Part shown: piece by piece, positions 1-64,000 of the stretch | Layout: every line of letters begins with the position of its first letter | How positions within the stretch are numbered: the first letter of the stretch is position 1 | Assembly: GCA_028688905.1 (NCBI GenBank) | Contig: JAQTXH010000002.1 | Coordinates: forward strand, 19,061-83,060 | Length of the DNA stretch: 64,000 nucleotides | Direction: 5' to 3' | Source: Acidiphilium sp. | Lineage (GTDB): Bacteria; Pseudomonadota; Alphaproteobacteria; Acetobacterales; Acetobacteraceae | Program-made: the position numbers and the translations under genes | Notes under the pieces: model-generated | The model's database searches: none | What the model saw: only the letters and a program-made list of their open reading frames with translations | What the model was told of the DNA's origin: nothing

Positions 1-204
1 CGGCGATGACACGCACGATGCCGTCCTTGCCGCAATCGAGTCCGTCGCCGTCGCGCAGACGGGTGGTTTCGGCAAGGTCGAGCAGCAGATCGGTGCCGGC
101 ATCGGTGCGCAGCATGATGCGGCGGCGGTGGCGATGGTCGTAATCGAGGGTGATGGTATCGGTCGCGTGCCAGTCACCTATTGGCAAAACCGCTGTGGCG
201 CGCA

Positions 205-205
<1 letters not shown>
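1..205 (-). CDS. ureE: Urease accessory protein UreE (partial, runs off window start)
   Basis: Not in the ORF track. Manual translation from ATG at 205 gives MRATAVLPIGDWHATDTITLDYDHRHRRRIMLRTDAGTDLLLDLAETTRLRDGDGL, the UreE N-terminal signature. TGATG overlap with the ureC stop. Confidence 0.9.
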
Positions 206-1910
<1,705 letters not shown>

Positions 1911-1911
<1 letters not shown>

Positions 1912-2216
1912 TACAACGCTCCCATTGTCAGGCCGCGAAATCCGAACACGATCCGATCGCCGCGTAACGGCACTAACACGACATCCCGCGTCTGGCCCGG
2001 CTCGAACCGGATGGCGGTGCCGGCCGGAATATCGAGCCGATGCCCATGCGCGGCATCGCGATCAAACCGCAACGCCGCATTGGTTTCGGCAAAATGATAG
2101 TGACTACCAACCTGAATCGGGCGGTCGCCGGTGTTCGCGACCGTCAATGTTAGTATTTCAAGCCCCGCGTTCAGCTCGATATCGCCCGCGGCACAAATGA
2201 TTTCGCCAGGAGTCAT
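1911..2216 (-). CDS. ureB: Urease subunit beta
   Basis: 101 aa; [17 protein letters not shown] and [14 protein letters not shown]. Confidence 0.98.
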
Positions 2217-2239
2217 GTTAGAATCATCATGTCAGCGCC

Positions 2240-2542
2240 TTACCGTATCGGGTCATGAACCGTGACCAGCTTGGTGCCGTCCGGAAACGTTGCTTCGACC
2301 TGCACATCGGGGATCATCTCGGCAATCCCGTCCATCACCTGTGCCCTTGTGATCACATGCGCGCCATGCTCCATCAGATGCGCGACACTCAACCCGTCCC
2401 GCGCGCCCTCGACCACGAAATCGGTGATCAGGGCGATGGCTTCGGGATAGTTCAGCTTCACACCACGACCCAGGCGGCGACGCGCGACGAGGGCGGCCAT
2501 CGCGATCAGGAGTTTGTCTTTTTCGCGGGGAGATAGGTTCAT
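2240..2542 (-). CDS. ureA: Urease subunit gamma
   Basis: [12 protein letters not shown]...GVKLNYPEA...[18 protein letters not shown]. Start trimmed from the ORF-track 2575 to ATG 2542. Confidence 0.98.
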
Positions 2543-2547
2543 CAGAA

Positions 2548-2668
2548 GGGTTCTTTTTTGAAAAAAAGAACCCAAAAATTTTTACTCGTTGGGTCTGGGG
2601 CGAGATGACGCGAACGCCCATGATCCGGAGTCAAAAAAAATTTTGCTTCTTTTTTATAAAAAATAAGC
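2548..2668. repeat. AT-rich MITE-like element with imperfect terminal inverted arms, each arm self-palindromic
   Basis: Left arm GGGTTCTTTTTTGAAAAAAAGAACCCAAAAATTTTTACTC (2548-2587) aligns with the reverse complement of the right arm GAGTCAAAAAAAATTTTGCTTCTTTTTTATAAAAAATAAGC (2628-2668). It fills the ureD-ureA gap. Confidence 0.7.
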
Positions 2669-2678
2669 ATTCCTTCCC

Positions 2679-3512
2679 CTAACACGCCCAATTCCGCGGC
2701 ATCGCCCGCCCTCCTCGCAACACATCCAAAACCCGCACCACAAGCCCGCGCAGTGCCGTTCCAGTCTGGGCCAGAATCCGCACCAGAAGCAAGCCATTCC
2801 ATACGCTGGCACCGGCCTGCGCATCGCCCAACGCCAGACGCACGGTATCGAGTTGCCCGACCGCGTCGGGTGCGGCGAGGAGAATTGTGGCGAGGCCGGC
2901 GGCATTGCCGAGCATCGCGCGTCGCGCTGCGCCGGTGAACGGGTTGGGCGGTTTCAATGCATCGCGAAAAATCAAAGTACCGTCGCGATAAAGTTCGATG
3001 ATGTCGCTCAGATCGAGGCGGTTCACGGTCTCGCCCATCGCGGCGCGGCCGAAAATGAGGGTTTCGACGCCGAGGTAGCGTGATGATCCGGTCAGGTCGA
3101 TGTGCAAGCGGCGGGTGAGCGCGGATTGGTCGAACAGGATGGTCTCCTGCGGCAGATATTCCACGCTCGCGGCGGCTTCGATGCGGATGCGCGTGGTGAT
3201 GCGCGCGGGTGAATCGGTGGTGCCGGCGCGATAGATGCGTTCGGCACTCTGGGTGCTGATGGTGAGGACGGTATTCGGTTGGCCGGTGATGCTGATGGTG
3301 TGGGAGTCGCCGCCGGCGATGCCGCCGCCGGTGTTGAGCAGAATTGCGGTGGCCTCGGTCGCGGCTTCGTGGTGGAGCATTCGCAGGCGGAGAGGCCCGG
3401 CCTGATGCAGGCGGTCGAGCACGGTGCTGCCGTCGCGCGGCTTGACCGACAGTTCGATCCGCCCGGCCGAGCGTTGCGCGACGCTGGGGCGGCGGGGCGA
3501 TAGCGCGTTCAG
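2679..3512 (-). CDS. ureD: Urease accessory protein UreD
   Basis: LHQAGPLRL, LLNTGGGIAGGD, LTISTQSAERIYR and EYLPQETILFD motifs. The start is uncertain: CTG at 3512 (CTGA overlap with the fmdB stop) or ATG at 3593 inside fmdB. Confidence 0.93.
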   Translation of the reverse strand: MNALSPRRPSVAQRSAGRIELSVKPRDGSTVLDRLHQAGPLRLRMLHHEAATEATAILLNTGGGIAGGDSHTISITGQPNTVLTISTQSAERIYRAGTTDSPARITTRIRIEAAASVEYLPQETILFDQSALTRRLHIDLTGSSRYLGVETLIFGRAAMGETVNRLDLSDIIELYRDGTLIFRDALKPPNPFTGAARRAMLGNAAGLATILLAAPDAVGQLDTVRLALGDAQAGASVWNGLLLVRILAQTGTALRGLVVRVLDVLRGGRAMPRNWAC

Positions 3513-3829
3513 TGACCGATCATCCAGGGCCGTTTGCCGGGGAAGGATTTTTTCACATTGGCGTTCGGCACCAACGGCTTGCAGCAGCCGCATCCCGAGG
3601 GGTGCTTGCCGCTGCGGCGCGAGGTTTCAGGCGCGTGGGCGCTGCGCTCGTTGGTCGCGAAGGCGCGGCGGCGCGCTGATTCCATGATCGAGAGCATCGG
3701 CACCGAGAGCAGGGCGCGGGCTGATGGATTGCCGCAGTCCGGGCAAGGCTGCGGCTGATCGAACTGGGCGATCGGGGCGATGGTTTCGAACCCGCCACAG
3801 GTGGCGCATTCGTATTCATAGACCGGCAT
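3509..3829 (-). CDS. fmdB: FmdB-family zinc-ribbon regulatory protein
   Basis: MPVYEYECATCG...QPCPDCG, C-terminal HPSGCGCC and RPWMIGH; lies directly downstream of formamidase. Confidence 0.92.
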   Translation of the reverse strand: MPVYEYECATCGGFETIAPIAQFDQPQPCPDCGNPSARALLSVPMLSIMESARRRAFATNERSAHAPETSRRSGKHPSGCGCCKPLVPNANVKKSFPGKRPWMIGH

Positions 3830-3866
3830 GGGAACTCCGTTTGGAGGTCGGGGGGTGGGCCGCGGC

Positions 3867-3922
3867 ATGATACTTGCGTGATTCTTGCATACGTTTACCT
3901 ACGGCATACTCTTACTTGCGTA
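3867..3922 (-). promoter_or_regulatory. Putative internal promoter for fmdB-ureDABCE with two imperfect TACG-N8-CGTA sites
   Basis: Minus-strand TATCAT (3872-3867) is -10-like. TACG-N8-CGGC at 3890-3905 and TACT-N8-CGTA at 3907-3922. Confidence 0.45.
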
Positions 3923-3924
3923 CG

Positions 3925-5157
3925 TCAAAGATCAGGTGCCAACAACACATCCGACCCTGCCATATCCCGCGGTGCCGGTCCATCGGCGCTCGGATTGATA
4001 TCGAAATCGAAAATCTCGGTCGGCAGATAGAGGGTGGCGCAGGCGTTCGGAATATCGACCACGCCGGAAATGTGGCCGTGGACGGGGGCGGTGCCAAGGA
4101 TCGAGTAGGCTTGGGCACCGGAATAGCCGAATTTTTTCAAATAGTTGATCGCGTTCAGACAGGCTTGCTGATAAGCGACGAACACGTCGAGATAATGCTG
4201 GCCGCCCTGATCGTCGACCGAGATACCCTCGAAGATCAAAAAATCGTTGTAGTCGGGTTTGATCGGGCTGGGTTTGAAAATCGGGTTTTTGATGCCGTAT
4301 TTCGCAACCCCGCCCTTGATCAGCGAATGGATGCCCAGGTGAATCCAGCCGGGCATTTCGATGGCACCGCAGAAGGTGATTTCGCCGTCGCCCTGGCTGA
4401 AATGGAGATCGCCGACCGAGAGACCGGCTCCCTTCACATAGACCGGGAAATAGACCCGTGCGCCGCGCGACAGATCCTTGATGTCGCAATTGCCGCCGTG
4501 CTCACGGGGCGGCACGGTGCGCGCACCGGCCGCCGCCGCCGCGTCGCGCGCCTCGCCCTTCAGCCTGCCCATATGGGCGGTGCCAGGGAAGGGCGCGTTG
4601 GCCAGCGGTGGGATGCGGGTGGGGTTGGTATTGATGAAATCGACCTCGCGTTTGTTCCAGGTCGCGAGCAATGACGGGTCGGGCATGCAGCCGATCAAAC
4701 CCGGGTGAACCAATCCCGCAAACCGCACGCCGGGGATGTGGCGCGAGGTGGTGAACATACCCTTGATATCCCAGATCGATTTCTGCGCCTGGGGGAAATA
4801 ATCGGTGAGAAACCCACCGCCGTTCTGCTTGGAGAAAAACCCGTTGAAGCCCCATTCATTGCCGGGCAGCGCGCCGATGTCGAGAATATCGACCACCAGC
4901 AGATCGCCGGGTTCGGCCCCTTCCACCGCGATCGGGCCGGACAGGAAATGGACGGTGGTGAGGTCGATATCGCGCACATCGGCCGCCGATTCGTCGTTCT
5001 TGATGAAGCCGCCGGTCCAGTCGTAGGTTTCCAGAATGAAATCATCGCCGGGTTTGACGGTGGCCACCATCGGCACATCCGGGTGCCAGCGATTGTGGAT
5101 CATGTCGTTTTCGTATGGCGATTGGGTGAGATCGACCTTGATCAACGTTTCCGTCAT
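3925..5157 (-). CDS. fmdA: Formamidase (acetamidase/formamidase family)
   Basis: HNRWHPDVP, HFLSGPIAVEGAEPGDLLVVDILDIG, PPREHGGNCDIKDLSRG and GDLHFSQGDGEITFCGAIEM. Start ATG 5157 follows a GGAG RBS. Confidence 0.97.
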   Translation of the reverse strand: MTETLIKVDLTQSPYENDMIHNRWHPDVPMVATVKPGDDFILETYDWTGGFIKNDESAADVRDIDLTTVHFLSGPIAVEGAEPGDLLVVDILDIGALPGNEWGFNGFFSKQNGGGFLTDYFPQAQKSIWDIKGMFTTSRHIPGVRFAGLVHPGLIGCMPDPSLLATWNKREVDFINTNPTRIPPLANAPFPGTAHMGRLKGEARDAAAAAGARTVPPREHGGNCDIKDLSRGARVYFPVYVKGAGLSVGDLHFSQGDGEITFCGAIEMPGWIHLGIHSLIKGGVAKYGIKNPIFKPSPIKPDYNDFLIFEGISVDDQGGQHYLDVFVAYQQACLNAINYLKKFGYSGAQAYSILGTAPVHGHISGVVDIPNACATLYLPTEIFDFDINPSADGPAPRDMAGSDVLLAPDL

Positions 5158-5220
5158 GGCATTCTCCTGCAAAACCGGTCAATGGTGGCGCAAGGGTCCG
5201 GCTTAATCGTGCCGGGCTGA

Positions 5221-5238
5221 ATACGGGGTTCGGCGTAT
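5221..5238. promoter_or_regulatory. Perfect inverted repeat ATACG-N8-CGTAT; candidate site for the adjacent LuxR/NarL-type regulator
   Basis: Lies in the divergent fmdA/kinase intergenic region; TAC-N10-GTA geometry matches NarL-family 7-2-7 sites. Confidence 0.5.
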
Positions 5239-5321
5239 AGGCATGCGCGAGATTGCGGGCGAAGACCGCCGCGGCAACCGGATTTCGGGGGATGATGCGC
5301 CGCAACTGGAAGGGACATCGC

Positions 5322-8300
5322 TTGGCTCTGCGCCAACGAATCACCGCGCCGCGCCGTTCGTATAACCAATGGGTCGCGAACGAGACGCTGGAAGACTACG
5401 CGCTGCGGTTCACCGCCCTGAGCGCGCGGCGATTTTCTGCCGGGCGGGTAGCGGACACCGCATTCGGGGCTACCGCGTTTCTCGCCCTTGAAGCGATCGG
5501 CGGTGCCATCACCCTGCGGTTCGGTTTTGCTAACGCGATGCCGGCAATATTGGCGGCGGGGTTGATCATTGCCCTCACGGCGGGGCCGATCGCGTTGGTG
5601 GCAGCGCGGGCCGGGGTGGACATCGACTTGCTGACGCGCGGTGCCGGGTTCGGTTATCTGGGTTCGACCGTCACGTCGCTGATCTACGCGACATTCACGT
5701 TCATTTTTTTCGCGATCGAGGCCTCGATATTGTCCGGGATGCTGGCGTATTGCGTGGGGATACCCGAGTGGCTCGGCTACATCATCTCGGCGGTGCTCGT
5801 GTTGCCGATGGTTGCGTTCGGCATCACTTTCATCAGCCGGTTCCAGTGGCGCACGCGCGGACTGTGGCTGATCCTGAATTTTGCGCCCCTGATCGCGCTG
5901 CTGTGGCTGGCGGCGCGCGGCCGGATCGATCTGGGGCCATGGGTCCGGTTCGGTTCGGGGTTCAACTGGCTGGATTTCGGGGCGTCTCTCTCGGTGATCG
6001 TGTCGCTGATCGTGCAAATCGGCGAGCAGGTCGACTACCTGCGCTTCCTGCCGCCACCGGTCCCCGGCGAGCGGGCCGCCTGGTGGCGCGCGGTGATCAT
6101 TGCCGGGCCAGGCTGGGTGGTTCCGGGCATCGTGAAACTGGCGGCAGGGTCGTTGCTGGCGGCGCTGGCGGTGCATGCCGGTATCGCGATTGGCGAGGCG
6201 GGGCAGCCGGTCGTGATGTATCGTACCGCCTGGGCGATGATCCTGCCGCATCCGCTTATGTTTCTGGCGATTCCGCTGACAGTCGCGCTGGTGCTGGTCG
6301 CGCAGCTGAAAATCAACGTCACCAATGCCTACGCCGGGTCGATTGCGTGGTCGAATTTCTTCTCCCGCCTGACCCATCGGCATCCTGGCCGGATCGTGTG
6401 GGTCGGGTTCAACGTCGCGATCGCCTTGTTGCTGATGGAGCTTGGGATTTATCGGGCGATCGAACATATCCTGGTGTTCTATGCAGTGTTGGCCTGCTCC
6501 TGGGTGGGGGCGATTTTCGGGGATCTGGCGATCGCCAAGCCGCTGGGGCTGGCACCGCATCGGATCGAATTCAAGCGCGCGCATTTGTTCGACATCAACC
6601 CGGTGGGCCTGGGCAGCATGGCGTTGGCGGTGCTGCTGGGCAGCATCGCGATGAGCGGTGCGCTGGGGCCAGTCGCGCGGGCATTTTCACCGATCCTCGC
6701 GCTGGTCCTCGCAATCGTCGCGGCACCGGCGATTGCCGCGATGACCAAGGGACGCTTCTATCTTGCCCGCAAGCCGCGCCGGTCGTGGCGCGGCGGGGCG
6801 CGACGCGTCTGTATCGTCTGCGCCAACACTTTCGAAGCTGAGGACATGGCGCATTGCCCCGTCTACGCCGCGCCGATCTGCTCGCTGTGCTGCACGCTGG
6901 AGGCGCGTTGCCACGATGCGTGCAAGCCGCAGGGGCGCTACGGGGTGCAACTGTCGTCGGTGGCCAATGCGGTGTTGCCGGCATGGGCATATCGGCGACT
7001 GTCGCCAGCGGGCTTGCGGTTTTTATTTGTTTTCAGCATCGCCAGCACCCTTCTGGGTGGTTTGCTCGCAGCACTATACTGGTTGGCCAACCCGCCAAAT
7101 CCAGCGGCTTCGGCTTTGCTGGCGCATGCCCTGTGGCGAGCGTTTTTGTTGCTTTCGATTGTCTCCGGCGTGGTCGCATGGCTGGGCGTTCTCGCGCGCG
7201 AATCCCACCGTGCCGCCGAGGCTGAAACCGCGCAGCAGACGCGGTTGCTGCTCGCCGAGATTGAGGCGCACCAGCGTACCGACGCGCAGCTGGCCCGGGC
7301 GCGCGAAGCGGCGGAGGCTGCCAATCTTGCGAAAAGCCGCTTCGTCGTCGGCGTCAGCCATGAATTGCGCTCGCCCCTCAACGCCATTCTGGGATATGCG
7401 CAACTGCTCGAAATCGACCCCACGATCCCCGAAAAGCGTCGCCACGCACTGCGGGTGATCCGCCGGTCGGGTGAGCATTTGTCGGGCCTGATCGAGGGCC
7501 TGATGGATATTGCGAAAATCGAAGCCGGGCGGATCGAGATCGAGCGGCGGGAAATCCGCCTGCATGAGTTTTTGAGCCAGATCGCCGATATGTTTAGCCA
7601 CCAGGCGGCGGCGCGCGGCATCGGGTTCGTATTTGATTGCCCGCAGACGCTGCCTGAAACCGTGACCACCGACCCGACGCGGCTGCGCCAGATTCTGATC
7701 AATCTGCTCTCCAACGCCATCAAGTTCACCTCCACGGGTGAGGTACGGCTGGCGGTGCGGGTTCCGGGGCAGGTGGCGGAGTTCACCGTGAGCGATACGG
7801 GGTCGGGCATTGCGCCGGAGCATCGCGCGCGGATTTTCGAACCCTTTCAGCGGATCGCACCCCGCGCCGGCGCGGCACCACCGGGCATTGGGTTGGGATT
7901 GACCATCACCAAACTGCTCGCCCAGATTCTCGGCGGCGATATCACGGTGGCGTCCGAGTTGGGCCAGGGCAGCAGGTTCACGGTGCGGCTGATGTTGTCG
8001 CACCGGGCGCGCGGAGTCATGATCGCTCCGCCCAAGCCGGCGGTAACCGGCTATGGCGGTACCCGCCGGCGGATCGTGGTGACCGATGACAACGCCACCC
8101 ACCGCGCGTTGCTGGAAGATGCACTGGCCCCGCTGGGGTTCGAGGTACTATCCGCCCCAGACATCCGGTCCTGCCTCGACCTCGCGCAATCGGCGCAGCC
8201 CGATCTGTTCGTGCTCGACCTTTCGATGCCCGATGGCGATGGTGTCGGGCTGGCGGAGCGGCTGCGGGCAGCGGGGCACGGGCATACCCCGATCATTCTG

Positions 8301-8684
8301 GTCTCGGCCGATGCCGGCGAGGTTGCCAGACTACGCGCCCATGCCTCACCATTCGATGCGCTGTTAGTCAAACCGCTCGATCTGCGTCAGTTGCTCGATG
8401 ACATAGGACGGCTGCTGCATCTAACTTGGGAGACCGGCAATGTCGCCCCGAATATCGCCAATCACCTTGAACCGGCTTTAAGCCGTTTGGTGCCCTATGC
8501 CGGGGAACTGCGCCGGCTCGCGGAAATTGGCTTTGTCCGGCCGCTGCGGGATCGGATCGACGAACTGACCCTCGCCGATCCTGAGGCCGCACCGGTGTTA
8601 GTCGATCTGCGGCGTCTGCTCGATGAGTTTCGTCTGCCCGAACTGATTGCGGCTTTGGCCGGCCTCGATCGGGATGCGGCATGA
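5322..8684 (+). CDS. Hybrid sensor histidine kinase: NCS1/purine-cytosine-permease-like transporter domain + Cys-rich module + 2 TM + HisKA + HATPase + REC
   Basis: About 500 aa of multi-TM N-terminus (ETLEDYALRF, QIGEQVDYLRF, KINVTNAYAGS), then CxxC...CSLCC...CHD.C, SHELRSPLNAILG, LINLLSNAIKFT, DTGSGI, GIGLGL and a REC domain (TDDN, LDLSMP, KP). The ORF is open from 5253; the probable start is TTG 5322 after GAAGGGA. Confidence 0.92.
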   Translation: MALRQRITAPRRSYNQWVANETLEDYALRFTALSARRFSAGRVADTAFGATAFLALEAIGGAITLRFGFANAMPAILAAGLIIALTAGPIALVAARAGVDIDLLTRGAGFGYLGSTVTSLIYATFTFIFFAIEASILSGMLAYCVGIPEWLGYIISAVLVLPMVAFGITFISRFQWRTRGLWLILNFAPLIALLWLAARGRIDLGPWVRFGSGFNWLDFGASLSVIVSLIVQIGEQVDYLRFLPPPVPGERAAWWRAVIIAGPGWVVPGIVKLAAGSLLAALAVHAGIAIGEAGQPVVMYRTAWAMILPHPLMFLAIPLTVALVLVAQLKINVTNAYAGSIAWSNFFSRLTHRHPGRIVWVGFNVAIALLLMELGIYRAIEHILVFYAVLACSWVGAIFGDLAIAKPLGLAPHRIEFKRAHLFDINPVGLGSMALAVLLGSIAMSGALGPVARAFSPILALVLAIVAAPAIAAMTKGRFYLARKPRRSWRGGARRVCIVCANTFEAEDMAHCPVYAAPICSLCCTLEARCHDACKPQGRYGVQLSSVANAVLPAWAYRRLSPAGLRFLFVFSIASTLLGGLLAALYWLANPPNPAASALLAHALWRAFLLLSIVSGVVAWLGVLARESHRAAEAETAQQTRLLLAEIEAHQRTDAQLARAREAAEAANLAKSRFVVGVSHELRSPLNAILGYAQLLEIDPTIPEKRRHALRVIRRSGEHLSGLIEGLMDIAKIEAGRIEIERREIRLHEFLSQIADMFSHQAAARGIGFVFDCPQTLPETVTTDPTRLRQILINLLSNAIKFTSTGEVRLAVRVPGQVAEFTVSDTGSGIAPEHRARIFEPFQRIAPRAGAAPPGIGLGLTITKLLAQILGGDITVASELGQGSRFTVRLMLSHRARGVMIAPPKPAVTGYGGTRRRIVVTDDNATHRALLEDALAPLGFEVLSAPDIRSCLDLAQSAQPDLFVLDLSMPDGDGVGLAERLRAAGHGHTPIILVSADAGEVARLRAHASPFDALLVKPLDLRQLLDDIGRLLHLTWETGNVAPNIANHLEPALSRLVPYAGELRRLAEIGFVRPLRDRIDELTLADPEAAPVLVDLRRLLDEFRLPELIAALAGLDRDAA

Positions 8685-9571
8685 ATTTCCGACCCACCAT
8701 TCTGGTCGTCGACGATGATCCCGCCATGCTCGGCTTGTTGACCGAAACGCTCGAAGCCGCCGGCTATAACGTGTTGGTGGCATTGCAGGGCGAAATGGCG
8801 CTGAGCATCATTGAGCGGATCACCCCGGACGCGGTGCTGCTGGATGCGATGCTGCCTGGTATTGACGGTTTCGAAACCTGCCGGCGGATCAAGCAGCGCC
8901 CCGCCTGCGCCCTGGTGCCGGTGATTTTCATGACCGGCCTGGCGGAGACCAATCACGTGGTCGACGGTCTGCAGGCGGGCGGCGTCGATTACGTGACCAA
9001 GCCGGTGCGGCCCGATGAGGTTGCGGCACGGCTGAAAGTGCATCTGGCGAACGCCGGGCTGACCCGCAGCGCGCAGGCGGCGATGGACGCGGCCGGGCGG
9101 TTTCTGCTGGCGTGCGACCGGCGTGGCAAAATCCTGTGGAGCACCCGGCAGGCGGCGAAACTGGCAGGGCTTGGCACCGGCGAACCGCTGCCTGCCGCAA
9201 TAGCGGGTTGGCTCGCCGAGCGGATCGCGCGCGAAACCACGAATGAGACCCAGATGCTCGATCTGGCCGATCGCGTGGTCGAAATTGCACTGCTCGGTCA
9301 GATCGGCGTGGACGAGTTTCTGCTGCGGATCACCCAGCAGGATGTCGAGGCCGATCTCGCCCGGTTGCGTGCGCACGCTGCCCTGACGCCGCGCGAGGCG
9401 GAGGTGTTGTTCTGGCTGGCGCGCGGTAAATCAAACCGCGATATCGGGACCATTCTGGTGGTCAGTCCACGCACGGTCGATAAACATCTTGAACAGATCT
9501 ACGTCAAATTGGGCGTCGAGAATCGTGCCTCGGCGGTGGCGGCGGCGATGCGCGCCCTCGGAACTACGTAG
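8681..9571 (+). CDS. Response regulator, REC + LuxR-type HTH
   Basis: ILVVDDD, LLDAMLPGIDG, DYVTKP; C-terminal LTPREAEVLFWLARGKSNRDIG...SPRTVDKHLEQIYVKLGVENR. ATGA overlap with the kinase. Confidence 0.95.
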   Translation: MNFRPTILVVDDDPAMLGLLTETLEAAGYNVLVALQGEMALSIIERITPDAVLLDAMLPGIDGFETCRRIKQRPACALVPVIFMTGLAETNHVVDGLQAGGVDYVTKPVRPDEVAARLKVHLANAGLTRSAQAAMDAAGRFLLACDRRGKILWSTRQAAKLAGLGTGEPLPAAIAGWLAERIARETTNETQMLDLADRVVEIALLGQIGVDEFLLRITQQDVEADLARLRAHAALTPREAEVLFWLARGKSNRDIGTILVVSPRTVDKHLEQIYVKLGVENRASAVAAAMRALGTT

Positions 9572-9581
9572 TTTCACGCAG
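9564..9581. promoter_or_regulatory. CTACG-N8-CGCAG, one-mismatch copy of the TACG-N8-CGTA motif upstream of the transporter-amiE genes
   Basis: Overlaps the regulator stop codon and the 12-bp palindrome AACTACGTAGTT (9562-9573). TATGGT at 9609-9614 is -10-like. Confidence 0.4.
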
Positions 9582-9675
9582 GCTGGGGCGCGATAAGCCC
9601 CATTCCGTTATGGTGCCCTGACGTGGCCTGATCGGCTTACCATTTTTTCACTTCTGCCGATCGAAAGGTGCAACC

Positions 9676-11364
9676 ATGTCGATAACCTTGCCCGACGACC
9701 CAACTGACATCAAAACAGCCACAAAACCCCGCCGAAAATTCAACCGTTTCGTCAATAACCCGGTTATCGAAGACTATTCGCTGCGCTATGCGCCCAAAAG
9801 TTTTCGCACATGGTCGCAATATGCGGTGTTTTCGGCCGCACTGGGTGGCATCGCGTATCTGGCGGATCAAGCGATCGGCGGTTCGCTGGCGGTGGAATAT
9901 GGCTTCACCAACGCGTTTTACGCGATCCTGGCAGCCGCAACGGTGATCTTTTTGACCGGAATTCCGATTGCTTATTATTGCGCGAAATACAATGTCGACG
10001 TCGATTTACTAACGCGTGGTGCCGGATTTGGTTATCTTGGTTCGACCATCACCTCGGTCATCTATGCGAGTTTCACCTTCATATTCTTCGCCCTCGAAGG
10101 CTCGGTGATGGCGCAGGCCTTTAATTTGTATTTTGGCATTCCGCTCCCCTATGGTTACGCGATCGCCTCGCTGATGATCATTCCACTGGTCGCGTTCGGA
10201 ATGACATTATTGTCAAAATTGCAGGTGTGGACACAGCCGATCTGGTTGTTTCTGCTGTTTTCGCCACCGATCGCGGTTCTGGTGGTCGATCCGCATGCGA
10301 TCGGCCAATGGACCAGCTTTGCCGGATCGTCACCGAGTGGCACCGCCTTCAATCCGTTGCTGTTCGGTGCCGCCGCCGGTATTGCATTGTCACTGATCGC
10401 GCAAATCGGCGAGCAGGCGGATTATCTTCGGTTCATGCCCGACAAAACCAAGCAGAATTCTATCGGCTGGTGGCTTGCCGTGCTCGGTGCCGGTCCTGGC
10501 TGGGTCATTCTCGGTGCGGCGAAGCAATTGATGGGGTCGTTTTTCGCCTCGGTGGCCTTCAACCACGGCACACCGCTCGCCAAGGCTAACGAGCCGATCC
10601 AGATGTATCATGCCGGCTTCAACGCCATGTTCGGTGTCGGCATGGTCGCGATCAGTATCGCGACGTTTTTTATCATACTTTCACAAATCAAGATCAACGT
10701 GACGAACGCATACTCCGGTTCACTTTCCTGGTCGAACTTCTTTTCACGCATCTTCCACGCTCATCCTGGCCGCCTTGTTTACATCTTCCTCAACATTGGC
10801 ATCTCGCTGACATTGATGGAATTGAACATGTTTGAATTCCTCGGCAAAATTCTCGGGTTTTATTCGAACGTCGCGGTCGCCTGGATCGGTGCCGTGACCG
10901 CCGATCTCGTCATCAACAAGCCGTTGCTGAAACTCAGCCCGAATTATGTCGAGTTCAAGCGCGCCAATCTCTACAATTTCAACCCGGTCGGCTTCGGCTC
11001 GATGATCATTGCGTCGGTCATTTCGGTGGCCGCGTTCTTCGGGCTGTTTGGCGCTTATGCGGCGGCGTTTTCGTCTTTCATTGCGCTGGGTATTGCCTTC
11101 ATTGCCTCGCCGATTATCGCGATCATCACCAAGGGGAAATACTACGTCGCCCGCGATCCGTCGTATCACGCCGGAATTTCCCATAGCACGATGAACTGCG
11201 TGTCCTGCGGCTATGAGTTCGAGAAGGAGGATATGACCGGTTGCCCGTTCCACGCCGGCAACATCTGCTCGCTGTGCTGCTCGCTCGACAGCGATTGCCA
11301 TGACATGTGCAAAAAACCGCACGCGACCCCGTCCCTCGCGTTCGGCACACCACCGATCGTCTGA
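9676..11364 (+). CDS. NCS1/purine-cytosine-permease-like secondary transporter with C-terminal Cys-rich module; probable amide/urea importer
   Basis: 562 aa, about 12 hydrophobic segments. Shares EDYSLR, VDVDLLTRGAGFGYLGST, QIGEQADYLRF, QIKINVTNAYSGS and the CxxC...CSLCC...CHD.C tail with the kinase N-terminus. Confidence 0.88.
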   Translation: MSITLPDDPTDIKTATKPRRKFNRFVNNPVIEDYSLRYAPKSFRTWSQYAVFSAALGGIAYLADQAIGGSLAVEYGFTNAFYAILAAATVIFLTGIPIAYYCAKYNVDVDLLTRGAGFGYLGSTITSVIYASFTFIFFALEGSVMAQAFNLYFGIPLPYGYAIASLMIIPLVAFGMTLLSKLQVWTQPIWLFLLFSPPIAVLVVDPHAIGQWTSFAGSSPSGTAFNPLLFGAAAGIALSLIAQIGEQADYLRFMPDKTKQNSIGWWLAVLGAGPGWVILGAAKQLMGSFFASVAFNHGTPLAKANEPIQMYHAGFNAMFGVGMVAISIATFFIILSQIKINVTNAYSGSLSWSNFFSRIFHAHPGRLVYIFLNIGISLTLMELNMFEFLGKILGFYSNVAVAWIGAVTADLVINKPLLKLSPNYVEFKRANLYNFNPVGFGSMIIASVISVAAFFGLFGAYAAAFSSFIALGIAFIASPIIAIITKGKYYVARDPSYHAGISHSTMNCVSCGYEFEKEDMTGCPFHAGNICSLCCSLDSDCHDMCKKPHATPSLAFGTPPIV

Positions 11365-11369
11365 ACGCC

Positions 11370-11402
11370 GCCCTGGCCGGGCGCAACCCGCCCGGCCAGG
11401 GC
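11370..11402 (+). other. 14-bp perfect GC stem-loop between the transporter and amiE
   Basis: GCCCTGGCCGGGCG-caacc-CGCCCGGCCAGGGC; no U-tract follows. Confidence 0.6.
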
Positions 11403-11495
11403 CATATATCAGCCTGGCCGGAATCGCGAGGCGATCTTAGGCTGATGAAATAGCCCGGGCCATTCAACCTATTCAACCTATAAAAGGACATGCAC

Positions 11496-12539
11496 ATGAT
11501 GCACGGCGATATCTCATCGAGCTTGGATACGGTTGGGGTTGCGGTGGTCAACTACAAAATGCCGCGCCTTCACACCCGGACCGACGTTACGGCCAATGCC
11601 GAGGCCATCGCCACGATGCTGGTCGGCATGAAGACTGGCCTGCCGGGCATGGACCTCGTTGTTTTCCCAGAATATTCCACGCATGGCATCATGTACGACC
11701 GCGCCGAAATGATGGAAACCGCGACCACGATTCCGAGTCCGGAGACTGATATTTTCGCCGCGGCCTGCCGGAAAGCCAAGGTCTGGGGCGTGTTCTCGCT
11801 GACCGGCGAGCGCCACGAGGATCATCCACACAAGGTGCCGTACAACACGCTGGTCCTGATCGACGACACGGGTAAAATCGTCCAGAAATACCGCAAGATC
11901 ATGCCGTGGACGCCGATCGAAGGCTGGTATCCCGGTTCGACCACTTATGTCAGCGAGGGGCCGAAAGGACTCAAAATCAGCCTGATCATCTGCGACGACG
12001 GCAATTTTCCCGAGATCTGGCGCGACTGCGCGATGAAGGGGGCGGAACTGATCGTGCGCTGCCAGGGCTACATGTACCCATCCAAGGAACAGCAGATCAT
12101 CATGGCGAAGGCGATGGCCTGGGCCAACAATGTTTACGTCGCGGTCGCCAATGCGGCGGGGTTCGACGGCGTCTATTGCTATTTCGGTCACTCCGCGATC
12201 GTTGGCTTCGATGGCCGCACCCTGGGTGAATGCGGCGAGGAGGAATACGGGATCCAGTATGCGCAGTTGTCGAAATCATTGATCCGCGACGCCCGCCGGA
12301 ATGGCCAGTCGGAAAACCATTTGTTCAAGCTGTTGCACCGAGGCTACACCGGCATGCTCAACTCGCGCGAAAACGAACCCGGCAAGGCGGTCTGCCCCTA
12401 TGATTTCTACCGCGATTGGGTCACCGACCCCGAGGGTACGCGCCTCAAGGTGCAGGCATTGACGCGCGGCACGCTCGGCACACCGGAATGTCCGATCGAG
12501 GGCGTGCCGTTCGAAGGTGGCATGAAAGCTGCCGAATAG
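11496..12539 (+). CDS. amiE: Aliphatic amidase (nitrilase superfamily)
   Basis: [40 protein letters not shown] and [35 protein letters not shown]; Glu-Lys-Cys triad present. Confidence 0.97.
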
Positions 12540-12582
12540 GCTCTCGCGAAGCGGGCAGGTCCAGTCTATCCGGTTTTTCGGT

Positions 12583-13434
12583 CTATTCGGTTTTGAGGAA
12601 CAACAGCAGCTTGTCGATCGCTTCCTGCTTGCCGAGTCCTTCGAGCGCGCCGTACTCGGCGGCGAGGCGTTCCAGTGCCGCCTCGAAAATCTGGCGCTCG
12701 GAAAAGCTCTGATCGGGCTGGCCGGCGTTGCGGTGCAGGTCGCGCACCACTTCGGCAATCGACATCGGGTCGCCCGAGTTGATTTTTGCTTCATATTCCT
12801 GCGCCCGGCGCGACCACATGGTGCGCTTGATCCGCGCACGGCCCTTCAGTGCGGCCAAAACCTCGTCGAACTGCTTGCGACCGGAGAGCTTGCGTAAGCC
12901 GGCGGTGCGCGCCTTGTTCACCGGGACCCGCAAGGTCATGCGGTTCTCATCGAAGGTGATGTGGATGAGTTCCAGCTTCTGTCCGGCGATTTCCTCGGCT
13001 GCAATGCGATCGACCTTGCCGACGCCGTGGGTGGGGTAGACCACGTGATCGCCCGCCTTGAAGTTTTCCGCCTTGGCAACCAGGCGTTGCGGCAGCACCG
13101 GACGCGGGCCGGGCGGCGGCATAGCGTCGCGCTGTACGAGGGGGGCCGCCGGCACGGCAAGGGCCGGCACCGTCTGGTCCGGTTCGGCGGCGGTCGTGAC
13201 GGCAGGTTGCGGTGAAGCGGTCATATCGGGGAGAGAGCCTTTTTCTGGAGTCGGGTGCAGGTCGGCCACTGTGGCCGGGTCCGGTTCGACCGGTTTGGAA
13301 TCGGCGCGTTTCGCCGGCCGGACCGGCACCGTCTCTCCGGGATCGGCCGAACCTGCCTTCGGCACCGATTTACGGGACGGTTTTGCCCCCTTGGCAGCCG
13401 CAGCCGCCGGTGGCGTCTGGTCTTGTGTCATCAT
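12583..13434 (-). CDS. carD: CarD-family RNA polymerase-binding regulator with long Pro/Ala-rich N-terminal extension
   Basis: FKAGDHVVYPTHGVGKV, TMWSRRAQEYEAKINSGD and EVVRDL. Confidence 0.93.
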   Translation of the reverse strand: MMTQDQTPPAAAAAKGAKPSRKSVPKAGSADPGETVPVRPAKRADSKPVEPDPATVADLHPTPEKGSLPDMTASPQPAVTTAAEPDQTVPALAVPAAPLVQRDAMPPPGPRPVLPQRLVAKAENFKAGDHVVYPTHGVGKVDRIAAEEIAGQKLELIHITFDENRMTLRVPVNKARTAGLRKLSGRKQFDEVLAALKGRARIKRTMWSRRAQEYEAKINSGDPMSIAEVVRDLHRNAGQPDQSFSERQIFEAALERLAAEYGALEGLGKQEAIDKLLLFLKTE

Positions 13435-13556
13435 GAACCCTATAGAGACGCGTATCTCTACCCGGCACGCAGGGCGCGCCTTAGCAGAGACATCTCGCTA
13501 ATTTTGATGATTATATCACAAAATCACCGAGTCGGGAACGTCCTGGCACCGAGGGG

Positions 13557-13889
13557 TCAGGGGCTGCCCGGTTCGGCCGAGAACATTGCATCCTTGCCGG
13601 GTTTATCTTTCCAGGCATCGGCATCGTCCGGTGGGGTGCCCTTGCGGGTGATATTGGGCCAGATCGCCGCGAAATCGCGGTTCTTTTCCAGCCAGGCGTT
13701 CGCTTTGTCGTCGGAATCCGGCACAATCGCCTCCGCCGGGCATTCCGGTTCGCACACCCCGCAATCGATGCACTCATCGGGGTGGATGACGAGCATGTTT
13801 TCGCCGACATAGAAGCAATCGACCGGGCAGACCTCGACGCAATCCATATATTTGCACTTGATGCAGTTTTCGGTGACCACATAGGTCAT
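13557..13889 (-). CDS. fdxA: 7Fe/8Fe ferredoxin
   Basis: [26 protein letters not shown]...[16 protein letters not shown]; start trimmed to 13889. Confidence 0.97.
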
Positions 13890-13965
13890 CGGGCACTCCT
13901 GAAACTTGGGTATGAAGGAGGGCGATATGCCCCCAATGCGGCATTTAGGCAAGATTGCGTCGCGA

Positions 13966-14256
13966 TCAGCCCTCGGCGACCTCGTCATACAGGTAACACG
14001 CCTCGTTCGCCGGGACCCGCCGCACCCCCAGCGCCCGTACCCGCACCACCAGCACGTCGCGTGGCAGGGTGAGGGTGAGAACGTCGCCGGGCCTCAGCTT
14101 GGCGTGGGGTTTTTCGGTGGTTTGCCGGTTGATCCGCACACAACCCGCGCCGATCAACCGTGCCGCAATGGCACGGGATTTCGCAAAGCGCGCGTGGAAC
14201 AGAAATTTGTCCAGCCGTTGCCAGCCGACGTCTTCGGCGGTCTCAGGATGCGGCAC
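13966..14256 (-). CDS. S4-domain RNA-binding protein (Hsp15/HslR-like)
   Basis: [15 protein letters not shown]...VRIN...[10 protein letters not shown]; conserved helicase-S4-fdxA-carD order. Confidence 0.88.
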
Positions 14257-16747
14257 GGCGAAGTGCGGCCAGCACCGCGAAAGGATGGTCGGGGTTTGGC
14301 GGCTCCGGCGCGGGGGCCGGCGGCACGATCGCCGCCTTGCGGCCTGGCGCGATCGCGATGTGAGGAGGTGCCGCAGGGCCGAATTGGTCCGGGGCCAGGG
14401 TCGCTTGTGGGATCAGCCGTAGCCCGAAACCGGTGAGCACGGCGGCGAGGTCGTCCGGCCCGACGCCGAGTCGCGAGGCAAGTCCCGGCGGTAACGGCAC
14501 CGCCCGGCGGCGGGCGGCGTAGCGCAGGTCGGCGGCGACCCGCTCGGCGATGTCCAGCCTGATCGCGCGCGGGCCGCAGGCGAGCCAGCCGAGAAACGCC
14601 GCGAGACCATCCGGCCAGTCGGGTGTGGCAATGGCGACGAGGCCGGGTGCGGGCAACGGCGGTAGTCTGCGTCGATGCCATGCCGCCCATAAAACGGCAC
14701 GCAGGGCGGCCGGGCGGGGTTTGAGCAGGGCAGGCAGATAGAGGGCGAAAGCACCGGCGCGGACACCGATCCGGCGCAGTGCCGGGCGCAGCGATGCATC
14801 GATCGGCACCGCCGGGAGCACCCCGGCCTGTTCGGCAAGCCGGTGGACCACGCCGCGCAGTTCGGGTTTTTGGTCCGCCGCGCGGGCGGCGGCGAACAGT
14901 GGCATCAGGTCGCGGGCGATCACCGTCTCGACAAACCGGGCCAGACGGGCGCGCAGAATTTCGCGCTGGACCCCATCGAGAAACTCGCTGTCGATCACCT
15001 CGATCGCCGGGGCCAGCAGAGCGCTGCCCTGGTGCAGACGGGCGATCGGGGCGGTCTGCCAGTGGATGATGCCATCGGGTTGGAGGGAAAATTCCGTATC
15101 GGGGGCGGCGTTGAGGCGGACGACCCGGCGCGGCATTTCGCCGCCCAGTGCCCGGCGGGCGGCGCGCAGCACCAGGCGCTTGTCCGCTCCGCCGATACTC
15201 GCGTCCGGCTCGAAGCGGAACCCATCGACCCGGCCGACCGGATGGCCCTCGACCACCACTTCGCCCGCACTTGTCACCGCCGACATCAGCCCCGCCGCCT
15301 CGCCGGCATCGAGACTGCGGGTGATTTTGGCGGCACGGCGGTCGACAAAGCGGGTCATCAGTTTTTCATGCAGCGCATCGGACAACAAATCTTCGGCCTC
15401 GCGCGCCCGGCCCTGCCAGACCAGTGCGTTGCGCACCCAGTCGGCCCGGGCGGCGATATAGGCCCAGATCCGGACATCGGCGAGGCGCTGCATCAGCGTA
15501 TCGATATCGCCATCGGTCCGGCCCAGCCCGGCGATCTGGGCGGCGACCCAGTCTTCCGGCAACACCCCGTCATCGAGCAGATGCTGAAACACTCTGGCGC
15601 ATAATTTCGTGTGGATGTCGGTTGCCAGCTTGCGGAAATCGGGGATCTGGCAGGCGTCCCACAGCAGGCGCATCGCGCGCGGGTTGCGTGCCCGGTCGCG
15701 GATCGCGGCATCACCCGACAAGGCTGACAGAGTCAAAAGATCCGATGAGTCATGCCCCCGGGTAAGGCCGATCCGGTCGGGGGCAGCGAGCAGGCTGGCA
15801 AGCAAAGCCTCGATCGAGGTGAAATCGAGGGTGGAATTGCGCCACGCGAGTTGTTCCAACGGGTCGAACGCATGGCTTTCCACCGCCGAAATCAGTTCAT
15901 CGGTCAACGGCCGGCAGCGTCCGGTGGTGCCGAACGTGCCGTCGCGCATCCCGCGTCCGGCGCGGCCGGCGATTTGCGCGATTTCGGCGGCGGCGAGCGG
16001 ACGGGGACGGTGGCCGTCGAATTTCGACAGGCCGGCGAAGGCGACGTGGTCGACATCCATGTTTAGACCCATGCCGATCGCGTCGGTCGCGACCAGGAAG
16101 TCGACCTCCTTGTCCTGATACAGCGCCACCTGGGCGTTGCGGGTGCGTGGTGACAGGCGGCCCATCACCACGGCGCAACCGCCCCGGCGCGAGCGCACGG
16201 CCTCGGCGATCGCGTAAACTTCGGCGGCGGAAAACGCGACGATGGCGGAGCGCGGCGGCAGGCGCGAGAGCTTGGTCGCCCCCACGTAGGTCAGTTGCGA
16301 CAGGCGAGGGCGGGTTTCGATTTCGGCTTCAGGCACCAGGCGTTTGAGCAGCTTGCGGATGGTTTCGGCACCGAGAAACATGGTCTCGACCATGCCGCGG
16401 GCATGGAGCAGGCGGTCGGTGAACACATGGCCCCGATCGGCATCGGCGCAGAGCTGGATTTCATCGACCGCGATGAACTCGACCTGCCGGTCCAGCGGCA
16501 TGGCCTCGACCGTACAGGAAAACCAACGCGCGTCGGGCGGGACGATCTTTTCCTCGCCGGTGATCAGTGCCACGTTGCGGACACCTTTGAGGTTGACCAT
16601 CCGATCGTAATTCTCGCGGGCGAGCAGACGCAGCGGAAATCCGATGATCCCCGAGGAATGGCCCAGCAGACGCTCGATGGCGAGATGCGTCTTGCCCGTA
16701 TTGGTGGGGCCAAGCACCGCTTTCACACGCGGGGCGAATCCGGACAT
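14243..16747 (-). CDS. Suv3-like SF2 helicase
   Basis: LGPTNTGKT, PLRLLARE, VDEIQ, LVATDAIGMGLN and QIAGRAGR. Confidence 0.93.
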   Translation of the reverse strand: MSGFAPRVKAVLGPTNTGKTHLAIERLLGHSSGIIGFPLRLLARENYDRMVNLKGVRNVALITGEEKIVPPDARWFSCTVEAMPLDRQVEFIAVDEIQLCADADRGHVFTDRLLHARGMVETMFLGAETIRKLLKRLVPEAEIETRPRLSQLTYVGATKLSRLPPRSAIVAFSAAEVYAIAEAVRSRRGGCAVVMGRLSPRTRNAQVALYQDKEVDFLVATDAIGMGLNMDVDHVAFAGLSKFDGHRPRPLAAAEIAQIAGRAGRGMRDGTFGTTGRCRPLTDELISAVESHAFDPLEQLAWRNSTLDFTSIEALLASLLAAPDRIGLTRGHDSSDLLTLSALSGDAAIRDRARNPRAMRLLWDACQIPDFRKLATDIHTKLCARVFQHLLDDGVLPEDWVAAQIAGLGRTDGDIDTLMQRLADVRIWAYIAARADWVRNALVWQGRAREAEDLLSDALHEKLMTRFVDRRAAKITRSLDAGEAAGLMSAVTSAGEVVVEGHPVGRVDGFRFEPDASIGGADKRLVLRAARRALGGEMPRRVVRLNAAPDTEFSLQPDGIIHWQTAPIARLHQGSALLAPAIEVIDSEFLDGVQREILRARLARFVETVIARDLMPLFAAARAADQKPELRGVVHRLAEQAGVLPAVPIDASLRPALRRIGVRAGAFALYLPALLKPRPAALRAVLWAAWHRRRLPPLPAPGLVAIATPDWPDGLAAFLGWLACGPRAIRLDIAERVAADLRYAARRRAVPLPPGLASRLGVGPDDLAAVLTGFGLRLIPQATLAPDQFGPAAPPHIAIAPGRKAAIVPPAPAPEPPNPDHPFAVLAALRRAAS

Positions 16748-16830
16748 AAATCGAGTTTGGCGCTTTTATCGACGAATGCAAGCCGTATCATGTCTAGTTA
16801 TAATAACTAACTGTTTGCTGCCCCAATTGT

Positions 16831-18594
16831 TCATGCCCCAATTGGTGCGCAGGCAAGGTCCAGCCAGCCCCTGGTCGCGGCATCGACCAGGGGTGCGATC
16901 GTGGCGAGAACCCGGGCGTGGTAGGCATCGATCCAGGCGATGGCCGCGCGATCGAGCAACGATGGTTCGATCAGGCGGCGTTCGAACGGGGCCAGGGTGA
17001 GGGTTTCGAAGGCGAGGAAGCGTTTTTTGCCGCTGATCGGCGCTTCGGTCACCAGCAGCAGGTTTTCGAGCCGGATGCCGAACGCGCCCGGCTCATAATA
17101 ACCCGGCTCGTCGGACAGGATCATTCCCGCTGCCAGCGGCACCGGCTTGGCCAGCTTGTGGAAACTTACCGGACCTTCGTGGACCGACAGGTATGATCCG
17201 ACGCCGTGGCCGGTGCCGTGGTCGAAATCGAGTCCCGCGGCCCACAACGGCGCACGGGCCAGACCGTCGAGCTGCGGGCCGGTGGTGCCTTCGGGGAACT
17301 GGGCGCGGGCGAGGGCGATGTGACCGGCGAGCACTCGGGTGAACCGGTCCTTGATTATTGCGGGCGGTGCGTCCGGCCCGGTCCAGAGGGTGCGAGTGAT
17401 GTCGGTCGTGCCGTCGGGGTATTGGCCACCGCTATCGATCAGATAAACCTCGTTCGCCCCGATCGCGCGGTTGCTCGCGTCGTCGACGCTGTAGTGGATG
17501 ATCGCACCGTGCTCGGCGGCACCGGAAATTGCGTTGAAACTCTCGGCCCGGAATTCGGGTGCGGCGGCGCGAAAGTCGCGCAGGGCGGCGGCGGCGGCCA
17601 GTTCGGTCAGATCGCCCGACGGCGCGGTCGCGGCGAACCACGCGAGGAAGCGGCACATCGCGACCCCGTCGCGTTGATGCGCCGCCCGCGCGCCGGCTTG
17701 TTCCGTCGGGTTTTTCATCGCGCGCGGCAGCACGCAGGGATCATCGCCCGAAACGATGATCGCCCCGGCCTCGCCAAGCATTTGGGTGAAGCGGATCGGT
17801 GCGGTCACGGGGTCGAGTCGGACGCGTTTGCCGCGCAAAGTCGCCAGGGTTTCGGCCATCGCCGTGCGGGGCACGATGCTCACCGAGGTCCCCAGATGCG
17901 CACGGGTATCGGGCGGGATTTTCTCAGGGTCGATGAACAGCACCGCCGAGGAATCTCGCCGCAGCAAAGCAAAACACAGCACGATCGGGGTATGCGCCAG
18001 ATCCGCCCCGCGCAGGTTGAACAGCCAGGCGGCGGCGTGCGGGTCGGTCAGAAGTACCGCATCAGCACCGTCCTTGGCGATGATTTCGGCGACGCGGTTG
18101 CGTTTGGCGGCGGCGGTTTCGCCGGCATAGGCGACTGGGTGCGGCGTGGCGGCGGCGGCGGGCGGGGCCGGGCGATCGTTCCAGAACGGATCGATCGGAT
18201 TGGCGATCGGCACCAGGGTTAGCCCGGCATCGGTGAATTTTGCGATGGCGGTGGCGCTCATCAGCCAGGGATCGTAGCCGATCCGGCCCTTGGGGGCGGC
18301 ATTCTTGAGCCAGACCTCGGGCGGGGTTTCGGTGATGTGCTGGCGCTCCCAGATCGCCCCGTCGGTCTGGTTGGCGAGTTGCAGCGTATAGCGTCCATCG
18401 GAAAAGACGGCGGCGCGACCGGCCAGCACGATGGCGATGCCGGCACTGCCGGTGAAACCGGTCAGCCAGGCGAGGCGTGCGGCGGAATCGGGGACATATT
18501 CGCCCATGAATTCATCGTTGCGGGGTTGGATGAAGCCGTCCAACGCCTGTGACCGCAATGCCGTCCGCAAGGATGAGATACGCTTATTCATCAT
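16831..18594 (-). CDS. pepP: Xaa-Pro aminopeptidase (M24B)
   Basis: RLAWLTGFTGSAG, DGRYTLQ, IDSGGQYPDGTTDITRT, HGTGHGVGSYLSVHEGP, SDEPGYY and GIRLENL. Confidence 0.93.
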   Translation of the reverse strand: MMNKRISSLRTALRSQALDGFIQPRNDEFMGEYVPDSAARLAWLTGFTGSAGIAIVLAGRAAVFSDGRYTLQLANQTDGAIWERQHITETPPEVWLKNAAPKGRIGYDPWLMSATAIAKFTDAGLTLVPIANPIDPFWNDRPAPPAAAATPHPVAYAGETAAAKRNRVAEIIAKDGADAVLLTDPHAAAWLFNLRGADLAHTPIVLCFALLRRDSSAVLFIDPEKIPPDTRAHLGTSVSIVPRTAMAETLATLRGKRVRLDPVTAPIRFTQMLGEAGAIIVSGDDPCVLPRAMKNPTEQAGARAAHQRDGVAMCRFLAWFAATAPSGDLTELAAAAALRDFRAAAPEFRAESFNAISGAAEHGAIIHYSVDDASNRAIGANEVYLIDSGGQYPDGTTDITRTLWTGPDAPPAIIKDRFTRVLAGHIALARAQFPEGTTGPQLDGLARAPLWAAGLDFDHGTGHGVGSYLSVHEGPVSFHKLAKPVPLAAGMILSDEPGYYEPGAFGIRLENLLLVTEAPISGKKRFLAFETLTLAPFERRLIEPSLLDRAAIAWIDAYHARVLATIAPLVDAATRGWLDLACAPIGA

Positions 18595-18760
18595 AACTTA
18601 ACCGTAATCCTATCATGTTTTTGCATGGCTGACCGAAAGAAACCTTGCTCCCCAAACCAGATCGCCGGGTCTATGTTGCATCGCGAAACGGCGATGACGA
18701 TTGGCAACGACGACAAACCTGCCCGCGCGGCGTTTTATCCCTGAACTGAAAGTGAAAACC

Positions 18761-19033
18761 ATGAGCACGACGACCAATCAAACCAAACTCGGCTCGCCCA
18801 TTGGCGACGCCATCGCTTCGCGGAATGCCGCGATCGACGCGGCGCTGCGTGACAACTTCAACCGTACCGTTGCGATGTTCGAGCGCGTGCGTTCGATATT
18901 CAGCCAGCGACGCGCGGCTCGCGCGGCCTATCGTGAGCTGTCCGAGTTGAACGACCGTGAACTGGCCGATCTGGGCATTGCCCGGTCGGATATCCGCAAG
19001 GTGGTGCGCGGTAAGTTCCCGAGTCACGTCTGA
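18761..19033 (+). CDS. DUF1127 small protein
   Basis: RRAARAAYRELSELNDRELADLGIARSDI is the DUF1127 signature; start trimmed to 18761. Confidence 0.9.
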   Translation: MSTTTNQTKLGSPIGDAIASRNAAIDAALRDNFNRTVAMFERVRSIFSQRRAARAAYRELSELNDRELADLGIARSDIRKVVRGKFPSHV

Positions 19034-19073
19034 CTTCTGCTGATCTGGCCCGGCACACGCCCAGGCGGGGTGC

Positions 19074-20027
19074 TCACGCATTCGCCCCGGCTTTTGTCGT
19101 CCCGGTTTTTGTTGGCCCGGTTTCTGGTGACCTGCGGATCGGTTTCTCCAGGATAAGTGTGGTCCATTCGCCATCGTGGACACGTGATCTGAGTACCAGA
19201 CCGTGACGGCGATGCGCCGATAGCACCCAGCGCGCCTGACGGTCGAGCAACCCCGCCAGAATCGCGGTGCCGCCGGGTGCCAGTTTCGCCGCCAGTTGAT
19301 GCGCCATGGCGGCGAGCGGCCGGGCGAGGATGTTGGCGAATACAAAATCATAGGGGGCGTGCCGGCGCAGCACCGGACTCAACCAGCCATCGGCGTGCCG
19401 CGCGCGGAACAGCCGCGCGGTGCCGTTCAACGCCGCGTTCGCCGCCGCCACCCGTACCGCGCGAGCATCGATGTCGGTGGCCAACACCTTGCGGCCCCAG
19501 ATTTTGGCACCGGCAATGCCCAGTACCCCGGACCCGGTGCCGAGATCGAGGATGTTCAGGGGGTGGCGGCGTTTGGCGACGCGTTCCAGTGCCAGCAGGC
19601 AGCCACGGGTCGAGCCGTGCTCGCCGGTACCGAAGGCCAGACCGGCATCGACGATGATGGTGATGCGTCCCGGCAGGCGGGGGGCGGCGATGTGGGTGCC
19701 GCGGATCGCGAATCGCGCGCCGATTTTTTGTTCGGGAAATCCCTGATAGCTGCGCGCCAACCAGCCGCCAACAGGCACCATGCTCCGCTTGATGGCGGGG
19801 GTGATACCGCTGGCGGCCTCGGCGAGGATCAAGGCAGTGACCAGATCGCCGTCCGAGCCGTCGGGTTCGCGCAAACCCTCCACCACCCATGTGTTGGTCG
19901 GTTCATCCAGAAAAAATCCCACGGTGCGGCAGCATGAACCGAGCGCGGCCTCGAAGGTTTCGAGCGCGGTCGCGGGCACGGTGAGCACAATGCGTTCGAG
20001 TTGTTCGGGGGGAGCAGCGTGCGCCAT
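19074..20027 (-). CDS. prmA: Ribosomal protein L11 methyltransferase
   Basis: AGLAFGTGEHGST, ILDLGTGSGVL, YDFVFANILARPL and ILAGLL. Confidence 0.93.
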   Translation of the reverse strand: MAHAAPPEQLERIVLTVPATALETFEAALGSCCRTVGFFLDEPTNTWVVEGLREPDGSDGDLVTALILAEAASGITPAIKRSMVPVGGWLARSYQGFPEQKIGARFAIRGTHIAAPRLPGRITIIVDAGLAFGTGEHGSTRGCLLALERVAKRRHPLNILDLGTGSGVLGIAGAKIWGRKVLATDIDARAVRVAAANAALNGTARLFRARHADGWLSPVLRRHAPYDFVFANILARPLAAMAHQLAAKLAPGGTAILAGLLDRQARWVLSAHRRHGLVLRSRVHDGEWTTLILEKPIRRSPETGPTKTGTTKAGANA

Positions 20028-22234
20028 TACGCGCGCTCCACGAAGCGATCGAGCACGCGTTTCTCGCCGGCGGTTTCGAAGCGGATATCGAGCCGGTCGT
20101 CATCGGCGTCGAGCACCACGCCGTAGCCAAATTTCTGGTGAAACACGCGGGTTCCTTCGGTGAGTTTGTCGGCACGCGCCGGGCGGGACGGGGTGTTCCA
20201 GCTATCGGCCTCGCGCTGGTTGAGCAGGGGCGCGGCCTCGCGCCGGGCCAATAAAGGTGTTGCGGTCGCGAACACCGGCGGTGCGGCGAGGCGCTGCTCG
20301 CGCGCGAGGCTGGCCGAGCCGCCGAGCGTGATGAATTCGGCGGGCAGTTCCTCGATGAAGCGCGACGGAACGCTCGATTGCCAGTTGGCGTAGATCCGGC
20401 GGTTGGCGCAGTGCGAGATGATCGCGCGCTGCTTCGCCCGGGTGATGCCGACATAGGCGAGGCGGCGCTCCTCCTCCAGCGATTTGGCACCGCCTTCGTC
20501 GAGCGACCGCTGGTTGGGGAACACGCCTTCCTCCCAGCCGGGCAGAAACACCGTGTCGAACTCCAGGCCTTTGGCGGCGTGCAGGGTCATCAGGAACACT
20601 TTGTCGTCATTGATCTCGTTGTCGTTGTCCATAACGAGTGAAACATGTTCGAGGAACCCTTCGAGGGTGTCGAAATCGGCCAAAGCGCGGACCAGTTCCT
20701 TCAGATTCTCGATCCGTCCCGCCGCATCGGGCGTCTTCTGCTCCTGCCACATCGCAATATAGCCGCTTTCGTCGAGCAGCGTTGCGAGGGTGGCGACATG
20801 GCCATCGTGTTTGAGGGCTGTGCGCCAATTGGCACATTTCACCAGCAGATCACGCAACCCCTCGCGCGCCTTGCCGCGCAGCGTGGCTTCGGCGGCGATC
20901 CGCGCGGCGGCTTCGGCGAGCGGCACCGCGTCGGCGCGGGCGCGTTCGTGCATGGCGCGCAATGCGGTCTCGCCCAGCCCGCGCTTGGGTACATTGACGA
21001 TCCGCTCAAACGCCAGATCGTCCGCCGGCTGCACCAGCACCCGCAAATAGGCGATCGCGTCCCGGATCTCGGCGCGTTCATAAAAGCGCAAGCCACCGAT
21101 GATCCGGTAGGGCAGGCCGATCGCGATGAACCGTTCCTCAAAGGCGCGGGTCTGGAAGCCGGCGCGCACCAGCACCGCGCATTCGGCGAGTTTATGGTTC
21201 TCGCGGCGCAGTGCTTCGATGCGGGTGGAGACCGCTCGCGACTCCTCATCGGAATCCCAGAACGCCATCACCTCGACATTGTCACCCTCGGCATTTTCGC
21301 GCCCTGGATGCAACGTTTTGCCGAGTCTGCCCTCGTTGTGGGCGATCAGCCCGGAAGCCGCTGCGAGAATCGGCGCGGTCGAGCGATAATTGGCCTCCAA
21401 TCTGACGATCTTAGCCCCCGGAAAATCCGCCTCGAAGCGCAGGATGTTCTCGATCTCGGCACCGCGCCAGGAATAGATGCTCTGGTCGTCATCGCCCACA
21501 CAGCAGATGTTTTTCGATTGCTGGGCGAGCAGGCGCAGCCAGTAATACTGCACCAGGTTGGTGTCCTGGTACTCATCGACTAGAATATAGCGGAACCGGC
21601 GGTGGTAATGCGCCAGAACTTCGGGGTCGCGCTTGAGCAGATCGGTGGCGAGCAGCAACAGATCGCCGAAATCCACCGCGTTCAGCGCCCGCAACCGCTC
21701 CTGATACGCCGCATATAAGTCGCGTGCGGATTCCGCCCCCCAGTCGACATCCTGCTCGCGCGGAACCGCGTCGGGCAGCATCGCGCGGTCTTTCCAGCGC
21801 TGGATCGTGCCCATCAACCCTTGCGGGGTGAAGCGCTTGGTGTCCATCCGGCGGGCCTCCATTACCTGTTTAAGCAGGCGGAGCTGATCGTCGGGGTCGA
21901 GGATGGAAAAATTCGAGGTGCGTTCGACCCGTTCGGCGTAGCGCCGCAGCATCCGCGCCGCCAGGGCGTGAAAGGTGCCCAGCCACAGCCCTTCGGCGGG
22001 CCGATCGAGCAGGGTCGCCACTCGCTCGCGCATTTCGCGTGCCGCTTTGTTGGTGAAGGTGACCGCGAGAATCTGGTTCGGGAACGCCCGCTTGCTCAAC
22101 AATATATGGGCGAATCGCGTGGTCAGCACGCGGGTTTTGCCGGTGCCGGCCCCGGCCAGCACCAGTACCGGCCCGTCGACCGCCTCGACGGCTTCGCGCT
22201 GGGCGGGGTTCAGCCGTGCCAGATAATCACTCAC
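20027..22234 (-). CDS. uvrD: UvrD/PcrA-family ATP-dependent DNA helicase
   Basis: LAGAGTGKT, TFTNKAA, LVDEYQDTN, VGDDDQSIYSWRGA, MTLHAAKGLEF and EEERRLAYVGITRA. Confidence 0.96.
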   Translation of the reverse strand: MSDYLARLNPAQREAVEAVDGPVLVLAGAGTGKTRVLTTRFAHILLSKRAFPNQILAVTFTNKAAREMRERVATLLDRPAEGLWLGTFHALAARMLRRYAERVERTSNFSILDPDDQLRLLKQVMEARRMDTKRFTPQGLMGTIQRWKDRAMLPDAVPREQDVDWGAESARDLYAAYQERLRALNAVDFGDLLLLATDLLKRDPEVLAHYHRRFRYILVDEYQDTNLVQYYWLRLLAQQSKNICCVGDDDQSIYSWRGAEIENILRFEADFPGAKIVRLEANYRSTAPILAAASGLIAHNEGRLGKTLHPGRENAEGDNVEVMAFWDSDEESRAVSTRIEALRRENHKLAECAVLVRAGFQTRAFEERFIAIGLPYRIIGGLRFYERAEIRDAIAYLRVLVQPADDLAFERIVNVPKRGLGETALRAMHERARADAVPLAEAAARIAAEATLRGKAREGLRDLLVKCANWRTALKHDGHVATLATLLDESGYIAMWQEQKTPDAAGRIENLKELVRALADFDTLEGFLEHVSLVMDNDNEINDDKVFLMTLHAAKGLEFDTVFLPGWEEGVFPNQRSLDEGGAKSLEEERRLAYVGITRAKQRAIISHCANRRIYANWQSSVPSRFIEELPAEFITLGGSASLAREQRLAAPPVFATATPLLARREAAPLLNQREADSWNTPSRPARADKLTEGTRVFHQKFGYGVVLDADDDRLDIRFETAGEKRVLDRFVERA

Positions 22235-23163
22235 GAAACCGGTTTCACCCCGAGAATCCGTGCGATCGCGTAGGTCAGATCGGCGCGGTTCAGCGTATAG
22301 AAATGGAATTCGTCGATCCCGTTGGCCTGGAGCGTGCGGACCTGTTCGGCGGCGATCGCGGCGGCGACCATCTGGCGGGTTTCGGCATCATCGTCGAGAC
22401 CATCGAACATCTCGGCCATCCAGCCCGGCACATAGGTGCCGCCCATCTCGCTGATCCGCTTGGCCTGGGCGAAGTTCGACACCGGCATGATGCCCGGAAT
22501 GACCGGCGCGGTGATCCCGGCGGCCAGCGCGCGGTCGAGAAATTCGAGAAAATGTCCGGTTTCGAAAAACACCTGGCTGATCGCACGGGTCGCCCCGGCA
22601 TCGAGTTTGCGCTTGAGATTGTCGAGATCGGCGGCGGGGCTGGCGGCCTGGGCGTGGGTTTCCGGGTAGGCGGCGACCGAGATGTCGAAATCGGCGACGC
22701 GTTTCAGGCCGGCGACCAGATCGGCGGCAAAATGATAGCCGTCGGGATGCGGCGCGTAGGCCGCCTTGGAAGGCGGGTCGCCCCGGAGGGCGACGATGTG
22801 CCGCACCCCGGCGTCCCAATAGCGGCGGGCGACGTCGTCCACCTCCCCGCGCGACGCGCCGACGCAGGTGAGATGCGCCGCCGGGATCAGGCTGGTCTCG
22901 CGCACCAGGCGCGTAACGGTCGCGTGGGTACGCTCCTGGGTCGAGCCGCCGGCCCCGTAGGTGACCGAGACGAAACGGGGTGCCAGCGGCTCCAGCCGGC
23001 GAATACAGACCCAAAGCTGGGTTTCCAGCGCCTCGGTTTTCGGTGGAAAAAACTCGAATGAGATCGCCGGTGCCGGGGCGCGCGGCGCGCGGGTGGGCAA
23101 CGGCTCGATCCGGGGTCCGGACAGCCAGCGTTCAAGAGCGGTATGGGGTGGGTCGTGGCTCAT
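22231..23163 (-). CDS. metF: 5,10-methylenetetrahydrofolate reductase
   Basis: SFEFFPPKT, FVSVTYGAGGST, AAHLTCVG, ALRGD and HFYTLNR; start ATG 23163 after GAGGAG. Confidence 0.97.
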   Translation of the reverse strand: MSHDPPHTALERWLSGPRIEPLPTRAPRAPAPAISFEFFPPKTEALETQLWVCIRRLEPLAPRFVSVTYGAGGSTQERTHATVTRLVRETSLIPAAHLTCVGASRGEVDDVARRYWDAGVRHIVALRGDPPSKAAYAPHPDGYHFAADLVAGLKRVADFDISVAAYPETHAQAASPAADLDNLKRKLDAGATRAISQVFFETGHFLEFLDRALAAGITAPVIPGIMPVSNFAQAKRISEMGGTYVPGWMAEMFDGLDDDAETRQMVAAAIAAEQVRTLQANGIDEFHFYTLNRADLTYAIARILGVKPVS

Positions 23164-23387
23164 CACACTCTCCTCGGCCGATTTCGTGACAGCAAGCGGC
23201 ATCGGTTGCAAGCCGGGCAGCGGCATCGGGCATAGGTTATGCCTGATCATCGAAGGGCATGGTTGATCAACCTCTTCGTTGCGCTACATAACGATGGATA
23301 GAGCGGCTCGTAAATGGGTCCGGCGTCGGCACAAAGCCGCATTTGAGTGAACGCGGCCTCGATTTCCGGGGTCGATGAAGGAGGCCC

Positions 23388-24200
23388 ATGGGCATTGTAA
23401 TGAAATCGGTCGTGCCGCTTCTGGCGGTTGGTGGGCTGCTGGGGGGGTGCGCGACCCCGCCGCCCCAAACGAATGCGGCGGCCTATCAGGCTTACCAACA
23501 GCAGAACGACCCGCTGAAGCCGGTTAACAAGGTCGTTTATCAATTCGATGACAAGCTGGACACCTATGTGCTCAAGCCGGTGGCGCTGGGCTACATCGAT
23601 GTCACCACGCCGGGGATACGCGAGCATGTCACCTATTTCATGCGCAATCTCCTGGCACCGGGGCAACTTCTCTACTTCATGGCCGCCGGTAAACCGCGTG
23701 ACGCCGGGACCACGCTGGTGCGCTTCCTGGTCAATTCCACGGTCGGAATCGGCGGTATTTTCGATCCGGCTCGTGCGCTCGGTTATCATCACGTCTATAC
23801 CGACCTTGGCCTGACTCTGGCCGGCTATGGCGTGCCGGAGGGGCCATATTTGTATCTGCCCTTGTTTGGGCCGTCCGATGTGCGGGATGCCTTCAATTGG
23901 CCGGCCAGTTATTTCATGACACCGACCTTTCCGGCACCGCCGTCAACCGGGCTGACCATTTTCAGCGACTCCGCCACCACTCTGGGTCTGGTGAACCTGC
24001 GTGCGCGACTCCATGGAACCATTTCCAACATTAAAATGACGTCACTTGACCCTTATGCCACATTTCGGAGCCTTTATCGCCAACATCGTGCCGCACAGCT
24101 CAACGAGATTAACCAGCGTGACGTCGCGACCCCGCCGGCTTGGTATCCGGCCGTGCAGCGTAAAGCGATGAAGCACGAAGACTACGACGACAATAACTAG
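23388..24200 (+). CDS. mlaA: MlaA/VacJ-family lipoprotein
   Basis: Lipobox LLGGC; DPLKPVN, RFLVNSTVGIGGIFD, DLGLTL, GPYLYLPLFGPS and DPYA. Confidence 0.93.
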   Translation: MGIVMKSVVPLLAVGGLLGGCATPPPQTNAAAYQAYQQQNDPLKPVNKVVYQFDDKLDTYVLKPVALGYIDVTTPGIREHVTYFMRNLLAPGQLLYFMAAGKPRDAGTTLVRFLVNSTVGIGGIFDPARALGYHHVYTDLGLTLAGYGVPEGPYLYLPLFGPSDVRDAFNWPASYFMTPTFPAPPSTGLTIFSDSATTLGLVNLRARLHGTISNIKMTSLDPYATFRSLYRQHRAAQLNEINQRDVATPPAWYPAVQRKAMKHEDYDDNN

Positions 24201-24212
24201 AAAGGACTGCCC

Positions 24213-24851
24213 ATGGCCGCCTATTTCCGCCGGGTTCTGCTCGGTGCCTTCGCCGTGATACCAGCGCTCGCCCTCTCACCGATCGCAATCCCTGCGGTTG
24301 CCTATGCCGCCGCCCCCAGCGCGACCGCCGCTCAGGGGTTCATCAAGCAATCCGGTGCCAAACTGGTCTCGATCATCAATGGGCCAGGCTCGAGCGACCA
24401 GAAGGCCGCCGATTTGCGCAGCCTCGTGAACAACATTGTCGCGGTTGACCAGATCGGCAAATTCGTGCTCGGCCGCTACTGGCGGGTCGCAACACCGAGC
24501 CAGCGGAGCCAGTACATGAGCCTGTTTCACCAGACGCTGGCATATAACATCACGACCCAGATCCGTGCCTACAAGGGAGTGACCTTCACGGTCGGTCGTG
24601 TGAGCAGCGGGCCGGAAGGCGAGATGGTCAGCACCGTGGTCACCCGCCAGGATCAGTCGCCGGCGCATGTGCAGTGGGTGGTCGAAACGGTTGGAGGGGA
24701 GCCGAAGATTGTCGATGTCGTGGTCGAGGGAACCTCGCTGCGCGTCACCGAGCGCGCGGACTATTCAAGCGTGATCGACGACCATGGCGGCCAGGTTACC
24801 GCCCTGCTCGACGCGATGAAGCAGCAGCTTTCGCGGATGCAGGCAGGCTGA
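24213..24851 (+). CDS. mlaC: MlaC/Ttg2D phospholipid shuttle protein
   Basis: Signal peptide; IGKFVLGRYWRVATPSQR and KIVDVVVEGTSL; follows mlaA. Confidence 0.9.
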   Translation: MAAYFRRVLLGAFAVIPALALSPIAIPAVAYAAAPSATAAQGFIKQSGAKLVSIINGPGSSDQKAADLRSLVNNIVAVDQIGKFVLGRYWRVATPSQRSQYMSLFHQTLAYNITTQIRAYKGVTFTVGRVSSGPEGEMVSTVVTRQDQSPAHVQWVVETVGGEPKIVDVVVEGTSLRVTERADYSSVIDDHGGQVTALLDAMKQQLSRMQAG

Positions 24852-24873
24852 TGTCAGACCGAAGCCGCGCCAG

Positions 24874-24902
24874 CTTGCCTTGGTGCGGCTTCGGGTCTAT
24901 AT
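24874..24902 (+). promoter_or_regulatory. Sigma70 promoter of the rimP-nusA-infB operon
   Basis: CTTGCC-N17-CTATAT matches the alphaproteobacterial RpoD consensus CTTGAC-N17-CTATAT. Confidence 0.7.
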
Positions 24903-24932
24903 AGCGCCAAAATCATACTCCAACCTTGACGG

Positions 24933-24959
24933 AGGTGGCCTCAACGGGCCGCCTTTTTT
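24933..24959 (+). terminator. Intrinsic terminator/attenuator hairpin in the rimP leader
   Basis: AGGTGGCC-tcaacg-GGCCGCCT followed by TTTTT, between the promoter and the rimP start. Confidence 0.7.
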
Positions 24960-25009
24960 GTTGTCCAACCGCCTTTGTCACCGAGACCAATATTTTGAAC
25001 CAACCCCGA

Positions 25010-25519
25010 ATGCAACACACCGGCCTTGAAGGCCGCATCGCCGACCTGATCGCCCCCGGGCTGGAATCGGTCGGCTATGAACTTGTCCGCGTCACAATCA
25101 TGGGCAAGCAGACGCCCACCGTGCAGATCATGGCGGACCGGGCGGATCAGACCCAGCTCTCGCTCGATGATTGCGAGCGGATCAGCCATCTGGTCTCCGC
25201 CGTGCTCGATGTCGATGATCCGATCAGCACGGCCTGGACGTTAGAAGTCAGCTCCACCGGGATCGATCGGCCATTGACCCGGGTGAAGGACTGGAACCGC
25301 TTCGCTGGCCATCTTGCCAAAATCGAACTGGACGTGCCGATCGCCGCCGGCCGCAAACGGGTGACCGCAACCGTGCTGAGTGCCGATGAAACAGCGGCAC
25401 GGGTCAAGCTCGATACTGGCGAAACCGTCGATCTGCCGCACCAGGATATTCGCAGGGCCAAGCTGGTCTTGACCGAAGATTTGATCAAGGCGACCGAAAC
25501 GCCGTCTCCGCCCAACTAA
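25010..25519 (+). CDS. rimP: Ribosome maturation factor RimP
   Basis: [22 protein letters not shown] and [12 protein letters not shown]; start probably ATG 25010. Confidence 0.95.
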
Positions 25520-25560
25520 GTTCCCCAGAGCAACAACCAGAGCAACAAAGCGAGATTTCC

Positions 25561-27075
25561 ATGGACACCGCGATTGCCCGCCCCGAATTGCTCCTCGTCG
25601 CCGACGCCGTCGCCCGCGAAAAACAGATCGACCGCGACGAAGTGCTCGAAGCGATGGAACAAGCCATCCAAAAAGCTGGCCGTGCCAAATACGGCCATGA
25701 AAAAGATATTCGGGCCACCATCGACCGCAAGACCGGCGATGTCCGCCTGTCGCGTTGGACCGAGGCAGTCGAGGTGGTGGAAAATGAGGAAACCCAGATT
25801 CCGCTGCATATCGCGAAGAAGTTCAAACCCGATATCGAACTCGGCGGTCATCTGATCGACCCGCTGCCGCCGATCGACTTCGGGCGCATTGCTGCGCAAA
25901 CCGCCAAGCAGGTGATCGTGCAGCGGGTGCGCGAATATGAGCGCAAGCGCCAGTATGACGAGTTCAAGGATCGGGTCGGCGAGATCATCACCGGTGTGGT
26001 CAAGCGCACCGAATACGGGAATCTGATGGTCGATCTGGGTCGCTCGGAAGCGCTTCTGCGGCGCGATGAGACGATTCCGCGCGAGAATCTGCACAATGGC
26101 GACCGGGTGCGGGCGTTCATTTACGATGTGCGCGAGGAACCGCGCGGGCCGCAAATTTTTCTGTCGCGCACCCATCCCGGCTTTCTCGCCAAATTGTTCG
26201 CCCAGGAAGTGCCGGAGATTTATGAGGGCATCATCGAGATCAAGGCGGTTTCGCGCGATCCGGGTTCGCGCGCGAAAATGGCGGTGATTTCGCGTGATTC
26301 CTCGATTGATCCGGTTGGGGCCTGTGTCGGTATGCGCGGCTCGCGGGTGCAGGCGGTGGTAGCCGAATTGCAGGGCGAAAAGATCGACATCATCCCCTGG
26401 TCGCCCAACCCGGCGACCTTTGTGGTCAACGCGCTGGCACCTGCCGAGGTTTCCAAGGTCGTGCTCGATGAAGAGGCGGGCAAGGTTGAGGTTGTCGTTC
26501 CGGACACCCAGTTGTCGCTCGCCATCGGCCGGCGGGGCCAGAATGTCAGGCTTGCCTCGCAGCTGACCCGCTGGGATATCGATATCCTCACCGAGGCCGA
26601 GGAAAGCGAACGCCGTCAGGAAGAATTCCGCCGCCGCTCTTACCTGTTCGTCGAAGCCCTCGATGTCGATGATGTGATCGCCGGCTTGCTTGTCACCGAA
26701 GGATTTGAAGGGATCGAAGACTTGGCTTCAACACCGCTGGACGAACTGGCCTCGATCGAGGGATTTGACGAGGGCATTGCCTCCGAACTGCAACGCCGCG
26801 CCGAAACGGCAATTGAGAAACGTGCGACCGAAATGGAAGACAAACGCAACACCCTTGGTGTCACCGATGAACTCGCCGGACTCGATGGTTTGACCGCCGC
26901 GATGCTGGTCGCGCTTGGCGAAGCCGGCGTGAAGACGCTCGACGATCTGGGCGATCTGGCGAGCGACGAGTTGATCGAGATTGTCGGCAAGGAAGCGCTC
27001 GATGAAGAGAGCGCCAATGCGATCATCATGGCTGCCCGCGCGCATTGGTTCGAAGGGGATGAAACTCCTGGCTGA
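25561..27075 (+). CDS. nusA: Transcription termination/antitermination factor NusA
   Basis: [49 protein letters not shown] and [14 protein letters not shown]. Confidence 0.99.
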
Positions 27076-27733
27076 ACCGGAAGCGCCCGATACGGGGATC
27101 ATTGAGGATGACGCAGCCGACCACACCGGCCCGTTGCGTCGGTGCCTGGTCACGCGCGAGCGTCACCCCCGTGAAACCATGCTGCGGTTCGTAGCGGGGC
27201 CGGGCGATGCCTTGGTCTTCGACGTGGTTGCAACCCTGCCCGGTCGCGGCATGTGGTTGAGTGCGCGGCGGGATGTGATAGATATAGCTGGCAAACGCGG
27301 CGTTTTTGGCAAAGCTGCGGGTCGGCGTCTGATCACACCCGAACGGCTTGCCGATCGGGTTGAAGGCGTTCTGGAAAATCGGATCGTCGAATTGCTGGGT
27401 CTGGCGCGCCGTGCTGGGGCCGCGATCGGCGGGTTCGAGAAGGTGAGAGAGCGGTTGGGTGCGGGTCAATGTGCCCTGTTGGTTGCAGCGTCCGATGGTA
27501 GCGATGCCGAACAGGCAAGGCTGCGCGGGCATCACAATGTACCGGTGGTGCGGCCGTTATCAGCGCAGCGGCTCGGTGCGGTGTTCGGGCGTGATCGGAC
27601 CGTGCATGTGGCGATCGGCCCCGGCAAACTCGCCGGCATGATCGAGATCGAAGCGGTTAAACTGGCCGGCGTCAGCGCCGCCGCGATTGCCAGTGCGGCA
27701 GAGAGCGGGCAGAGAGAGCCGCAACCGGGGTAA
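27059..27733 (+). CDS. ylxR: YlxR/DUF448 RNA-binding protein fused to an L7Ae-like domain
   Basis: RRCLVTR, LRFV, LPGRGMWL, then LLGLARRAGA..GFEKV; sits between nusA and infB. Confidence 0.88.
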   Translation: MKLLAEPEAPDTGIIEDDAADHTGPLRRCLVTRERHPRETMLRFVAGPGDALVFDVVATLPGRGMWLSARRDVIDIAGKRGVFGKAAGRRLITPERLADRVEGVLENRIVELLGLARRAGAAIGGFEKVRERLGAGQCALLVAASDGSDAEQARLRGHHNVPVVRPLSAQRLGAVFGRDRTVHVAIGPGKLAGMIEIEAVKLAGVSAAAIASAAESGQREPQPG

Positions 27734-27862
27734 ACCCGACTTTTTGCGGGGACACCGCAGAGTATCATTTGCGGCGACGACCGCAGAGCATTAGGTGACG
27801 GCCGCAGAGCCTATCTGCGGAGGCTACGACTAAGAAACTGAATTGAATACGGACCGGATTGT

Positions 27863-30562
<2,700 letters not shown>

Positions 30563-30986
30563 CCGGTAAGGACCGGGCTGGCGTTACCGGCAAGGTTGCC
30601 GAAGGTCCGACCCAGCGTCAGCGCCGGGTCGCCGAAGACATCCGCCATCGTCTCGCGGCGATTTTTGCGCGCACCGAGTTCCGCGACCCTGATCTGATCG
30701 GGGTCCACCTTACCGTGGCCGAAGTGCGGATGAGTCCGGACCTCAAACACGCCACGGTGTTTGTCTCGCGCCTGGGTAATATACCGGCCGATCCGCTGCT
30801 GCCGGCGCTCAAGCGGGTGGGGCCGTTCCTGCGCAGTGCGGTAGGGCAAGGGATGCGCACTAAATTCGTTCCCGACCTGCATTTCCAGCCCGATCATGCG
30901 CTCGATGAGGCGACCAGGATCAATCGCCTGCTCCACACGCCGGAGGTCACGCGCGATCTGCCCGCAGCCGTCAAACCGGACGATCA

Positions 30987-31955
30987 ATGACTGAAATCCT
31001 GCGTGACGATGCCGAAGGCATCGCCCGCGCCGCGTTGTTGCTCCGCACCGGCCAATTGGTCGCCTTTGCCACCGAAACCGTCTATGGCCTTGGGGCCGAT
31101 GCCACCAATGGCGCGGCTGTCGCCGGGATTTTTGCAGCCAAGGGCCGCCCGCAATTCAACCCGCTGATCTGCCATTTCCCCGATGCGGCCAGCGCGTTCG
31201 CCCATGTGGTTGCCGATGACCGTGCGCAAATCCTTGCCGCCAAATTCTGGCCCGGACCCCTGACGTTAGTCCTCGTCCGCCGCGCCAACAGCCCGATCTC
31301 CAGCCTCGCCGCCGCCGGGTTACCCTCGCTTGCGGTGCGAATTCCCGGTCACCCGACCGCCCGTGCCTTGCTCGAAGCCGCCAGCACCCCCATCGCCGCC
31401 CCCTCCGCCAACCGCTCCGGCCGGATCAGCCCAACTCGTGCGACCCATGTCGCCGCCGACCTCTCCGACCGAATCGCCGCCATTCTCGACTCCGGCCCTA
31501 CCTCTGTCGGCCTCGAATCCACCATCCTCGACCTGACCGCCGCCACTCCGACCCTGCTACGCCCCGGCGGCATCCCGATCGAGGCGCTGGAGGCCGCGAT
31601 TGGCCCGATCGACCGCGCCACCACTGCGTGTGCCATCGTCGCCCCAGGCATGATGATCTCCCACTACGCCCCCCGTCTGCCGCTGCGCCTCAACGCCATA
31701 GCACCCGCCCGTACCGAGGCGTGGCTCGGTTTCGGCCCGGTCCCGCCGATGCCGAACTTCACCATCAATCTTTCGCCTTCAGGCTCCCTGACCGAAGCCG
31801 CCGCCACTCTGTTCGATGCCTTGCACCGGATCGACGCCGAAGCGACAGCGCGGGGTCTTACCGGAATCGCCGCCGGTGCCATTCCTGCCCACGACCTGGG
31901 AGCCGCCATCAACGACCGGCTTGCGCGCGCCGCCGCACCGCGCGGAACCTGCTGA
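30987..31955 (+). CDS. sua5: Threonylcarbamoyl-AMP synthase with SUA5 C-terminal domain
   Basis: VAFATETVYGLGADA, KGRPQFNPLI, FWPGPLT, AAPSANRSG, GLESTI and APGMMISHYAP. Confidence 0.96.
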   Translation: MTEILRDDAEGIARAALLLRTGQLVAFATETVYGLGADATNGAAVAGIFAAKGRPQFNPLICHFPDAASAFAHVVADDRAQILAAKFWPGPLTLVLVRRANSPISSLAAAGLPSLAVRIPGHPTARALLEAASTPIAAPSANRSGRISPTRATHVAADLSDRIAAILDSGPTSVGLESTILDLTAATPTLLRPGGIPIEALEAAIGPIDRATTACAIVAPGMMISHYAPRLPLRLNAIAPARTEAWLGFGPVPPMPNFTINLSPSGSLTEAAATLFDALHRIDAEATARGLTGIAAGAIPAHDLGAAINDRLARAAAPRGTC

Positions 31956-32140
31956 TATAACAGGGCGGGAAGGACGTCGCGTTAGGACATGCGTAGAGAA
32001 CGAGGTTGGTTGCGCATCATAACCTGGACTGCGGATGATCGCCCAACCGGCCGCTGCGGAGACTTCAGCAGTTCTGCCTTGAAAAAATAGCATTTGTTAT
32101 TTTTTGAAATCTATATCACACGTTTTTTAGGTTATTATTG

Positions 32141-32153
32141 ATGTTTAAAACAT
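32141..32153. promoter_or_regulatory. Palindrome ATGTTT-A-AAACAT overlapping the XRE start codon; candidate autorepressor operator
   Basis: In an AT-rich stretch with TATTAT at 32133-32138; no RBS precedes ATG 32152. Confidence 0.45.
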
Positions 32154-32409
32154 GATATCTGCCGGGCAACTCAAAGCCGCACGCGCGCTGCTGGATCTGG
32201 ACCAACGGAAACTCGCCGAGATCTCCGGTCTGTCTCTGCCGACGATCCAGCGGATGGAGGGGAGCGACGGGATGATCCGAGGGAATGTTGATTCCTTGAT
32301 GAAGTTGCTCGATGCGCTGGATCGTTCAGGGATCATCGTGATCCGTCCAGGCGATGCGTGCGATGCATCGGGCGGGCGCGGTGTCCGCCTCAGGAACGAC
32401 GGCGCGTGA
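32152..32409 (+). CDS. XRE-family HTH transcriptional regulator
   Basis: QLKAARALLDLDQRKLAEISGLSLPTIQRME...GGRGVRL; GTGA overlap with the next gene. Confidence 0.9.
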   Translation: MISAGQLKAARALLDLDQRKLAEISGLSLPTIQRMEGSDGMIRGNVDSLMKLLDALDRSGIIVIRPGDACDASGGRGVRLRNDGA

Positions 32410-34463
32410 CGCCGGTTATCCTCTTCTGCGCCCTGGCCTGGTTCGCGCTTGGGGGCATCGGGATGCTGTGGGGGCGGCGCGATGTGACGCGGGTGGTCGT
32501 TTACGGCGGAACCCTCGCCGTTGCCGGTATCGCCCTCCTGGCGGCGTTCTTTCAACTCGGTCTCGGTGACGCGCCGGTGCCGACCTTGGTGCTGCCGCTT
32601 GGCCTGCCGTGGCTCGGAATGAATTTCCACCTTGACGATCTGGCGGCGGTCTTTCTGATCATCACCAATCTGGGTGCTGCGGCGGCCAGTCTCTATGCCA
32701 TCGGCTATGGCCGCCACGAGCATGAACCCTGGCGGATTTTGCCGTTCTATCCGGTGTTCATCGCCGCGATGAACCTGGTGATCGTCGCCGCCGACGCGTA
32801 TGATTTCCTAGTGTTCTGGGAATTGATGTCGCTGGCCTCCTGGGCGCTGGTGATGGCGCACCATAATCAGCAGGAGACGCGCCGCGCCGGTGTCACCTAC
32901 TTGCTGATGGCGGATGCCGGCACGCTGGCGCTATTGCTGGCTTTCGGTTTGCTCGCGGGTGCTCACGGGCATTACGATTTCGCGGCGATGCAAGCGGCGC
33001 ATCCATCCCCGGCGGTCGGCGCGGTCGTCATGGTGCTGGTGCTGATCGGCGCAGGGTCCAAGGCCGGTCTGGTGCCGTTGCATGTATGGTTGCCGCGCGC
33101 GCATCCGGCGGCACCGAGCCAGGTTTCGGCGCTGATGAGCGGGGTGATGACCAAGGTCGCCATTTACGCCTTCATCCGCATCGTGTTCGATCTCGCGGGT
33201 CCGGTCGCCTGGTGGTGGGGGCTGGTGGTGCTGATTGCCGGGGGCGTCACCGCCGTGCTCGGCGTGCTCTATGCGCTGATGGAAGACGACATCAAGACCA
33301 TTCTTGCTTACAGCACGATCGAAAATGTCGGGCTGATCTTTGTCGGTCTCGGGCTGGCGCTCGCGTTCAAGGCGGATGGCATGGTGGTCGCGGCCGCCCT
33401 TGCCCTCACCGCCGCCCTGTTCCACGCCCTGAACCACATGCTGTTCAAGAGCACGCTGTTTTTCGGAGCCGGTGCGATCCAGCATGCCACCGGCACGCGT
33501 GATTTGTCGAAACTCGGCGGGCTGATCCGCCGGATGCAGATCAGTGCGGTGCCGATGCTGATCGCCGCCATGGCAATCGCGGCGCTGCCGCCGCTCAATG
33601 GTTTCGCCTCCGAATGGCTTTTGTTGCAGGCGATCCTGCTCAGTCCGGCGCTGCCGCAGTTCGGGTTGAAACTGGCGGTGCCGGCGGTTGGCGCGCTGGT
33701 TGCCCTTTCCGCCGCTTTCGCCGCCGCTTGCTTCGTCAGATTTTTCGGTATCGCCTATCTCGGCAGACCGCGCAGCGGCGCGGCCGCCGCCGCGCACGAG
33801 ACCGATGTGTTTTCCCGCGGCGCGATGATCGGGCTGGCGGCGCTGTGCATCGCGGCCGGAGTGCTCCCCGGACTGGTGGTTGACCTGCTCGCCCCGGTGA
33901 CGCAGTCGCTGCTCGGCGCGCATGTCCCCTCGCAGCGTGGGCTGTCGTGGCTGACCATTATTCCGGTATCGGCCAGCAGAAGTTCCTATGATCCGCTGCT
34001 GATCTTCATTTTCATTGCGGTGAGCGGCTCGCTGGCGGCGTTGGCGCTGCACCGATTCGGCTCACGGGTGATCCGGCGCGCGCCGTTCTGGGGTTGCGGT
34101 TTTCGCGGCCTGGAGGAGGCTTCGGCACCGGATCGGGCGATCGGCACGCAATATTCGCCCTCCGGCCTGGCCCAGCCGATCCGGCGGGTGTTTGCGAGCG
34201 TCGTGTTTCGCGCGCGGGATGATGTCGTGTTTCGCGCGCGGGATGATGAAATGATGCCTGCATCGGGCCGGCCGGTGCCGACCAGTTTTGTGTCGCGATG
34301 GATCGATCCCGCATGGGGATTGTTCTATACGCCGATGGTGGCCCTGATCGGCCAGATTGCAGACCGGGCGAACCGGCTGCAATTTCTGTCCATCCGGCGC
34401 TATCTTGGCTTCGTGTTCGCAGCCCTCGTCGCTTTGCTGGCCTGGAACGCGCTATGGGGCTGA
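32406..34463 (+). CDS. hyfB: HyfB-like (NuoL/MrpA-type) antiporter-like subunit of an Ehr complex
   Basis: FLVFWELMSL, SKAGLVPLHVWLPRAHPAAPS.VSALMSGVMTK, LAYSTIENVG and LPPLNGFASEW; GTG start 32406. Confidence 0.9.
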   Translation: MTPVILFCALAWFALGGIGMLWGRRDVTRVVVYGGTLAVAGIALLAAFFQLGLGDAPVPTLVLPLGLPWLGMNFHLDDLAAVFLIITNLGAAAASLYAIGYGRHEHEPWRILPFYPVFIAAMNLVIVAADAYDFLVFWELMSLASWALVMAHHNQQETRRAGVTYLLMADAGTLALLLAFGLLAGAHGHYDFAAMQAAHPSPAVGAVVMVLVLIGAGSKAGLVPLHVWLPRAHPAAPSQVSALMSGVMTKVAIYAFIRIVFDLAGPVAWWWGLVVLIAGGVTAVLGVLYALMEDDIKTILAYSTIENVGLIFVGLGLALAFKADGMVVAAALALTAALFHALNHMLFKSTLFFGAGAIQHATGTRDLSKLGGLIRRMQISAVPMLIAAMAIAALPPLNGFASEWLLLQAILLSPALPQFGLKLAVPAVGALVALSAAFAAACFVRFFGIAYLGRPRSGAAAAAHETDVFSRGAMIGLAALCIAAGVLPGLVVDLLAPVTQSLLGAHVPSQRGLSWLTIIPVSASRSSYDPLLIFIFIAVSGSLAALALHRFGSRVIRRAPFWGCGFRGLEEASAPDRAIGTQYSPSGLAQPIRRVFASVVFRARDDVVFRARDDEMMPASGRPVPTSFVSRWIDPAWGLFYTPMVALIGQIADRANRLQFLSIRRYLGFVFAALVALLAWNALWG

Positions 34464-35410
34464 TCGTTCCGCTGTTTCTGCAATTCGCCCAGATGGCGCT
34501 GGTGCTGGCGGCTGCCCCCTTGCTGACCGGCTTCGTGCGCGTGCTGAAAGCGCGGTTGCAACGGCGCGCCGGGCCACCATTGTTGCAAATGTATCGCGAT
34601 ATCGCCAAGCTGACGGTGAAGGACGTGATTGTCGCGACCGACTCTTCCTGGCTGTTCCGCACCGCTCCCTACTTGATATTTGCCACAACCTGGGTTGCCG
34701 CAGCGCTGGTACCGAGCTTCGGAACCAACATGCTGTTTTCCTGGTCCGGTGACCTGATCGTGATCGTGGCGCTGCTTGGCACGGCACGGTTTTTTCAGAT
34801 GCTCGCGGCCCTCGACATCGGCACGGCCTTCGGCGGCATCGGGGTCAGCCGCGAGGCGATGTTCGCCTCGCTCGCCGAACCCGCGATGCTGATGATCGTG
34901 TTCACCGTTGCCCTGGTCGCGGGGTCGAGCCAGTTGTCCGACATCTCGAATTTCATGCATTCGGGTGCCGCGGGATTGCGGCTGTCGCTAGCCCTGGGTC
35001 TGGTCGCCCTGGTGATCGTCGCCATCGCGGAAACCGGTCGCTTTCCGGTCGACAATCCGGCGACCCATCTGGAACTCACCATGGTGCATGAGGCGATGGT
35101 GCTGGAGTATTCCGGCCGGCATCTCGCGTTGATCGAACTCGCGCATGCGCTCAAGCTGTTGCTGTATATTTCGTTGATTGCCTGCATCTTCGCGCCCCTG
35201 GGCATCGCGCCGCCGGGTGCGGCACTCCCCGCCCTGGTACTCGGTCTCGTCACCTACGGGGTGAAGCTTGCCGCCGGTGCCATCCTGCTGGCCGGCTTCG
35301 AGACCACGATTGCCAAAATGCGGGTGTTCCGCGTGCCCAATTTTGTCGGGGCCGCCCTGATGCTGGCGTTGCTCGGCACCCTGCTGCTTTTTGTATCGGC
35401 AACGCTATGA
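34454..35410 (+). CDS. hyfC: HyfC/HycD-like (NuoH-type) membrane subunit
   Basis: ARLQRRAGPPLLQMYRD, FGGIGVSRE, AETGRFPVDNPATHLELTMVHEAMVLEYSG and ETTIAKMRVF. Confidence 0.9.
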   Translation: MGLIVPLFLQFAQMALVLAAAPLLTGFVRVLKARLQRRAGPPLLQMYRDIAKLTVKDVIVATDSSWLFRTAPYLIFATTWVAAALVPSFGTNMLFSWSGDLIVIVALLGTARFFQMLAALDIGTAFGGIGVSREAMFASLAEPAMLMIVFTVALVAGSSQLSDISNFMHSGAAGLRLSLALGLVALVIVAIAETGRFPVDNPATHLELTMVHEAMVLEYSGRHLALIELAHALKLLLYISLIACIFAPLGIAPPGAALPALVLGLVTYGVKLAAGAILLAGFETTIAKMRVFRVPNFVGAALMLALLGTLLLFVSATL

Positions 35411-36096
35411 TGGGTTTCCTCGCACCGCTGCTTTCGACCGAAACCTCGCTCAGCGTTGCGCATGTGCTGGCGGGCGGCCTGGTTCTGGTCAGCTTCATGA
35501 TGCTGTATCAGGATCGGCTCTCCTCGGTCATCAACGTGCTCGCACTGCACTCGGCGGTGCTTGGGTTTGCCGTAGGCTGGCAAGCCATTATCCAAAATGC
35601 CCCCGAACTTTATATCACGGCGGGGCTAGCGCTTGGATTCAAGGCGATCGTCATTCCGCTTGCTTTGCACCGAATGGTGGAGAAACTCGGTATCCACCGC
35701 CAGGTCGAAGCGGTGGGCGGGATCAGCCTCACAATGCTTGCCGGAATCGGGCTGGTCGCGCTGTCCATGGTGGTCATGCTGCGCACCGCCGCCCATGCCG
35801 ATGCGCTGGCGCGCGAGGATGTGGCGCTGGCACTTTCGGTCATTCTGCTCGGGATGCTGATGATGGTGACACGGCGTAACGCGGTCAGCCAGATCGCCGG
35901 GTTCATGTCGCTTGAAAACGGCCTGATCCTCGCCGCCGCCGGCGCGCAGGGCATGCCGCTGGTGGTGGAAATCAGCGTCGCCTTCTCGATCCTGATCGCC
36001 TTCATCGTGATCGGGGTGTTCCTGTTCCGCATCCGCGAGCGGTTCGACACGGTGGACAGCACCACACTCGATGCGTTTCGTGGAGAAATGCAATGA
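35407..36096 (+). CDS. hyfE: HyfE-like membrane subunit
   Basis: KAIVIP, RRNAVSQIAGFMSLENG and MPLVVE; operon position. Confidence 0.88.
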   Translation: MMGFLAPLLSTETSLSVAHVLAGGLVLVSFMMLYQDRLSSVINVLALHSAVLGFAVGWQAIIQNAPELYITAGLALGFKAIVIPLALHRMVEKLGIHRQVEAVGGISLTMLAGIGLVALSMVVMLRTAAHADALAREDVALALSVILLGMLMMVTRRNAVSQIAGFMSLENGLILAAAGAQGMPLVVEISVAFSILIAFIVIGVFLFRIRERFDTVDSTTLDAFRGEMQ

Positions 36097-37541
36097 CCAG
36101 CCTCGCTTACGACGCCGTGGTGGCGACCATCGCCGTGCCGGCTGTCGCTGCATTGATTCTCGCGGTGGTGCCGTTTTGGCGGCTCGCATCGCAGATCAAC
36201 GTCCTTGCCAGCCTGTTGACGGTCCTGGCGTCTGCGGTGCTGCTCTGGCATCGGCCGGCACCATCGGCGCTGTTCCTGATCGATGATCTTAACATCGTCT
36301 TTTTGCTGCTGAACGGCTTTGTCGGGTTCACCACCAGCGTGTTCAGTGCCAGCTACATCGCCCACGAACTGCAAACCGGCCATCTGACGCCACGCTATTT
36401 GCGGTTCTACCACGCGATGTATCAGGTGATGATGGTCGGGATGAACCTCGCCTTGATCACCAATAATCTCGGTCTGATGTGGTTCGGGGTGGAACTGGCA
36501 ACGCTTTCGACGGTGATGATGGTGGGGATTTACCGCACGCCGGCGTCGATCGAGGCGTCGTGGAAATATCTCATCCTCGGCAGTGTCGGCATCGCGCTCG
36601 CGCTGTTCGGCACCATCCTGATCTATCTCGCCGCCAAGCCAGTGCTCGGCACCGGCATGGGCGCGATGCAATGGACGAATTTGTTGCACCACGCCGCCGT
36701 TCTCGACCCGGCGATGCTGAATGTCGGGTTCATTTTCCTGCTGATCGGTTACGGCACCAAGGCCGGGCTGGTACCGATGCACGCCTGGCTGCCCGATGCC
36801 CATGCCGAAGGGCCGACACCGATTTCGGCCGTGCTCTCCGGGTTGCTGTTGAACGTCGCCCTCTATGCGATTTTACGTTTCAAGGTGTTGCTCGCCGGGA
36901 GTGCCGCGACCATCGAGCCTGGGATTCTGATGTCCGGCGTTGGCCTGTTATCGCTGTTTTTCGCGGCGATCATGCTATACCGGCGGCGCGACATCAAACG
37001 CATGTTCGCCTATTCCTCGATCGAGCATATGGGCATCATCGCCTTCGCTTTCGGCATTGGCGGACCGCTCGGCAACATCGCTGGCCTGTTGCAGATGATG
37101 CTGCACAGCCTGACCAAATCGGCGATCTTTTTCACGGTGGGGCACGTTGCGCAGGCCAAGGGTACCCAGAAAATTGCCGATATCAGGGGGCTGACGACCA
37201 GCCATCCGCTGCTCGGCTGGACCTTGGTCGCCGGGGTCGCGGCGATCGCCGGGTTACCGCCGTTCGGTATTTTCACGTCGGAATTTTTGTTGATCACCTC
37301 AACCTTCGCGCGCGCGCCGCTCCTTGCTGTGTTACTCGGGCTTGGCATTTTGCTGGCGTTTGGTGCCTTGCTGATGCGCATGACCACGCTCTGCTTCGGC
37401 GAACCCAGCCCAGGCTCGCACCCGATCACCGCTTCGTCGGCGCCGATTTTTCTGCACCTGGGGATCGTCCTGCTGATCGGTCTGGCGCTGCCGGCGTTCC
37501 TGTACGACTGGTTCGCGCATGTCGCGATGTTGCTGGGTTAG
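36093..37541 (+). CDS. hyfF: HyfF-like (NuoN/MrpD-type) antiporter-like subunit
   Basis: NNLGLMWFGVELATL, EASWKYL, GYGTKAGLVPMHAWLPDAHAEGPTPISAVLSG and KRMFAYSSIEHMG. Confidence 0.9.
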   Translation: MTSLAYDAVVATIAVPAVAALILAVVPFWRLASQINVLASLLTVLASAVLLWHRPAPSALFLIDDLNIVFLLLNGFVGFTTSVFSASYIAHELQTGHLTPRYLRFYHAMYQVMMVGMNLALITNNLGLMWFGVELATLSTVMMVGIYRTPASIEASWKYLILGSVGIALALFGTILIYLAAKPVLGTGMGAMQWTNLLHHAAVLDPAMLNVGFIFLLIGYGTKAGLVPMHAWLPDAHAEGPTPISAVLSGLLLNVALYAILRFKVLLAGSAATIEPGILMSGVGLLSLFFAAIMLYRRRDIKRMFAYSSIEHMGIIAFAFGIGGPLGNIAGLLQMMLHSLTKSAIFFTVGHVAQAKGTQKIADIRGLTTSHPLLGWTLVAGVAAIAGLPPFGIFTSEFLLITSTFARAPLLAVLLGLGILLAFGALLMRMTTLCFGEPSPGSHPITASSAPIFLHLGIVLLIGLALPAFLYDWFAHVAMLLG

Positions 37542-37545
37542 CGAC

Positions 37546-38976
37546 ATGACCCTGATCGATCACCAAACCTGGCAGGCGGCGGTTGCGGACCTCACCGCTG
37601 GATCGTCGGTATTCGTCGCGATCTGGGCGGAACGGAATGCCGATGCGGCCATCGTCCACCTCGCGGGGCGGCACCGTGGCGCGGCTTCGGTCGAAGTGCT
37701 GAGTCTCGCCACCTCTAGCCTGCACTACCCATCGGTGGGCCTGCATCACCCAGCGGCCATCCTGATGGAGCGGGCGATTCAGGATATCCATGGTCTCACC
37801 GCTGACGGATTGCCGGATACGCGCCCCTGGCTCGATCACGGTACGTGGCCGCATTCGCGCCCCGTGGTACCTTACCCATTCAAGCCGGTTACCGGCGAGG
37901 GTGTACACCAGATTCCGGTAGGACCGGTTCACGCAGGCACGATTGAACCGGGGCATTTCCGGTTTTCGGTCAACGGTGAAACCATCGTCGGGTTGGAAGC
38001 GCGCCTCGGCTACACCCATAAGGGCACCCTCGATCTGATGCGCGGCAAAGCGCCGGATCAGGCGGCACGGCTGGCCGGTCGCGTCTCGGGCGATTCCACC
38101 GTCGCCTACACCTTCGCGTTCTGTCGCGCGGTGGAGCAGGCGATGGGCGTGGACGTGCCGCCGCGCGCGGCATCGCTGCGCGGCATCATGGCCGAACTTG
38201 AACGGCTGGCCAACCATTTTGGTGATTTCGGAGCGATCTGCAATGATTCCGGGTTCCCGCTGATCAACGCGCACGGCGGCGTACTACGCGAGCGGGTCCT
38301 GCGTCTCGCGGCGAGCGCGTTTGGTCACCGATTGATGATGGATTGCATTGTCCCAGGAGGCGTGGCGGTTGATCTCACCGCCGACTCCGCGCGGACCATG
38401 ACAGCCTCCCTTCCTGATCTGCTCGTGCAATTCGAACGCCTCGTAGAACTTTACGACAAAACCGCCTCCCTGCAGGACCGCGTTGTCACTGCCGGATGGC
38501 TCGATCCCCTCCTCGCACGGCGGCTTGGCTGCGGCGGTTATGTCGGACGCGCGTCCGGACAGGATTTCGACGCCCGGCGCGATCTGCAATACGCCCCATA
38601 CGATCGCTTAACGCTCGCGGTGCCGTGCCTCGACGCTGGCGACGTCGATGCGCGGGTGCGGGTGCGCATGGCGGAAATTCGCCAGAGCGTCGCCCTGATC
38701 CTGGAACTGCTGGGTACTCTGGCTGATGGCGAGTTGCGTGCCGTCCTGCCCGATGGTGTGGCAGCCAGCACCGGCAGTGCTGTGGTCGAAGGGTTTCGCG
38801 GCGATATTTTCGCGCATGCGCGCACAAGCGAGGGCCTGATCGCCGAGGTGTTTCTGCGCGATCCCTCGTGGTTTTTCTGGCCAGCGCTGGAGGCGGCGAT
38901 CGAGGGCAATATCGTCGCGGATTTCCCGCTGTGCAACAAATCCTTCAACGCCAGCTATTCTGGCTGTGATCTGTAG
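37546..38976 (+). CDS. HycE/HyfG-like (NuoCD-type) large subunit lacking Ni-binding cysteines (EhrL)
   Basis: IPVGPVHAGTIEPGHFRF, RLGYTHKG and DFPLCNKSFN. The L1 RxCxxC motif reads RVSGDS and the C-terminal DPCxxC motif is absent. Confidence 0.88.
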   Translation: MTLIDHQTWQAAVADLTAGSSVFVAIWAERNADAAIVHLAGRHRGAASVEVLSLATSSLHYPSVGLHHPAAILMERAIQDIHGLTADGLPDTRPWLDHGTWPHSRPVVPYPFKPVTGEGVHQIPVGPVHAGTIEPGHFRFSVNGETIVGLEARLGYTHKGTLDLMRGKAPDQAARLAGRVSGDSTVAYTFAFCRAVEQAMGVDVPPRAASLRGIMAELERLANHFGDFGAICNDSGFPLINAHGGVLRERVLRLAASAFGHRLMMDCIVPGGVAVDLTADSARTMTASLPDLLVQFERLVELYDKTASLQDRVVTAGWLDPLLARRLGCGGYVGRASGQDFDARRDLQYAPYDRLTLAVPCLDAGDVDARVRVRMAEIRQSVALILELLGTLADGELRAVLPDGVAASTGSAVVEGFRGDIFAHARTSEGLIAEVFLRDPSWFFWPALEAAIEGNIVADFPLCNKSFNASYSGCDL

Positions 38977-38982
38977 GATGAC

Positions 38983-39489
38983 ATGCGCAAACTCCTGATC
39001 GAGAGCGTCTTTCGCGGCAAGTTGACCGAACCGCCGCCGATTGTTTCTGATGGTGAAAAAGCCGCCCTGGTTGCCGACCTCGATCGCGTCGCCCAGCGCC
39101 GGCTTGGCCGTTCGCTTGCGATCCGCGAGGTCGATGCCGGGTCCTGCAACGGTTGCGAGCTTGAAATCATCGCGCTCACCAACGCGCTGTACGATCTGGA
39201 GCGTTTCGGCCTGAAATTCGTCGCCTCGCCGCGCCATGCCGATGTGCTGATGGTCACCGGCCCGGTTACCCGCAATATGGAAGCGGCGCTGCGCCTGACC
39301 TACGAAGCGATGCCTGCCCCCAAATTCGTGGTTGCCGTGGGCGACTGCGCCTGCACCGGCGGTTTGTTCGCCGAAAGTCCGGTGTGCGTCGGTACCGTCG
39401 AACAAATTTTACCCATCGATCTACGGATTCCGGGCTGCCCACCCGACCCGGTGGCGCTGCTCAAGGGGTTGATCAGCCTGATCGGCTGA
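38983..39489 (+). CDS. HycG/HyfI-like (NuoB-type) [4Fe-4S] small subunit (EhrS)
   Basis: DAGSCNGCE, SPRHADVLMVTGPVT, VAVGDCA and IPGCPP. Confidence 0.9.
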   Translation: MRKLLIESVFRGKLTEPPPIVSDGEKAALVADLDRVAQRRLGRSLAIREVDAGSCNGCELEIIALTNALYDLERFGLKFVASPRHADVLMVTGPVTRNMEAALRLTYEAMPAPKFVVAVGDCACTGGLFAESPVCVGTVEQILPIDLRIPGCPPDPVALLKGLISLIG

Positions 39490-39500
39490 TGCGCCCCGAT

Positions 39501-39561
39501 GCATTGAAATTGCTTGCAATATTAGAGGCAAAGTACGATCGATCTTAAACGATCGGACTCT
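39501..39561 (+). repeat. Degenerate copy of the intergenic element at 46166-46226
   Basis: Manual ungapped alignment gives 45/61 identities, including TGAAATTGCTTGC and AAACGATC. Confidence 0.7.
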
Positions 39562-39658
39562 CTACTATAGGCACTATAGGCGGAGCCATGTGATCCCTAT
39601 ATATTCCAGGTAGGCGCGCTCGTCCGACCAAACCCGGTGCGCCCCATTGGAGGTCCCC

Positions 39659-40480
39659 ATGAGGGGGTTATCGTTCTTTCGCATTGCTTTTCTCGCGGCC
39701 TTCGTCCTGATTTGGCAGGTGCCTGCCTATGCCGAGACGGGAGCGACACCGCAGCAGCTCCAGACGATGATTGCGGGTGGCCACGAAAAGGCGGCTCTGC
39801 TCGATCTACAGAAAGTCCTTCGGGTTCACCCCCAGAGCGGCGTCGCTTGGTATCTGGTAGCCGAGGCACAGGACGCGGCGGGGAACCGCGATGCCGCCCG
39901 CAGTGCCCTTGCCAAGGCTGAAACATTTGCCCCAGGTCTTCCGTTTGCCCAAGCCGACAAGGTTGCAGCGCTGAAGGCGCATCTGGCCGGGCCGGCCTCC
40001 CCCCCTGGATTTGGTGTGAGTCCGGCAGTTCTGATCATTGGTGGGCTGGTGATCCTGTTCATCATAATCCGGCTGTTCGCGCGTTCCCGTCGGGTCATGT
40101 CGCCTCCGGGCTATCAGAATGGCTATGGCTTCGGAAGCCAGGGTGTACACCCGGGCAATCCTCCTCCCTTCGGGCCGGTCGGGGCTGTCCCCTATCCGAC
40201 GGGAATCGGCGCGGCAGGTTCAGGCGCGGGTAGCGCGATTATTACGGGGTTGGCCGCGGGGGCCGGGTTTGCGGCGGGCGAGCGGATCATCGAGGGGCTG
40301 ACCGGAGCGCCGCACGGTGAACGCCCGGTTGAACCGAACCCCACCGATACCACGACGCCCGCCCCCGAACGTGACGACGGGTTGTCGGGTTCGCCCGGAT
40401 GGGGGAACGACGACCCAGCGCCGGGTAATACCGATACGCTCGGCAGCGGCGGCGATTTCGACCCTGGCAACGATTGGTGA
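39659..40480 (+). CDS. Exported TPR protein with one TM and a Gly/Pro-rich cytoplasmic tail
   Basis: Signal peptide; TPR-like HPQSGVAWYLVAEAQDAAGNRDAARSALAKAE; TM AVLIIGGLVILFIII; acidic C-terminus. Start 39659 after GGAGG. Confidence 0.8.
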   Translation: MRGLSFFRIAFLAAFVLIWQVPAYAETGATPQQLQTMIAGGHEKAALLDLQKVLRVHPQSGVAWYLVAEAQDAAGNRDAARSALAKAETFAPGLPFAQADKVAALKAHLAGPASPPGFGVSPAVLIIGGLVILFIIIRLFARSRRVMSPPGYQNGYGFGSQGVHPGNPPPFGPVGAVPYPTGIGAAGSGAGSAIITGLAAGAGFAAGERIIEGLTGAPHGERPVEPNPTDTTTPAPERDDGLSGSPGWGNDDPAPGNTDTLGSGGDFDPGNDW

Positions 40481-40550
40481 TTGTGGGCAGGCGCTGAACG
40501 TTCTTGAGTTACCGGAAGGTATCAAAGAGACTAGCTCGTTGTTTTCACGG

Positions 40551-40580
40551 GTGATTTACGCTCCGCCGATCATGCGCTCT
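40551..40580 (+). repeat. Degenerate copy of the GTGATTCACGGCTCCG(G/C)CGATCA hairpin element
   Basis: GTGATTTACG-CTCCGCCGATCA versus 52640-52662: one mismatch and one gap. Confidence 0.6.
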
Positions 40581-40735
40581 GGCGCGCCGCCTCTTCCAGG
40601 CCCTATGTGCAGCAGGGTCTGGGAGTCGCCCCTGAGTCCGAGGGTGCCTTGGAAGTTTCACCACCCCGAACAACCATGCGGGGCTGAGACATGTTAGGCC
40701 ATGGCTAATTGGCCCACCCCATAACGGAGTTATCG

Positions 40736-41431
40736 ATGCGACGGATTCACCGGGAAAACCATTTGATCGCACGGATCGGCTGGCTGCGCGCCGCCGTGCT
40801 TGGTGCCAATGACGGGATCATTTCCACGGCGAGCCTGGTGCTCGGCGTCGCCTCCGCCGGCGGCAACGTCCATGGTGTGCTGGTGGCGGGGGTCGCGGGA
40901 CTGGTCGCGGGGGCGATGTCGATGGCGGCGGGGGAGTATGTCTCGGTCAGTTCGCAATCGGACACCGAACATGCCGATCTCGCCCGCGAAACGCGCGAAC
41001 TGGCCAGCGATCCGGGGTACGAGACCGAGGAACTCACCCAAATCTATGTTGACCGCGGGCTGGATGCCAAACTTGCCAGGGAGGTCGCGCGGCAACTCAT
41101 GGCCAAAGACGCGTTGGGTGCCCACGCCCGCGACGAACTCGGCATTTCAGATGCGACGACAGCACGACCGGTGCAGGCGGCGATGGCATCGGCTGCGACA
41201 TTCTCGATCGGAGCCGCCGCGCCGCTGATCCTGGTTCTGCTGGCCCCTGCCTCCGCGCTGCTGGCGGTGGTGGGGGTGGGGTCGCTGCTGTTTCTTGCCG
41301 TGCTGGGCATGATCGGGGCCAAAACCGGCGGTGCCGGCCTGCTGCGGCCAACCCTGCGGGTCGCGTTCTGGGGCGCGCTCGCCATGGGCATCACCACCGG
41401 GATCGGTGCCTTGATCGGCTCGGCGGTGTGA
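40736..41431 (+). CDS. VIT1/CCC1-family Fe2+/Mn2+ exporter
   Basis: GWLRAAVLGANDGIIS, AGAMSMAAGEYVSV and HARDELGI. Confidence 0.95.
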   Translation: MRRIHRENHLIARIGWLRAAVLGANDGIISTASLVLGVASAGGNVHGVLVAGVAGLVAGAMSMAAGEYVSVSSQSDTEHADLARETRELASDPGYETEELTQIYVDRGLDAKLAREVARQLMAKDALGAHARDELGISDATTARPVQAAMASAATFSIGAAAPLILVLLAPASALLAVVGVGSLLFLAVLGMIGAKTGGAGLLRPTLRVAFWGALAMGITTGIGALIGSAV

Positions 41432-41471
41432 CTGGCACAATGGTGCCGCCCACCGAACGGCACATCGGCTG

Positions 41472-43346
41472 ATGCTCGCACGACCCCGGCTGCGCGCGGC
41501 GATTCTCGGACTGGTCGTGCTCGGGTTGATCGTGGGGCTGCTCACCGATTTCCTGGGCTATCCGAAGGCGACCCTGGCCGCCTGGGTCGGCCCGGCCGCG
41601 ATTGTCGCGCTGGTGGTCGCGATCGATTTCATGGGTGGGTTGTGGCGCGGCACGCTCGGGGTCGATCTGATCGCCTTGCTCGCGATTGCCGCCTCGATCG
41701 CGCTGGGTCAGCATCTCGCCGGCATCATCATCGCCGCCATGGTCGCCGGCGGTGCGGCGCTCGAGGAATATGCCGGGGCGCGGGCGCGGCGCGAACTGGC
41801 CGCCCTGGTCTCGCGCACGCCGGTCACCGCGCATCGGACCAGCGATGGCACAATCGTCGATATCGCGATCGCCGAGGTTGCGATCGACGATCGGCTGATG
41901 ATCAAGCCCGGCGAGGTGGTGCCGGTCGATGGCGTGGTGGCGCAAGGGCCGGCCATTCTCGATGAATCCGCTTTGACCGGCGAGCCTTTGCCGGTCACCC
42001 GGAACGTCGATCAATCGGTGCGCAGCGGCGTGTTGAACGCCGGCGGGCCGTTCGTGCTGCGCGGCACAGCAACGGCGGAGCGCAGCACCTTCGCCGCCAT
42101 CGTGCGGCTGGTCCAGACCGCCGAGCGCGAGCGCCCGCCGATGGCGCGGCTGGCCGATCGCTGGGCGCTTGGGTTTCTGGTGGTCACCTTGGCATCGTGT
42201 GGCGCGGCCTGGGCATGGAGCGGCGATCCGGTGCGGGCGCTGGCCATTCTGGTGGTGGCGACCCCTTGCCCGCTCATTCTGGCAACCCCGGTCGCCCTGA
42301 TCTGCGGCATTTCCCGGGCCGCCGGGCGCGGGGTGATCATCAAGGGCGGTGGCGCGCTGGAGCGGTTGTCGCGTGCCAATGTCGCCCTGTTCGACAAAAC
42401 CGGCACGCTGACCACCGGATCGCCCCGCGTCACCGGCATCGAGGTGCTTGATGGGTTCACCGCCGATCAGGTGTTGCACGATGCGGCGTCGCTCGAACAA
42501 TTGTCGCAGCACGCGGTCGCGGTGGCGATCACGACGGCCGGTGCCACCGGCTTGGCGTTGACGATTCCCGCCGATGTCACGGAAAATCCGGGCAGCGGGC
42601 TGGCCGGCCTGATCGGCGGCCGGCGGGTGATGGTCGGCGGTGCCGGCCTGCTGACCGCCAGCGGCATCGCCCTGCCGAGCACCGGCACGGCGGCGACGAT
42701 GGCGCAATCCGCGGCGGCAGCGGCCTGGGTGGCGATCGATCGGCAGGTGGCCGGGGTGATCCTGCTGACCGATACCGAACGCCCCGAAGCCGTCGGGACA
42801 TTGCGTGCCTTGCGGTCAGCCGGGTTCAAGCGGCTGGTCATGCTCACCGGCGATCGCGCCGGCCCGGCCCAACTGATCGGCGATCATCTGGGACTCGATG
42901 CTGTGTTCGCCGCCCTGTCACCCGCCGATAAAATCGCCCGGGCGCGCGCCGAGCGGGCGCACGGCACCACGATGATGATCGGCGATGGCATCAACGATGC
43001 GCCGGCACTGGCGGCGGCCGACATCGGTGTCGCCATGGGCGCGCGCGGTGCGGCGGCAGCGGCCGAGGCCGCCGAAATTGTTCTGATGGTCGACCGGATC
43101 GACCGGATCGCCGAAGCCGTCGCCATCGCCCGCCGCGCCCGGCGCATCGCGCTGCAATCGATCACGGTGGGGATGGGATTGTCGTTCATCGCCATGGGAT
43201 TCGCGGCCCTTGGCGATCTGCCGCCGGTGATCGGTGCCCTGTTGCAGGAAGCGATCGACGTCGCGGTGATCCTCAACGCCTTGCGCGTCCTCGGTGGCGG
43301 CCCGGCCATCGCCAACATTGCGGAATCGGTGCCGGCGGGGAGGTGA
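41472..43346 (+). CDS. P1B-5-type heavy-metal ATPase without hemerythrin tail
   Basis: DESALTGE, ATPCPLILA, FDKTGTLT, MIGDGINDAPALA and last-TM QEAID. Confidence 0.9.
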   Translation: MLARPRLRAAILGLVVLGLIVGLLTDFLGYPKATLAAWVGPAAIVALVVAIDFMGGLWRGTLGVDLIALLAIAASIALGQHLAGIIIAAMVAGGAALEEYAGARARRELAALVSRTPVTAHRTSDGTIVDIAIAEVAIDDRLMIKPGEVVPVDGVVAQGPAILDESALTGEPLPVTRNVDQSVRSGVLNAGGPFVLRGTATAERSTFAAIVRLVQTAERERPPMARLADRWALGFLVVTLASCGAAWAWSGDPVRALAILVVATPCPLILATPVALICGISRAAGRGVIIKGGGALERLSRANVALFDKTGTLTTGSPRVTGIEVLDGFTADQVLHDAASLEQLSQHAVAVAITTAGATGLALTIPADVTENPGSGLAGLIGGRRVMVGGAGLLTASGIALPSTGTAATMAQSAAAAAWVAIDRQVAGVILLTDTERPEAVGTLRALRSAGFKRLVMLTGDRAGPAQLIGDHLGLDAVFAALSPADKIARARAERAHGTTMMIGDGINDAPALAAADIGVAMGARGAAAAAEAAEIVLMVDRIDRIAEAVAIARRARRIALQSITVGMGLSFIAMGFAALGDLPPVIGALLQEAIDVAVILNALRVLGGGPAIANIAESVPAGR

Positions 43347-43392
43347 GGGCCGGCACCGATCTCGGAAAAATCGGGATCAACACTAGTTCATA

Positions 43393-43566
43393 TCAATCGT
43401 CATCATCATCACCACGACCGTGCCAGTACCCGCCACCATGGGCAGGCGCACCATAATAGCCGCTACCGTACCCATAACCGGGGTAGTACACACAACCTCC
43501 AAGTGAAAAAACCAAAAAAGCCAGCGCAATTGTAACGAGAGTTGAGCGGATGATTGTCTTTGTCAT
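43393..43566 (-). CDS. 57-aa Gly/Tyr-rich lipoprotein with poly-Asp tail (absent from the ORF track)
   Basis: Manual translation: MTKTIIRSTLVTIALAFLVFSLGGC-VYYPGYGYGSGYYGAPAHGGGYWHGRGDDDDD. GGAG RBS 8 nt upstream; lipobox LGGC. Confidence 0.8.
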   Translation of the reverse strand: MTKTIIRSTLVTIALAFLVFSLGGCVYYPGYGYGSGYYGAPAHGGGYWHGRGDDDDD

Positions 43567-43632
43567 TGCTTTGACTCCAAACAGTCGATGTTGAGGTATG
43601 GAAAAGCCCAGACAGCAGCAGATCCCGTTGGT

Positions 43633-43920
43633 TCAATCATCATCGCCCCGGTCGTCATCGTCACCTTGGCCATTGCGGCCCCAATATCCCGGCGGGGGCG
43701 CATAATACCCTGGAGGCGGCGCGTAGTAGGCGGGCGGTGGTGGGGGTGCGTAATAGGGGGGTGGCGGCGGGGGTGCGTAATAAACCGGAGGAGGTGGGAC
43801 GAATCCAAATGAGATGATGGGTCCGCCATCGCCGTCATCACCATCCGCGTGGGCAAAATGGGTAAAACAAACGGTCACCCCGACGAGCACCAATGCTGTA
43901 ACAGCCGATTTTTTGATCAT
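43633..43920 (-). CDS. Secreted Pro/Tyr-rich (YYAPPP repeat) protein with poly-Asp ends
   Basis: Signal peptide ending AHA, DGDDGD, four YYAPPP units and GYWGRNGQGDDDDRGDDD; AAGGTG RBS. Confidence 0.82.
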   Translation of the reverse strand: MIKKSAVTALVLVGVTVCFTHFAHADGDDGDGGPIISFGFVPPPPVYYAPPPPPPYYAPPPPPAYYAPPPGYYAPPPGYWGRNGQGDDDDRGDDD

Positions 43921-44118
43921 GGATCACCTTAACTATCTTATGCTTCTACTCACCTTGTGCCCTCTACACCTGAAAACCGCGCTTTTCTGGGTCAAAAATG
44001 TGGCTTTTGGGTGCTAGGGCTGATTGTGCTGACAGTGATATTTGCGTGCTCGGTAAACTTGGAAAAATTCCTGATCGCGCGTTCGGTGTCCGCTCCGGTC
44101 AGGCGATTCCTGATCCGG

Positions 44119-44132
44119 TTGATCTTGATCAA
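44119..44132. promoter_or_regulatory. FNR/FixK box
   Basis: Perfect TTGAT-cttg-ATCAA, with TAGAAT (44156-44161) at class II spacing towards the DUF302 operon. Confidence 0.75.
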
Positions 44133-44294
44133 TGCCCTGCGGCCAAACATAGAGATAGAATTAACTTTCGTTTTCGGACGATGATTTTGATGATTTTGCG
44201 GAGTCGCGAGGCGAATGGGCACCGGCAGGGGGGTAGCGTTGTTTTTGGCGACAGAGGCGTTATGGAAGCTGGTATTTCTGAGGGAGGAAGCCTG

Positions 44295-44723
44295 ATGGCG
44301 CACTATGGTTTCAGCGTTCCGGTCAGCGGCGCGTTCGGCAGCGTCGTGGAGCGGGTCATTCAAGCGCTCAAGGGGGAAGGGTTCGGCATCCTGGCGACGA
44401 TCGATGTGGCAACGACCCTCAATGCCAAGCTGGGGCAGGAAATGCCGCCCTATCTTATCCTGGGGGCTTGCAATCCCGGCCTTGCTCATCAGGCTCTCGC
44501 CGCAGACCCTGATATCGGCCTGCTGCTGCCCTGCAATGTGGTAGTGCGCCAGACCCCGAACGGTGAGGTCATCGTTGGGTTCATGGACCCCGAGGCGGTT
44601 CTCGGACTGGTTGGCAGTCAACAGATCTCGATGATCGGGCGGCAGGTTCGGACCAAATTGGAGCATGTGCGCGATGCTTTGCGAACCGTGTCGGATCATC
44701 CGGTCGCGGGCGCGGGGCCGTGA
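44295..44723 (+). CDS. DUF302-family protein
   Basis: ALKGEGFGIL..ID....L..KLG....PYLILGACNP.LA..AL...PDIGLLLPCNVVVR. The ORF-track start 43998 is an upstream extension; ATG 44295 follows GGAGG. Confidence 0.9.
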   Translation: MAHYGFSVPVSGAFGSVVERVIQALKGEGFGILATIDVATTLNAKLGQEMPPYLILGACNPGLAHQALAADPDIGLLLPCNVVVRQTPNGEVIVGFMDPEAVLGLVGSQQISMIGRQVRTKLEHVRDALRTVSDHPVAGAGP

Positions 44724-44962
44724 TGTGGTCCGGTGGTTGGTGGGGGCCAAGCCCCTGGTTTGGAGGGATGAGCATGTTGATCGTTCCGCTTCTGGTTCTG
44801 GGCGTCGTTCTATGGTTGATCTTTCGCGCCGGCGACAGAATGCCCGTCGGACATTCCGGCCCGTCGAAGCCGGAAACCGCACGGGAGGTGCTGGACCGGC
44901 GCTATGCCGCGGGCGAGATCAATCGTGAAGACTATCAGCGGATGAAACAGGATCTCGCGTAG
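44720..44962 (+). CDS. Small membrane protein with SHOCT domain
   Basis: Single TM, then ETAREVLDRRYAAGEINREDYQRMKQDL. Confidence 0.88.
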   Translation: MMWSGGWWGPSPWFGGMSMLIVPLLVLGVVLWLIFRAGDRMPVGHSGPSKPETAREVLDRRYAAGEINREDYQRMKQDLA

Positions 44963-44965
44963 TCC

Positions 44966-45598
44966 ATGCCACAGCCGCCTGACCGGATGCTGGATTTCCC
45001 GCGAAACGGCGTCGCCACGCGTGATCGCAATCACGCCCGCAGGGGTGGCATAAGGGGTCTCGCGCTTATCCTGCTTGGGTCTGCGGTTCTTGAACCGATG
45101 GCAATTGCCGCGACGATAACGAACAAGAATCCCAAGACCGGTCTCGATACCTGGAAAAACCAGAAAGGCGGATTCAGTCTGTCACTTCAGCAACTGACGC
45201 CGAATAATGTGCGGGCGATGTATGAAGCCATGGGAGCGAAGCCCGTGGTGGTGAACCGTATTGCGGCCTACTGCGTTTTTGGCACGGAAGCGCAGAACCA
45301 GTCGCACCGGCCGGTCCGTTACGATGTTTCGACTTGGCGCGCCGTTACCGCCGATGGGAAGCTCCATCATTTGCGGAGCAAGACCGGCTGGCAGAAGATT
45401 TGGAAAACCGATGGTGTCGATTACGGATTTTCGATCCTGCCCGCACAGCAGACATTCCAGCCAGGCGATTGGGGCGAAGGCTTCACCACGGTCAAACTAC
45501 CGCACGGCACGAAGTTCACCCTGGTGTATCATTGGAGTGAAGGCGGTAAAATCCGAACCGGAGCGTTGACGAATGTCCGATGCGCCGCTGATCGTTGA
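44966..45598 (+). CDS. Hypothetical exported protein with two cysteines
   Basis: Hydrophobic signal LALILLGSAVLEPMAIA; Cys only in AYCVF and VRCAA; overlaps the tlpA start. Confidence 0.7.
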   Translation: MPQPPDRMLDFPRNGVATRDRNHARRGGIRGLALILLGSAVLEPMAIAATITNKNPKTGLDTWKNQKGGFSLSLQQLTPNNVRAMYEAMGAKPVVVNRIAAYCVFGTEAQNQSHRPVRYDVSTWRAVTADGKLHHLRSKTGWQKIWKTDGVDYGFSILPAQQTFQPGDWGEGFTTVKLPHGTKFTLVYHWSEGGKIRTGALTNVRCAADR

Positions 45599-46151
45599 AC
45601 CCAGGTTTCGCGCCCGGCGGCAGGTACTGGCGATACTCGGCAGCGTAGGCGCAGGTTTGGCGATGGCGCGATCCGCGCGCGCCGGCACGAACCCTTTCGA
45701 TGCGCCGCTCACCCGGTTGACGCCGCGCCCGCCCGCGCCCGATTTCATGCTCGCCAGCGTGGCCGGACCCGTTGTTTCGCTCGCGCAGTTCCGCGGCAAA
45801 GTGGTTCTGGTCAATTTCTGGGCGACCTGGTGCCCGCCATGCCGCGCCGAGATGCCCTCGATCGAGCATCTGTATCAGGCGCTGAAGGGGAAGGGTTTCG
45901 AGGTTCTGGCACTTGATCAGGGTGAGACCCAGAGTGCCGTCTTCGCCTCTCTCGGGCAAATCAGCCCGACGCCGTCATTTCCGGTTCTTCTCGACCATGA
46001 CAGCAAAGTCGCCCACGCGTTCCACGTGGCCGGTATTCCGACCACGTTCCTGGTCGATAAGACGGGGCATATCGCCTACAAAGCGATTGGTGGGCGCGAT
46101 TATGCGACGCCGGCGATGCGCAAGATTATTCTGGATTTGGTGAACCGATAG
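45573..46151 (+). CDS. TlpA/ResA-like periplasmic thioredoxin, Tat-like signal
   Basis: RRQVL signal, APDF, VVLVNFWATWCPPCRAEMP and IPTTFLVDK.G. Confidence 0.93.
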   Translation: MSDAPLIVEPRFRARRQVLAILGSVGAGLAMARSARAGTNPFDAPLTRLTPRPPAPDFMLASVAGPVVSLAQFRGKVVLVNFWATWCPPCRAEMPSIEHLYQALKGKGFEVLALDQGETQSAVFASLGQISPTPSFPVLLDHDSKVAHAFHVAGIPTTFLVDKTGHIAYKAIGGRDYATPAMRKIILDLVNR

Positions 46152-46165
46152 CTAATCCGGCTAGA

Positions 46166-46228
46166 GCAATGAAATTGCTTGCGAAAATAGAGATAGAGCC
46201 TGTTCGTCCTCAAACGATCAGGCTCTAT
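46166..46228. repeat. Composite palindromic intergenic element (TAGAG...CTCTA family)
   Basis: AGCAAT-gaa-ATTGCT followed by ATAGAGCCTG (46193-46202)...CAGGCTCTAT (46219-46228). Confidence 0.75.
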
Positions 46229-46335
46229 GCCATTTTTTAAACACGATCGCCTGTCACTCCCTTGAAGTGTGATCGAGGATTGGTCCAATCCTGTGGCCGT
46301 CATCCCGGATCTTTCAAACAATGGAACATCGTTAA

Positions 46336-46581
46336 ATGAAATTACGGACTTTTGTTCTCCCGCTGACCCTTGCGGGCATGGCTCTCGGTCTTTCCGGCTG
46401 CGGCTATACGCCGGGTAGCCGCGCGCTTTCGGGTGGCGCAATCGGTGCCGGCACCGGGGCTATCATTGGCGCGGCCACCGGCACCGGCCCGGCCGGCGGT
46501 GCCTTGATCGGCGGTGCGATCGGCGCGATCGGCGGTGCCATCACCAATCCACGGACCATCAATCTCGGCCACGCGCTCTGA
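46336..46581 (+). CDS. Glycine-zipper lipoprotein
   Basis: Lipobox LSGC; GGAIGAGTGAIIGAATG and GALIGGAIGAIGGA. Confidence 0.88.
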   Translation: MKLRTFVLPLTLAGMALGLSGCGYTPGSRALSGGAIGAGTGAIIGAATGTGPAGGALIGGAIGAIGGAITNPRTINLGHAL

Positions 46582-46609
46582 ACCTTGCGCCGTGCCGCCA
46601 TGAAGCCTG

Positions 46610-46659
46610 ACCTGATCGCGGGGCGATAACACCGCGATCAGGTGCCCAGAGTGTGATTC
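46610..46659. repeat. 12-bp stem-loop plus half copy of the TAGAGTGTGATTC element
   Basis: ACCTGATCGCGG/CCGCGATCAGGT (46610-46643); AGAGTGTGATTC (46648-46659) is identical to 49213-49224. Confidence 0.6.
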
Positions 46660-46747
46660 CCATGTGCCGTGAAGGTGAGATTTCCCTACTCTATCGAGGC
46701 TCCCTTGCCATGTGATATGCTTGACTTAAATCTGTAGGAGATCAGAT

Positions 46748-47536
46748 GTGTCAGCCACGAGGCGCAACAATGTCCAGATGACAGGAGCCGGTGATAAAGC
46801 CATCGTCTTCGCGCATGGCTTTGGATGCGATCAGAATATGTGGCGTCTTGTCGCGCCGGCATTCGAGGCTGATTTCAGAATTGTCCTGTTCGACCATGTT
46901 GGAGCAGGGCAGTCGGATCTCTCGGCCTACCAGCTGGAAAAATATCAAAAGCTCGACGGTTACGCCGACGATGTCGTAGAAATCGGGCGCGAACTCGGCC
47001 TGGAGAACGCAATCTTCGTGGGCCATTCGGTCAGTGCCATGATCGGGGTAATGGCCTCCCTCAAATCTCCGGAGCTGTTTGAAAGCCTGGTCCTCGTCGG
47101 GCCATCGCCCCGATACATTGACGATGGCGATTATATCGGCGGTTTCACCGCGCTGCAGATCGATGAACTCCTGGCGTTTCTCAACGACAATTACATGGGG
47201 TGGTCGGCCGCCATGGCTCCGGCAATCATGGGTAACCCCAATCGTCCGGAACTCGGCGAGGAACTCGTCAACAGCTTTTGCCGAACCGACCCAGAGATTG
47301 CCAAGGCTTTTGCGCGAACCACATTCACAGCGGACAATCGGGCCGATCTCGCCAAGGTTGCGTTGCGGACGTTGATCCTGCAATGCAGCGAGGACATCAT
47401 CGCACCCACGCAGGTTGGCGAGTATGTCCATCGACATATGCCGGGGAGCGAACTGGTGTATTTGCGGGCGACCGGGCATTGCCCCAATCTGAGCGCGCCC
47501 GAAGAGACCATTGCTGCCATTCGGGCCTTCGTCTGA
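46748..47536 (+). CDS. rsbQ: RsbQ-like alpha/beta hydrolase (KAI2/D14 homolog family)
   Basis: RRNNV...FAHGFGCDQNMWR, VGHSVSAMIG, GPSPRYIDD, SFCRTDP and ATGHCPNLSAP. Confidence 0.92.
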   Translation: MSATRRNNVQMTGAGDKAIVFAHGFGCDQNMWRLVAPAFEADFRIVLFDHVGAGQSDLSAYQLEKYQKLDGYADDVVEIGRELGLENAIFVGHSVSAMIGVMASLKSPELFESLVLVGPSPRYIDDGDYIGGFTALQIDELLAFLNDNYMGWSAAMAPAIMGNPNRPELGEELVNSFCRTDPEIAKAFARTTFTADNRADLAKVALRTLILQCSEDIIAPTQVGEYVHRHMPGSELVYLRATGHCPNLSAPEETIAAIRAFV

Positions 47537-47543
47537 TGCGACC

Positions 47544-49193
47544 TTGAGTGAACGCGACCCCGTAGCAAGCGAAGACTTCGAGGATCTCTACGAGAACGCA
47601 CCCTGCGGCTATTTATTGATCTACCCGGACGGTCGTATCTGCAAAGCCAATACTACATTCGCGACGTGGCTGGAATTTACGCCCGAACAACTCGTCAGGA
47701 AACGGCTACATGAACTGCTCAACATAGCCGGGCGGATATTTTACGAAACCCACTTCGCGCCGTTACTGCGCATGCAGGGCTTTTTTAACGAGGTTGCCCT
47801 TGATTTCGTGACACAAAGCGGTGGCCTGCTCCCGGTGCTGGTCAACGCGACCGAGCGCCGCGGCACCGACGAACGGGTGCTATTTACCCGCCTGACCGTT
47901 TTCAACGCCACGGACCGACGGCGCTATGAGCGCGAGTTGGTGGCGGCACGGACTGCGGCGGAGGTAGCGAACAAGCAATTACAGGAACTGAATGACAGCT
48001 TGGCGACGCAGATCACCGCCGCCATCACCGAGCGCCTGAAGGCGGAGGATACGCTGCGGCAATCGCAGAAGATGGAAGCCCTGGGTCAGCTTACCGGCGG
48101 CATTGCGCACGACTTCAACAATCTTCTGACCGGGATCATCGGGTCCATCGATATCGTGCGGAGACGTCTGGCATCCGAACGAATAGCCGACATTCCTCGC
48201 TTCATGGACATCGCATCGACGTCTGCGCATCGTGCGGCTGTCCTGACGCATCGGTTGCTGGCATTCGCACGTCGGCAATCGCTCGATACGAGGTCGAACG
48301 ACGTGAACCGGCTTGTCGCGAGCATGGAGGACCTGCTCAAAAGGACTTTTGGGAAAGATGTGGAATTGCAAACTGTGCTCGCGAATGACCTCTGGCCTGC
48401 TCTGACCGATGCCAACCAGTTCGAGAATGCGATCCTGAATCTCGCCATCAACGCCCGCGACGCTATGCCGGACGGCGGCAAGCTGACGATCGAAACGGTG
48501 AATACCCGACTTGATGCCGACTACGTACGGCGGAACGGCGACGTCGAGAGTGGCGATTATGTCGAGATCAGCGTTTCGGATACCGGCAAAGGTATGCCGC
48601 CCGACGTTGTGGCCAGGGCATGCGACCCTTTTTTCACGACCAAGCCGATTGGCCAGGGCACGGGACTTGGCCTTTCGATGATCTACGGCTTTGCTAAGCA
48701 AAGCCGGGGACATCTGCGCATTTACAGTGAGGTAGGGCAGGGAACGACTGTCAAACTCTACCTGGCCCGCGCAATGACAGACGTCGCCGAGTCCTTGGTC
48801 CAAGTCGACGTCGCGACGCCGCGTGGTCATGGCGAAGCCATCCTGGTTGTCGAAGACGACGCAACAGTGCGTTTACTGATTGTTTCAGCGCTCGAAGACC
48901 TCGGCTACGAGCACCTTGAAGCGGCGGACGCCGGCACGGCGATGGCTATTCTGCAGAGTCATCGCCGGATTGACCTGCTTATTACGGATGTCAGCTTGCC
49001 GGTTACGAATGGGCACCAGCTTGCAAAATTTGCTCGCGAAATCCGCCCCGATCTGAAAGTGTTGTTTGTCACTGGTTATGCCGAAACTGCGGCGGTTCGC
49101 GGCGGCTTCCTTGCTGGAGGCATGGAAATGCTGACAAAGCCCTTCGCGCTGGATGCGCTCGGCACCAAAATTCAGGAGATGATCAAGCGCTAA
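47544..49193 (+). CDS. Soluble hybrid histidine kinase: RsbP-like PAS + HisKA + HATPase + REC
   Basis: FEDLYENAPCGY, GRIFYETHFAPLL, GGIAHDFNNLL, NLAINARDAMPDGG, FFTTKPIGQGTGLGL and a REC domain; probable TTG start 47544. Confidence 0.92.
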   Translation: MSERDPVASEDFEDLYENAPCGYLLIYPDGRICKANTTFATWLEFTPEQLVRKRLHELLNIAGRIFYETHFAPLLRMQGFFNEVALDFVTQSGGLLPVLVNATERRGTDERVLFTRLTVFNATDRRRYERELVAARTAAEVANKQLQELNDSLATQITAAITERLKAEDTLRQSQKMEALGQLTGGIAHDFNNLLTGIIGSIDIVRRRLASERIADIPRFMDIASTSAHRAAVLTHRLLAFARRQSLDTRSNDVNRLVASMEDLLKRTFGKDVELQTVLANDLWPALTDANQFENAILNLAINARDAMPDGGKLTIETVNTRLDADYVRRNGDVESGDYVEISVSDTGKGMPPDVVARACDPFFTTKPIGQGTGLGLSMIYGFAKQSRGHLRIYSEVGQGTTVKLYLARAMTDVAESLVQVDVATPRGHGEAILVVEDDATVRLLIVSALEDLGYEHLEAADAGTAMAILQSHRRIDLLITDVSLPVTNGHQLAKFAREIRPDLKVLFVTGYAETAAVRGGFLAGGMEMLTKPFALDALGTKIQEMIKR

Positions 49194-49206
49194 CCGTACC
49201 TTGGCA

Positions 49207-49252
49207 GCCTTTAGAGTGTGATTCACGGCTCCGGCGATCACACTCTAAAGGC
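49207..49252. repeat. Perfect 16-bp palindromic element between convergent genes
   Basis: GCCTTTAGAGTGTGAT-N14-ATCACACTCTAAAGGC; it contains the TAG stop of the mscS-like gene and a GANTC site. Confidence 0.85.
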
Positions 49253-50750
49253 CGAAGATATCTCGCATCCGGCTGGCGAGCCGATCGGCCAGATGATTAC
49301 CGTGGCTGTCGTGGACAGCGTGTTGTTCAAGGAGTTTCTTGCCCATGGCTTCGCGCCGCGCCAGGATATGGCCGAGTTCGGCGGTGATGGCCGGCCTTTC
49401 CTTAAGAATCGGAGCCAGATCGTCCTTCGCGATTTCGTAAACGACTGCCTTGGTTAACGCTTTGACCCTGAATGTCGTCGAGGCACCGGTTAGGACGCCA
49501 GCCTCACCGAAACAGTCTCCCGGACCGAGCCGGACGACTTCACCTTCCTCTGCCCCGCCATCCTGCAATGCAACCAGCACGCCGGTCGTCAGTATCGACA
49601 GTTGTTGGGCCACGGTCCCGGGTTCGGCGACAACTTCACCGGCTTTGTAGATATGTCGCATTAGTTTTGGAGCCAGGGCGATGCGTTCATCGTCGGAGAG
49701 TGGACCGAAGATGGGCAGGTTTTCGAGTAGCCGCCGCGGCATGTCCCTGGGGTCCTGCCGGATGGTGCGTGGTGGCAGGGCGATGGGACTTTCCGGAGGG
49801 GGAGCGAGACGGATACCCGCTGCCGCGCAATGACGATGCACGAGATCGAAGAGTTCGTTCTGAGCTTCGGGGCCATTTTCAACAGCAGACACGAAAAACT
49901 GCAATTCGCACTCCAAGGCCACGGCGTCGAGCGTCCTAATCGCTACAGTCGGTGCCGGAGTGCGGAGGATTCGATTGCAGCTCAACAACGCCGTTTCCAG
50001 CACGGCGCACTCGTGCGACGGTGCCATCAACGGTTCGAGCCTGATAACGATCGTGAGGCCGTGCGCCTTTGTCGGATGACTCGCATTGACGAGCTTGCCC
50101 TTGGCGATGAGGCTGTTTGGGATGGTGGCAAGGTCATTGCTCAAGGTGAGGATTTGTGTCGCACGCCAGGTGGTTTCGATGACTCGCCCCTGAAGGCCGT
50201 CGCCAAATATCACCCAATCGCCGACATAATACGGCTTGGCGATATTGAGGACGATACCTGAGAAGACATCGCCCAATGTGCTTTGCAGGGCGAGGCCGAG
50301 AACGATGGCGATGACGCCCGATGCTGCGAGCAGTCCGCGAATAGGGACATTGAAAACGTATGAGATGATCGCGAGGACGGCGGTGATATAAACGGCACCG
50401 GCGACGATGTCCTGCACGAACCGCGTTTCCCGGAGATGTTTCTTGAAGAGTGCGTGAAAGAGGTCAACAACCAGCCATGAAGCCGCAAGCCACCAAACGA
50501 TTTTGAAAACGCTGATGACGACAAATTGGACGGTTCCATCGATGGCTGGGGTCGGCTCCGATGGGATCACCTTGGCGACCAAAAGCATGATGGAGAAACC
50601 GGCGAAGGCGGCAACCTGACCGATAAACCGTCCGACTGGGCGGTTGCGAAAGAGAAACGGCGTTGCCAGGACTCCCGCGACGAGGAAAGCTCCTGCGAGG
50701 ATCAACGGGTTGGGAAGCCGTGAGATCAAATGCGAGAGATCGTTGGTCAT
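49245..50750 (-). CDS. MscS-family channel with C-terminal cNMP-binding domain (bCNG-like)
   Basis: LGLALQSTLGDVFSGI...PY.VGDWV...GRVIETTWRAT, then LPIFGPLSDDER...RLGPGDCFGEAGVLTG. Confidence 0.9.
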   Translation of the reverse strand: MTNDLSHLISRLPNPLILAGAFLVAGVLATPFLFRNRPVGRFIGQVAAFAGFSIMLLVAKVIPSEPTPAIDGTVQFVVISVFKIVWWLAASWLVVDLFHALFKKHLRETRFVQDIVAGAVYITAVLAIISYVFNVPIRGLLAASGVIAIVLGLALQSTLGDVFSGIVLNIAKPYYVGDWVIFGDGLQGRVIETTWRATQILTLSNDLATIPNSLIAKGKLVNASHPTKAHGLTIVIRLEPLMAPSHECAVLETALLSCNRILRTPAPTVAIRTLDAVALECELQFFVSAVENGPEAQNELFDLVHRHCAAAGIRLAPPPESPIALPPRTIRQDPRDMPRRLLENLPIFGPLSDDERIALAPKLMRHIYKAGEVVAEPGTVAQQLSILTTGVLVALQDGGAEEGEVVRLGPGDCFGEAGVLTGASTTFRVKALTKAVVYEIAKDDLAPILKERPAITAELGHILARREAMGKKLLEQHAVHDSHGNHLADRLASRMRDIFGL

Positions 50751-50894
50751 GCAAGACCCAGACTGGGTACCCTGAAGACGGCGGGGGGCTTTACCAGTTC
50801 AGGTGCGACGTGGGGTTCCTCACTCAAGCGCGCGATGGGCTGGCAATTGTCGAGCCGACCCGGGAGTCCGGAAGCGCCCATCATTGCCAGACGA

Positions 50895-51095
50895 TCAATG
50901 AATACCACGTACGAAGCCGATGCCCACCAGCACCAGCATCACCACGATATAAACGCGCAAGCCCCAGAAAGCGACATTGATCCAGCCTCGAATCGGAGCG
51001 CGGGTCAGAGGGGCCAGCGTCTGCACAGGTTCCTCACGGAGAAACGTGTTAACATCCTCAATGGAAATAGGGGGAAGGGATTCGTTGTTATTCAT
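50895..51095 (-). CDS. 66-aa single-TM membrane protein downstream of the Nramp-like gene
   Basis: C-terminal FWGLRVYIVVMLVLVGIGF hydrophobic helix; same strand, 42 nt after the transporter. Confidence 0.7.
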   Translation of the reverse strand: MNNNESLPPISIEDVNTFLREEPVQTLAPLTRAPIRGWINVAFWGLRVYIVVMLVLVGIGFVRGIH

Positions 51096-51137
51096 GCGAC
51101 GCTCTATCTCTGTGTTCTGGAATTGTAGCCCTATGGT

Positions 51138-52511
51138 CTATAAGTGTGGGAGTATGATGGTGGCACCATAGAGACCGTTTGCCATGATCAGAAACGCTAC
51201 GATCGCGAACGCCGACAAATTCTGCCACGGTCGGTTGACATGGATGCCCATGATCGCCTTGTCGTTCAGCAACATCAGTAAAAACAGCATGGCTGCGGGC
51301 ATGAAGATCGTGGCTATCACCTGCACCGTGAGGTTTAGAAATCCCAAGGGAATATTTGGGATCAATACGATAATGCCTGCCATCGCGGCGCTGAGAATGC
51401 CCGAAAGATAAAAGGGTAGCGCCCGTTGCGGTCGCAGATTGAGGCTGCGGGGTAGTTTGAGTGCCTCCCCCACTGCCCAGGAGGTGCTGGCGGTAATGGC
51501 GATGGCGGCAATCAAACCGGCCTCCGTCAGGCCCAGGGCAAAGAGTGCGGTACCGATCGTTCCTAGACGGCTCATCTGTAAGGCTTCCAGGATCTTTTGA
51601 ATATTGAAATCCATGGCACCGGGGTGACCATAGACGACGGTCCCGGTCAGCACTACAATTGCTATCGCGATCACCCCCATTGAAAAACTGCCAACAGCAG
51701 TATCCATCTGACCATCGGGAATGTCCTGTACGGTGAGTCCCTTGTCCACCACTGAAGACTGCTGAAAAAAGAGCATCCAGGGTGCAACGGTCGTGCCCAG
51801 ATTGGCGAGAATGACATAGACGAAGGCACCAAGGGTCACTCCGGCGGGGATGTGCCAAGTCCCGATCGCGGCAACGACCTGTCCCCAGTCTGGGTGGGCG
51901 GCAATGGCCAGTGGCACGAAAACAATGTTCCCGGCAGCGATTACCAGGGCCAGCCGTTCCCAGGTGCTGTAATGAAGGAGTATCATGGTTAATGTGACGA
52001 AGATCCATCCACCGGTAACGGAGACAATGGGCGGCACACCGAAAACGCCCAGTCCCACCCGGATGCCGATGAACTCGGTCACCAGGGTCAAGATATTAGC
52101 CACGGTGAGATCCAGCAGGGAAAAAACGCCCCAAAAAGCCCCGTAGCGGCCCCAGATCATCTCCGCGTGGCCACGATGGGTCACGGCTCCCAGCCGCACC
52201 GTCATTTCCTGGACGACGTAAGCCACCGGGATCATCAACAGGAGAAAGGGGATGAAAAAGCCAATGCCATAGACTGCCCCCGTCTGGGCGTAGGTAATCA
52301 CGCCGCCAGCATCGTTATCGGCAATCATCACCAGGATGCCAGGCCCAAGCAGGCTCATAAAAAGCATGACGCGACGCCACAACGATGGATGCTGGCGTAG
52401 CTGATAGATTTGCCAGCGATCCAACTCCCGTTGGCGTTGATCCTCCGTGAGGTTGGAGGGCAAATCTCTCAGCAATTCTGCTTCGGTCTGCTTTTTTCTA
52501 CTTCTCAACAT
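51138..52511 (-). CDS. Nramp-related divalent cation transporter, NRMT (Mg2+) type
   Basis: TM1 DNDAGG instead of DPGN; TM6 LGTTVAPWMLFFQQS lacks the MPH motif of Mn/Fe Nramps. Confidence 0.88.
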   Translation of the reverse strand: MLRSRKKQTEAELLRDLPSNLTEDQRQRELDRWQIYQLRQHPSLWRRVMLFMSLLGPGILVMIADNDAGGVITYAQTGAVYGIGFFIPFLLLMIPVAYVVQEMTVRLGAVTHRGHAEMIWGRYGAFWGVFSLLDLTVANILTLVTEFIGIRVGLGVFGVPPIVSVTGGWIFVTLTMILLHYSTWERLALVIAAGNIVFVPLAIAAHPDWGQVVAAIGTWHIPAGVTLGAFVYVILANLGTTVAPWMLFFQQSSVVDKGLTVQDIPDGQMDTAVGSFSMGVIAIAIVVLTGTVVYGHPGAMDFNIQKILEALQMSRLGTIGTALFALGLTEAGLIAAIAITASTSWAVGEALKLPRSLNLRPQRALPFYLSGILSAAMAGIIVLIPNIPLGFLNLTVQVIATIFMPAAMLFLLMLLNDKAIMGIHVNRPWQNLSAFAIVAFLIMANGLYGATIILPHL

Positions 52512-52637
52512 TTGTGTTGCAGGTCCAGTATCGGAACGAGAAAAGACAAGGCTCTATTCGCAATTCGGCCGCAACCATGCTAAAATTCATTAAGTGTTGA
52601 TAGAGGTATTTGATAGATTTCAGGTCTTTGTTTTTAC

Positions 52638-52665
52638 GTGTGATTCACGGCTCCGCCGATCACAC
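52638..52665 (+). repeat. 28-bp direct copy of the element core at 49216-49243
   Basis: GTGTGATTCACGGCTCCGCCGATCACAC versus GTGTGATTCACGGCTCCGGCGATCACAC, 27/28 identical. Confidence 0.85.
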
Positions 52666-52689
52666 ACTAGCCGATCATACGTTTCTGGC

Positions 52690-53304
52690 CTACCCCTGAC
52701 CGTGTTCGATCCGGATCATGCGCTGACTCGGGATCCGCAGCCGCCGGTCCTCAAGCGGAGCACGGCGATGAAGGGCCGCCATGGTCAGGCGTTCATCGCG
52801 CGCGGTCAGCAGCGCCGCTATGGCTGGTTTGAACGCGACGAGCAGATGGTTCAGCCACCCCGCGACATCGCGTGGTTCGGCATCGTGCAACGCTGGTGAC
52901 CTGAGGTGGCGGATCATCGCGTCGGCCGGTTGCCAGACCTCGTCGGTGACCCAGCGGTTGGTGGTGAACAGGCGCAACGGCAAGCCTTTGGCATCAACGG
53001 AAACCGCGATCAGATGGGAAAATGCGGCGGCAGTATCGGGTCGGGCGGTGGCCGGGGCGGGCACGAAGATGTGGAAATGCCCATGCTCGTCGCGCAGGCG
53101 CTGCGACCGCGGATGGGCGTGATAATAGAAACGCCAGAAACTGTGCGGATCGATCGCGTCCGGCTGCGGATAATGCGCCCACTCGGCGAAGGAGGCCGCC
53201 CCTTCGAGCACGCGGGCCGGTGCGCTTTGCCCCCGCGCCGCCCAGGCGATGATCTGGTCGATCACCGCTTCGCCGGCGCGGCGCATCGGTGGTTTTCGGG
53301 TCAA
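52690..53304 (-). CDS. His-rich protein of unknown function (resembles DUF6969 as I recall it; needs an HMM check)
   Basis: FYYHAHP, EHGHFHIF, SHLIAVSVD and RLFTTNRWVT; no signal peptide. Confidence 0.75.
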   Translation of the reverse strand: MTRKPPMRRAGEAVIDQIIAWAARGQSAPARVLEGAASFAEWAHYPQPDAIDPHSFWRFYYHAHPRSQRLRDEHGHFHIFVPAPATARPDTAAAFSHLIAVSVDAKGLPLRLFTTNRWVTDEVWQPADAMIRHLRSPALHDAEPRDVAGWLNHLLVAFKPAIAALLTARDERLTMAALHRRAPLEDRRLRIPSQRMIRIEHGQG

Positions 53305-53540
53305 GGGGCGCAGGGGTTCACTGGTTTTTTCGCGGTCTTTTTCATGGTTTTGGCGGATTTTTGGGTCTGATGCTTGGCTGTCGTCGGTGCCGGGGCGCAG
53401 GGGTTTTGCGGGGTTGCGGCGTAGCTGATGCCGACGGGGTTGAGCGCCCCGACCGCGGCGGGTAGGGCAGGGGTCAACCCGATCGCGATTGCGAGCAGGG
53501 AGGCCGTGCGGCGGGCCGGTTTCAGTGTGTGAGCGGTCAT
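53301..53540 (-). CDS. 79-aa exported peptide with two NPCAP motifs and a Lys-rich linker
   Basis: Signal-like N-terminus; mature ATPQNPCAP...KSAKTMKKTAKKPVNPCAP. 13 nt after the yeeE stop and 4-nt overlap with the next gene. Confidence 0.75.
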   Translation of the reverse strand: MTAHTLKPARRTASLLAIAIGLTPALPAAVGALNPVGISYAATPQNPCAPAPTTAKHQTQKSAKTMKKTAKKPVNPCAP

Positions 53541-53553
53541 CGGAGGGGCGATC

Positions 53554-54150
53554 CTAGTGTTTGGGTTGGGCGGTGCCGGCCGGGGTGAAGGGGCTTACGG
53601 TGGTCCGGGGTGAGGCGGGTTTGGCGCGATCGACCAGCCAGCTGATCGTGACCAACACGGCCAGCAGCACTGCGAGCACCACCCAGGGGGATACGTGCAG
53701 CAGTTGCGGCACGGTGATCGAAGCCGGGCCGGTCTGGGCATAAATCCAGGATTTGATCGCCGGAAACACTGCGTTGAACGCCAGCGTGCCGCCGCCGATG
53801 CCGATCAGGAACAGCAGCCCGTCCAGCCGGCCGGACGCCATTGCGACCGCCGAGGTGCCGGGGCAATAGCCGCCGACCGCCATGCCGATGCCAACGCCGG
53901 CACCACCGAGCAGGGTGCCCCAGAAATAGACCGAGGGGACGAAAATATCGGACAGATGGATCAGGCCGAGCGCGCGCGAGGCGTAGATCAGAATGCCGCT
54001 GACCACGATGGCGGTGAACATCACCTTGAACACCGCCCAGTTGGTGAACCGCAATTGGGCGGTGAGACAGCCGGGATCGCCGAAGCCGGCACCTTCGAGA
54101 ATAACGCCGAACAGAATCCCGAGTGCCAGTCCGGTCCAGGGGATCATCAT
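53554..54150 (-). CDS. YeeE/YedE-family sulfur-compound transporter, subunit 2
   Basis: FGVILEGAGFGDP...VFKVMFTAI...GVGMAVGGYCPGTS. Confidence 0.9.
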   Translation of the reverse strand: MMIPWTGLALGILFGVILEGAGFGDPGCLTAQLRFTNWAVFKVMFTAIVVSGILIYASRALGLIHLSDIFVPSVYFWGTLLGGAGVGIGMAVGGYCPGTSAVAMASGRLDGLLFLIGIGGGTLAFNAVFPAIKSWIYAQTGPASITVPQLLHVSPWVVLAVLLAVLVTISWLVDRAKPASPRTTVSPFTPAGTAQPKH

Positions 54151-54674
54151 GAGATTGACTTTCGTTGCCAGAGGGGTTTGAAAATGGTACCGAACGCGAC
54201 GCCTGCGGCAAAAAATCCGATCAGGAACAGGAAACCGGCGGCCGCGAGCGGGGCGGAGCCTGAGAGGCCCATGCCGCTGGTGCAGCCCATCGCCATCCGC
54301 GCGCCGAAGCCCGAGGCGGCACCGCCGAGCAGAGCCAACCCGAGTCGCCCGAATGAGCGGACCCGGGGCGGACCGTCGATCTGGGGTCCGAACCGCCGGC
54401 CGAGCAGACTGCCGGCGAGCGCGCCGACGATCACGCCGATCACTTCCCAGACGATCCAGGAATTGAGGCCGGATCGGGCATAAGCGGCGAGGTAGTCATG
54501 CGCGCCGAACGCGTGGGGAGCCACGCTGGCAACACCGACCGCTGTCATCGCGGTGGTCGCGCCGGTCACACCGAGGCCGTGACCGGTGGCGAAAAACGTC
54601 GCGAACAGCACGACGCCGAGGGCGATTCCCGAAAGATAGGGATTCCATCGTGGCCTTGGGTTAACCGCTCTCAT
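54147..54674 (-). CDS. YeeE/YedE-family sulfur-compound transporter, subunit 1
   Basis: WNPYLSGIALG, GLGVTGA and GFGARMAMGCTSG. Confidence 0.9.
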   Translation of the reverse strand: MRAVNPRPRWNPYLSGIALGVVLFATFFATGHGLGVTGATTAMTAVGVASVAPHAFGAHDYLAAYARSGLNSWIVWEVIGVIVGALAGSLLGRRFGPQIDGPPRVRSFGRLGLALLGGAASGFGARMAMGCTSGMGLSGSAPLAAAGFLFLIGFFAAGVAFGTIFKPLWQRKSIS

Positions 54675-54716
54675 GATGACTCCATCGCTGGTGGGACTGG
54701 AACAAATCGTGATGGT

Positions 54717-55691
54717 TCAGAAGGCGGATTTGCCGTTGACCACCGGAAGCGACGCATCGCGCGTCCATTCCGACATCGATCCGCTGTAGAGTTTCACGTC
54801 AGGCACGTGGGCGACCTCACGCAGGGCGAACCAGTCGAGCGAGGCGAGATGGCCGGTGTTGCAGAAAGTGTAGGCCGGCTTGTCGGTCGAAATGCCGGCC
54901 TTGTGCATCGCGGCAACGACCTCGGCGCGGTCGAGCATGCCCTCGCCATCGGATGTCAGTACGACCGAATACGGCAGGTTGAGCGCGCCCGGAATGGTGC
55001 CGACCTTCCGATCGACCGCCGGCCTGACCTTGCCTTCATACTGCTTCACAGGTCGTGCATCGACCAGTTGGAAACGATGCGTGTTGAGATCGGCCTGCAC
55101 CATCGCCTGGGTCGCGAGCAGACTGGCATCGAAATGCGGGGTGAAGCTGGCGACGGCGGGTGTGACATCGCCGGTGGCGACCGGGTCTTTCGGGTTGGCG
55201 AGCCAGGCGTGGTCGCCACCGTTCATGATCGAGACATTGTTCATGCCTTCGATCCGCAGGGTCCAGTAGACCCGCGTGGTCGCCGGGAAATCGCCCTTGA
55301 TCGCGCCGGCCGGTACCAGGATGACGCGGCTGTCGTCATTAATGCCGACGCCGGCAATGACTTTGGCGATGGTGGCTTCGGGCGGCAGCACGAAGGGCAA
55401 GCCGTTCATCGGCACCCGCCAATGATCGCTCAAAAAGCCGGTGAAGACCGCGCCGGGAATATGCTCCTTCTCGTAGGCCGGCTTCTGCTTGTCGAAATCA
55501 TAGACCTCGACGACGACCAGATTGGGCGTGTGCAGATGGGCGACGAGCCAGGCTGGAGTGACCAGCGCCGGTGCGACCGGGCCTGCCGCCTGCGCGGCGA
55601 TGACACCCAGGGGTGCCAGGGCCAGAAGGGCCGCCACCGCAGTGGCGCGGCCAAGCTGGGCGCGGAGCGAGCGTACTATTGGAATATTCAT
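54717..55691 (-). CDS. Periplasmic tandem-domain sulfurtransferase (rhodanese)
   Basis: Signal peptide; LVTPAWL, HIPGAVF, MNGGDHAW, LVDARP, GTIPGA, active-site FCNTGHLAS and LYSGSMSEW. Confidence 0.92.
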   Translation of the reverse strand: MNIPIVRSLRAQLGRATAVAALLALAPLGVIAAQAAGPVAPALVTPAWLVAHLHTPNLVVVEVYDFDKQKPAYEKEHIPGAVFTGFLSDHWRVPMNGLPFVLPPEATIAKVIAGVGINDDSRVILVPAGAIKGDFPATTRVYWTLRIEGMNNVSIMNGGDHAWLANPKDPVATGDVTPAVASFTPHFDASLLATQAMVQADLNTHRFQLVDARPVKQYEGKVRPAVDRKVGTIPGALNLPYSVVLTSDGEGMLDRAEVVAAMHKAGISTDKPAYTFCNTGHLASLDWFALREVAHVPDVKLYSGSMSEWTRDASLPVVNGKSAF

Positions 55692-55818
55692 TGATTATTA
55701 TCCCTCCTGATAGTGTCAAGCGCTTCTGGTTTTGCGGACGTCGGCAGGCGCTTAGCGCTTTCGATACGCGACCAAAGCGAAACATGCAAGAATTATTATA
55801 TTTCAGTCGTAATTGTCA

Positions 55819-55832
55819 TTGACCCAGATCAA
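55819..55832. promoter_or_regulatory. FNR/FixK box upstream of the psr-like operon
   Basis: TTGAC-ccag-ATCAA; TAATGT at 55855-55860 gives class II (-41.5) geometry. Confidence 0.72.
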
Positions 55833-55928
55833 TGACCCTGAGAGTTAGGACCGGTAATGTAATATTGTCAGGCTGCGGCTAGAGTCCGCAGTCTGGCTCG
55901 TCGGTGTTGACCTGTGGAGGAGATCGGC

Positions 55929-58124
55929 ATGCAGCGCCGTGACTTTATCAAGCTCAGTGCCACGGTCGGCTCAAGCGCGCTGCTCGGCTCGATGCTGGGC
56001 GGATGCACCGAGCCGGCCGAATGGCAGCGCATGATGAACGCGCCACCCGCCACCGAGACCGCGACGGTCTGCAACATCTGTTTCTGGTCCTGCGCCGCCC
56101 GCGTCCACACCCAGGGGTCGCGCCTGTGGAAGATCACCGGCCAGCCGGGCGATCCGCATTCCGATGGGCGGTTGTGTACCCGCGGCACCGGTGGGGTGGG
56201 GGCTTATTACGATCCGAACCGGCTGATCAAACCGCTGCTGCGCGTTACCCGCAACGGCCAGCAGCGCTTCGAGGTGGCAAGCTGGGACGACGCGCTCGGG
56301 GTGATTGCGGAACGGTTGACCAAGGTCGCCAAAACCTACGGGCCGGATCGGCTCGCCTCGCTGGTGCATGGGCCGGGGGCGGAACATTTCGTGCATTTGA
56401 GCCGCGCCTTCGGCAGCGACAGCATCGCCGAACCCGCCTTCGCGCAATGCCGCGGGCCGCGCGACACCGGATTTTTTCTCACCTTCGGCGAGGGCATCTC
56501 CTCGCCCGAGCAGACCGACATGTCGAATGCGCGCTGCGTCGTGCTGATCGGCACGCATCTCGGCGAGAATCTGCATAACAGCCAGGTGCGGACGTTTGCC
56601 GATGCGATCCGGAACGACGCGACGATCATCACGGTCGATCCGCGCTTCTCGGTGGCGGCCGGCAAGTCGCAGCACTGGCTGCCGATCAAGCCCGGCACCG
56701 ACATCGCCCTGCTGCTCGCCTGGATCAACGTGATCCTGGCCGAAAAACTGTATGATGCCGATTATGTCGCGCGCAACACGATCGGGCTGCCGGAACTCGC
56801 CGCCTATGTCGCGCCGTTCACGCCGGAATGGGCCTATCCCGCGACCGGGCTGGAACCCGAGGCGATCCGGCGGACCGCGCGGTTGATGGCGGCGGCGGCA
56901 CCGGCCACGGTCATTCATCCCGGCCGGCACACCGTGTGGTGGGGCGATGATACCCAGCGCGCCCGCGCGATGGCGATTCTGGCCGGGCTGCTCGGCATCT
57001 GGGGCAGCAAGGGCGGCTATTACCTGCCGGAAGCGGCGCTGATCCCGGATTACCCGCTGCCGGAATATCCGGTGCCGAAATCCTCCTGGCGCGACATCAC
57101 CCTGGCGAAATATCCGCTCGCCGGCGCGCCGGTCACCAATGTGATCATCGACAACGCGCTGGGCAAAAACGCGCATTACCGCGCCCTGCTGATCTATGAC
57201 ACCAACCTGCCGATGACGATGCCCGGCATTCGCGAGAAATTGCAGACCGCATCGCAATCGCTCGATCTGATCGTCGCGATCGATGTGCAGCCCTCCGAAG
57301 TGACCGGCTATGCCGATGTCGTGCTGCCGGAGTGTTCGTATCTGGAGCGTTATGACGGCTTGCGCAACGATCCCGAAATCGAACCCTGCATCGCGCTGCG
57401 CTCGCCCGCCTTGCCGCCACGCGGGGAGTCGAAGCCGGGCTGGTGGATTGCCAAGGAGATCGGCAACCGGCTTGGGGTGGCCGATTATTTCCCCTGGAAG
57501 GATTACGCCGAGGTGGTCGATTGGCAACTCAGGCAGGTCGGCAGTTCGCTCGAGGAGCTGAAAAGCACCGGGATCAGGTTTTTTCCGCGCACGACGCCGC
57601 TCTATTATAAAAAAGGCGAGACCATTCCGTTCAAGACCCCGAGCGGCAAGATCGAGCTGTATTCGACGACCCTGAAGGACGCCGGGTTCGATCCGATCCC
57701 GCGCTTCACCCCGCCGCAGGAGGCGAGGCCAGGGTTTTTCCGCCTCAATTACGGTCGCGCGCCGCAGCATAGTTTCAGCCGCACCCAGAACAATCCGGTG
57801 TTGTTTCAGTTGATGCCGGAAAACCTGGTGTGGATTCATCCGACCGTCGCGCGGCAATTCGGCATCGAGACTGCGAGCTATATCCAACTGGTCAATCAGG
57901 ACGGGGTGGTGAGCAATCGGGTGCGGGTGCGGGTGACCGAGCGGACCCGGCCGGATTCGGTGTGGCTGGTGCATGGGTTCGGCCATACCGCCGAAGGGTT
58001 GAAACTCGCGTTCGGCCGGGGGGCCGATGATTCCGCGCTGATGACGAATATTCTCTACGACCCGATCATGGGAGGCACCGGCATGCGCGGCAATTACGTG
58101 ACCTTTCGCAAGGCGGCGGCGTGA
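55929..58124 (+). CDS. psrA: Tat-exported molybdopterin oxidoreductase, polysulfide/thiosulfate reductase (PsrA/PhsA)-like catalytic subunit
   Basis: QRRDFIK signal, CNICFWSC...LCTRG cluster, AQCRGPR Mo-Cys motif, TVDPRFS, PSGKIELYS and HSFSRTQNN. Confidence 0.85.
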   Translation: MQRRDFIKLSATVGSSALLGSMLGGCTEPAEWQRMMNAPPATETATVCNICFWSCAARVHTQGSRLWKITGQPGDPHSDGRLCTRGTGGVGAYYDPNRLIKPLLRVTRNGQQRFEVASWDDALGVIAERLTKVAKTYGPDRLASLVHGPGAEHFVHLSRAFGSDSIAEPAFAQCRGPRDTGFFLTFGEGISSPEQTDMSNARCVVLIGTHLGENLHNSQVRTFADAIRNDATIITVDPRFSVAAGKSQHWLPIKPGTDIALLLAWINVILAEKLYDADYVARNTIGLPELAAYVAPFTPEWAYPATGLEPEAIRRTARLMAAAAPATVIHPGRHTVWWGDDTQRARAMAILAGLLGIWGSKGGYYLPEAALIPDYPLPEYPVPKSSWRDITLAKYPLAGAPVTNVIIDNALGKNAHYRALLIYDTNLPMTMPGIREKLQTASQSLDLIVAIDVQPSEVTGYADVVLPECSYLERYDGLRNDPEIEPCIALRSPALPPRGESKPGWWIAKEIGNRLGVADYFPWKDYAEVVDWQLRQVGSSLEELKSTGIRFFPRTTPLYYKKGETIPFKTPSGKIELYSTTLKDAGFDPIPRFTPPQEARPGFFRLNYGRAPQHSFSRTQNNPVLFQLMPENLVWIHPTVARQFGIETASYIQLVNQDGVVSNRVRVRVTERTRPDSVWLVHGFGHTAEGLKLAFGRGADDSALMTNILYDPIMGGTGMRGNYVTFRKAAA

Positions 58125-58666
58125 TGACCCATTATGCGATGGTGATCGACACCAGAACCTGCATCGGCTGTACTGACTGCGTCGATGCCTGCCGGATGGA
58201 GAACAACGTCCCCGAAGGTCTATGCTATGATTGGGTGGTCGAGATCACCAAGGGGCGCTATCCGAATTTGACCACCGAGTTTCGCTCTGAGCGCTGCAAT
58301 CATTGCTCCAACGCCACCTGTGTCACCGCCTGCCCGACCGGGGCGAGCCAGTATTGGAACGGCAGCAACATCGTCGTGGTCGATGCGACCAAATGCACCG
58401 GCTGCAAGGCCTGCATCGCCGCCTGCCCGTATGACGCAAGGCTGATCATGCAGCCGCAGGGCTACATCGGCAAATGCACCTTCTGTGTGCAACGGGTGCA
58501 ATATGGCGAGGACCCCGCCTGCGTCGCGGTATGCCCGGCGCATGCGATGCATTTCGGACTGCTCGATGATCCGACCAGCAACGTCAGCCGATTGCTGGCG
58601 GAGCGCGAGAATTACACCCTGCATCCGGAAACCGGCAACGAGCCGAACGTATTCTATTTGCGCTGA
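58121..58666 (+). CDS. psrB: Four-cluster [4Fe-4S] electron-transfer subunit (PsrB/NrfC-like)
   Basis: CIGCTDCVDAC, CNHCSNATCVTACP, CTGCKACIAACP and KCTFC...PACVAVCP. Confidence 0.92.
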   Translation: MMTHYAMVIDTRTCIGCTDCVDACRMENNVPEGLCYDWVVEITKGRYPNLTTEFRSERCNHCSNATCVTACPTGASQYWNGSNIVVVDATKCTGCKACIAACPYDARLIMQPQGYIGKCTFCVQRVQYGEDPACVAVCPAHAMHFGLLDDPTSNVSRLLAERENYTLHPETGNEPNVFYLR

Positions 58667-58690
58667 CCATGAAAAACGAGGTGCCGTGAC

Positions 58691-59731
58691 ATGCGCGAGG
58701 AGGTTCTGGCCAGTGTTCTGGCCAATCCAGGTGTCGAGCCGACGCTCGCGATCTGGGGCTGGCAGATTGCGACCTATCTGTTTCTCGGTGGTCTCGCCGC
58801 CGGGTTGATGGTGTTTTCCGGCTGGACGGTGCTGAGTGGGCGCGCGGCGCGCACACCCTTCGCCGCCAATCGCGCCCCGCTGATCGGGCTGGTGCTGCTC
58901 GGAGTAGGCATGGGAACGTTGTTTCTCGATCTGGAGCGCAAGATCAACGTCTGGCGGTTCTACGCGTTCCTGCACGAGACCTCGCCGATGTCATGGGGGG
59001 CGTGGATTCTGATTTTGGTGTTCCCGGTGCTCGCCCTGCTGGCTCTGGCCGGGCTGCCGGCGGGGTTCCCCTGGTTGGCCGGGAAACTGGGTCGTCTGCC
59101 GATCATCGGTCCGCGTGCCGTCACGCCGCTGATCGGGCTGTGCGGCAGGGTGCGGCGACCGCTGGCGTTTCTGGGGATCGCGCTCGGCATCGGGCTCGGC
59201 ATCTATACCGGGGTGCTGCTGTCGAGCTTCAATGCGCGGCCGTTCTGGCATTCGGCGCTGCTCGGTCCGCTGTTTCTGGTCTCCGGCCTGTCGACCGGCG
59301 CGGCGCTGATGATCCTGGGCGCCGGCACGAAGGAGGAGCGGCATCTGTTCGGCCGGATCGACCTCGGCCTGATCGTGGCCGAACTCGCGCTGATCTTTCT
59401 GTTCGTGATCGACATGCTGAACGGTGACGCGTTGCAGCGGAGCGCGGTGGCGCATGTGCTCGGCGGGTCCGAGACGCAATTGTTCTGGATCGGGTTCATC
59501 GGCCTCGGCCTCGCGATACCACTGGTGCTGGAGGCCGCGATGTGGTGGCGCTCGATGACGCCGATCGCAGGTGCTGCGTCGGTCCTGGTGCTGCTCGGTG
59601 GCTTTCTGCTGCGCGACGTCATGGTAACCACCGGCCAGCAGACCACCTGGACCAGCTTCAACAATCAGTTCAACCCCGGATTGCTCGCCAGACTGCGCAC
59701 CGATGGCGAAAATCCGAACGGACGTTTTTAG
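58691..59731 (+). CDS. psrC: NrfD/PsrC-family membrane anchor
   Basis: WGWQIATYLFLGGLAAG, LFLDLE, SPMSWGAW, YTGVLLS...RPFWH..LLGPLFLVSGLSTG and GGFLLR. Confidence 0.92.
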   Translation: MREEVLASVLANPGVEPTLAIWGWQIATYLFLGGLAAGLMVFSGWTVLSGRAARTPFAANRAPLIGLVLLGVGMGTLFLDLERKINVWRFYAFLHETSPMSWGAWILILVFPVLALLALAGLPAGFPWLAGKLGRLPIIGPRAVTPLIGLCGRVRRPLAFLGIALGIGLGIYTGVLLSSFNARPFWHSALLGPLFLVSGLSTGAALMILGAGTKEERHLFGRIDLGLIVAELALIFLFVIDMLNGDALQRSAVAHVLGGSETQLFWIGFIGLGLAIPLVLEAAMWWRSMTPIAGAASVLVLLGGFLLRDVMVTTGQQTTWTSFNNQFNPGLLARLRTDGENPNGRF

Positions 59732-59741
59732 GAGACGACCG

Positions 59742-60410
59742 ATGCAACGCACAAAGCTCTCCCGCACCCGGATCTCCGGCCTCGCGCTGGCTCTCGGTGC
59801 GATTCCCGCCCTGCCGATGGCGATCCCGGCGCTCTCGCCGCTCGGCGTCGCCCGCGCCGATGCCCAAGACGCGGCGACGCTGCAAACCATGGCCCAGGCG
59901 GTCGCGCGCGGGGAGACCCTGGTGACACCACACCATCTGCAAGGGCTGATCCTGGCGAAACGGCGCGATTTCACCCTGATCGACCTGCGCGCCCCGGGCG
60001 ATTTCGCCGCCGCCCATATCCAGGGTGCCACCAACATGCCGCTCCCCAAACTGCTCGAATCGGCGGAAATCGTGAAACTGCGCCGGATGCCGCAGGTCAT
60101 CGTGTACTCCACCACGACCGACGAAGCGGCCCAGGGCGTGGTGCTGCTGCGCCTGTCCGGCGTGGCGGCGATGGCGCTGGAGGGCGGGCTGCTCGCCTGG
60201 TCGCACATGGTCACGGCGGCATCGACACCGCAGACCGCCGCGATCGTGCGCGCCCTGAACGATTGCCCGCAACCGGCACCGGCGGTCATCCCCGCGCTCG
60301 GCAGCATCGTGCCGGCAAGCGCCACCACACCCGCCGTGTCGCCGGTGCCAGCGCCGCCCACCAAGCCGAAACCAAAAACCCCCATTAATCTGAACGCCAT
60401 GTGCGGTTAG
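59742..60410 (+). CDS. Exported rhodanese-fold protein lacking the catalytic Cys, with Pro-rich arm and C-terminal MCG
   Basis: LIDLRAPGDFAAAHIQGA, VIVYSTTT (Ser at the usual Cys position) and LEGGLLAW; start 59742 after AGGAG. Confidence 0.82.
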   Translation: MQRTKLSRTRISGLALALGAIPALPMAIPALSPLGVARADAQDAATLQTMAQAVARGETLVTPHHLQGLILAKRRDFTLIDLRAPGDFAAAHIQGATNMPLPKLLESAEIVKLRRMPQVIVYSTTTDEAAQGVVLLRLSGVAAMALEGGLLAWSHMVTAASTPQTAAIVRALNDCPQPAPAVIPALGSIVPASATTPAVSPVPAPPTKPKPKTPINLNAMCG

Positions 60411-60856
60411 ATTTCTGGCGGCAACACCGGCAGGTGGTGTGCGGCGCGTTGGGCAAAGGCTTCGATGGTGCGGTTAAGCATGATCGGCGCGATTCTTTCG
60501 GCAATCCGCTCGAATACCGCCGTGCGGAAACTAAGGTCGAAATCCGCGCGCACGGCGGTGCTGGTCGGGCACAGGCTGCGCAATTGCCAGACCAGGCGGA
60601 ATTTGCGGAACGGCGATTGAGAGGAACTGATTTGCAGCCGATGTGGCGGGTCGAGTTCCGCGACCGAGCGGAATTGCAGGGATAATCCGGCGAGGCTGAC
60701 GACCTGTTCAACCTCGAGATGCTGCGGCGCGCGCTGATCGATCCGCGCGGCCTGCCAGCCCGGCATGTAGAGCGGGTAGGATTCGATGTCCGCGATCAGG
60801 GCGAATAATGGGGCGATCGGATAGGCGAAGACGCGCTCGACGTGATGCGTCGTCAT
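60407..60856 (-). CDS. Coq10/RatA-like START (SRPBCC) domain protein
   Basis: LFALIADIESYPLYMPGW, SQSPFRKFRLVW and MLNRTIEAFAQRA. Confidence 0.85.
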   Translation of the reverse strand: MTTHHVERVFAYPIAPLFALIADIESYPLYMPGWQAARIDQRAPQHLEVEQVVSLAGLSLQFRSVAELDPPHRLQISSSQSPFRKFRLVWQLRSLCPTSTAVRADFDLSFRTAVFERIAERIAPIMLNRTIEAFAQRAAHHLPVLPPEI

Positions 60857-60945
60857 GCCGGCGCGTGGGCGGCGTGCGGGAGATCCGAGCGTGACAATCG
60901 AACAACCACGATGGTGGCATCAATCCAAAAAATACCGCACTGCCC

Positions 60946-60959
60946 TTGATCCATATCAA
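60946..60959. promoter_or_regulatory. FNR/FixK box upstream of the hydrogenase genes
   Basis: Perfect TTGAT-ccat-ATCAA; TATAAT at 61012-61017 would place it near -71.5 (class I). Confidence 0.75.
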
Positions 60960-61067
60960 TGCAATAGGCGGCATATTTGTTATGGGAACAAGGCGTTTGG
61001 ACGATCGTCACTATAATTTGTCGCGATAATCCTTTGCCCGTCGAGGGCAACAGACGGGGGAACGATA

Positions 61068-62189
61068 ATGGGCGCGGAGAGCCAGACTTTTTACCAGTTG
61101 ATGCGCGCTCAGGGTACTAGTCGGCGTTCGTTTCTCAAATTTTGCAGCCTGACCGCCGCCGCCCTCGGGCTGGAGCCGGTCTATGCCGCGCAGATCGCCC
61201 ACGCCATGGAAACCAAGCCGCGGATTCCGGTGCTCTGGATGCATGGGCTGGAATGCACGTGCTGTTCGGAATCCTTCATCCGTTCGGGGCATCCGCTGGC
61301 CAAGGATGTCATCCTGAAAATGATCTCGCTCGATTACGACGACACGCTGATGGCCGCCGCCGGGTACCAGGCCGAGGCGATTCTCGACGAAATCCCGAAA
61401 AAATACCCGGGCGAATATATTCTCGCGGTCGAGGGCAATCCGCCGCTCAACGAGGATGGCATGTATTGCATCGTCGGCGGCAGGCCGTTCGTCGACAAGC
61501 TCAAGGCGGTGGCGGCGAATGCCAAGGCGGTGATCGCCTGGGGTGCCTGCGCCTCCTGGGGCTGCGTGCAGGCGGCGCGGCCCAACCCGACGCAAGCGAC
61601 GCCGATCGACAAGGTGATCACCGACAAGCCGATCATCAAGGTGCCGGGCTGCCCGCCGATCGCCGAGGTGATGACCGGGGTGATCAGCTACATGATCACC
61701 TTCGGGCGCATCCCCGATCTGGACAGTCGCGGCCGGCCCCTGATGTTCTACGGCCAGCGGATTCACGACAAATGCTATCGCAGGCCGCATTTCGACGCCG
61801 GCGAGTTCGTCGAGACCTGGGACGATCAGGGGGCGCGCGAGGGCTACTGCCTCTATAAAATGGGTTGTCGGGGGCCGACCACCTATAACGCGTGCTCGAC
61901 GGTGCGCTGGAACGGCGGGGTGTCGTTTCCAATCCAGGCCGGCCACGGCTGCATCGGCTGCTCGGAAGACAATTTCTGGGACAATGGCCCGTTCTACCAG
62001 CCGCTGTCGCATGTCGGTGCCGGGTTCGGGGTCGAGGCGAGTGCCGACGAAATCGGCGCGGCGGCGGCGGGCGTGGTCGGTGCCGGCGTGCTCGCCCATG
62101 CCGGGGCCAGCGCGATCAAGCATTGGCAGAAAATCAAGCCGAAACCGAAGTCTGACGACCATCCGCCGCATGAGGGAGACCGGCCATGA
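61068..62189 (+). CDS. hupS: Membrane-bound [NiFe]-hydrogenase small subunit, O2-tolerant group 1d
   Basis: Tat SRRSFLK; ECTCCSES and GACASWGC (supernumerary Cys19/Cys120 positions); [12 protein letters not shown]; C-terminal TM. Confidence 0.96.
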
Positions 62190-63982
62190 CGACCGTCACC
62201 ACGCCGAACGGCTTCAGCCTCAATAACAGCGGACGGCGCATGGTGGTCGATCCGATCACGCGGATCGAGGGGCATCTGCGCTGCGAGGTCAATCTCGACC
62301 AGAATAACGTCATCCGCAACGCGGTGTCGTCGGGCACCATGTGGCGCGGCCTCGAGGTGATTTTGAAGGGCCGCGATCCGCGTGATGCCTGGGCTTTTTG
62401 CGAACGCATCTGCGGTGTGTGTACCGGCATCCACGCGCTGGCCTCGGTGCGGGCGGTGGAGGATGCGCTCGCCATCACGATTCCGGAAAACGCCAACACC
62501 ATTCGCAACATCATGCTGGCGACGCAATGGGCGCAGGATCATCTGGTGCATTTCTATCATCTGCACGCGCTCGACTGGGTCGATGTGATCAGCGCGCTGA
62601 AGGCCGATCCGAAAGCGACCAGCACGCTCGCGCAGAGCATCTCGCCGTGGCCGAATTCCTCGCCGGGCTATTTTCGCGATGTGCAGACGAGGCTGAAAAA
62701 ATTCGTCGATTCGGGTCAATTGGGTCCGTTCATGAACGGCTACTGGGGTAATCCGGCGTATCTGCTGCCACCGGAAGCCAATCTGATGGCGGTGACGCAT
62801 TATCTCGAGGCGCTCGATTTTCAGCGCGAAATCGTGAAAATCCACACCGTGTTCGGCGGCAAGAACCCGCATCCGAACTGGCTGGTCGGCGGCATGGCCT
62901 GCGCGATCAATCTCGACGGCCCGCTCGCCGCCGGCGCGCCGGTGAACATGGTGCAGCTCAATCTGGTATCCTCGATCATCGACCGCACGATCGACTTCAT
63001 CGATCAGGTCTATGTTCCCGATCTGATCGCCATTGCGACCTATTACAAACACTGGGATTACGGCGGCGGCCTCGCCGGGCGGAATCTGATGTCCTATGGC
63101 GATTACCCGGTCGCCGCCAACAACTGGTCGGACGCCAATCTGCTGATCCCGCGCGGGGCGATCATCAACGGCAAGCTCGACGAGATCATGGAGATCGACC
63201 TGCGCGACCCCAGCCAGGTGCAGGAGTTCGTCGATCATTCCTGGTATCGCTACCCCGACGAGGCGATCGGGCTGCACCCCTGGGCCGGCATCACCGATCC
63301 CAATTTCGAGCTCGGCCCCCACACGGTCGGCACCAAAACCGACATCAAGCAACTCGATGAAGGTGCCAAATATTCCTTCATCAAAGCCCCCCGCTGGCGC
63401 GGCCACGCGATGGAGGTCGGCCCGCTGTCGCGCTTCACTTTAGGCTACGCCAAGGGGATTGCGGAGTTCAAGGAGCCGGTCGACAAGGTGCTGACCGATC
63501 TCGGCCTGCCGCTCGGTGCCTTGTTCACCACGCTCGGCCGCACCGCCGCGCGCGGGCTGGAAGCCTCCTGGGCCGCGCACAAGATGCGCTTCTTCCACGA
63601 CCGGCTGATGGAAAACCTGCGCGCGGGCGATCTGGTCACCGCGAACACCGAAAAATGGGAACCGGCGACCTGGCCGGCCGAGGCCCGCGGCATCGGGCAT
63701 GTCGAGGCACCGCGCGGCGCGCTCGGCCATTGGGTGCATATCAAGGATCGCAAGATCGAAGCCTATCAGGCCGTGGTGCCGACCACCTGGAACGGCTCCC
63801 CGCGTGATCCGGCCGGCAATATCGGCGCGTTCGAGGCGGCACTGCTGAACACCCCGCTCGCGGACTCCAGCCAGCCGCTGGAAATTTTGCGCACGCTACA
63901 CAGTTTCGATCCCTGCCTCGCCTGTGCCACCCATGTGATCGCGCCCGATGGCAGCGAACTGGTGCGCGCCGACGTGCTTTAG
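62186..63982 (+). CDS. hupL: [NiFe]-hydrogenase large subunit
   Basis: [39 protein letters not shown] and a cleavable C-terminal extension. Confidence 0.98.
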
Positions 63983-64000
63983 GTCAATTTCCGGGAAACA

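What the first reader, a model, noticed from the sequence alone, without database searches (positions are those of the whole stretch)
6810..11313. A 39-residue Cys8-His module shared by the kinase and the free permease
Seen: kinase CIVCANTFEAEDMAHCPVYAAPICSLCCTLEARCHDACK (6810-6926) and permease CVSCGYEFEKEDMTGCPFHAGNICSLCCSLDSDCHDMCK (11197-11313) have identical length and Cys/His spacing, directly after the last permease helix. Inferred: a two-metal Zn finger (or Fe-S/redox switch) analogous to STAC. Its retention in the non-signalling permease suggests transport gating or a permease-kinase docking surface.
Basis: partly seen in the sequence, partly recalled or inferred. Interest (0 to 1): 0.65.

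Follow-up and report, generated by a model that had tools for sequence, protein, structure and literature searches.

The report
Eight-cysteine zinc-finger tail of amide permeases
A 39-residue, eight-cysteine module, probably binding two zinc ions, is a fixed cytoplasmic part of a widespread, unstudied family of amide/urea-linked transporters and transporter-derived sensors, and it probably couples the transporter body to signalling much as the STAC domain does in CbrA.

Summary
Both 39-residue segments translate as written, share 22 of 39 residues and have identical Cys spacing. They are the tails of two paralogous units of about 540 aa (46% identity).

The module C-x2-C-x11-C-x7-C-x2-C-C-x5-C-x3-C was present in every full-length relative examined: 118 free permeases, 120 kinases and 80 genome loci from at least seven phyla. 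A profile search of 1.84 billion proteins placed it only at this position of this family. It matches nothing in Pfam, NCBIfam or PDB sequences.

AlphaFold gives two beta-hairpins plus a short helix. The nearest folds, none significant, are binuclear RING/FYVE/PHD fingers.

In fused proteins the module lies between TM12 and a conserved two-helix hairpin that leads to kinase, GGDEF-EAL or PP2C outputs, so it is cytoplasmic.

Eight of 11 genomes with a free permease carry no kinase paralogue. That argues against a permease-kinase docking role.

Best reading: a Zn2Cys8 appendage that works like STAC. It is a new variant of a known kind. Metal binding and function are untested.

The parts
6810..6926 (+). 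Cys8 module of the hybrid sensor kinase (residues 520-558 of the 1143-aa ORF; 497-535 of the called 1120-aa protein)
   Evidence: Translation. All 8 Cys are invariant in 120/120 kinase homologues. Scores 76 bits against module profile A1.
11197..11313 (+). Cys8 module of the free permease (residues 508-546 of 562)
   Evidence: Translation. All 8 Cys are invariant in all 118 full-length permease homologues. Scores 81 bits against profile A1. AF2 pLDDT is 66-78 in the full-length model and 80-89 when folded alone.
5322..8684 (+). Hybrid sensor kinase. Domain order: NCS1-like 12-TM carrier domain, Cys8 module, TM13-TM14 hairpin, coiled coil, HisKA, HATPase, REC, and a 90-aa tail with no assignment.
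   Evidence: ORF and Pfam hits. Called start from P0126. 46% identity to the free permease over about 530 aa.
7014..7196 (+). Two extra TM helices (about residues 588-648 of the 1143-aa ORF) between the module and the signalling helix
   Evidence: Hydropathy peaks at residues 590-608 and 623-641. The same hairpin, with a WW(L/V)VL..ESR motif, is present in all 18 fused homologues inspected, whatever their output domain.
9676..11364 (+). Free NCS1-like permease with the Cys8 tail; a candidate short-chain amide/urea carrier
   Evidence: AF2 pLDDT 85, pTM 0.86. Foldseek top hits are CodB 7qoa and Mhp1 2jln, E about 1e-9. No hit in Pfam, NCBIfam or PDB sequences.
8681..9571 (+). REC-LuxR(GerE) response regulator, whose start overlaps the kinase stop
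   Evidence: Pfam Response_reg 7-118 and GerE 234-287.
3925..5172 (-). FmdA/AmdA formamidase, divergent from the kinase gene
   Evidence: Pfam PF03069, E = 1e-175.
3509..3868 (-). FmdB-type zinc-ribbon protein (Zn_ribbon_8); unrelated to the Cys8 module
   Evidence: Pfam PF09723, E = 9.6e-12. The module gives no such hit.
11490..12539 (+). Aliphatic amidase (CN_hydrolase) downstream of the permease
   Evidence: Pfam PF00795, E = 4e-52.

Best explanation
The module is a small cytoplasmic domain that most likely binds two Zn(II) ions through eight cysteines in a cross-braced, treble-clef arrangement.

**Inferred metal sites.** Zn1 is held by C1, C2, C4 and C5, that is, a CxxC knuckle plus a CxxC at the end of a strand and the start of a helix. 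Zn2 is held by C3, C6, C7 and C8.

**Place in the family.** The module is a fixed, integral part of an uncharacterised NCS1-like carrier family linked to formamidase, amidase and urease genes.

[quoted passage not shown] In free permeases it stabilises or gates the inner face. In sensor paralogues it is the rigid relay that passes the carrier's conformational state to the TM13-TM14 hairpin, then to the signalling helix, and on to the kinase or another output.

**What is shown and what is inferred.**
- Shown: the sequence, its invariance, its exclusive association with this family, and its cytoplasmic side.
- Inferred: zinc binding, ligand partition, packing against the carrier, and the relay or gating role.
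For: **Invariance.** The eight Cys are present in all 118 full-length permeases, 120/120 kinases and 80/80 genome loci. These span Alpha-, Beta- and Gammaproteobacteria, Cyanobacteria, Actinomycetota, Bacillota, Myxococcota, Campylobacterota and Nitrospirota.

**Conservation beyond the ligands.** Non-ligand positions F/Y8, E9, D12, P17, I23, S25, L26, L30, D/E31, D36 and K39 are also nearly invariant. That is more than metal binding needs and points to a conserved contact surface. The module is as conserved as the membrane core (0.71 against 0.70), while its flanks are variable (0.49 and 0.41).

**Exclusive association.** The module profile found 359 hits among 1.84e9 proteins. The best 150 are all collinear with position 500-560 of this family. 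A module-less sister carrier marks the family boundary.

**Cytoplasmic location.** In every fused form the order is module, then two TM helices, then cytoplasmic output domains.

**Varied outputs on a constant core.** Outputs include HK-REC, PAS-HK-REC-HPt, PAS-GGDEF-EAL, GAF-GGDEF-EAL and PAS-PP2C, while carrier, module and hairpin stay constant.

**Fold.** AF2 gives four short strands and a helix, with pLDDT 80-89 when the module is folded alone. The nearest PDB folds are binuclear zinc fingers, with TM-score up to 0.66 and rmsd 1.8 A over 38 columns.

**Precedent.** STAC docks into the base of the SLC5 carrier in CbrA (PMC13022988).
Against: - No metal has been measured.
- The Foldseek matches are not significant (best E = 0.34).
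- The tools gave no coordinates or PAE, so ligand partition and packing against the carrier rest on secondary structure and analogy only.
- AF2 is less sure of the module in the full-length model (pLDDT 66-78), and the linker is disordered.
- Invariance of the Cys cannot tell Zn from Fe-S or from a redox role.
- The family sample consists of best hits. More distant members lacking the module may exist beyond the one sister found.
Confidence: 0.5

Rival explanations
1. The module is a docking platform for another protein. Candidates are the paralogous kinase, FmdB, a PII-type regulator, or the amide hydrolases, which could form a metabolon with the carrier.
For: Cross-brace zinc fingers are typically protein-interaction modules. 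The conserved acidic surface (E9, D12, D/E31, D36) could bind a partner. In this window, and in Acidocella and Beijerinckiaceae loci, the permease and the kinase are neighbours. FmdB lies next to the permease in Leptospirillum.
Against: - 8 of 11 genomes with a free permease have a single module copy and no fused paralogue.
- Streptomyces and Leptolyngbya permeases stand alone, with no fmd or ure genes nearby.
- Only 31 of 80 loci have FmdA, AmiE or UreC within 6 kb, and 3 of 80 have FmdB.
- No partner co-occurs as invariably as the carrier itself does.
Confidence: 0.15
2. The module is a regulatory switch. It could be a zinc-thiolate redox switch, an Fe-S cluster, or a sensor for a metal such as Ni, adding a second, cytoplasmic input to transport and signalling.
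For: Eight invariant thiols sit in the cytoplasm. Zn-Cys4 redox switches exist in Hsp33 and RsrA (established knowledge). The loci are linked to nickel-dependent urease. The sequence alone cannot exclude Fe-S.
Against: - The spacing fits no ferredoxin, radical-SAM or WhiB Fe-S motif (direct reading of the sequence).
- The predicted fold is a compact knuckle-and-helix zinc finger.
- The family occurs alike in aerobes such as Streptomyces and cyanobacteria and in Sulfurimonas MAGs.
Confidence: 0.12
3. The module has a purely structural role in biogenesis, stability or oligomerisation. It could act as a dimerisation or folding knob with no part in gating or signal relay.
For: Histidine kinases work as dimers. 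Small zinc knots often only stabilise a fold. The free permeases keep the module although they have no output domain.
Against: A pure stability role would not need the many invariant surface residues that are not ligands. It would also not explain the constant placement between TM12 and the signalling hairpin across five output types.
Confidence: 0.15

Closest known systems
STAC domain of SLC5/STAC sensor kinases and carriers (CbrA, CrbS/MxtR, RpuS)
   Same: Both are small cytoplasmic domains placed after the last helix of a LeuT-fold carrier, at the end of a 25-30-residue linker. Both occur in carrier-fused sensors and with plain carriers. In CbrA, STAC docks into the cytoplasmic base of the carrier and is proposed as the coupling element (PMC13022988; PMC9100948).
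   Different: STAC is a four-helix bundle with no metal and follows SLC5 carriers. The module here is a 39-residue Cys8 knot of beta-hairpins and a helix on an NCS1-like carrier, and in sensors it is followed by two further TM helices. There is no sequence relation, since the module has no Pfam hit.
Cross-brace binuclear zinc fingers (RING, FYVE, PHD, AN1, ZZ; treble-clef fold group)
   Same: Both have eight metal ligands in about 40 residues, a CxxC knuckle, and a CxxC at a strand end and helix start. These folds are the nearest PDB neighbours of the AF2 model, for example 2zet_C (TM 0.66, rmsd 1.8 A) and HOIP RING1 7v8f_B.
   Different: - The similarity is not significant (E >= 0.34).
- The ligand order differs: a CC doublet follows the third pair, and there is no His.
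- The module is bacterial and tethered to the membrane.
- It belongs to no Pfam zinc-finger family. The single sub-threshold Prok-RING_1 hit came from 1 of 69 members.
Cytosolic termini of fungal NCS1 carriers (FurE, Fur4 LID)
   Same: Both are cytoplasmic tails of NCS1-fold carriers. In the fungal case they interact with the carrier body and tune gating and specificity (bioRxiv 10.1101/588368; PMC6597760).
   Different: The fungal tails are unstructured or helical, bind no metal, and serve endocytic control. They are not homologous to the module.
Amt-fused sensors (Ks-Amt5 histidine kinase, Sd-Amt1 diguanylate cyclase)
   Same: Both use a carrier or channel as the membrane sensor of a nitrogen compound, fused to a kinase or c-di-GMP output (PMC5764959, PMC11152129).
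   Different: The carrier fold differs (Amt trimer), coupling runs through a HAMP domain or a direct linker, and there is no Cys-rich module.

Membership tests
Cross-brace / treble-clef binuclear zinc finger (RING/FYVE/PHD-like) | Eight conserved metal-ligand positions within about 40-60 residues | tested here: met
   The eight Cys are invariant in all 118 full-length permeases, 120/120 kinases and 80/80 loci.
Cross-brace / treble-clef binuclear zinc finger (RING/FYVE/PHD-like) | Fold: a zinc knuckle plus a strand-end/helix-start ligand pair, with interleaved sites | tested here: inconclusive
   The AF2 secondary structure fits. All top Foldseek hits are such fingers, but with E = 0.34-5 and TM 0.45-0.66. 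No coordinates were available to measure S-S geometry.
Cross-brace / treble-clef binuclear zinc finger (RING/FYVE/PHD-like) | Binds two Zn(II) ions | not testable with these tools
   Needs ICP-MS or a PAR assay on purified protein.
Cross-brace / treble-clef binuclear zinc finger (RING/FYVE/PHD-like) | Sequence membership in a curated zinc-finger family | tested here: not met
   No Pfam hit at E <= 1 for either copy. Among 69 members there were only scattered sub-threshold hits, with no family matched by more than 4 members. No PDB sequence hit at E <= 10.
[quoted passage not shown] | Four-helix bundle of about 70 residues following an SLC5 carrier | tested here: not met
   The predicted structure is four short strands and one six-residue helix. 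The carrier is NCS1-like, not SLC5. No Pfam hit.
[quoted passage not shown] | Occurs both in carrier-fused sensors and with plain carriers, on the cytoplasmic side | tested here: met
   Free and fused forms both carry the module. The cytoplasmic side follows from the order module, 2 TM, output. This is an analogy only.
FmdB / Zn_ribbon_8 (PF09723) | Match to the PF09723 profile | tested here: not met
   The window's true FmdB (3509-3868) matches at 9.6e-12. The module gives no hit.
Fe-S cluster motifs (ferredoxin CxxCxxCxxxCP, radical SAM CxxxCxxC) | Characteristic Cys spacing | tested here: not met
   The spacing is C-x2-C-x11-C-x7-C-x2-C-C-x5-C-x3-C. No Fer4 or Radical_SAM Pfam hit. This does not exclude an atypical cluster.
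NCS1 carriers (for the domain that bears the module) | LeuT/5+5 fold closest to Mhp1 and CodB | tested here: met
   Foldseek finds CodB 7qoa at E = 1.4e-9 and Mhp1 2jln at 3.4e-9, with TM (target) 0.66-0.74.
NCS1 carriers (for the domain that bears the module) | Match to Pfam PF02133 or to NCBIfam NCS1 models | tested here: not met
   No Pfam or NCBIfam hit for P0005. No PDB sequence hit even with a family profile. The carrier is therefore a distant, unmodelled branch.

The most novel reading that the evidence does not exclude
The Cys8 module is not just a structural knot but a second, cytoplasmic input. It would be a zinc-thiolate redox switch or a metal/Fe-S sensor that opens or closes amide and urea uptake and sets the gain of the transporter-derived sensors. 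If so, hundreds of bacterial species would combine external amide availability with internal redox or metal state in one polypeptide.
Probability: 0.12. Interest if true: 0.8.

Novelty: new variant of a known kind. Interest (0 to 1): 0.55.

Why it matters
Carrier-derived sensors ("transceptors") are rare, and how carrier motion reaches the output domain is an open question. The first structural hint, STAC docked under SLC5 in CbrA, dates only from 2026.

This family offers a second, independent solution: a different carrier (NCS1-like), a metal-knot coupler, and an added TM hairpin. It is widespread.
- It is present in 33 of 301 evenly sampled Pseudomonadota genomes.
- At least 598 stretches encoding a relative were confirmed in a collection with one genome per species.
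- It is joined to kinase, c-di-GMP and PP2C outputs.

In this window the same module occurs both in a plain permease and in its sensor paralogue. Module swaps and Cys mutants could therefore separate its role in transport from its role in signalling.

The family also points to a missing uptake and regulation system for formamide, short amides and urea, which a 2024 review of formamide use does not mention.

Tried and rejected
1. **Known-domain searches.** All were negative: Pfam on both 39-mers and on both whole proteins, Pfam on 69 module slices at E <= 10, NCBIfam, and PDB sequences with the single protein and with profiles.
2. **The module outside this family.** About ten representative hits seemed to place the module after unrelated sequence: P0260, P0286, P0291, P0299, P0348, P0349, P0268 and P0287. 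On inspection they are frameshifted Arg/Pro-rich miscalls or assembly chimeras, for example joined to ETF-QO or GtrA pieces. I rejected them as new contexts.
3. **Relation to the neighbouring FmdB zinc ribbon.** Rejected; there is no profile match.
4. **His as a ninth ligand.** Rejected, because the position varies.
5. **Permease-kinase docking as the reason for retention.** Disfavoured by single-copy genomes.
6. **PDB profile search with alignment A2.** It was uninformative for the carrier, because the kinase domains dominated the profile. I repeated it with the permease-only alignment A3.
7. **Literature.** Eight full-text searches found no paper on an NCS1-like sensor kinase, on this permease, or on its Cys-rich tail. 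A Dechloromonas genome paper lists a 1131-aa kinase and a 308-aa receiver next to urtA without comment; family membership was not checked.
8. **Coevolution analysis of module against carrier loops.** Not attempted. About 330 full-length sequences in two deep subfamilies are too few and too confounded by phylogeny.
Full report
**1. Observation**

- The first lies in a 1143-aa open frame at 5253-8684. It is called as 5322-8684 with a TTG start, 1120 aa. Pfam finds HisKA, HATPase_c and a receiver domain in it.
- The second lies in a 562-aa frame at 9676-11364.

The two 39-mers share 22 residues and have identical Cys spacing. This is homology, not chance. BLASTP aligns kinase residues 31-558 with permease residues 16-546 at 46% identity, E = 5e-164. 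The module is therefore the tail of a duplicated unit of about 540 residues. It holds 8 of the permease's 9 Cys and 8 of the kinase's 12.

**2. Surroundings**

The locus is an amide and urea island:
- ureC 205-1911, ureB 1911-2216, ureA 2240-2575 and ureD 2679-3593, all on the minus strand
- an FmdB-type zinc ribbon, 3509-3868 (-)
- formamidase FmdA, 3925-5172 (-)
- then, on the plus strand, the kinase, a REC-LuxR regulator (8681-9571), the free permease and an aliphatic amidase (11490-12539)

**3. The carrier**

Neither Pfam nor NCBIfam recognises the membrane domain, and no PDB sequence matches it even with a family profile. An AlphaFold2 model built from 112 aligned relatives is confident (pLDDT 85, pTM 0.86). 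Its nearest solved folds are the NCS1 carriers CodB and Mhp1 at E about 1e-9, followed by other LeuT-fold carriers.

**4. The module across the family**

The family is large. More than 5,900 permease-type and more than 8,000 kinase-type hits were scored. The pattern C-x2-C-x11-C-x7-C-x2-C-C-x5-C-x3-C was found as follows:

| Set examined | With the pattern | Source |
|---|---|---|
| Full-length closest permeases | 118 of 118 (the one failure is a protein cut off by a contig end) | |
| Closest kinases | 120 of 120 | |
| Best genome loci | 80 of 80 | |

The 80 loci come from Acetobacteraceae, Beijerinckiaceae, Bradyrhizobium, Burkholderiales, Methylococcaceae, Acidithiobacillus, Leptolyngbya and other cyanobacteria, Streptomyces and other actinomycetes, a Bacillota MAG, Sorangium/Polyangium and Sulfurimonas. 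A Leptospirillum (Nitrospirota) permease, P0121, also carries the pattern.

Several positions that are not ligands are nearly invariant as well: F/Y8, E9, D12, P17, I23, S25, L26, L30, D/E31, D36 and K39. The second His (position 19) is Tyr in the kinases. No His is a conserved ligand.

The module is as conserved as the membrane core (0.71 against 0.70 mean column conservation). The linker before it (0.49) and the tail after it (0.41) are variable.

**5. Is the module found elsewhere?**

A 56-sequence profile of the 39 columns was run against 1.84 billion representative proteins and gave only 359 hits at E <= 1e-3. I could inspect the best 150. All align collinearly with positions 500-560 of the kinase or the permease.

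The few hits that seemed to have other N-terminal contexts are frameshifted or chimeric gene calls. The remaining 209 weaker hits were not visible to me.

The window's own genome has just the two copies.

In an even sample of 301 Pseudomonadota genomes, 33 carry the family. Every strong match (E < 1e-200) runs through the module. The only weaker match (E = 8e-47) is a 497-aa sister carrier that shares the core motifs and the membrane-boundary motif (TRGRFYF) but has no Cys tail. The module therefore defines a clade.

**6. Topology and architecture**

In all 18 fused proteins inspected, the order after the module is the same:
- a 25-70-residue linker
- TM13
- a short outer loop
- TM14, ending in a conserved WW(L/V)VL..ESR..A.EE motif
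- a coiled coil

The outputs that follow differ: HisKA-HATPase-REC (this window), HisKA-HATPase, PAS-PAS-HK-REC-HPt, PAS-GGDEF-EAL, GAF-GGDEF-EAL and PAS-PAS-SpoIIE(PP2C).

Those outputs are cytoplasmic and two helices intervene, so the module is cytoplasmic. This agrees with the inside location of NCS1 C-termini (established knowledge for Mhp1). The constant carrier-module-hairpin core with swapped outputs marks it as a general sensor cassette.

**7. Fold of the module**

Folded alone from 69 aligned slices, the module gives pLDDT 82, with 80-89 over the Cys region. It has four short strands and a six-residue helix.
- C1 and C2 sit in the loop between strands 1 and 2, forming a knuckle.
- C3 is at the end of strand 3.
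- C4 is at the end of strand 4.
- C5 and C6 are in the first turn of the helix.
- C7 and C8 are in the following loop.

This is the treble-clef pattern. From it I infer one site made of C1, C2, C4 and C5 and a second made of C3, C6, C7 and C8.

Foldseek against the PDB finds nothing significant (best E = 0.34). Nearly every neighbour is nonetheless a zinc finger, and most are binuclear: RING (HOIP, RNF216, IRF2BP2), FYVE-type (melanophilin 2zet_C at TM 0.66 and rmsd 1.8 A; CARP2; EEA1), PHD, AN1, LIM and ZZ.

The tools returned no coordinates or PAE. I could not measure sulfur geometry or see whether the module touches the carrier.

**8. Test of the docking idea**

The module profile was run on 11 whole genomes that hold a free permease. 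Eight have a single copy and no fused paralogue: Acidithiobacillus ferruginosus, six Streptomyces or Streptacidiphilus, and Patulibacter. One has two free copies. Two have a free and a fused copy.

Streptomyces and Leptolyngbya permeases stand alone, with no amide genes nearby. Retention in free permeases therefore cannot be explained by docking to a kinase paralogue. The only partner always present is the carrier itself.

**9. Substrate context**

Formamidase, amidase or urease genes lie within 6 kb in 31 of the 80 loci. Fuller views:
- Leptospirillum: porin, permease, FmdB, FmdA, amidase, urease
- Rhodopseudomonas palustris BisB5: FmdB, FmdA, a Urt/Fmd-type ABC system, and divergently the kinase and a REC-LuxR regulator
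- Halothiobacillus: the kinase and regulator, divergent from the permease

This supports short amides or urea as the ligand. The substrate is inferred, not shown.

**10. Mechanism**

Best reading, at 0.5 confidence: a Zn2Cys8 knot that is an integrated cytoplasmic appendage of the carrier. In the permease it stabilises or gates the inner face. In the sensors it is the stiff joint between TM12 and the TM13-14 hairpin, so that outward and inward transitions of the carrier on ligand binding are passed to the signalling helix.

The precedent is CbrA. There the STAC bundle, after a 30-residue linker, inserts into a pocket at the base of the SLC5 carrier and is proposed as the coupling element (PMC13022988). 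Fungal NCS1 tails that tune gating are a second parallel.

Rivals are a partner-docking platform (0.15), a redox, Fe-S or metal switch (0.12), and a purely structural or oligomerisation role (0.15).

**11. Comparison and novelty**

The module is not a member of STAC, FmdB/Zn_ribbon_8, or any Pfam zinc-finger or Fe-S family. It works like STAC in position and association, and it looks like a cross-brace zinc finger.

No paper on this carrier, sensor or tail turned up in eight full-text searches. A 2024 review of formamide use mentions neither a permease nor a histidine kinase.

Earlier notes of this scan describe the same family in other genomes and also call it unstudied. Those are AI notes, not evidence.

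I rate it a new variant of a known kind: a transceptor with a cytoplasmic coupling domain, here built from a different carrier and a metal knot. Interest is moderate to good. The module is real, widespread, unmodelled and directly testable, but its role remains inferred.

Noticed in passing
window 9676-11364: The free permease gene has much lower G+C than its neighbours: 54.2% against 64% for the kinase and regulator, and GC3 0.70 against 0.77. Its product is nonetheless 67-77% identical to proteins of Gammaproteobacteria (Acidithiobacillus, Acidihalobacter, Halothiobacillus) and of Leptospirillum. This looks like horizontal spread among acidophiles.
   Followed up: partly
window 9040-9380 (regulator residues about 120-233): The REC-LuxR regulator has a middle segment of about 115 residues between the receiver and the GerE helix-turn-helix with no Pfam match. 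It may be an extra input or dimerisation domain.
   Followed up: no
window 8403-8681 (kinase residues 1051-1143 of the long ORF): About 90 residues after the kinase's receiver domain match no Pfam family. A Sulfurimonas relative has an HPt domain after its receiver, so this tail might be a degenerate HPt.
   Followed up: no
L036-L087 fused homologues; window about 7130-7260: All fused forms share a WW(L/V)VL..ESR..A.EE(S/L)DRQ motif at the end of TM14 and the start of the coiled coil, whether the output is a kinase, GGDEF-EAL or another type. This suggests a single origin of the carrier-module-hairpin cassette, followed by output swapping.
   Followed up: partly
L091 949-2442 (+): This is a 497-aa sister carrier in another Pseudomonadota genome. 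It shares the core motifs (LMTRGLGFGYMGS, QIRINVMNLYSGS, ATRGRFYF) but has no Cys module. It would serve as a natural outgroup for dating the gain of the module.
   Followed up: partly
window 11365-11410: A G+C-rich inverted repeat (CCCTGGCCGGGCG ... CGCCCGGCCAGGG) lies just after the permease stop and before the amidase gene (sequence seen). It could be a terminator or attenuator between the two genes.
   Followed up: no
L007 6716-10211: In a low-coverage metagenome contig, the permease-module-PAS-PAS-SpoIIE protein is split into a 413-aa gene and a 736-aa gene 44 bases apart. The split is probably a frameshift or sequencing error rather than a real two-gene arrangement.
   Followed up: no

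What the first reader, a model, noticed from the sequence alone, without database searches (positions are those of the whole stretch)
52690..53540. NPCAP two-cysteine secreted peptide coupled to a His-rich putative metalloenzyme: a RiPP-like or sulfur-carrier system
Seen: the last two genes of the rhodanese-yeeE-yeeE operon, overlapping by 4 nt. The peptide has an export signal and a roughly 38-aa Lys-rich mature part whose only Cys are in two identical NPCAP motifs, one at the C-terminus. The partner is cytoplasmic with HAH and EHGHFH clusters. Known: signal-peptide precursors with repeated Cys motifs next to metalloenzymes are the logic of MNIO/DUF692 metal-binding RiPPs, but this enzyme is not DUF692. 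Inferred: a new Cys-modifying enzyme family producing a periplasmic sulfane-sulfur or metal chelator.
Basis: partly seen in the sequence, partly recalled or inferred. Interest (0 to 1): 0.72.

Follow-up and report, generated by a model that had tools for sequence, protein, structure and literature searches.

The report
Exported NPCAP cysteine peptide with DUF6969 partner
A tiny exported two-cysteine peptide and a histidine-cluster protein with no solved structural relative form a real, widely conserved and undescribed gene pair, placed here in a sulfur-trafficking operon; the peptide probably carries reactive sulfur outside the cell membrane, and the chemistry of its partner is still unknown.

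Summary
On the minus strand, five tightly packed genes encode an exported rhodanese, two half-size YeeE proteins, a 79-aa signal-peptide protein with exactly two Cys (both in NPCAP, one at the C-terminus), and a Cys-free protein carrying HAH and EHGHFH motifs.

The partner protein is Pfam DUF6969 (E 1e-57). I found no paper on it, and a confident model matches no solved structure.

NPC-repeat signal-peptide ORFs lie beside DUF6969 in at least 31 of 81 loci and in 14 of 15 rhodanese/YeeE-type loci. Among 301 alphaproteobacterial genomes, 39 of 44 with NPC arrays carry DUF6969 (p about 5e-25).

The peptide gene is under purifying selection (dN/dS about 0.19). Elsewhere its repeats are fused to rhodanese, to CX5R domains and to cytochrome P460.

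One complication is new. Close DUF6969 relatives also occur without any NPC peptide, inside NiFe-hydrogenase accessory rows or beside psrABC, so DUF6969 is not a dedicated peptide enzyme.

Best reading: the peptide is a periplasmic sulfur-carrying cysteine arm, and DUF6969 is a cytoplasmic metal-dependent factor acting before export. Modification is unproven. The module is undescribed and of high interest.

The parts
55792..55819 (-). Promoter-like site (ATGACA-16-AATAAT) about 100 nt upstream of the rhodanese start, in the 222-nt region shared with the divergent psrA
   Evidence: This is a consensus match only, not evidence of function.
54717..55691 (-). Exported tandem rhodanese, the first gene of the row; its single Cys lies in the CNTGH loop
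   Evidence: PF00581 at E 5e-20 and NF008557 at E 4e-36. The N-terminal signal-like sequence is visible. The gene is conserved in 12 type-A loci.
54147..54674 (-). Half-size YeeE (PmpA/YedE-type), matching the C-terminal half of the Sulf_transp profile; has a GCTSG Cys
   Evidence: PF04143 profile positions 175-308. The family description is in PMC11582611.
53554..54150 (-). [quoted passage not shown]
   Evidence: PF04143 profile positions 4-157.
53301..53540 (-). 79-aa precursor of the exported NPCAP peptide (coordinates include the stop codon)
   Evidence: The orthologue is 70% identical with dN/dS about 0.19. No Pfam or NCBIfam model matches.
53418..53540 (-). Signal sequence, residues 1-41 (n-region KPARR, hydrophobic core, ISYA|A)
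   Evidence: Read directly from the sequence. The same layout appears in every related peptide. No signal-peptide predictor was available.
53391..53405 (-). First NPCAP motif (N46-P50, Cys48)
   Evidence: conserved in the orthologue.
53304..53318 (-). Second NPCAP motif (N75-P79, Cys77), the C-terminal five residues
   Evidence: AAC CCC TGC GCC CCT TGA. A terminal or near-terminal NPC[AG]P is present in most type-A peptides.
52690..53304 (-). DUF6969 protein: 204 aa from the TTG at 53304, or more likely 198 aa from the ATG at 53286; cytoplasmic and Cys-free
   Evidence: PF22308 at E 1.2e-57. The AF2 model has pLDDT 86.9. Neither a structure search nor a sequence-profile search of the PDB finds a relative.
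53071..53121 (-). Invariant His/Glu cluster HAH-x8-EHGHFH (H56, H58, E67, H68, H70, H72 in 198-aa numbering), on adjacent beta-strands of the model; H91 lies on the next strand
   Evidence: Invariant columns of alignment A1; strand assignment.
55914..59731 (+). Context: the divergent psrABC-like genes. These are a Tat-signal molybdopterin subunit (55914-58124), a 4Fe-4S subunit (58121-58666) and an NrfD membrane subunit (58691-59731).
   Evidence: The same divergent arrangement occurs in L095, L097, L096 and L002.

Best explanation
**Peptide.** The 79-aa gene encodes a real exported peptide. After signal-sequence removal, about 38 residues remain: a flexible Lys/Pro/Thr-rich tether with two cysteines, each in N-P-C-A-P, one at the very C-terminus.

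In this operon the peptide most likely acts as a periplasmic cysteine arm.
- It would accept sulfane sulfur as a persulfide from the exported rhodanese encoded first in the row.
- It would then present that sulfur to the split YeeE (PmpAB/YedE1E2-type) channel, which moves zero-valent sulfur inward.
- The divergent PsrABC and the nearby hydrogenase would be the respiratory users or producers of that sulfur pool.

**DUF6969.** This is a cytoplasmic, Cys-free protein with an invariant His/Glu cluster on one face of a beta-sheet, in a fold with no solved relative. NPC-cysteine proteins appear to require it. I infer that it is a metal-dependent maturation factor that acts on the N-P-C cysteines of the precursor in the cytoplasm, before export. 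It would either modify or prime them covalently, as MNIO enzymes do for bufferins, or load or protect them.

**Shown.** The genes, their conservation, export signals, genomic coupling, domain fusions and absence of a known fold.

**Inferred.** Sulfur loading of the peptide, hand-over to YeeE, metal binding by DUF6969, and any action of DUF6969 on the peptide.
For: **Real genes in a conserved five-gene row.** See, and dN/dS of about 0.19.

**Coupling of NPC peptides to DUF6969.**
- A signal-peptide NPC ORF lies within 6 kb in at least 31 of 81 loci. L077 and L081 were missed by that scan and found later.
- It is present in 14 of 15 rhodanese/YeeE-type loci, always in the order peptide then DUF6969.
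- Of 301 alphaproteobacterial genomes, 68 have DUF6969 and 44 match a 3xNPC pattern. Thirty-nine have both, giving Fisher p = 5e-25. At least three of the five exceptions look like non-coding repeats.
- In 12 of the 16 genomes whose coordinates were printed, an array lies within 7 kb of DUF6969.

**Chance excluded in the window's own genome**.

**Strict motif.** In type-A loci the motif is N81/S12 - P93 - C - A64/G29 - P87 (percent of cysteines). That is tighter than simple metal-binding peptides would need, and it points to recognition by a protein.

**Sulfur link.**
- Arrays are fused to a rhodanese domain (L011) and to CX5R BLH-phosphatase-like domains (L021, L057).
- The rows sit with an exported rhodanese, split YeeE, an SQR-like gene or psrABC.
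- Split YeeE proteins import zero-valent sulfur (PMC10812762) and each keeps one essential Cys (PMC11582611).

**DUF6969 itself.**
- It has no signal sequence and no Cys.
- H56, H58, E67, H68, H70, H72 and H91 are invariant, together with many aromatic residues.
- They lie on adjacent strands of a confident model.
- No PDB relative turns up by fold or by profile.

**Precedent.** Cytoplasmic metalloenzymes are already known to act on Sec-exported Cys peptides, as in the bufferins (PMC11626156).
Against:
- DUF6969 is not confined to NPC peptides. In the window's own subclade it sits after rubredoxin in NiFe-hydrogenase accessory rows (L094, L098), upstream of hydS (L099, L003), or beside psrABC plus a rhodanese (L096, L002). 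None of these has an NPC ORF nearby.
- The Arenicellales genome that holds L096 shows no NPC[AG]P cluster.
- Four Azospirillum genomes and three others have DUF6969 but no 3xNPC array.
- A dedicated maturase would normally travel with its substrate.
- No RRE-type partner, protease or exporter is present.
- Loci of the second type (FGE-like, cytochrome) have no YeeE channel, so sulfur import cannot be the general role of NPC arrays.
- Metal binding by the His cluster is inferred from sequence alone; I had no model coordinates to check its geometry.
Confidence: 0.45

Rival explanations
1. DUF6969 is not an enzyme. It would be a cytoplasmic escort or metallochaperone for exported cysteine proteins. 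It would hold NPC precursors, and in other loci hydrogenase subunits, reduced and metal-free or correctly loaded until export. That is functionally like the HybE/HupJ or HyaE proofreading chaperones of hydrogenases.
For: - In L094 and L098, DUF6969 lies between the rubredoxin (HupI-type) gene and a HypC/HupF gene and overlaps the rubredoxin gene by 8 nt. To my knowledge that is the slot HupJ/HoxT usually occupies.
- The window's genome has this hydrogenase type (HydS about 90% identical) but no HybE-family gene anywhere. The only HybE gene in Thiomonas lies 1.5 Mb from that operon.
- This reading explains why DUF6969 occurs without NPC peptides, and why NPC arrays nevertheless always come with it.
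- The signal n-regions of this subclade keep a twin arginine.
Against: - There is no sequence or fold similarity to HybE, HyaE or any solved chaperone.
- Seven invariant His/Glu residues on one sheet face look more like a catalytic or tight metal site than a client-binding surface.
- Most NPC signal sequences outside this subclade lack a twin arginine.
Confidence: 0.25
2. DUF6969 is a cytoplasmic sulfur-metabolising metalloenzyme. It could be, for example, a non-homologous stand-in for persulfide dioxygenase. It would consume the sulfane sulfur that the peptide and the YeeE pair bring in, and would never touch the peptide itself.
For: - It occupies the position that pdo takes in yedE1-yedE2-pdo operons (PMC10812762).
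- It has a His/Glu cluster and no Cys, as non-haem iron oxygenases do.
- It stays in Psr/rhodanese/SQR/hydrogenase clusters even where the peptide is absent.
Against: - Loci of the second type pair DUF6969 with NPC arrays but have no YeeE or other obvious sulfur importer.
- The invariant order, peptide then DUF6969, with near-zero spacing, fits a direct partnership better.
- DUF6969 has neither a metallo-beta-lactamase nor a cupin fold or motif.
- Embedding among hydrogenase maturation genes is hard to explain on this reading.
Confidence: 0.12
3. The peptide is an unmodified periplasmic soft-metal (Cu, Ni, Cd) buffer rather than a sulfur carrier, and its place among sulfur genes is incidental.
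For: - Repeats rich in Cys and Lys resemble metal-binding peptides.
- An Nramp gene lies directly downstream.
- Earlier scan notes report NPC modules beside bufferin genes (not checked here).
- The His-rich partner could handle a metal.
Against: - This peptide has only two Cys, 28 residues apart.
- Arrays of this flavour are fused to sulfurtransferase-type domains and are always flanked by rhodanese and YeeE.
- The genome already has a complete, separate bufferin operon.
- The downstream flank differs in the closest relative, which has no Nramp there.
Confidence: 0.1
4. The small ORF is a chance reading frame, or the adjacency has no meaning.
For: The peptide has low complexity and no family model, and a homology search finds only one relative cluster.
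Against: Purifying selection, genome-wide rarity of the motif, recurrence across three proteobacterial classes, and genome-level co-occurrence at p of about 1e-25.
Confidence: 0.01

Closest known systems
Bufferins and oxazolins (BufA/HvfA precursors modified by MNIO BufB/HvfB with a DUF2063 partner; PMC11626156, PMC11252979)
   Same: A small precursor carries an N-terminal export signal and conserved, often repeated, Cys motifs. A cytoplasmic His-rich metalloprotein gene lies directly beside it. The product works in the periplasm.
   Different: DUF6969 has no sequence or fold similarity to MNIO. The operon has no DUF2063/RRE partner and no DoxX. The motif is N-P-C, not a bufferin or EGKCG core. 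The context is sulfur trafficking rather than metal stress. DUF6969 also occurs without any such peptide. The genome has its own separate bufferin operon. No modification has been shown.
SoxY of the SoxYZ carrier (C-terminal GGCGG swinging arm); also Sud, the polysulfide-sulfur transferase that serves Psr (from my own knowledge)
   Same: A periplasmic carrier presents a cysteine at the end of a flexible C-terminal arm and works with sulfurtransferases. Here the NPCAP motif is the C-terminus, and the peptide is encoded next to a rhodanese and divergent from psrABC.
   Different: There is no folded SoxY domain, no SoxZ partner and no Sox enzymes in the row. The motif is unrelated, the peptide is only about 38 residues long with two Cys, and it requires or accompanies a cytoplasmic partner that Sox carriers do not have.
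PmpAB / YedE1E2 split YeeE zero-valent sulfur importers with a neighbouring rhodanese or persulfide dioxygenase (PMC10812762, PMC11582611)
   Same: Two adjacent half-size PF04143 proteins each carry one conserved Cys, sit in an operon with a sulfurtransferase, and are followed by a cytoplasmic metalloprotein gene.
   Different: The characterised operons have no exported Cys peptide, and they carry PDO (a metallo-beta-lactamase) rather than DUF6969. The halves here are longer, at 175 and 198 aa against about 130 aa.
HybE/HupJ/HoxT and HyaE hydrogenase proofreading chaperones (from my own knowledge)
   Same: In two related loci DUF6969 occupies the accessory-gene slot after rubredoxin in a NiFe-hydrogenase operon. 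The window's genome has no HybE-family gene.
   Different: No sequence or fold similarity was found. DUF6969 has a His cluster, and most of its family sits nowhere near hydrogenases.
Formylglycine-generating enzyme (FGE/SUMF1), which acts on CxPxR
   Same: It is a short Pro-containing Cys motif recognised by a metalloenzyme. In the second context, a secreted FGE-like gene lies between the NPC array and DUF6969.
   Different: No FGE-like gene lies in or near this operon; the genome's two FGE-domain genes are on other contigs. The motif is N-P-C, not C-x-P-x-R.

Membership tests
Pfam DUF6969 (PF22308) | Match to the family profile above the gathering score over its full length | tested here: met
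   E 1.2e-57, 195 bits against a cut-off of 27, profile positions 2-201 of 201. It is the only copy in the genome.
MNIO-dependent exported RiPPs (bufferins/oxazolins) | An MNIO (DUF692, PF05114) enzyme encoded with the precursor | tested here: not met
   The partner matches only PF22308. The genome's single MNIO gene is on another contig with its own BufA-like precursor, DUF2063 and DoxX.
MNIO-dependent exported RiPPs (bufferins/oxazolins) | A DUF2063/RRE-type partner protein | tested here: not met
   None of the five genes in the row, nor the flanking genes, carries such a domain.
MNIO-dependent exported RiPPs (bufferins/oxazolins) | A precursor with an N-terminal export signal and conserved Cys | tested here: met
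   A signal-like N-terminus and two invariant NPCAP cysteines.
MNIO-dependent exported RiPPs (bufferins/oxazolins) | Cys converted to thiooxazole or oxazolone-thioamide | not testable with these tools
   Requires mass spectrometry or NMR of the mature peptide.
SoxY-type sulfur carrier | A folded SoxY domain with a SoxZ partner | tested here: not met
   The peptide has no Pfam or NCBIfam match. About 38 residues of low-complexity sequence leave no room for a folded domain, and there is no SoxZ-like gene in the row.
SoxY-type sulfur carrier | A carrier Cys at the end of a flexible C-terminal arm | tested here: met
   NPCAP forms the last five residues here and in the nearest relatives. It lies within 0-3 residues of the end in most type-A peptides.
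SoxY-type sulfur carrier | Covalent loading with sulfur species | not testable with these tools
   Needs an in vitro transfer assay with the rhodanese, read out by mass spectrometry.
PmpAB/YedE1E2 split YeeE transporter | Two adjacent half-size PF04143 proteins covering the C- and N-terminal halves of the profile, each with a conserved Cys | tested here: met
   Profile positions 175-308 and 4-157. The motifs GCTSG and GYCPG are present. The criteria come from PMC11582611.
PmpAB/YedE1E2 split YeeE transporter | Imports zero-valent sulfur | not testable with these tools
   Known for the Cupriavidus and Sinorhizobium proteins (PMC10812762). Not assayed for this pair.
Persulfide dioxygenase (ETHE1/PDO) | A metallo-beta-lactamase fold with the HxHxDH motif | tested here: not met
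   No Lactamase_B match. Foldseek finds no PDB relative at E below 1. The motif is HAH-x8-EHGHFH.
HybE/HupJ hydrogenase chaperone | Match to PF11939, or the HybE fold | tested here: not met
   No Pfam match and no PDB fold match. Only the gene position in L094 and L098 resembles it.
FGE-dependent Cys modification | An FGE-domain gene in the locus and a CxPxR target motif | tested here: not met
   The genome's FGE-domain genes lie on contigs C18 and C10. The peptide has no CxPxR.

The most novel reading that the evidence does not exclude
DUF6969 would found a new class of metalloenzyme with a new fold. It would recognise the tripeptide Asn/Asp-Pro-Cys in proteins destined for export and chemically alter or load that cysteine in the cytoplasm. 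Its substrates would range from two-Cys peptides like this one, through 45-Cys arrays fused to cytochrome P460, to possibly the DPCxxCxxH nickel-binding tail of the NiFe-hydrogenase large subunit. That would amount to a previously unrecognised and widespread post-translational maturation system. The family has about 1,100 clusters at 50% identity and is present in about a quarter of the sampled alphaproteobacterial genomes. It would link sulfur trafficking, haem proteins and hydrogenases.
Probability: 0.3. Interest if true: 0.92.

Novelty: new variant of a known kind. Interest (0 to 1): 0.74.

Why it matters
**Sulfur trafficking.** How reactive sulfane sulfur is held and passed between periplasmic enzymes (rhodanese, Psr, SQR) and the YeeE-type channels is an open question. 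So far only SoxYZ and Sud are known as carriers. A gene-encoded 38-residue cysteine arm that always sits between a split YeeE pair and a conserved unknown protein is a concrete, testable candidate for the missing carrier.

**DUF6969.** This is a large family, with about 1,100 clusters at 50% identity and members in 68 of 301 sampled alphaproteobacterial genomes. A text search of the held paper library for its name found nothing, and it has no solved structural relative. It has an invariant histidine cluster, and essentially every genome with NPC-cysteine arrays carries it. Finding out what it does would do one of two things. It would add a new enzyme class to the short list of systems that modify exported Cys peptides, at present the MNIOs. 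Or it would reveal a new type of maturation or escort factor shared by sulfur carriers, P460 haem proteins and oxygen-tolerant hydrogenases.

**Testability.** The pair is small and easy to express, so the decisive experiment is simple.

Tried and rejected
**Searches that gave nothing.**
- Searching the peptide for homologues found only itself and one 70% relative. The family can be recognised only by motif, so I switched to motif and pattern scans.
- Literature searches for DUF6969, NPCAA/NPCAP/NPCGP and Asn-Pro-Cys or NPC repeats returned nothing relevant.
- Structure search (Foldseek) and sequence-profile search (HMM) of the PDB with the DUF6969 model and alignment gave nothing below E of about 1. 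The fold could not be assigned to cupin, metallo-beta-lactamase, MNIO, HybE or any other family.
- Domain fusions of DUF6969 gave no functional clue. I found only a tandem DUF6969 duplication and one SH3 fusion.

- I could not check the geometry of the His cluster, since model coordinates are not exposed. Peptide-protein co-folding was not available either.

**Ideas rejected.**
- The genome's MNIO modifying this peptide: that MNIO has its own complete bufferin operon on another contig.
- An FGE-like partner at this locus: there is none nearby.
- A chance ORF.

**Limits of my own scans.**
- My first ORF scan under-counted neighbouring peptides. It missed arrays fused to larger proteins (L021, L057, L011) and those in L077 and L081, which were found later.
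- The 3xNPC DNA pattern misses peptides like this one, whose two motifs are widely spaced. The window's own genome scores negative. The count of DUF6969 genomes 'without arrays' is therefore an upper bound.
Full report
**1. What is in the window**

On the minus strand, five genes are packed head to tail.

| Gene | Coordinates | Notes |
|---|---|---|
| Rhodanese | 54717-55691 | Signal-like N-terminus; one Cys, in a CNTGH loop (PF00581) |
| Half-size YeeE, C-terminal half | 54147-54674 | PF04143 profile positions 175-308 |
| Half-size YeeE, N-terminal half | 53554-54150 | PF04143 profile positions 4-157 |
| 79-aa ORF (peptide) | 53301-53540 | No family match |
| DUF6969 | 52690-53304 | PF22308, E 1.2e-57, full length |

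- The spacings are 42 nt, a 4-nt overlap, 13 nt, and then either a 4-nt overlap (TTG start at 53304) or a 14-nt gap (ATG at 53286).
- The database gene call is the 198-aa ATG form. The nearest orthologue also starts after the peptide stop.
- A promoter-like site lies about 100 nt upstream of the rhodanese gene.
- Divergently transcribed are psrABC-like genes, a rhodanese-like gene and a NiFe hydrogenase.

The peptide reads MTAHTLKPARRTASLLAIAIGLTPALPAAVGALNPVGISYA|ATPQNPCAPAPTTAKHQTQKSAKTMKKTAKKPVNPCAP. It has exactly two Cys, both in NPCAP, and the second motif is the C-terminus.

**2. Is it more than chance?**

- In the whole 3.4-Mb genome, NPC occurs 385 times across six frames.
- Only three open frames have two NPC within 60 residues.
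- Only one of those has a signal sequence, and it abuts the genome's single DUF6969 gene.
- A 70%-identical orthologue exists in metagenome contigs with the same five-gene row but different flanking genes.
- Codon comparison gives dS of about 1.0 and dN of about 0.20, so dN/dS is about 0.19. Both NPCAP motifs are kept, with synonymous changes around them.

The gene is real and under selection.

**3.

I aligned 18 diverse DUF6969 proteins and fetched 80 loci from species-representative genomes.

- A signal-peptide ORF with repeated NPC lies within 6 kb in at least 31 of 81 loci, often directly upstream on the same strand.
- Later checks showed this is an undercount. L021, L057 and L011 carry the repeats fused to larger proteins, and L077 and L081 have arrays just upstream.
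- Clustering the neighbouring ORFs revealed two contexts.
  - Type A, as in this window: rhodanese, both YeeE halves, the NPC[AG]P peptide and DUF6969. The peptide is present in 14 of 15 such loci, always in the order peptide then DUF6969.
  - Type B, in Rhodospirillales, Thalassospira and related groups: a secreted FGE-like protein, DUF6969, a cytochrome c and DUF2336. The arrays here are NPCAA or CNPC types. They are sometimes free, and sometimes hold 24-34 repeats fused to a cytochrome P460 domain.

**4. Genome-level co-occurrence**

I sampled 301 alphaproteobacterial genomes, drawn evenly across the class.

- 68 have DUF6969 above the Pfam cut-off.
- 44 match a DNA pattern for three NPC codon triplets within 10 residues of each other.
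- 39 have both, which gives Fisher p = 5e-25.
- Of the five exceptions, three are visibly non-coding tandem repeats and two are single hits.
- For the 16 genomes where both sets of coordinates were printed, 12 have an array within 7 kb of DUF6969.

The relation is asymmetric. NPC arrays practically always come with DUF6969. But 29 genomes with DUF6969 have no array by this pattern, and the pattern is insensitive to two-motif peptides such as the one here. Targeted searches confirmed that four Azospirillum genomes and three others have DUF6969 without such arrays. Seven further genomes have arrays elsewhere, or adjacent but missed by my first scan.

**5. What the peptide looks like across the family**

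- In type A the consensus around each Cys is N(81%)/S(12%) - P(93%) - C - A(64%)/G(29%) - P(87%).
- In type B it is N-P-C-A-A or C-N-P-C.
- Spacers are Lys-rich and variable.
- A terminal or near-terminal NPC[AG]P is usual in type A.
- There are three natural fusions. L011 joins an NPCGP array to a rhodanese domain with a CRTGGR loop (PF00581, E 3.5e-13). L021 and L057 join NPCAP arrays to a CX5R DSP/BLH-phosphatase-like domain (PF22741, PF04273).
- These fusions, together with the conserved exported rhodanese and the split YeeE pair, tie the type-A arm to sulfur transfer.
- Split YeeE proteins (PmpAB/YedE1E2) have been shown to import zero-valent sulfur and depend on one Cys in each half (PMC10812762, PMC11582611).
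- In relatives the same row lies beside an SQR-like gene (L093) or divergent from psrABC, as it does here (L095, L097).

**6. What DUF6969 looks like**

- It has no signal sequence, no transmembrane segment and no Cys.
- Invariant residues include Y55, H56, H58, E67, H68, G69, H70, F71, H72, H91, N110, W112, and several further Trp, Tyr and Phe.
- The AF2 model is confident (pLDDT 86.9, pTM 0.85). It places H56/H58, H68/H70/H72 and H91 on three neighbouring strands of a five-stranded sheet, followed by a helical C-terminal part.
- Foldseek against the PDB gives nothing better than E = 1, and an HMM profile search of PDB sequences gives nothing.
- A search of 1.84 billion representative proteins finds 1,102 clusters. 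The only fusions are a tandem duplication and one SH3 fusion.
- In a tree of DUF6969, the type-A contexts form two clades that mix alpha-, beta- and gammaproteobacteria (Acidiphilium, Oxalobacteraceae, Rhodanobacter). The module therefore moves horizontally as a unit, and the motif flavour follows the clade.

**7. A complication that changes the picture**

I looked up the closest homologues of the window's DUF6969 (55-64% identity). They are not always next to a peptide.

- In Thiomonas sp. FB-Cd one paralogue (46% identity) sits in a type-A row: SQR-like gene, YeeE halves, NPCAP peptide, DUF6969, rhodanese.
- The second Thiomonas paralogue is closer, at 58% identity. It lies inside a NiFe-hydrogenase operon between the rubredoxin gene and a HypC/HupF gene, overlapping the rubredoxin gene.
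- The same arrangement recurs in L098.
- In L099 and L003, DUF6969 lies directly upstream of hydS. In L096 and L002 it lies beside psrABC and a rhodanese with no YeeE. None of these loci has an NPC ORF.
- The hydrogenase and Psr proteins of these loci are 80-91% identical to those of the window. This is therefore one shared hydrogenase-Psr-sulfur supercluster, in which DUF6969 is the constant member and the peptide plus YeeE are present about half the time.
- The window's genome has the matching hydrogenase accessory row (cytochrome b, protease, HyaE, HupH, rubredoxin, HypA, HypB) but no HybE/HupJ-family gene anywhere. The only HybE gene in Thiomonas is far from that operon.
- To my knowledge the slot after the rubredoxin is where HupJ/HoxT normally sits. 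I did not test that here.

**8. Interpretation**

All contexts share proteins that are exported and depend on cysteines: NPC peptides and arrays, P460 fusions, and the hydrogenase. They also share a cytoplasmic DUF6969.

A cytoplasmic protein and an exported one can meet only before export. I therefore favour a pre-export maturation role for DUF6969. The strict N-P-C motif and the invariant His/Glu cluster lean towards a metal-dependent enzyme, following the logic of bufferins (PMC11626156). The hydrogenase slot and the peptide-free loci lean towards an escort or metallochaperone. A purely downstream sulfur enzyme, such as a PDO stand-in, explains the type-A rows. It does not explain the type-B arrays, which lack any importer, and it does not explain the invariant gene order.

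For the peptide itself, in this operon, the sulfur-carrier reading is best supported. A metal-buffer role is less likely here: it has two Cys 28 residues apart, the genome has a separate bufferin operon, and there are fusions to sulfurtransferase domains.

My rough weights are:

| Reading | Weight |
|---|---|
| Carrier peptide plus a pre-export factor that acts directly on the peptide precursor, by modification, priming or loading/protection | 0.45 |
| Escort or chaperone | 0.25 |
| Downstream sulfur enzyme | 0.12 |
| Metal buffer | 0.10 |

**9. Comparison with known systems and novelty**

- The pair works like, but is not a member of, the MNIO/bufferin kind. It lacks both the defining enzyme and the partner.
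- It resembles SoxY only in having a terminal Cys arm.
- The YeeE pair is a member of the PmpAB/YedE1E2 type by architecture.
- DUF6969 is a named Pfam family with no known function. I found no paper mentioning it or the NPC repeats.
- Earlier notes from this scan describe the same module in other genomes. I used them only as leads. I re-derived the P460 fusion, the FGE-like neighbour and the SQR/YeeE row myself.
- I class the finding as a new variant of a known kind: an exported Cys peptide with a cytoplasmic metalloprotein partner, or alternatively a sulfur relay with a carrier arm. There is a real chance, about 0.3, that the chemistry is categorically new.

**10. Limits**

There is no biochemistry, no model coordinates and no co-folding. 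Signal-sequence type (Sec or Tat) is not determined. Counts of arrays depend on simple motif patterns.

Noticed in passing
window 59703-60410 (+): The fourth gene of the divergent psr row is a rhodanese-like protein whose active-site position lacks Cys (VIVYSTTT). It ends in a Pro/Ala/Lys-rich linker with a terminal ...KPKPKTPINLNAMCG. This is a second 'cysteine on a flexible tail' design in the same region.
   Followed up: partly
window 61068-63982 (+), continuing on contig C11 to about 86900: This is an uptake NiFe hydrogenase with a CTCC motif in the small subunit, which I recall as typical of the oxygen-tolerant six-Cys type. It is followed by cytochrome b, a protease, HyaE, HupH, rubredoxin, HypA and HypB. 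The genome has no HybE/HupJ-family gene.
   Followed up: partly
L094 7001-7648 and L098 6001-6675: DUF6969 is embedded in NiFe-hydrogenase accessory rows between the rubredoxin and HypC/HupF genes, overlapping the rubredoxin gene by 8 nt, with no NPC peptide nearby. The large subunit's nickel-binding tail DPCLACATH contains a D-P-C that resembles N-P-C. I did not test whether that resemblance means anything.
   Followed up: partly
Own genome, contig C10:35000-41000 (L092): A complete canonical bufferin (gig-type) operon lies here. It comprises an ECF sigma factor, a BufA-like 115-aa precursor, an MNIO, DUF2063 and DoxX. It is unlinked to the NPCAP locus.
   Followed up: yes
window 53507-53512 (Arg10-Arg11 of the peptide); L004, L005, L006, L093, L095, L097, L100: The signal n-regions of this peptide subclade keep a twin arginine, often S-R-R. 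Other NPC peptides have Lys-rich n-regions instead. Export by Tat rather than Sec cannot be excluded for this subclade.
   Followed up: no
L011 3329-3961; L021 about 3560-4360; L057 (232-aa ORF ending about 150 nt before DUF6969): NPC[AG]P arrays are fused in one polypeptide to a rhodanese domain (L011) or to a CX5R DSP/BLH-phosphatase-like domain (L021, L057). Each fusion lies between the YeeE halves and DUF6969.
   Followed up: yes
L088 6321-7490; L090 6157-7314; L089 5228-6214: Arrays of 10-34 NPC repeats are fused to a C-terminal cytochrome P460 domain. In L088 and L090 the array gene is divergent from an FGE-like gene and DUF6969. L089 also has a free 12-repeat peptide and a multihaem cytochrome alongside.
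   Followed up: partly
L100 6090-6461 (Thiomonas sp. FB-Cd, C2 at about 2.158 Mb): A second, orphan NPCAP/SPCAP peptide gene lies far from both DUF6969 paralogues, next to an IS110-type transposase and a patatin-like gene.
   Followed up: partly
35 of 81 loci, e.g. L030 7621-8757: In Rhodospirillales-type loci, DUF6969 is followed on the same strand by a DUF2336 protein at a median of about 260 nt. It is often preceded by a universal stress protein and a fused TRAP transporter. This is a second conserved partner of unknown function.
   Followed up: no
L080 5639-5956: Upstream of a very divergent DUF6969 (Parasphingopyxis MAG) lies a signal-peptide ORF with 19 Cys in (E/A)GCCAAA repeats instead of NPC.
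   Followed up: no
P0123 (497 aa), P0217: Some proteins consist of two tandem DUF6969 domains, which hints that the family works as a dimer.
   Followed up: no
window 51138-52511 (-) and 49245-50750 (-): Downstream of the operon lie an Nramp-family metal transporter and an MscS-like channel with a cyclic-nucleotide-binding domain. The closest orthologous locus has different genes there, so these are probably unrelated neighbours.
   Followed up: partly

Follow-up and report, generated by a model that had tools for sequence, protein, structure and literature searches.

A putative FNR-controlled island joining a Psr-type sulfur enzyme to a group 1d hydrogenase in Acidiphilium, with a possible role in H2-driven sulfane-sulfur reduction

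Genes for a Psr-like sulfur enzyme and for an uptake hydrogenase lie side by side in a 64,000-nt stretch of Acidiphilium sp. (GCA_028688905.1, contig JAQTXH010000002.1, positions 19,061-83,060 of the forward strand; hereafter the window, within which all positions are given). We asked whether this locus encodes a respiratory chain from H2 to sulfur, and in which direction and on which substrate its sulfur enzyme would act. The original prediction, made from the sequence, had proposed such a chain for positions 55819-63982, and all elements that it named were confirmed there; position 55819 is the start of an FNR box, while psrA itself starts at 55929 (Table 1). Just past the end of the window follow hupC (cytochrome b), hupD, a hyaE-like gene, hupH, a rubredoxin gene and hypA/B/F/D. 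The sequencing runs that hold the stretch are DNA runs from a landfill metagenome only, and none of the runs holding it is an RNA run. The region is an accessory island that carries several unrelated units with FNR boxes.

Table 1. Features of the psr-hup region, with positions within the window.
Feature	Position	Strand	Evidence
DUF6969 protein, cytoplasmic	52690..53304	-	PF22308, 195 bits
Exported 79-aa Lys-rich peptide, two NPCAP motifs	53301..53540	-	translation
Half-size YeeE/YedE-type sulfur transporter, N-terminal half	53554..54150	-	PF04143 Sulf_transp 64 bits, profile 4-157/310
Half-size YeeE/YedE-type sulfur transporter, C-terminal half	54147..54674	-	PF04143 66 bits, profile 175-308/310
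Exported tandem rhodanese	54717..55691	-	PF00581 in two stretches
FNR/FixK-type box TTGACCCAGATCAA	55819..55832		rhodanese/psrA divergent intergenic region
psrA, Mo-bisPGD catalytic subunit	55929..58124	+	Pfam, NCBIfam, PDB matches
psrB, four-cluster iron-sulfur subunit	58121..58666	+	family match, 17 Cys
psrC, NrfD-type haem-free 8-TM anchor, quinone-interacting (predicted)	58691..59731	+	NrfD 151 bits
Exported pseudo-rhodanese	59742..60410	+	rhodanese fold, catalytic Cys replaced
Coq10-like START/SRPBCC protein, putative quinone-binding, divergent from hupS	60407..60856	-	PF03364 76 bits
Perfect FNR box TTGATCCATATCAA	60946..60959		between Coq10-like gene and hupS
hupS, hydrogenase small subunit	61068..62189	+	TIGR00391 547 bits
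hupL, hydrogenase large subunit	62186..63982	+	PF00374 738 bits

Enzymes and sulfur-handling partners of the island

The psrA, psrB and psrC genes form one operon in which neighboring genes abut or overlap. The Tat-exported PsrABC-like complex that had been predicted was found with its Tat signal and all cofactor motifs. PsrA begins with the Tat motif MQRRDFIK, matches the Pfam families Molybdop_Fe4S4 (PF04879), Molybdopterin (PF00384) and Molydop_binding (PF01568), and carries an FS0 motif (C48-x2-C51-x3-C55-x27-C83) as well as a cysteine (Cys174) that aligns with the Mo-ligand Cys of Thermus PsrA. In PsrA and most of its homologues the RR motif is followed by a lipobox-like L-x-G-C, and the protein is probably anchored to the membrane by a lipid. 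PsrB is of the four-cluster ferredoxin type (Fer4_11 match), and PsrC (346 aa) has eight predicted transmembrane helices; a search of PDB chains at E<=0.001, Thermus PsrC included, gave no sequence match to PsrC.

PsrA was assigned to a family by profile and PDB scores relative to Psr/Phs, Arr, Ttr, Ser/Ynf, Nar and Fdh enzymes. PhsA was the top NCBIfam profile with 434 bits, the next family reaching 207 and YnfE, ArrA and TtrA 133, 109 and 55 bits, respectively. In the PDB, Thermus PsrA (2vpw) was matched over the whole length with 648 bits, followed by a match of 172 bits, with ArrA at 115. These scores place PsrA with Psr/Phs and apart from arsenate, selenate and tetrathionate reductases, as the Psr-like label had implied, and the presence of a Tat signal speaks against the Soe type, which is cytoplasmic. 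As the 434 bits fall below the curated cut-off of the PhsA equivalog (NF012032; 694 bits), PsrA was not filed as PhsA. According to a review, Phs, Psr and Sre are indistinguishable by sequence (PMC8359478), and the original prediction was right to hold that neither direction nor substrate of the sulfur enzyme can be fixed in this way.

The hupSL genes of a membrane-bound uptake hydrogenase were likewise present as foreseen. HupS carries a Tat signal (SRRSFLKF, TIGR01409 match) and, in ECTCCSES and GACASWGC, the two extra cysteines of a 6-Cys proximal [4Fe-3S] cluster. HupL has both Ni-binding motifs (RxCGxCxxxH type and DPCLACATH) and a C-terminal extension for cleavage; its top PDB matches (4c3o, 3uqy, 3rgw, 3ayx) are Salmonella Hyd-5, E. 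coli Hyd-1 and the membrane-bound hydrogenases of Ralstonia and Hydrogenovibrio. A cytochrome b third subunit (TIGR02125, 223 bits) and a maturation set (hupD, hyaE-like, HupH_C, rubredoxin) were found, and HupE, HupJ (HybE-like) and HupK were not detected in the stretch examined. Judged by these motifs and matches, the enzyme is an O2-tolerant group 1d membrane-bound [NiFe] hydrogenase, the type of aerobic H2 oxidisers and not a sulfur-linked one, which weakens the chain originally proposed. With the group 1d systems of the Rhizobium, Ralstonia and E. coli Hyd-1 type it shares the 6-Cys proximal cluster, cytochrome b, HyaE-like and HupH-like proteins, rubredoxin and hyp genes, and its nearest plasmid-borne relatives are the hup genes of Rhizobium and Paracoccus (hupSL approximately 75% identical at the DNA level). 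It differs from these systems in being encoded, together with a Coq10-like gene, inside an island for a sulfur enzyme.

Of the sulfur carriers that had been predicted, one lies within the interval (59742-60410) and the others upstream of it (52690-55691). The pseudo-rhodanese reads VIVYSTTT where the catalytic Cys would be, has a Cys that is conserved within ALNxCP, and carries a Pro/Lys-rich tail with a Cys at the C-terminus (...NLNAMCG); it is the fourth cassette gene in 13 of the 13 examined loci whose sequence extends that far (loci of other genomes are numbered with L). The tandem rhodanese, whose gene opens the operon that diverges from psrA, has the active-site loop CNTGH and is 3-mercaptopyruvate-sulfurtransferase-like in NCBIfam (125 bits, under that family's cut-off); its gene adjoins psrA in L001, L003-5, L007, L009, L010, L014 and L021. 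One of the two NPCAP motifs of the 79-aa peptide stands at its C-terminus. This peptide matched no family in Pfam or NCBIfam, but has homologues in L001 and L010 and a longer one in L021 (88 aa, more NPC(A/S)P repeats). The DUF6969 protein, with the invariant His-rich motifs WAHYPQPD and EHGHFH, accompanies the psr cassette in L002, L003, L005, L009, L010 and L021 (55-68% identity); its gene belongs to the sulfur operon here and lies within the hup operon in Thiomonas sp. FB-Cd. A PDB fold search with its AlphaFold model (pLDDT 69) returned no match. Rhodanese-type proteins, namely Sud in Wolinella and SbdP in Aquifex, are reportedly established sulfur suppliers to Psr/Sre.

FNR boxes and oxygen control

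Both psrA and hupS are preceded by FNR boxes, in agreement with the original prediction. The center of the TTGACCCAGATCAA box lies 103 bp upstream of the start codon (ATG) of psrA; a hexamer, TAATGT, positioned as a -10 element would set it at about -41.5. Genome-wide, 18 perfect TTGAT-N4-ATCAA sites were found where 0.6 are expected from base composition, and 31 relaxed sites where 4 are expected, nearly all of them intergenic. A box is present upstream of psrA in all loci of the clade (11/11; at least 64% identity) and 111-143 bp upstream of hupS in L003, L005 and L012 (3/3 loci). The Coq10-like gene has an FNR box of its own in the Acidocella locus L005, and in L004 a box lies between this gene and the B12-rSAM gene. 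The genome encodes two FnrL/FnrN-type regulators with N-terminal Cys clusters (motifs CAKCEARHIGLCDSLC and CDTCAARHIGLC), and each of these two Crp/Fnr-family regulators is encoded near an FNR box of its own. Together, boxes and regulators mark the island as a predicted FNR/FixK-type low-oxygen regulon. FNR boxes were also found upstream of the gene for cytochrome bd subunit I and of a persulfide-dioxygenase-like metallo-beta-lactamase gene. Given that a cytochrome bd oxidase is among the genes so marked, the boxes signal low O2 and not strict anoxia, which weakens the anaerobic setting previously read from them. To speak of an aerobic lineage was in turn too strong, since Acidiphilium is known to reduce Fe(III) micro-aerobically or facultatively (PMC8790237).

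Linkage of psr and hydrogenase genes in other genomes

A psr cassette at most 10 kb from a hydrogenase was found in five lineages, i.e. this genome, an Acetobacteraceae MAG (L003), an Acidocella MAG (L005), Thiomonas sp. FB-Cd (L012/L018) and the Rhodoblastus-labelled L021, in three gene orders and with two hydrogenase types. The acidophile loci carry the group 1d hydrogenase. In L005, hup is inverted and located upstream of the psr cassette, and the Coq10-like gene stands between psr and hup in L003, L004, L005 and L012. The HupL of L021 is 51% identical to that of the window and has its best PDB match in 3myr, which we take to be the enzyme of Allochromatium and to fall into one broad group with Aquifex hydrogenase II; the hydrogenase of L021 lacks the extra cysteines, with GTCAAFGG in place of GACASWGC. 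In L021, psrA-B-C-rhd-hupS-hupL-cytb run co-directionally behind a single FNR box and a gap of 91 bp between the psr and hup sets, followed by a divergent rhodanese-YeeE-peptide-DUF6969 group and then by menF, menD (403 bits, cut-off 244), menB (478 bits, cut-off 380), menC, menE and menA (147 bits, cut-off 102). By their profile scores, these men genes are a complete predicted pathway for a low-potential quinone beside the H2/Psr operon, an arrangement resembling those of Wolinella and Aquifex.

Among 301 Acetobacteraceae genomes, PsrA was detected in 3 and group 1 HupL in 8; psrA is intact in 2 of the 301, and both of these have HupL. Gammaproteobacterial psr loci (58-60% identity) have neither hydrogenase genes nor FNR boxes, and the remaining hosts of the wider PsrA clade for the most part resemble sulfur oxidisers. 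The recurrence of the psr-hydrogenase pair in other acid-habitat bacteria indicates that the two probably work together. The functional linkage proposed at the outset is thus backed by synteny that is conserved, though rearranged, across five lineages, by the recruitment of two hydrogenase types and by the conservation of the FNR boxes. The island is horizontally acquired and horizontally mobile. A literature search turned up no account of Acidiphilium or Acidocella reducing sulfur. The novelty presumed for the group is weakened in that PsrABC and a NiFe hydrogenase have already been listed, separately, among the horizontally acquired genes of one Acidiphilium clade (Li et al. 2020, PMC7677001).

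Direction of electron flow and competing explanations

The genome encodes UbiG (251 bits, cut-off 103). A menaquinone pathway was not found in it: MqnA/D and MenC were not detected, and MenD reached 62 bits, below its cut-off of 244. A partial test of the genome for an RquA-like UbiG paralogue turned up none. The need of a Psr/Phs/Sre-type enzyme for a low-potential quinone (MK, MMK or DMK) is thus at odds with genome content, and to our knowledge every characterised Psr/Phs chain uses menaquinone. Ubiquinone has a potential of about +100 mV, as compared to about -270 mV for S0/polysulfide and about -400 mV for thiosulfate, so that with ubiquinone as sole carrier the reduction of S0, polysulfide or thiosulfate would be steeply uphill. 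SoxB and RuBisCO are also encoded, by which the host resembles a sulfur- and H2-oxidising lithotroph, and the sulfur enzyme could equally run oxidatively. Of the H2-to-sulfur chain as originally conceived, the Psr/Phs family and the hydrogenase linkage stand, while the group 1d enzyme, the missing menaquinone pathway and the presence of SoxB and RuBisCO speak against it.

The reading that we prefer, and to which we give an even chance, is H2-driven reduction of sulfane sulfur by a low-O2-induced, horizontally mobile respiratory island. As O2 falls, an FNR-type oxygen sensor would switch the island on. Periplasmic HupSL would then oxidise H2 and deliver electrons via HupC (cytochrome b) into the membrane quinone pool, a transfer in which the co-regulated Coq10-like protein may help. 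From quinol, the haem-free NrfD-type PsrC would pass electrons through PsrB to Tat-exported PsrA, which would convert sulfane sulfur to H2S, possibly with some energy yield for the cell. In free form, polysulfide and thiosulfate do not remain stable at acid pH, and the substrate of PsrA is for this reason probably delivered as a protein-bound persulfide. Candidate persulfide donors are the exported tandem rhodanese, the Cys-tailed pseudo-rhodanese and the NPCAP peptide. On the side of the cytoplasm, DUF6969 and the split YeeE pair may handle sulfur, either as substrate or as product.

The same genes could instead supply parallel donors to micro-oxic respiration, the hydrogenase from H2 and a Psr working in reverse (sulfide/persulfide-to-quinone) both reducing ubiquinone; psr-like enzymes of sulfur oxidisers may indeed act in this direction (PMC8359478). 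Electrons would exit via cytochrome bd, another oxidase or Fe(III), the rhodaneses and Cys-tail carriers would pass the sulfane product on, and YeeE would import thiosulfate. A ubiquinone-only genome with SoxB and RuBisCO, an O2-tolerant group 1d hydrogenase of the kind that normally feeds O2 respiration, the FNR boxes before cytochrome bd subunit I and the persulfide-dioxygenase-like gene, and the frequency of the wider PsrA clade in sulfur-oxidiser-like Gammaproteobacteria all fit such a scheme. We nevertheless consider it rather unlikely: the L021 cassette, with its non-O2-tolerant hydrogenase and menaquinone pathway, better fits a reductase, the tight linkage kept through rearrangements is more easily explained by a donor-acceptor pair, O2-labile radical-SAM genes sit within the same putatively FNR-controlled island, and we know of no Psr/Phs-clade enzyme that has been shown to be a physiological sulfide oxidase. 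The ubiquinone problem would also disappear if PsrA used ubiquinol to reduce tetrathionate or polythionate to thiosulfate in an H2-to-tetrathionate respiration, given the positive potential of the tetrathionate/thiosulfate couple; at low pH, tetrathionate ranks among the major intermediates, and acid-labile thiosulfate would be cleared by the periplasmic rhodanese and YeeE. Although genes for thiosulfate handling, namely those of the tandem rhodanese and the YeeE halves, belong to the core neighborhood, and the position of PsrA under the PhsA equivalog cut-off leaves its substrate unfixed, we judge this improbable, as PsrA falls outside the TtrA family (55 bits, cut-off 1750), three cysteine-carrier proteins suggest sulfane sulfur over a soluble oxyanion, and the menaquinone pathway of L021 suggests a low-potential acceptor.

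That psr and hup are separate modules on one mobile FNR-controlled region, with no shared pathway, appears very unlikely. Their linkage has been kept through three rearrangements and the exchange of one hydrogenase lineage for another, L021 presents them as a single co-directional string (91-bp gap, one FNR box), and DUF6969 switches between sulfur and hup operons. In favor of such hitch-hiking speak the patchy, horizontally acquired nature of both psr and hup, HupL without psr in 6 of the 8 HupL-positive Acetobacteraceae genomes, psr without a nearby hydrogenase in L002, L014 and the gammaproteobacterial loci, and the accessory island of several unrelated FNR-box units.

The HydABC-methylmenaquinone-PsrABC chain of Wolinella succinogenes is similar in its periplasmic Tat-exported [NiFe] hydrogenase with cytochrome b anchor, its three-subunit Mo/FeS/NrfD-type Psr and its periplasmic rhodanese-fold sulfur supplier. 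In contrast to Wolinella, the hydrogenase here is of the O2-tolerant group 1d, the genome has no menaquinone pathway, and the genes are clustered and apparently FNR-controlled. Where Wolinella Sud has a catalytic Cys, the putative carrier here is a rhodanese devoid of it with a C-terminal Cys tail, and tandem rhodanese, split YeeE, DUF6969, Coq10-like protein and a TIGR04190 B12/radical-SAM gene are extra partners. Thermus thermophilus PsrABC (2vpw) provides the closest solved relative of PsrA, with the FS0 motif and Mo-ligand Cys in common; it differs in a PsrC to which the one here has no detectable match, in the lipobox-like Cys that follows the Tat signal of our PsrA, and in its use of menaquinone. 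The hydrogenase II-sulfur reductase supercomplex of Aquifex aeolicus and the Hyd/Sre system of Acidianus ambivalens also couple a membrane hydrogenase to a DMSO-reductase-family sulfur reductase, with a rhodanese (SbdP) supplying sulfur; the window hydrogenase is, however, of the type that Aquifex couples to O2 and not to sulfur. Salmonella PhsABC, the best NCBIfam match of PsrA albeit under the equivalog cut-off, needs menaquinol and proton-motive force, whereas menaquinone genes are missing here.

If H2-driven sulfane-sulfur reduction is the true function, some Acidiphilium, Acidocella and Thiomonas strains, which are common in acid mine and landfill habitats and easy to grow, would make H2S from H2 and sulfur once oxygen is gone. 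This would add a low-pH sulfidogenic route beyond the classical sulfate/sulfur reducers, with relevance to metal precipitation and indirect Fe(III) reduction in acid waters. Specific leads come from the conserved accessory genes, which encode the TIGR04190 radical-SAM enzyme, the Coq10-like protein, DUF6969, the Cys-tailed pseudo-rhodanese and the NPCAP peptide. A ubiquinone-only bacterium driving a Psr-type enzyme that is elsewhere menaquinone-dependent poses a bioenergetic puzzle, to which reverse operation, a different substrate or a dedicated carrier are possible answers. The last of these, a prenylated quinone-like cofactor that would serve as the island's own low-potential carrier and let a ubiquinone organism run H2-to-sulfur respiration, we regard as doubtful. 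The Coq10-like protein, a MenA-like prenyltransferase and the TIGR04190 enzyme would make and deliver the new cofactor, their three genes replacing the menaquinone pathway of L021 in ubiquinone-only hosts. The prenyltransferase is MenA-like but not a bona fide MenA; in Thiomonas and L003 it carries a fused PNPOx-like domain, and in the present genome its gene shares an FNR-box operon with those of three SPASM-type radical-SAM enzymes and a PqqD-like chaperone. Among the 301 Acetobacteraceae genomes, the TIGR04190 B12/radical-SAM enzyme occurs in 2, which are also the 2 with intact psrA.

Composition and family of the psr cassette

The original prediction placed a clustered H2-to-sulfur respiratory chain at 55819-63982, with a direction and substrate that could not be fixed from sequence. 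Its genes (psrABC, a rhodanese gene, a Coq10-like gene and hupSL) and both FNR boxes were all found in this interval, which confirms the observation itself. The assembly (3.4 Mb, 62% G+C) is 99.99% complete and contains no 16S rRNA gene; the closest PsrA, 94% identical, is encoded by a MAG labelled Acidiphilium sp. KM4311-10.

Features of the psr-hup island and associated operons (positions in the window unless a locus is named)
Feature	Position	Strand	Remarks
DUF6969	52690-53304		last gene of rhodanese/YeeE operon; invariant His-rich motifs
Exported 79-aa peptide	53301-53540		two NPCAP motifs
FNR box TTGACCCAGATCAA	55819		divergent intergenic region before psrA
psrA	55929-58124	+	start MQRRDFIK (twin-arginine motif), then lipobox-like LGGC; three Pfam domains of Mo-bisPGD enzymes
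psrB	58121-58666	+	17 cysteines
psrC	58691-59731	+	NrfD family, eight predicted helices
Pseudo-rhodanese (fourth cassette gene)	59742-60410	+	exported rhodanese fold; catalytic cysteine replaced (VIVYSTTT); Pro/Lys-rich tail ending ...NLNAMCG
Coq10-like START-domain gene	60407-60856	-	opposite strand
FNR box TTGATCCATATCAA	60946		divergent intergenic region before hupS
hupS + hupL	61068-63982	+
Fourth perfect FNR box (TTGATCTTGATCAA) and operon	L011 12651-19554 (= G000:C11:91650-98553)		past window end

On the NCBIfam PhsA model PsrA reached 434 bits, under the cut-off of 694 and far over all other families (ArrA 109, selenate YnfE 133, TtrA 55 bits); against the PDB, Thermus PsrA gave 648 bits and the second-best match 172. 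By these HMM and PDB scores, PsrA is a predicted member of the Psr/Phs group; an arsenate/selenate reductase or sulfite oxidase, named beforehand as the contrary outcome, was not what the scores returned. According to a review, Psr, Phs and Sre are inseparable by sequence (PMC8359478). The FS0 cysteine motif is present, and Cys174 aligns to the molybdenum-ligand cysteine of Thermus PsrA. The signal region suggests that PsrA is a Tat-exported lipoprotein. Its Tat RR motif and the lipobox-like L-x-G-C behind it (55929-56010) recur in six out of seven homologues inspected (among P0003-P0117), and the lipobox-like cysteine is absent from Thermus PsrA. No PDB chain matched the PsrC sequence at E<=0.001, although PsrA is close to Thermus PsrA, so that the membrane anchor would be an NrfD subtype other than that of the solved Psr structure.

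Low-oxygen control and linkage to the hydrogenase

Perfect TTGAT-N4-ATCAA sites occur 18 times in the whole genome (0.6 expected) and relaxed FNR sites 31 times (4 expected), the latter intergenic nearly throughout, and there are genes for two regulators of the FnrL/FnrN type, both with an N-terminal cysteine cluster. Oxidase genes also have boxes ahead of them, namely those for cytochrome bd subunit I and, at 338 bp, for a haem-copper oxidase subunit, and so do the genes for a thiolase and for a metallo-beta-lactamase resembling persulfide dioxygenase; the regulon would therefore signal a shortage of oxygen, which need not mean its absence. Upstream of psrA, an FNR-type box is found in 11/11 loci of the clade of PsrA relatives at >= 64% identity, with differing spacer sequences, and hupS is preceded by one in 3/3 loci with a separate hup promoter region. 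In the gammaproteobacterial clade at 58-60% identity, neither an FNR box near psrA nor a hydrogenase was seen. Scanning for sigma-70 promoters and terminators returned four promoter-like sites against 2.5 expected. The stretch occurs in two sequencing runs, both of landfill-metagenome DNA, and in no RNA run.

FNR boxes also cluster elsewhere in the genome, some 85-110 kb further downstream than the island (G000:C11:166125-188339). One FnrL/FnrN-type regulator gene there has a box to itself, and the cluster includes cytochrome bd subunit I, the thiolase and the metallo-beta-lactamase, a 298-aa protein that looks like a persulfide dioxygenase. In the window, at 44119-46151, a perfect box (TTGATCTTGATCAA) stands before genes for a DUF302 protein, a small SHOCT-domain membrane protein, a thioredoxin/AhpC-like protein and an exported 210-aa protein without family match.

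The small subunit of the hydrogenase carries both extra cysteines of a 6-Cys proximal cluster, and in the PDB the enzyme comes closest to Salmonella Hyd-5, E. coli Hyd-1 and the membrane-bound hydrogenases of Ralstonia and Hydrogenovibrio; it is thus assigned, from sequence, to the O2-tolerant group 1d. Past the window end follow a cytochrome b subunit, hupD, a hyaE-like gene, hupH, rubredoxin, hypA and hypB, with hypF and hypD on the other strand. Against PLSDB records, hupSL alone gave matches, with about 75% DNA identity to Rhizobium and Paracoccus hup, and psr matched nothing, and a plasmid origin of the island was rejected.

All related loci of sufficient length carry the four-gene cassette psrABC plus pseudo-rhodanese, and the C-terminal cysteine tail is also conserved. 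A hydrogenase adjoins this cassette in five lineages: this genome, the Acetobacteraceae MAG L003, the Acidocella MAG L005, Thiomonas sp. FB-Cd and L021, a locus labelled by the identity of its DUF6969 protein to one labelled Rhodoblastus sp. In L005, hup is inverted and upstream of the cassette; in the betaproteobacterium Thiomonas, gene order is as in the window, with HupS/L 91/86% and PsrA 80% identical. In L021, psrA-B-C-rhd-hupS-hupL-cytb are co-directional behind a single FNR box, with a gap of 91 bp. Its HupL is 51% identical to that of the window, the hydrogenase is without the extra cysteines, and its best PDB match is 3myr, the Allochromatium vinosum enzyme; by sequence it belongs to a different lineage. 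Of the 301 Acetobacteraceae genomes sampled, 3 encode PsrA and 8 encode group 1 HupL, the latter including both genomes with an intact psrA. In place of a hydrogenase, the psr cassette of the 58-60% gammaproteobacterial clade is accompanied by a protein of 530-550 aa that faintly matches multihaem cytochrome c (L016 14449-16047, L017 6723-8387).

For one Acidiphilium clade, PsrABC and a Ni/Fe hydrogenase had already appeared, as separate entries, among the genes gained by horizontal transfer (Li et al. 2020; PMC7677001), and type 1 hydrogenases are patchy in Acetobacteraceae (PMC10715153). Our literature search found no report of psr-hup clustering, conserved FNR control or the accessory genes, and nothing direct on whether Acidiphilium or Acidocella reduces sulfur or uses H2.

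Quinones and the direction of electron flow

The genome encodes UbiG, SoxB (over cut-off) and the RuBisCO large subunit. For menaquinone, MqnA/D, MenD and MenC of the two known routes are absent from it; for rhodoquinone, UbiG paralogues were screened without an RquA reference (a partial test), and only a PmtA-like phospholipid methyltransferase came close. Judged by its genes, the host appears to be a facultative lithoautotroph that oxidises sulfur and hydrogen and has ubiquinone as its sole quinone. Reduction of Fe(III) under micro-aerobic conditions is known from Acidiphilium (PMC8790237). Beyond the divergent sulfur operon of L021 lie menF, menD, menB, menC, menE and menA, most of them over curated cut-offs. 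The island is a variant of the known hydrogenase-quinone-Psr theme, and its apparently ubiquinone-only host poses a real bioenergetic puzzle.

At textbook potentials, electron transfer from ubiquinol to S0, polysulfide or thiosulfate needs energy input, and transfer from sulfide to ubiquinone is downhill; the odds are therefore split over several readings. We give an even chance to H2-driven reduction of carrier-bound sulfane sulfur. The originally predicted H2-to-sulfur coupling gains from PsrA's homology to reductases, from control by low oxygen, from a donor-acceptor style of linkage that persists where genes have been rearranged and the hydrogenase type exchanged, and from the menaquinone pathway adjoining the cassette in L021; in this genome it is weakened by ubiquinone as the only quinone, the O2-tolerant hydrogenase and the Sox/RuBisCO background. 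With the downhill direction, Psr and the hydrogenase might instead be two parallel quinone-reducing donors, which we consider unlikely. That PsrA uses a higher-potential acceptor such as tetrathionate, sparing the uphill step, appears rather improbable, and set against the persistent linkage, mere co-location of psr and hup has only a slim chance.

Candidate carrier genes and the divergent sulfur operon

Ubiquinone-type hosts have genes near the cassette that are missing from the menaquinone-equipped L021. These include the Coq10-like gene (its identity as a RatA toxin was rejected, at 47 bits against a cut-off of 258), a MenA-like prenyltransferase scoring under the MenA cut-offs (100 vs 264 bits; 66 vs 102) that in Thiomonas and L003 has a PNPOx-like domain fused to it, and a B12/radical-SAM protein of family TIGR04190, with about 70% identity in L002, L004, L005 and L012. 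TIGR04190 occurs in 2/301 Acetobacteraceae genomes, the two with intact psrA. In the present genome, prenyltransferase and TIGR04190 (620 bits, over the cut-off of 500) are found 9-13 kb beyond the end of the window, behind the fourth FNR box; the same L011 operon contains three SPASM-type radical-SAM enzymes, a PqqD-like chaperone and a 105-aa ORF, and the prenyltransferase is of the UbiA family. No known pathway corresponds to this gene set. That the prenyltransferase, TIGR04190 and Coq10-like genes provide a dedicated carrier for ubiquinone-type hosts is speculation, and we hold it improbable.

Upstream of psrA and outside the originally described interval, a second, divergent sulfur operon encodes an exported tandem rhodanese, two half-size YeeE transporters, the exported 79-aa peptide and DUF6969. 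The AlphaFold model of DUF6969 (6-sequence alignment; pLDDT 69, pTM 0.71) gave no fold match to the PDB in Foldseek at E<=0.001. In Thiomonas sp. FB-Cd (L018 11463-12110), DUF6969 lies within the hup operon, after rubredoxin; the HupJ/HybE chaperone identity raised by this position was rejected, as it is without sequence similarity to R. leguminosarum HupJ. In Acidiphilium acidophilum (L020 10001-10684), its only companions are a rhodanese and a full-length YeeE, and transposases lie on either side. The number of NPCAP motifs in the exported peptide differs by species, with two in the window and four or more of the form NPC(A/S)P in L021 (9708-9974), a pattern that would be expected of a repeat-based cysteine carrier.
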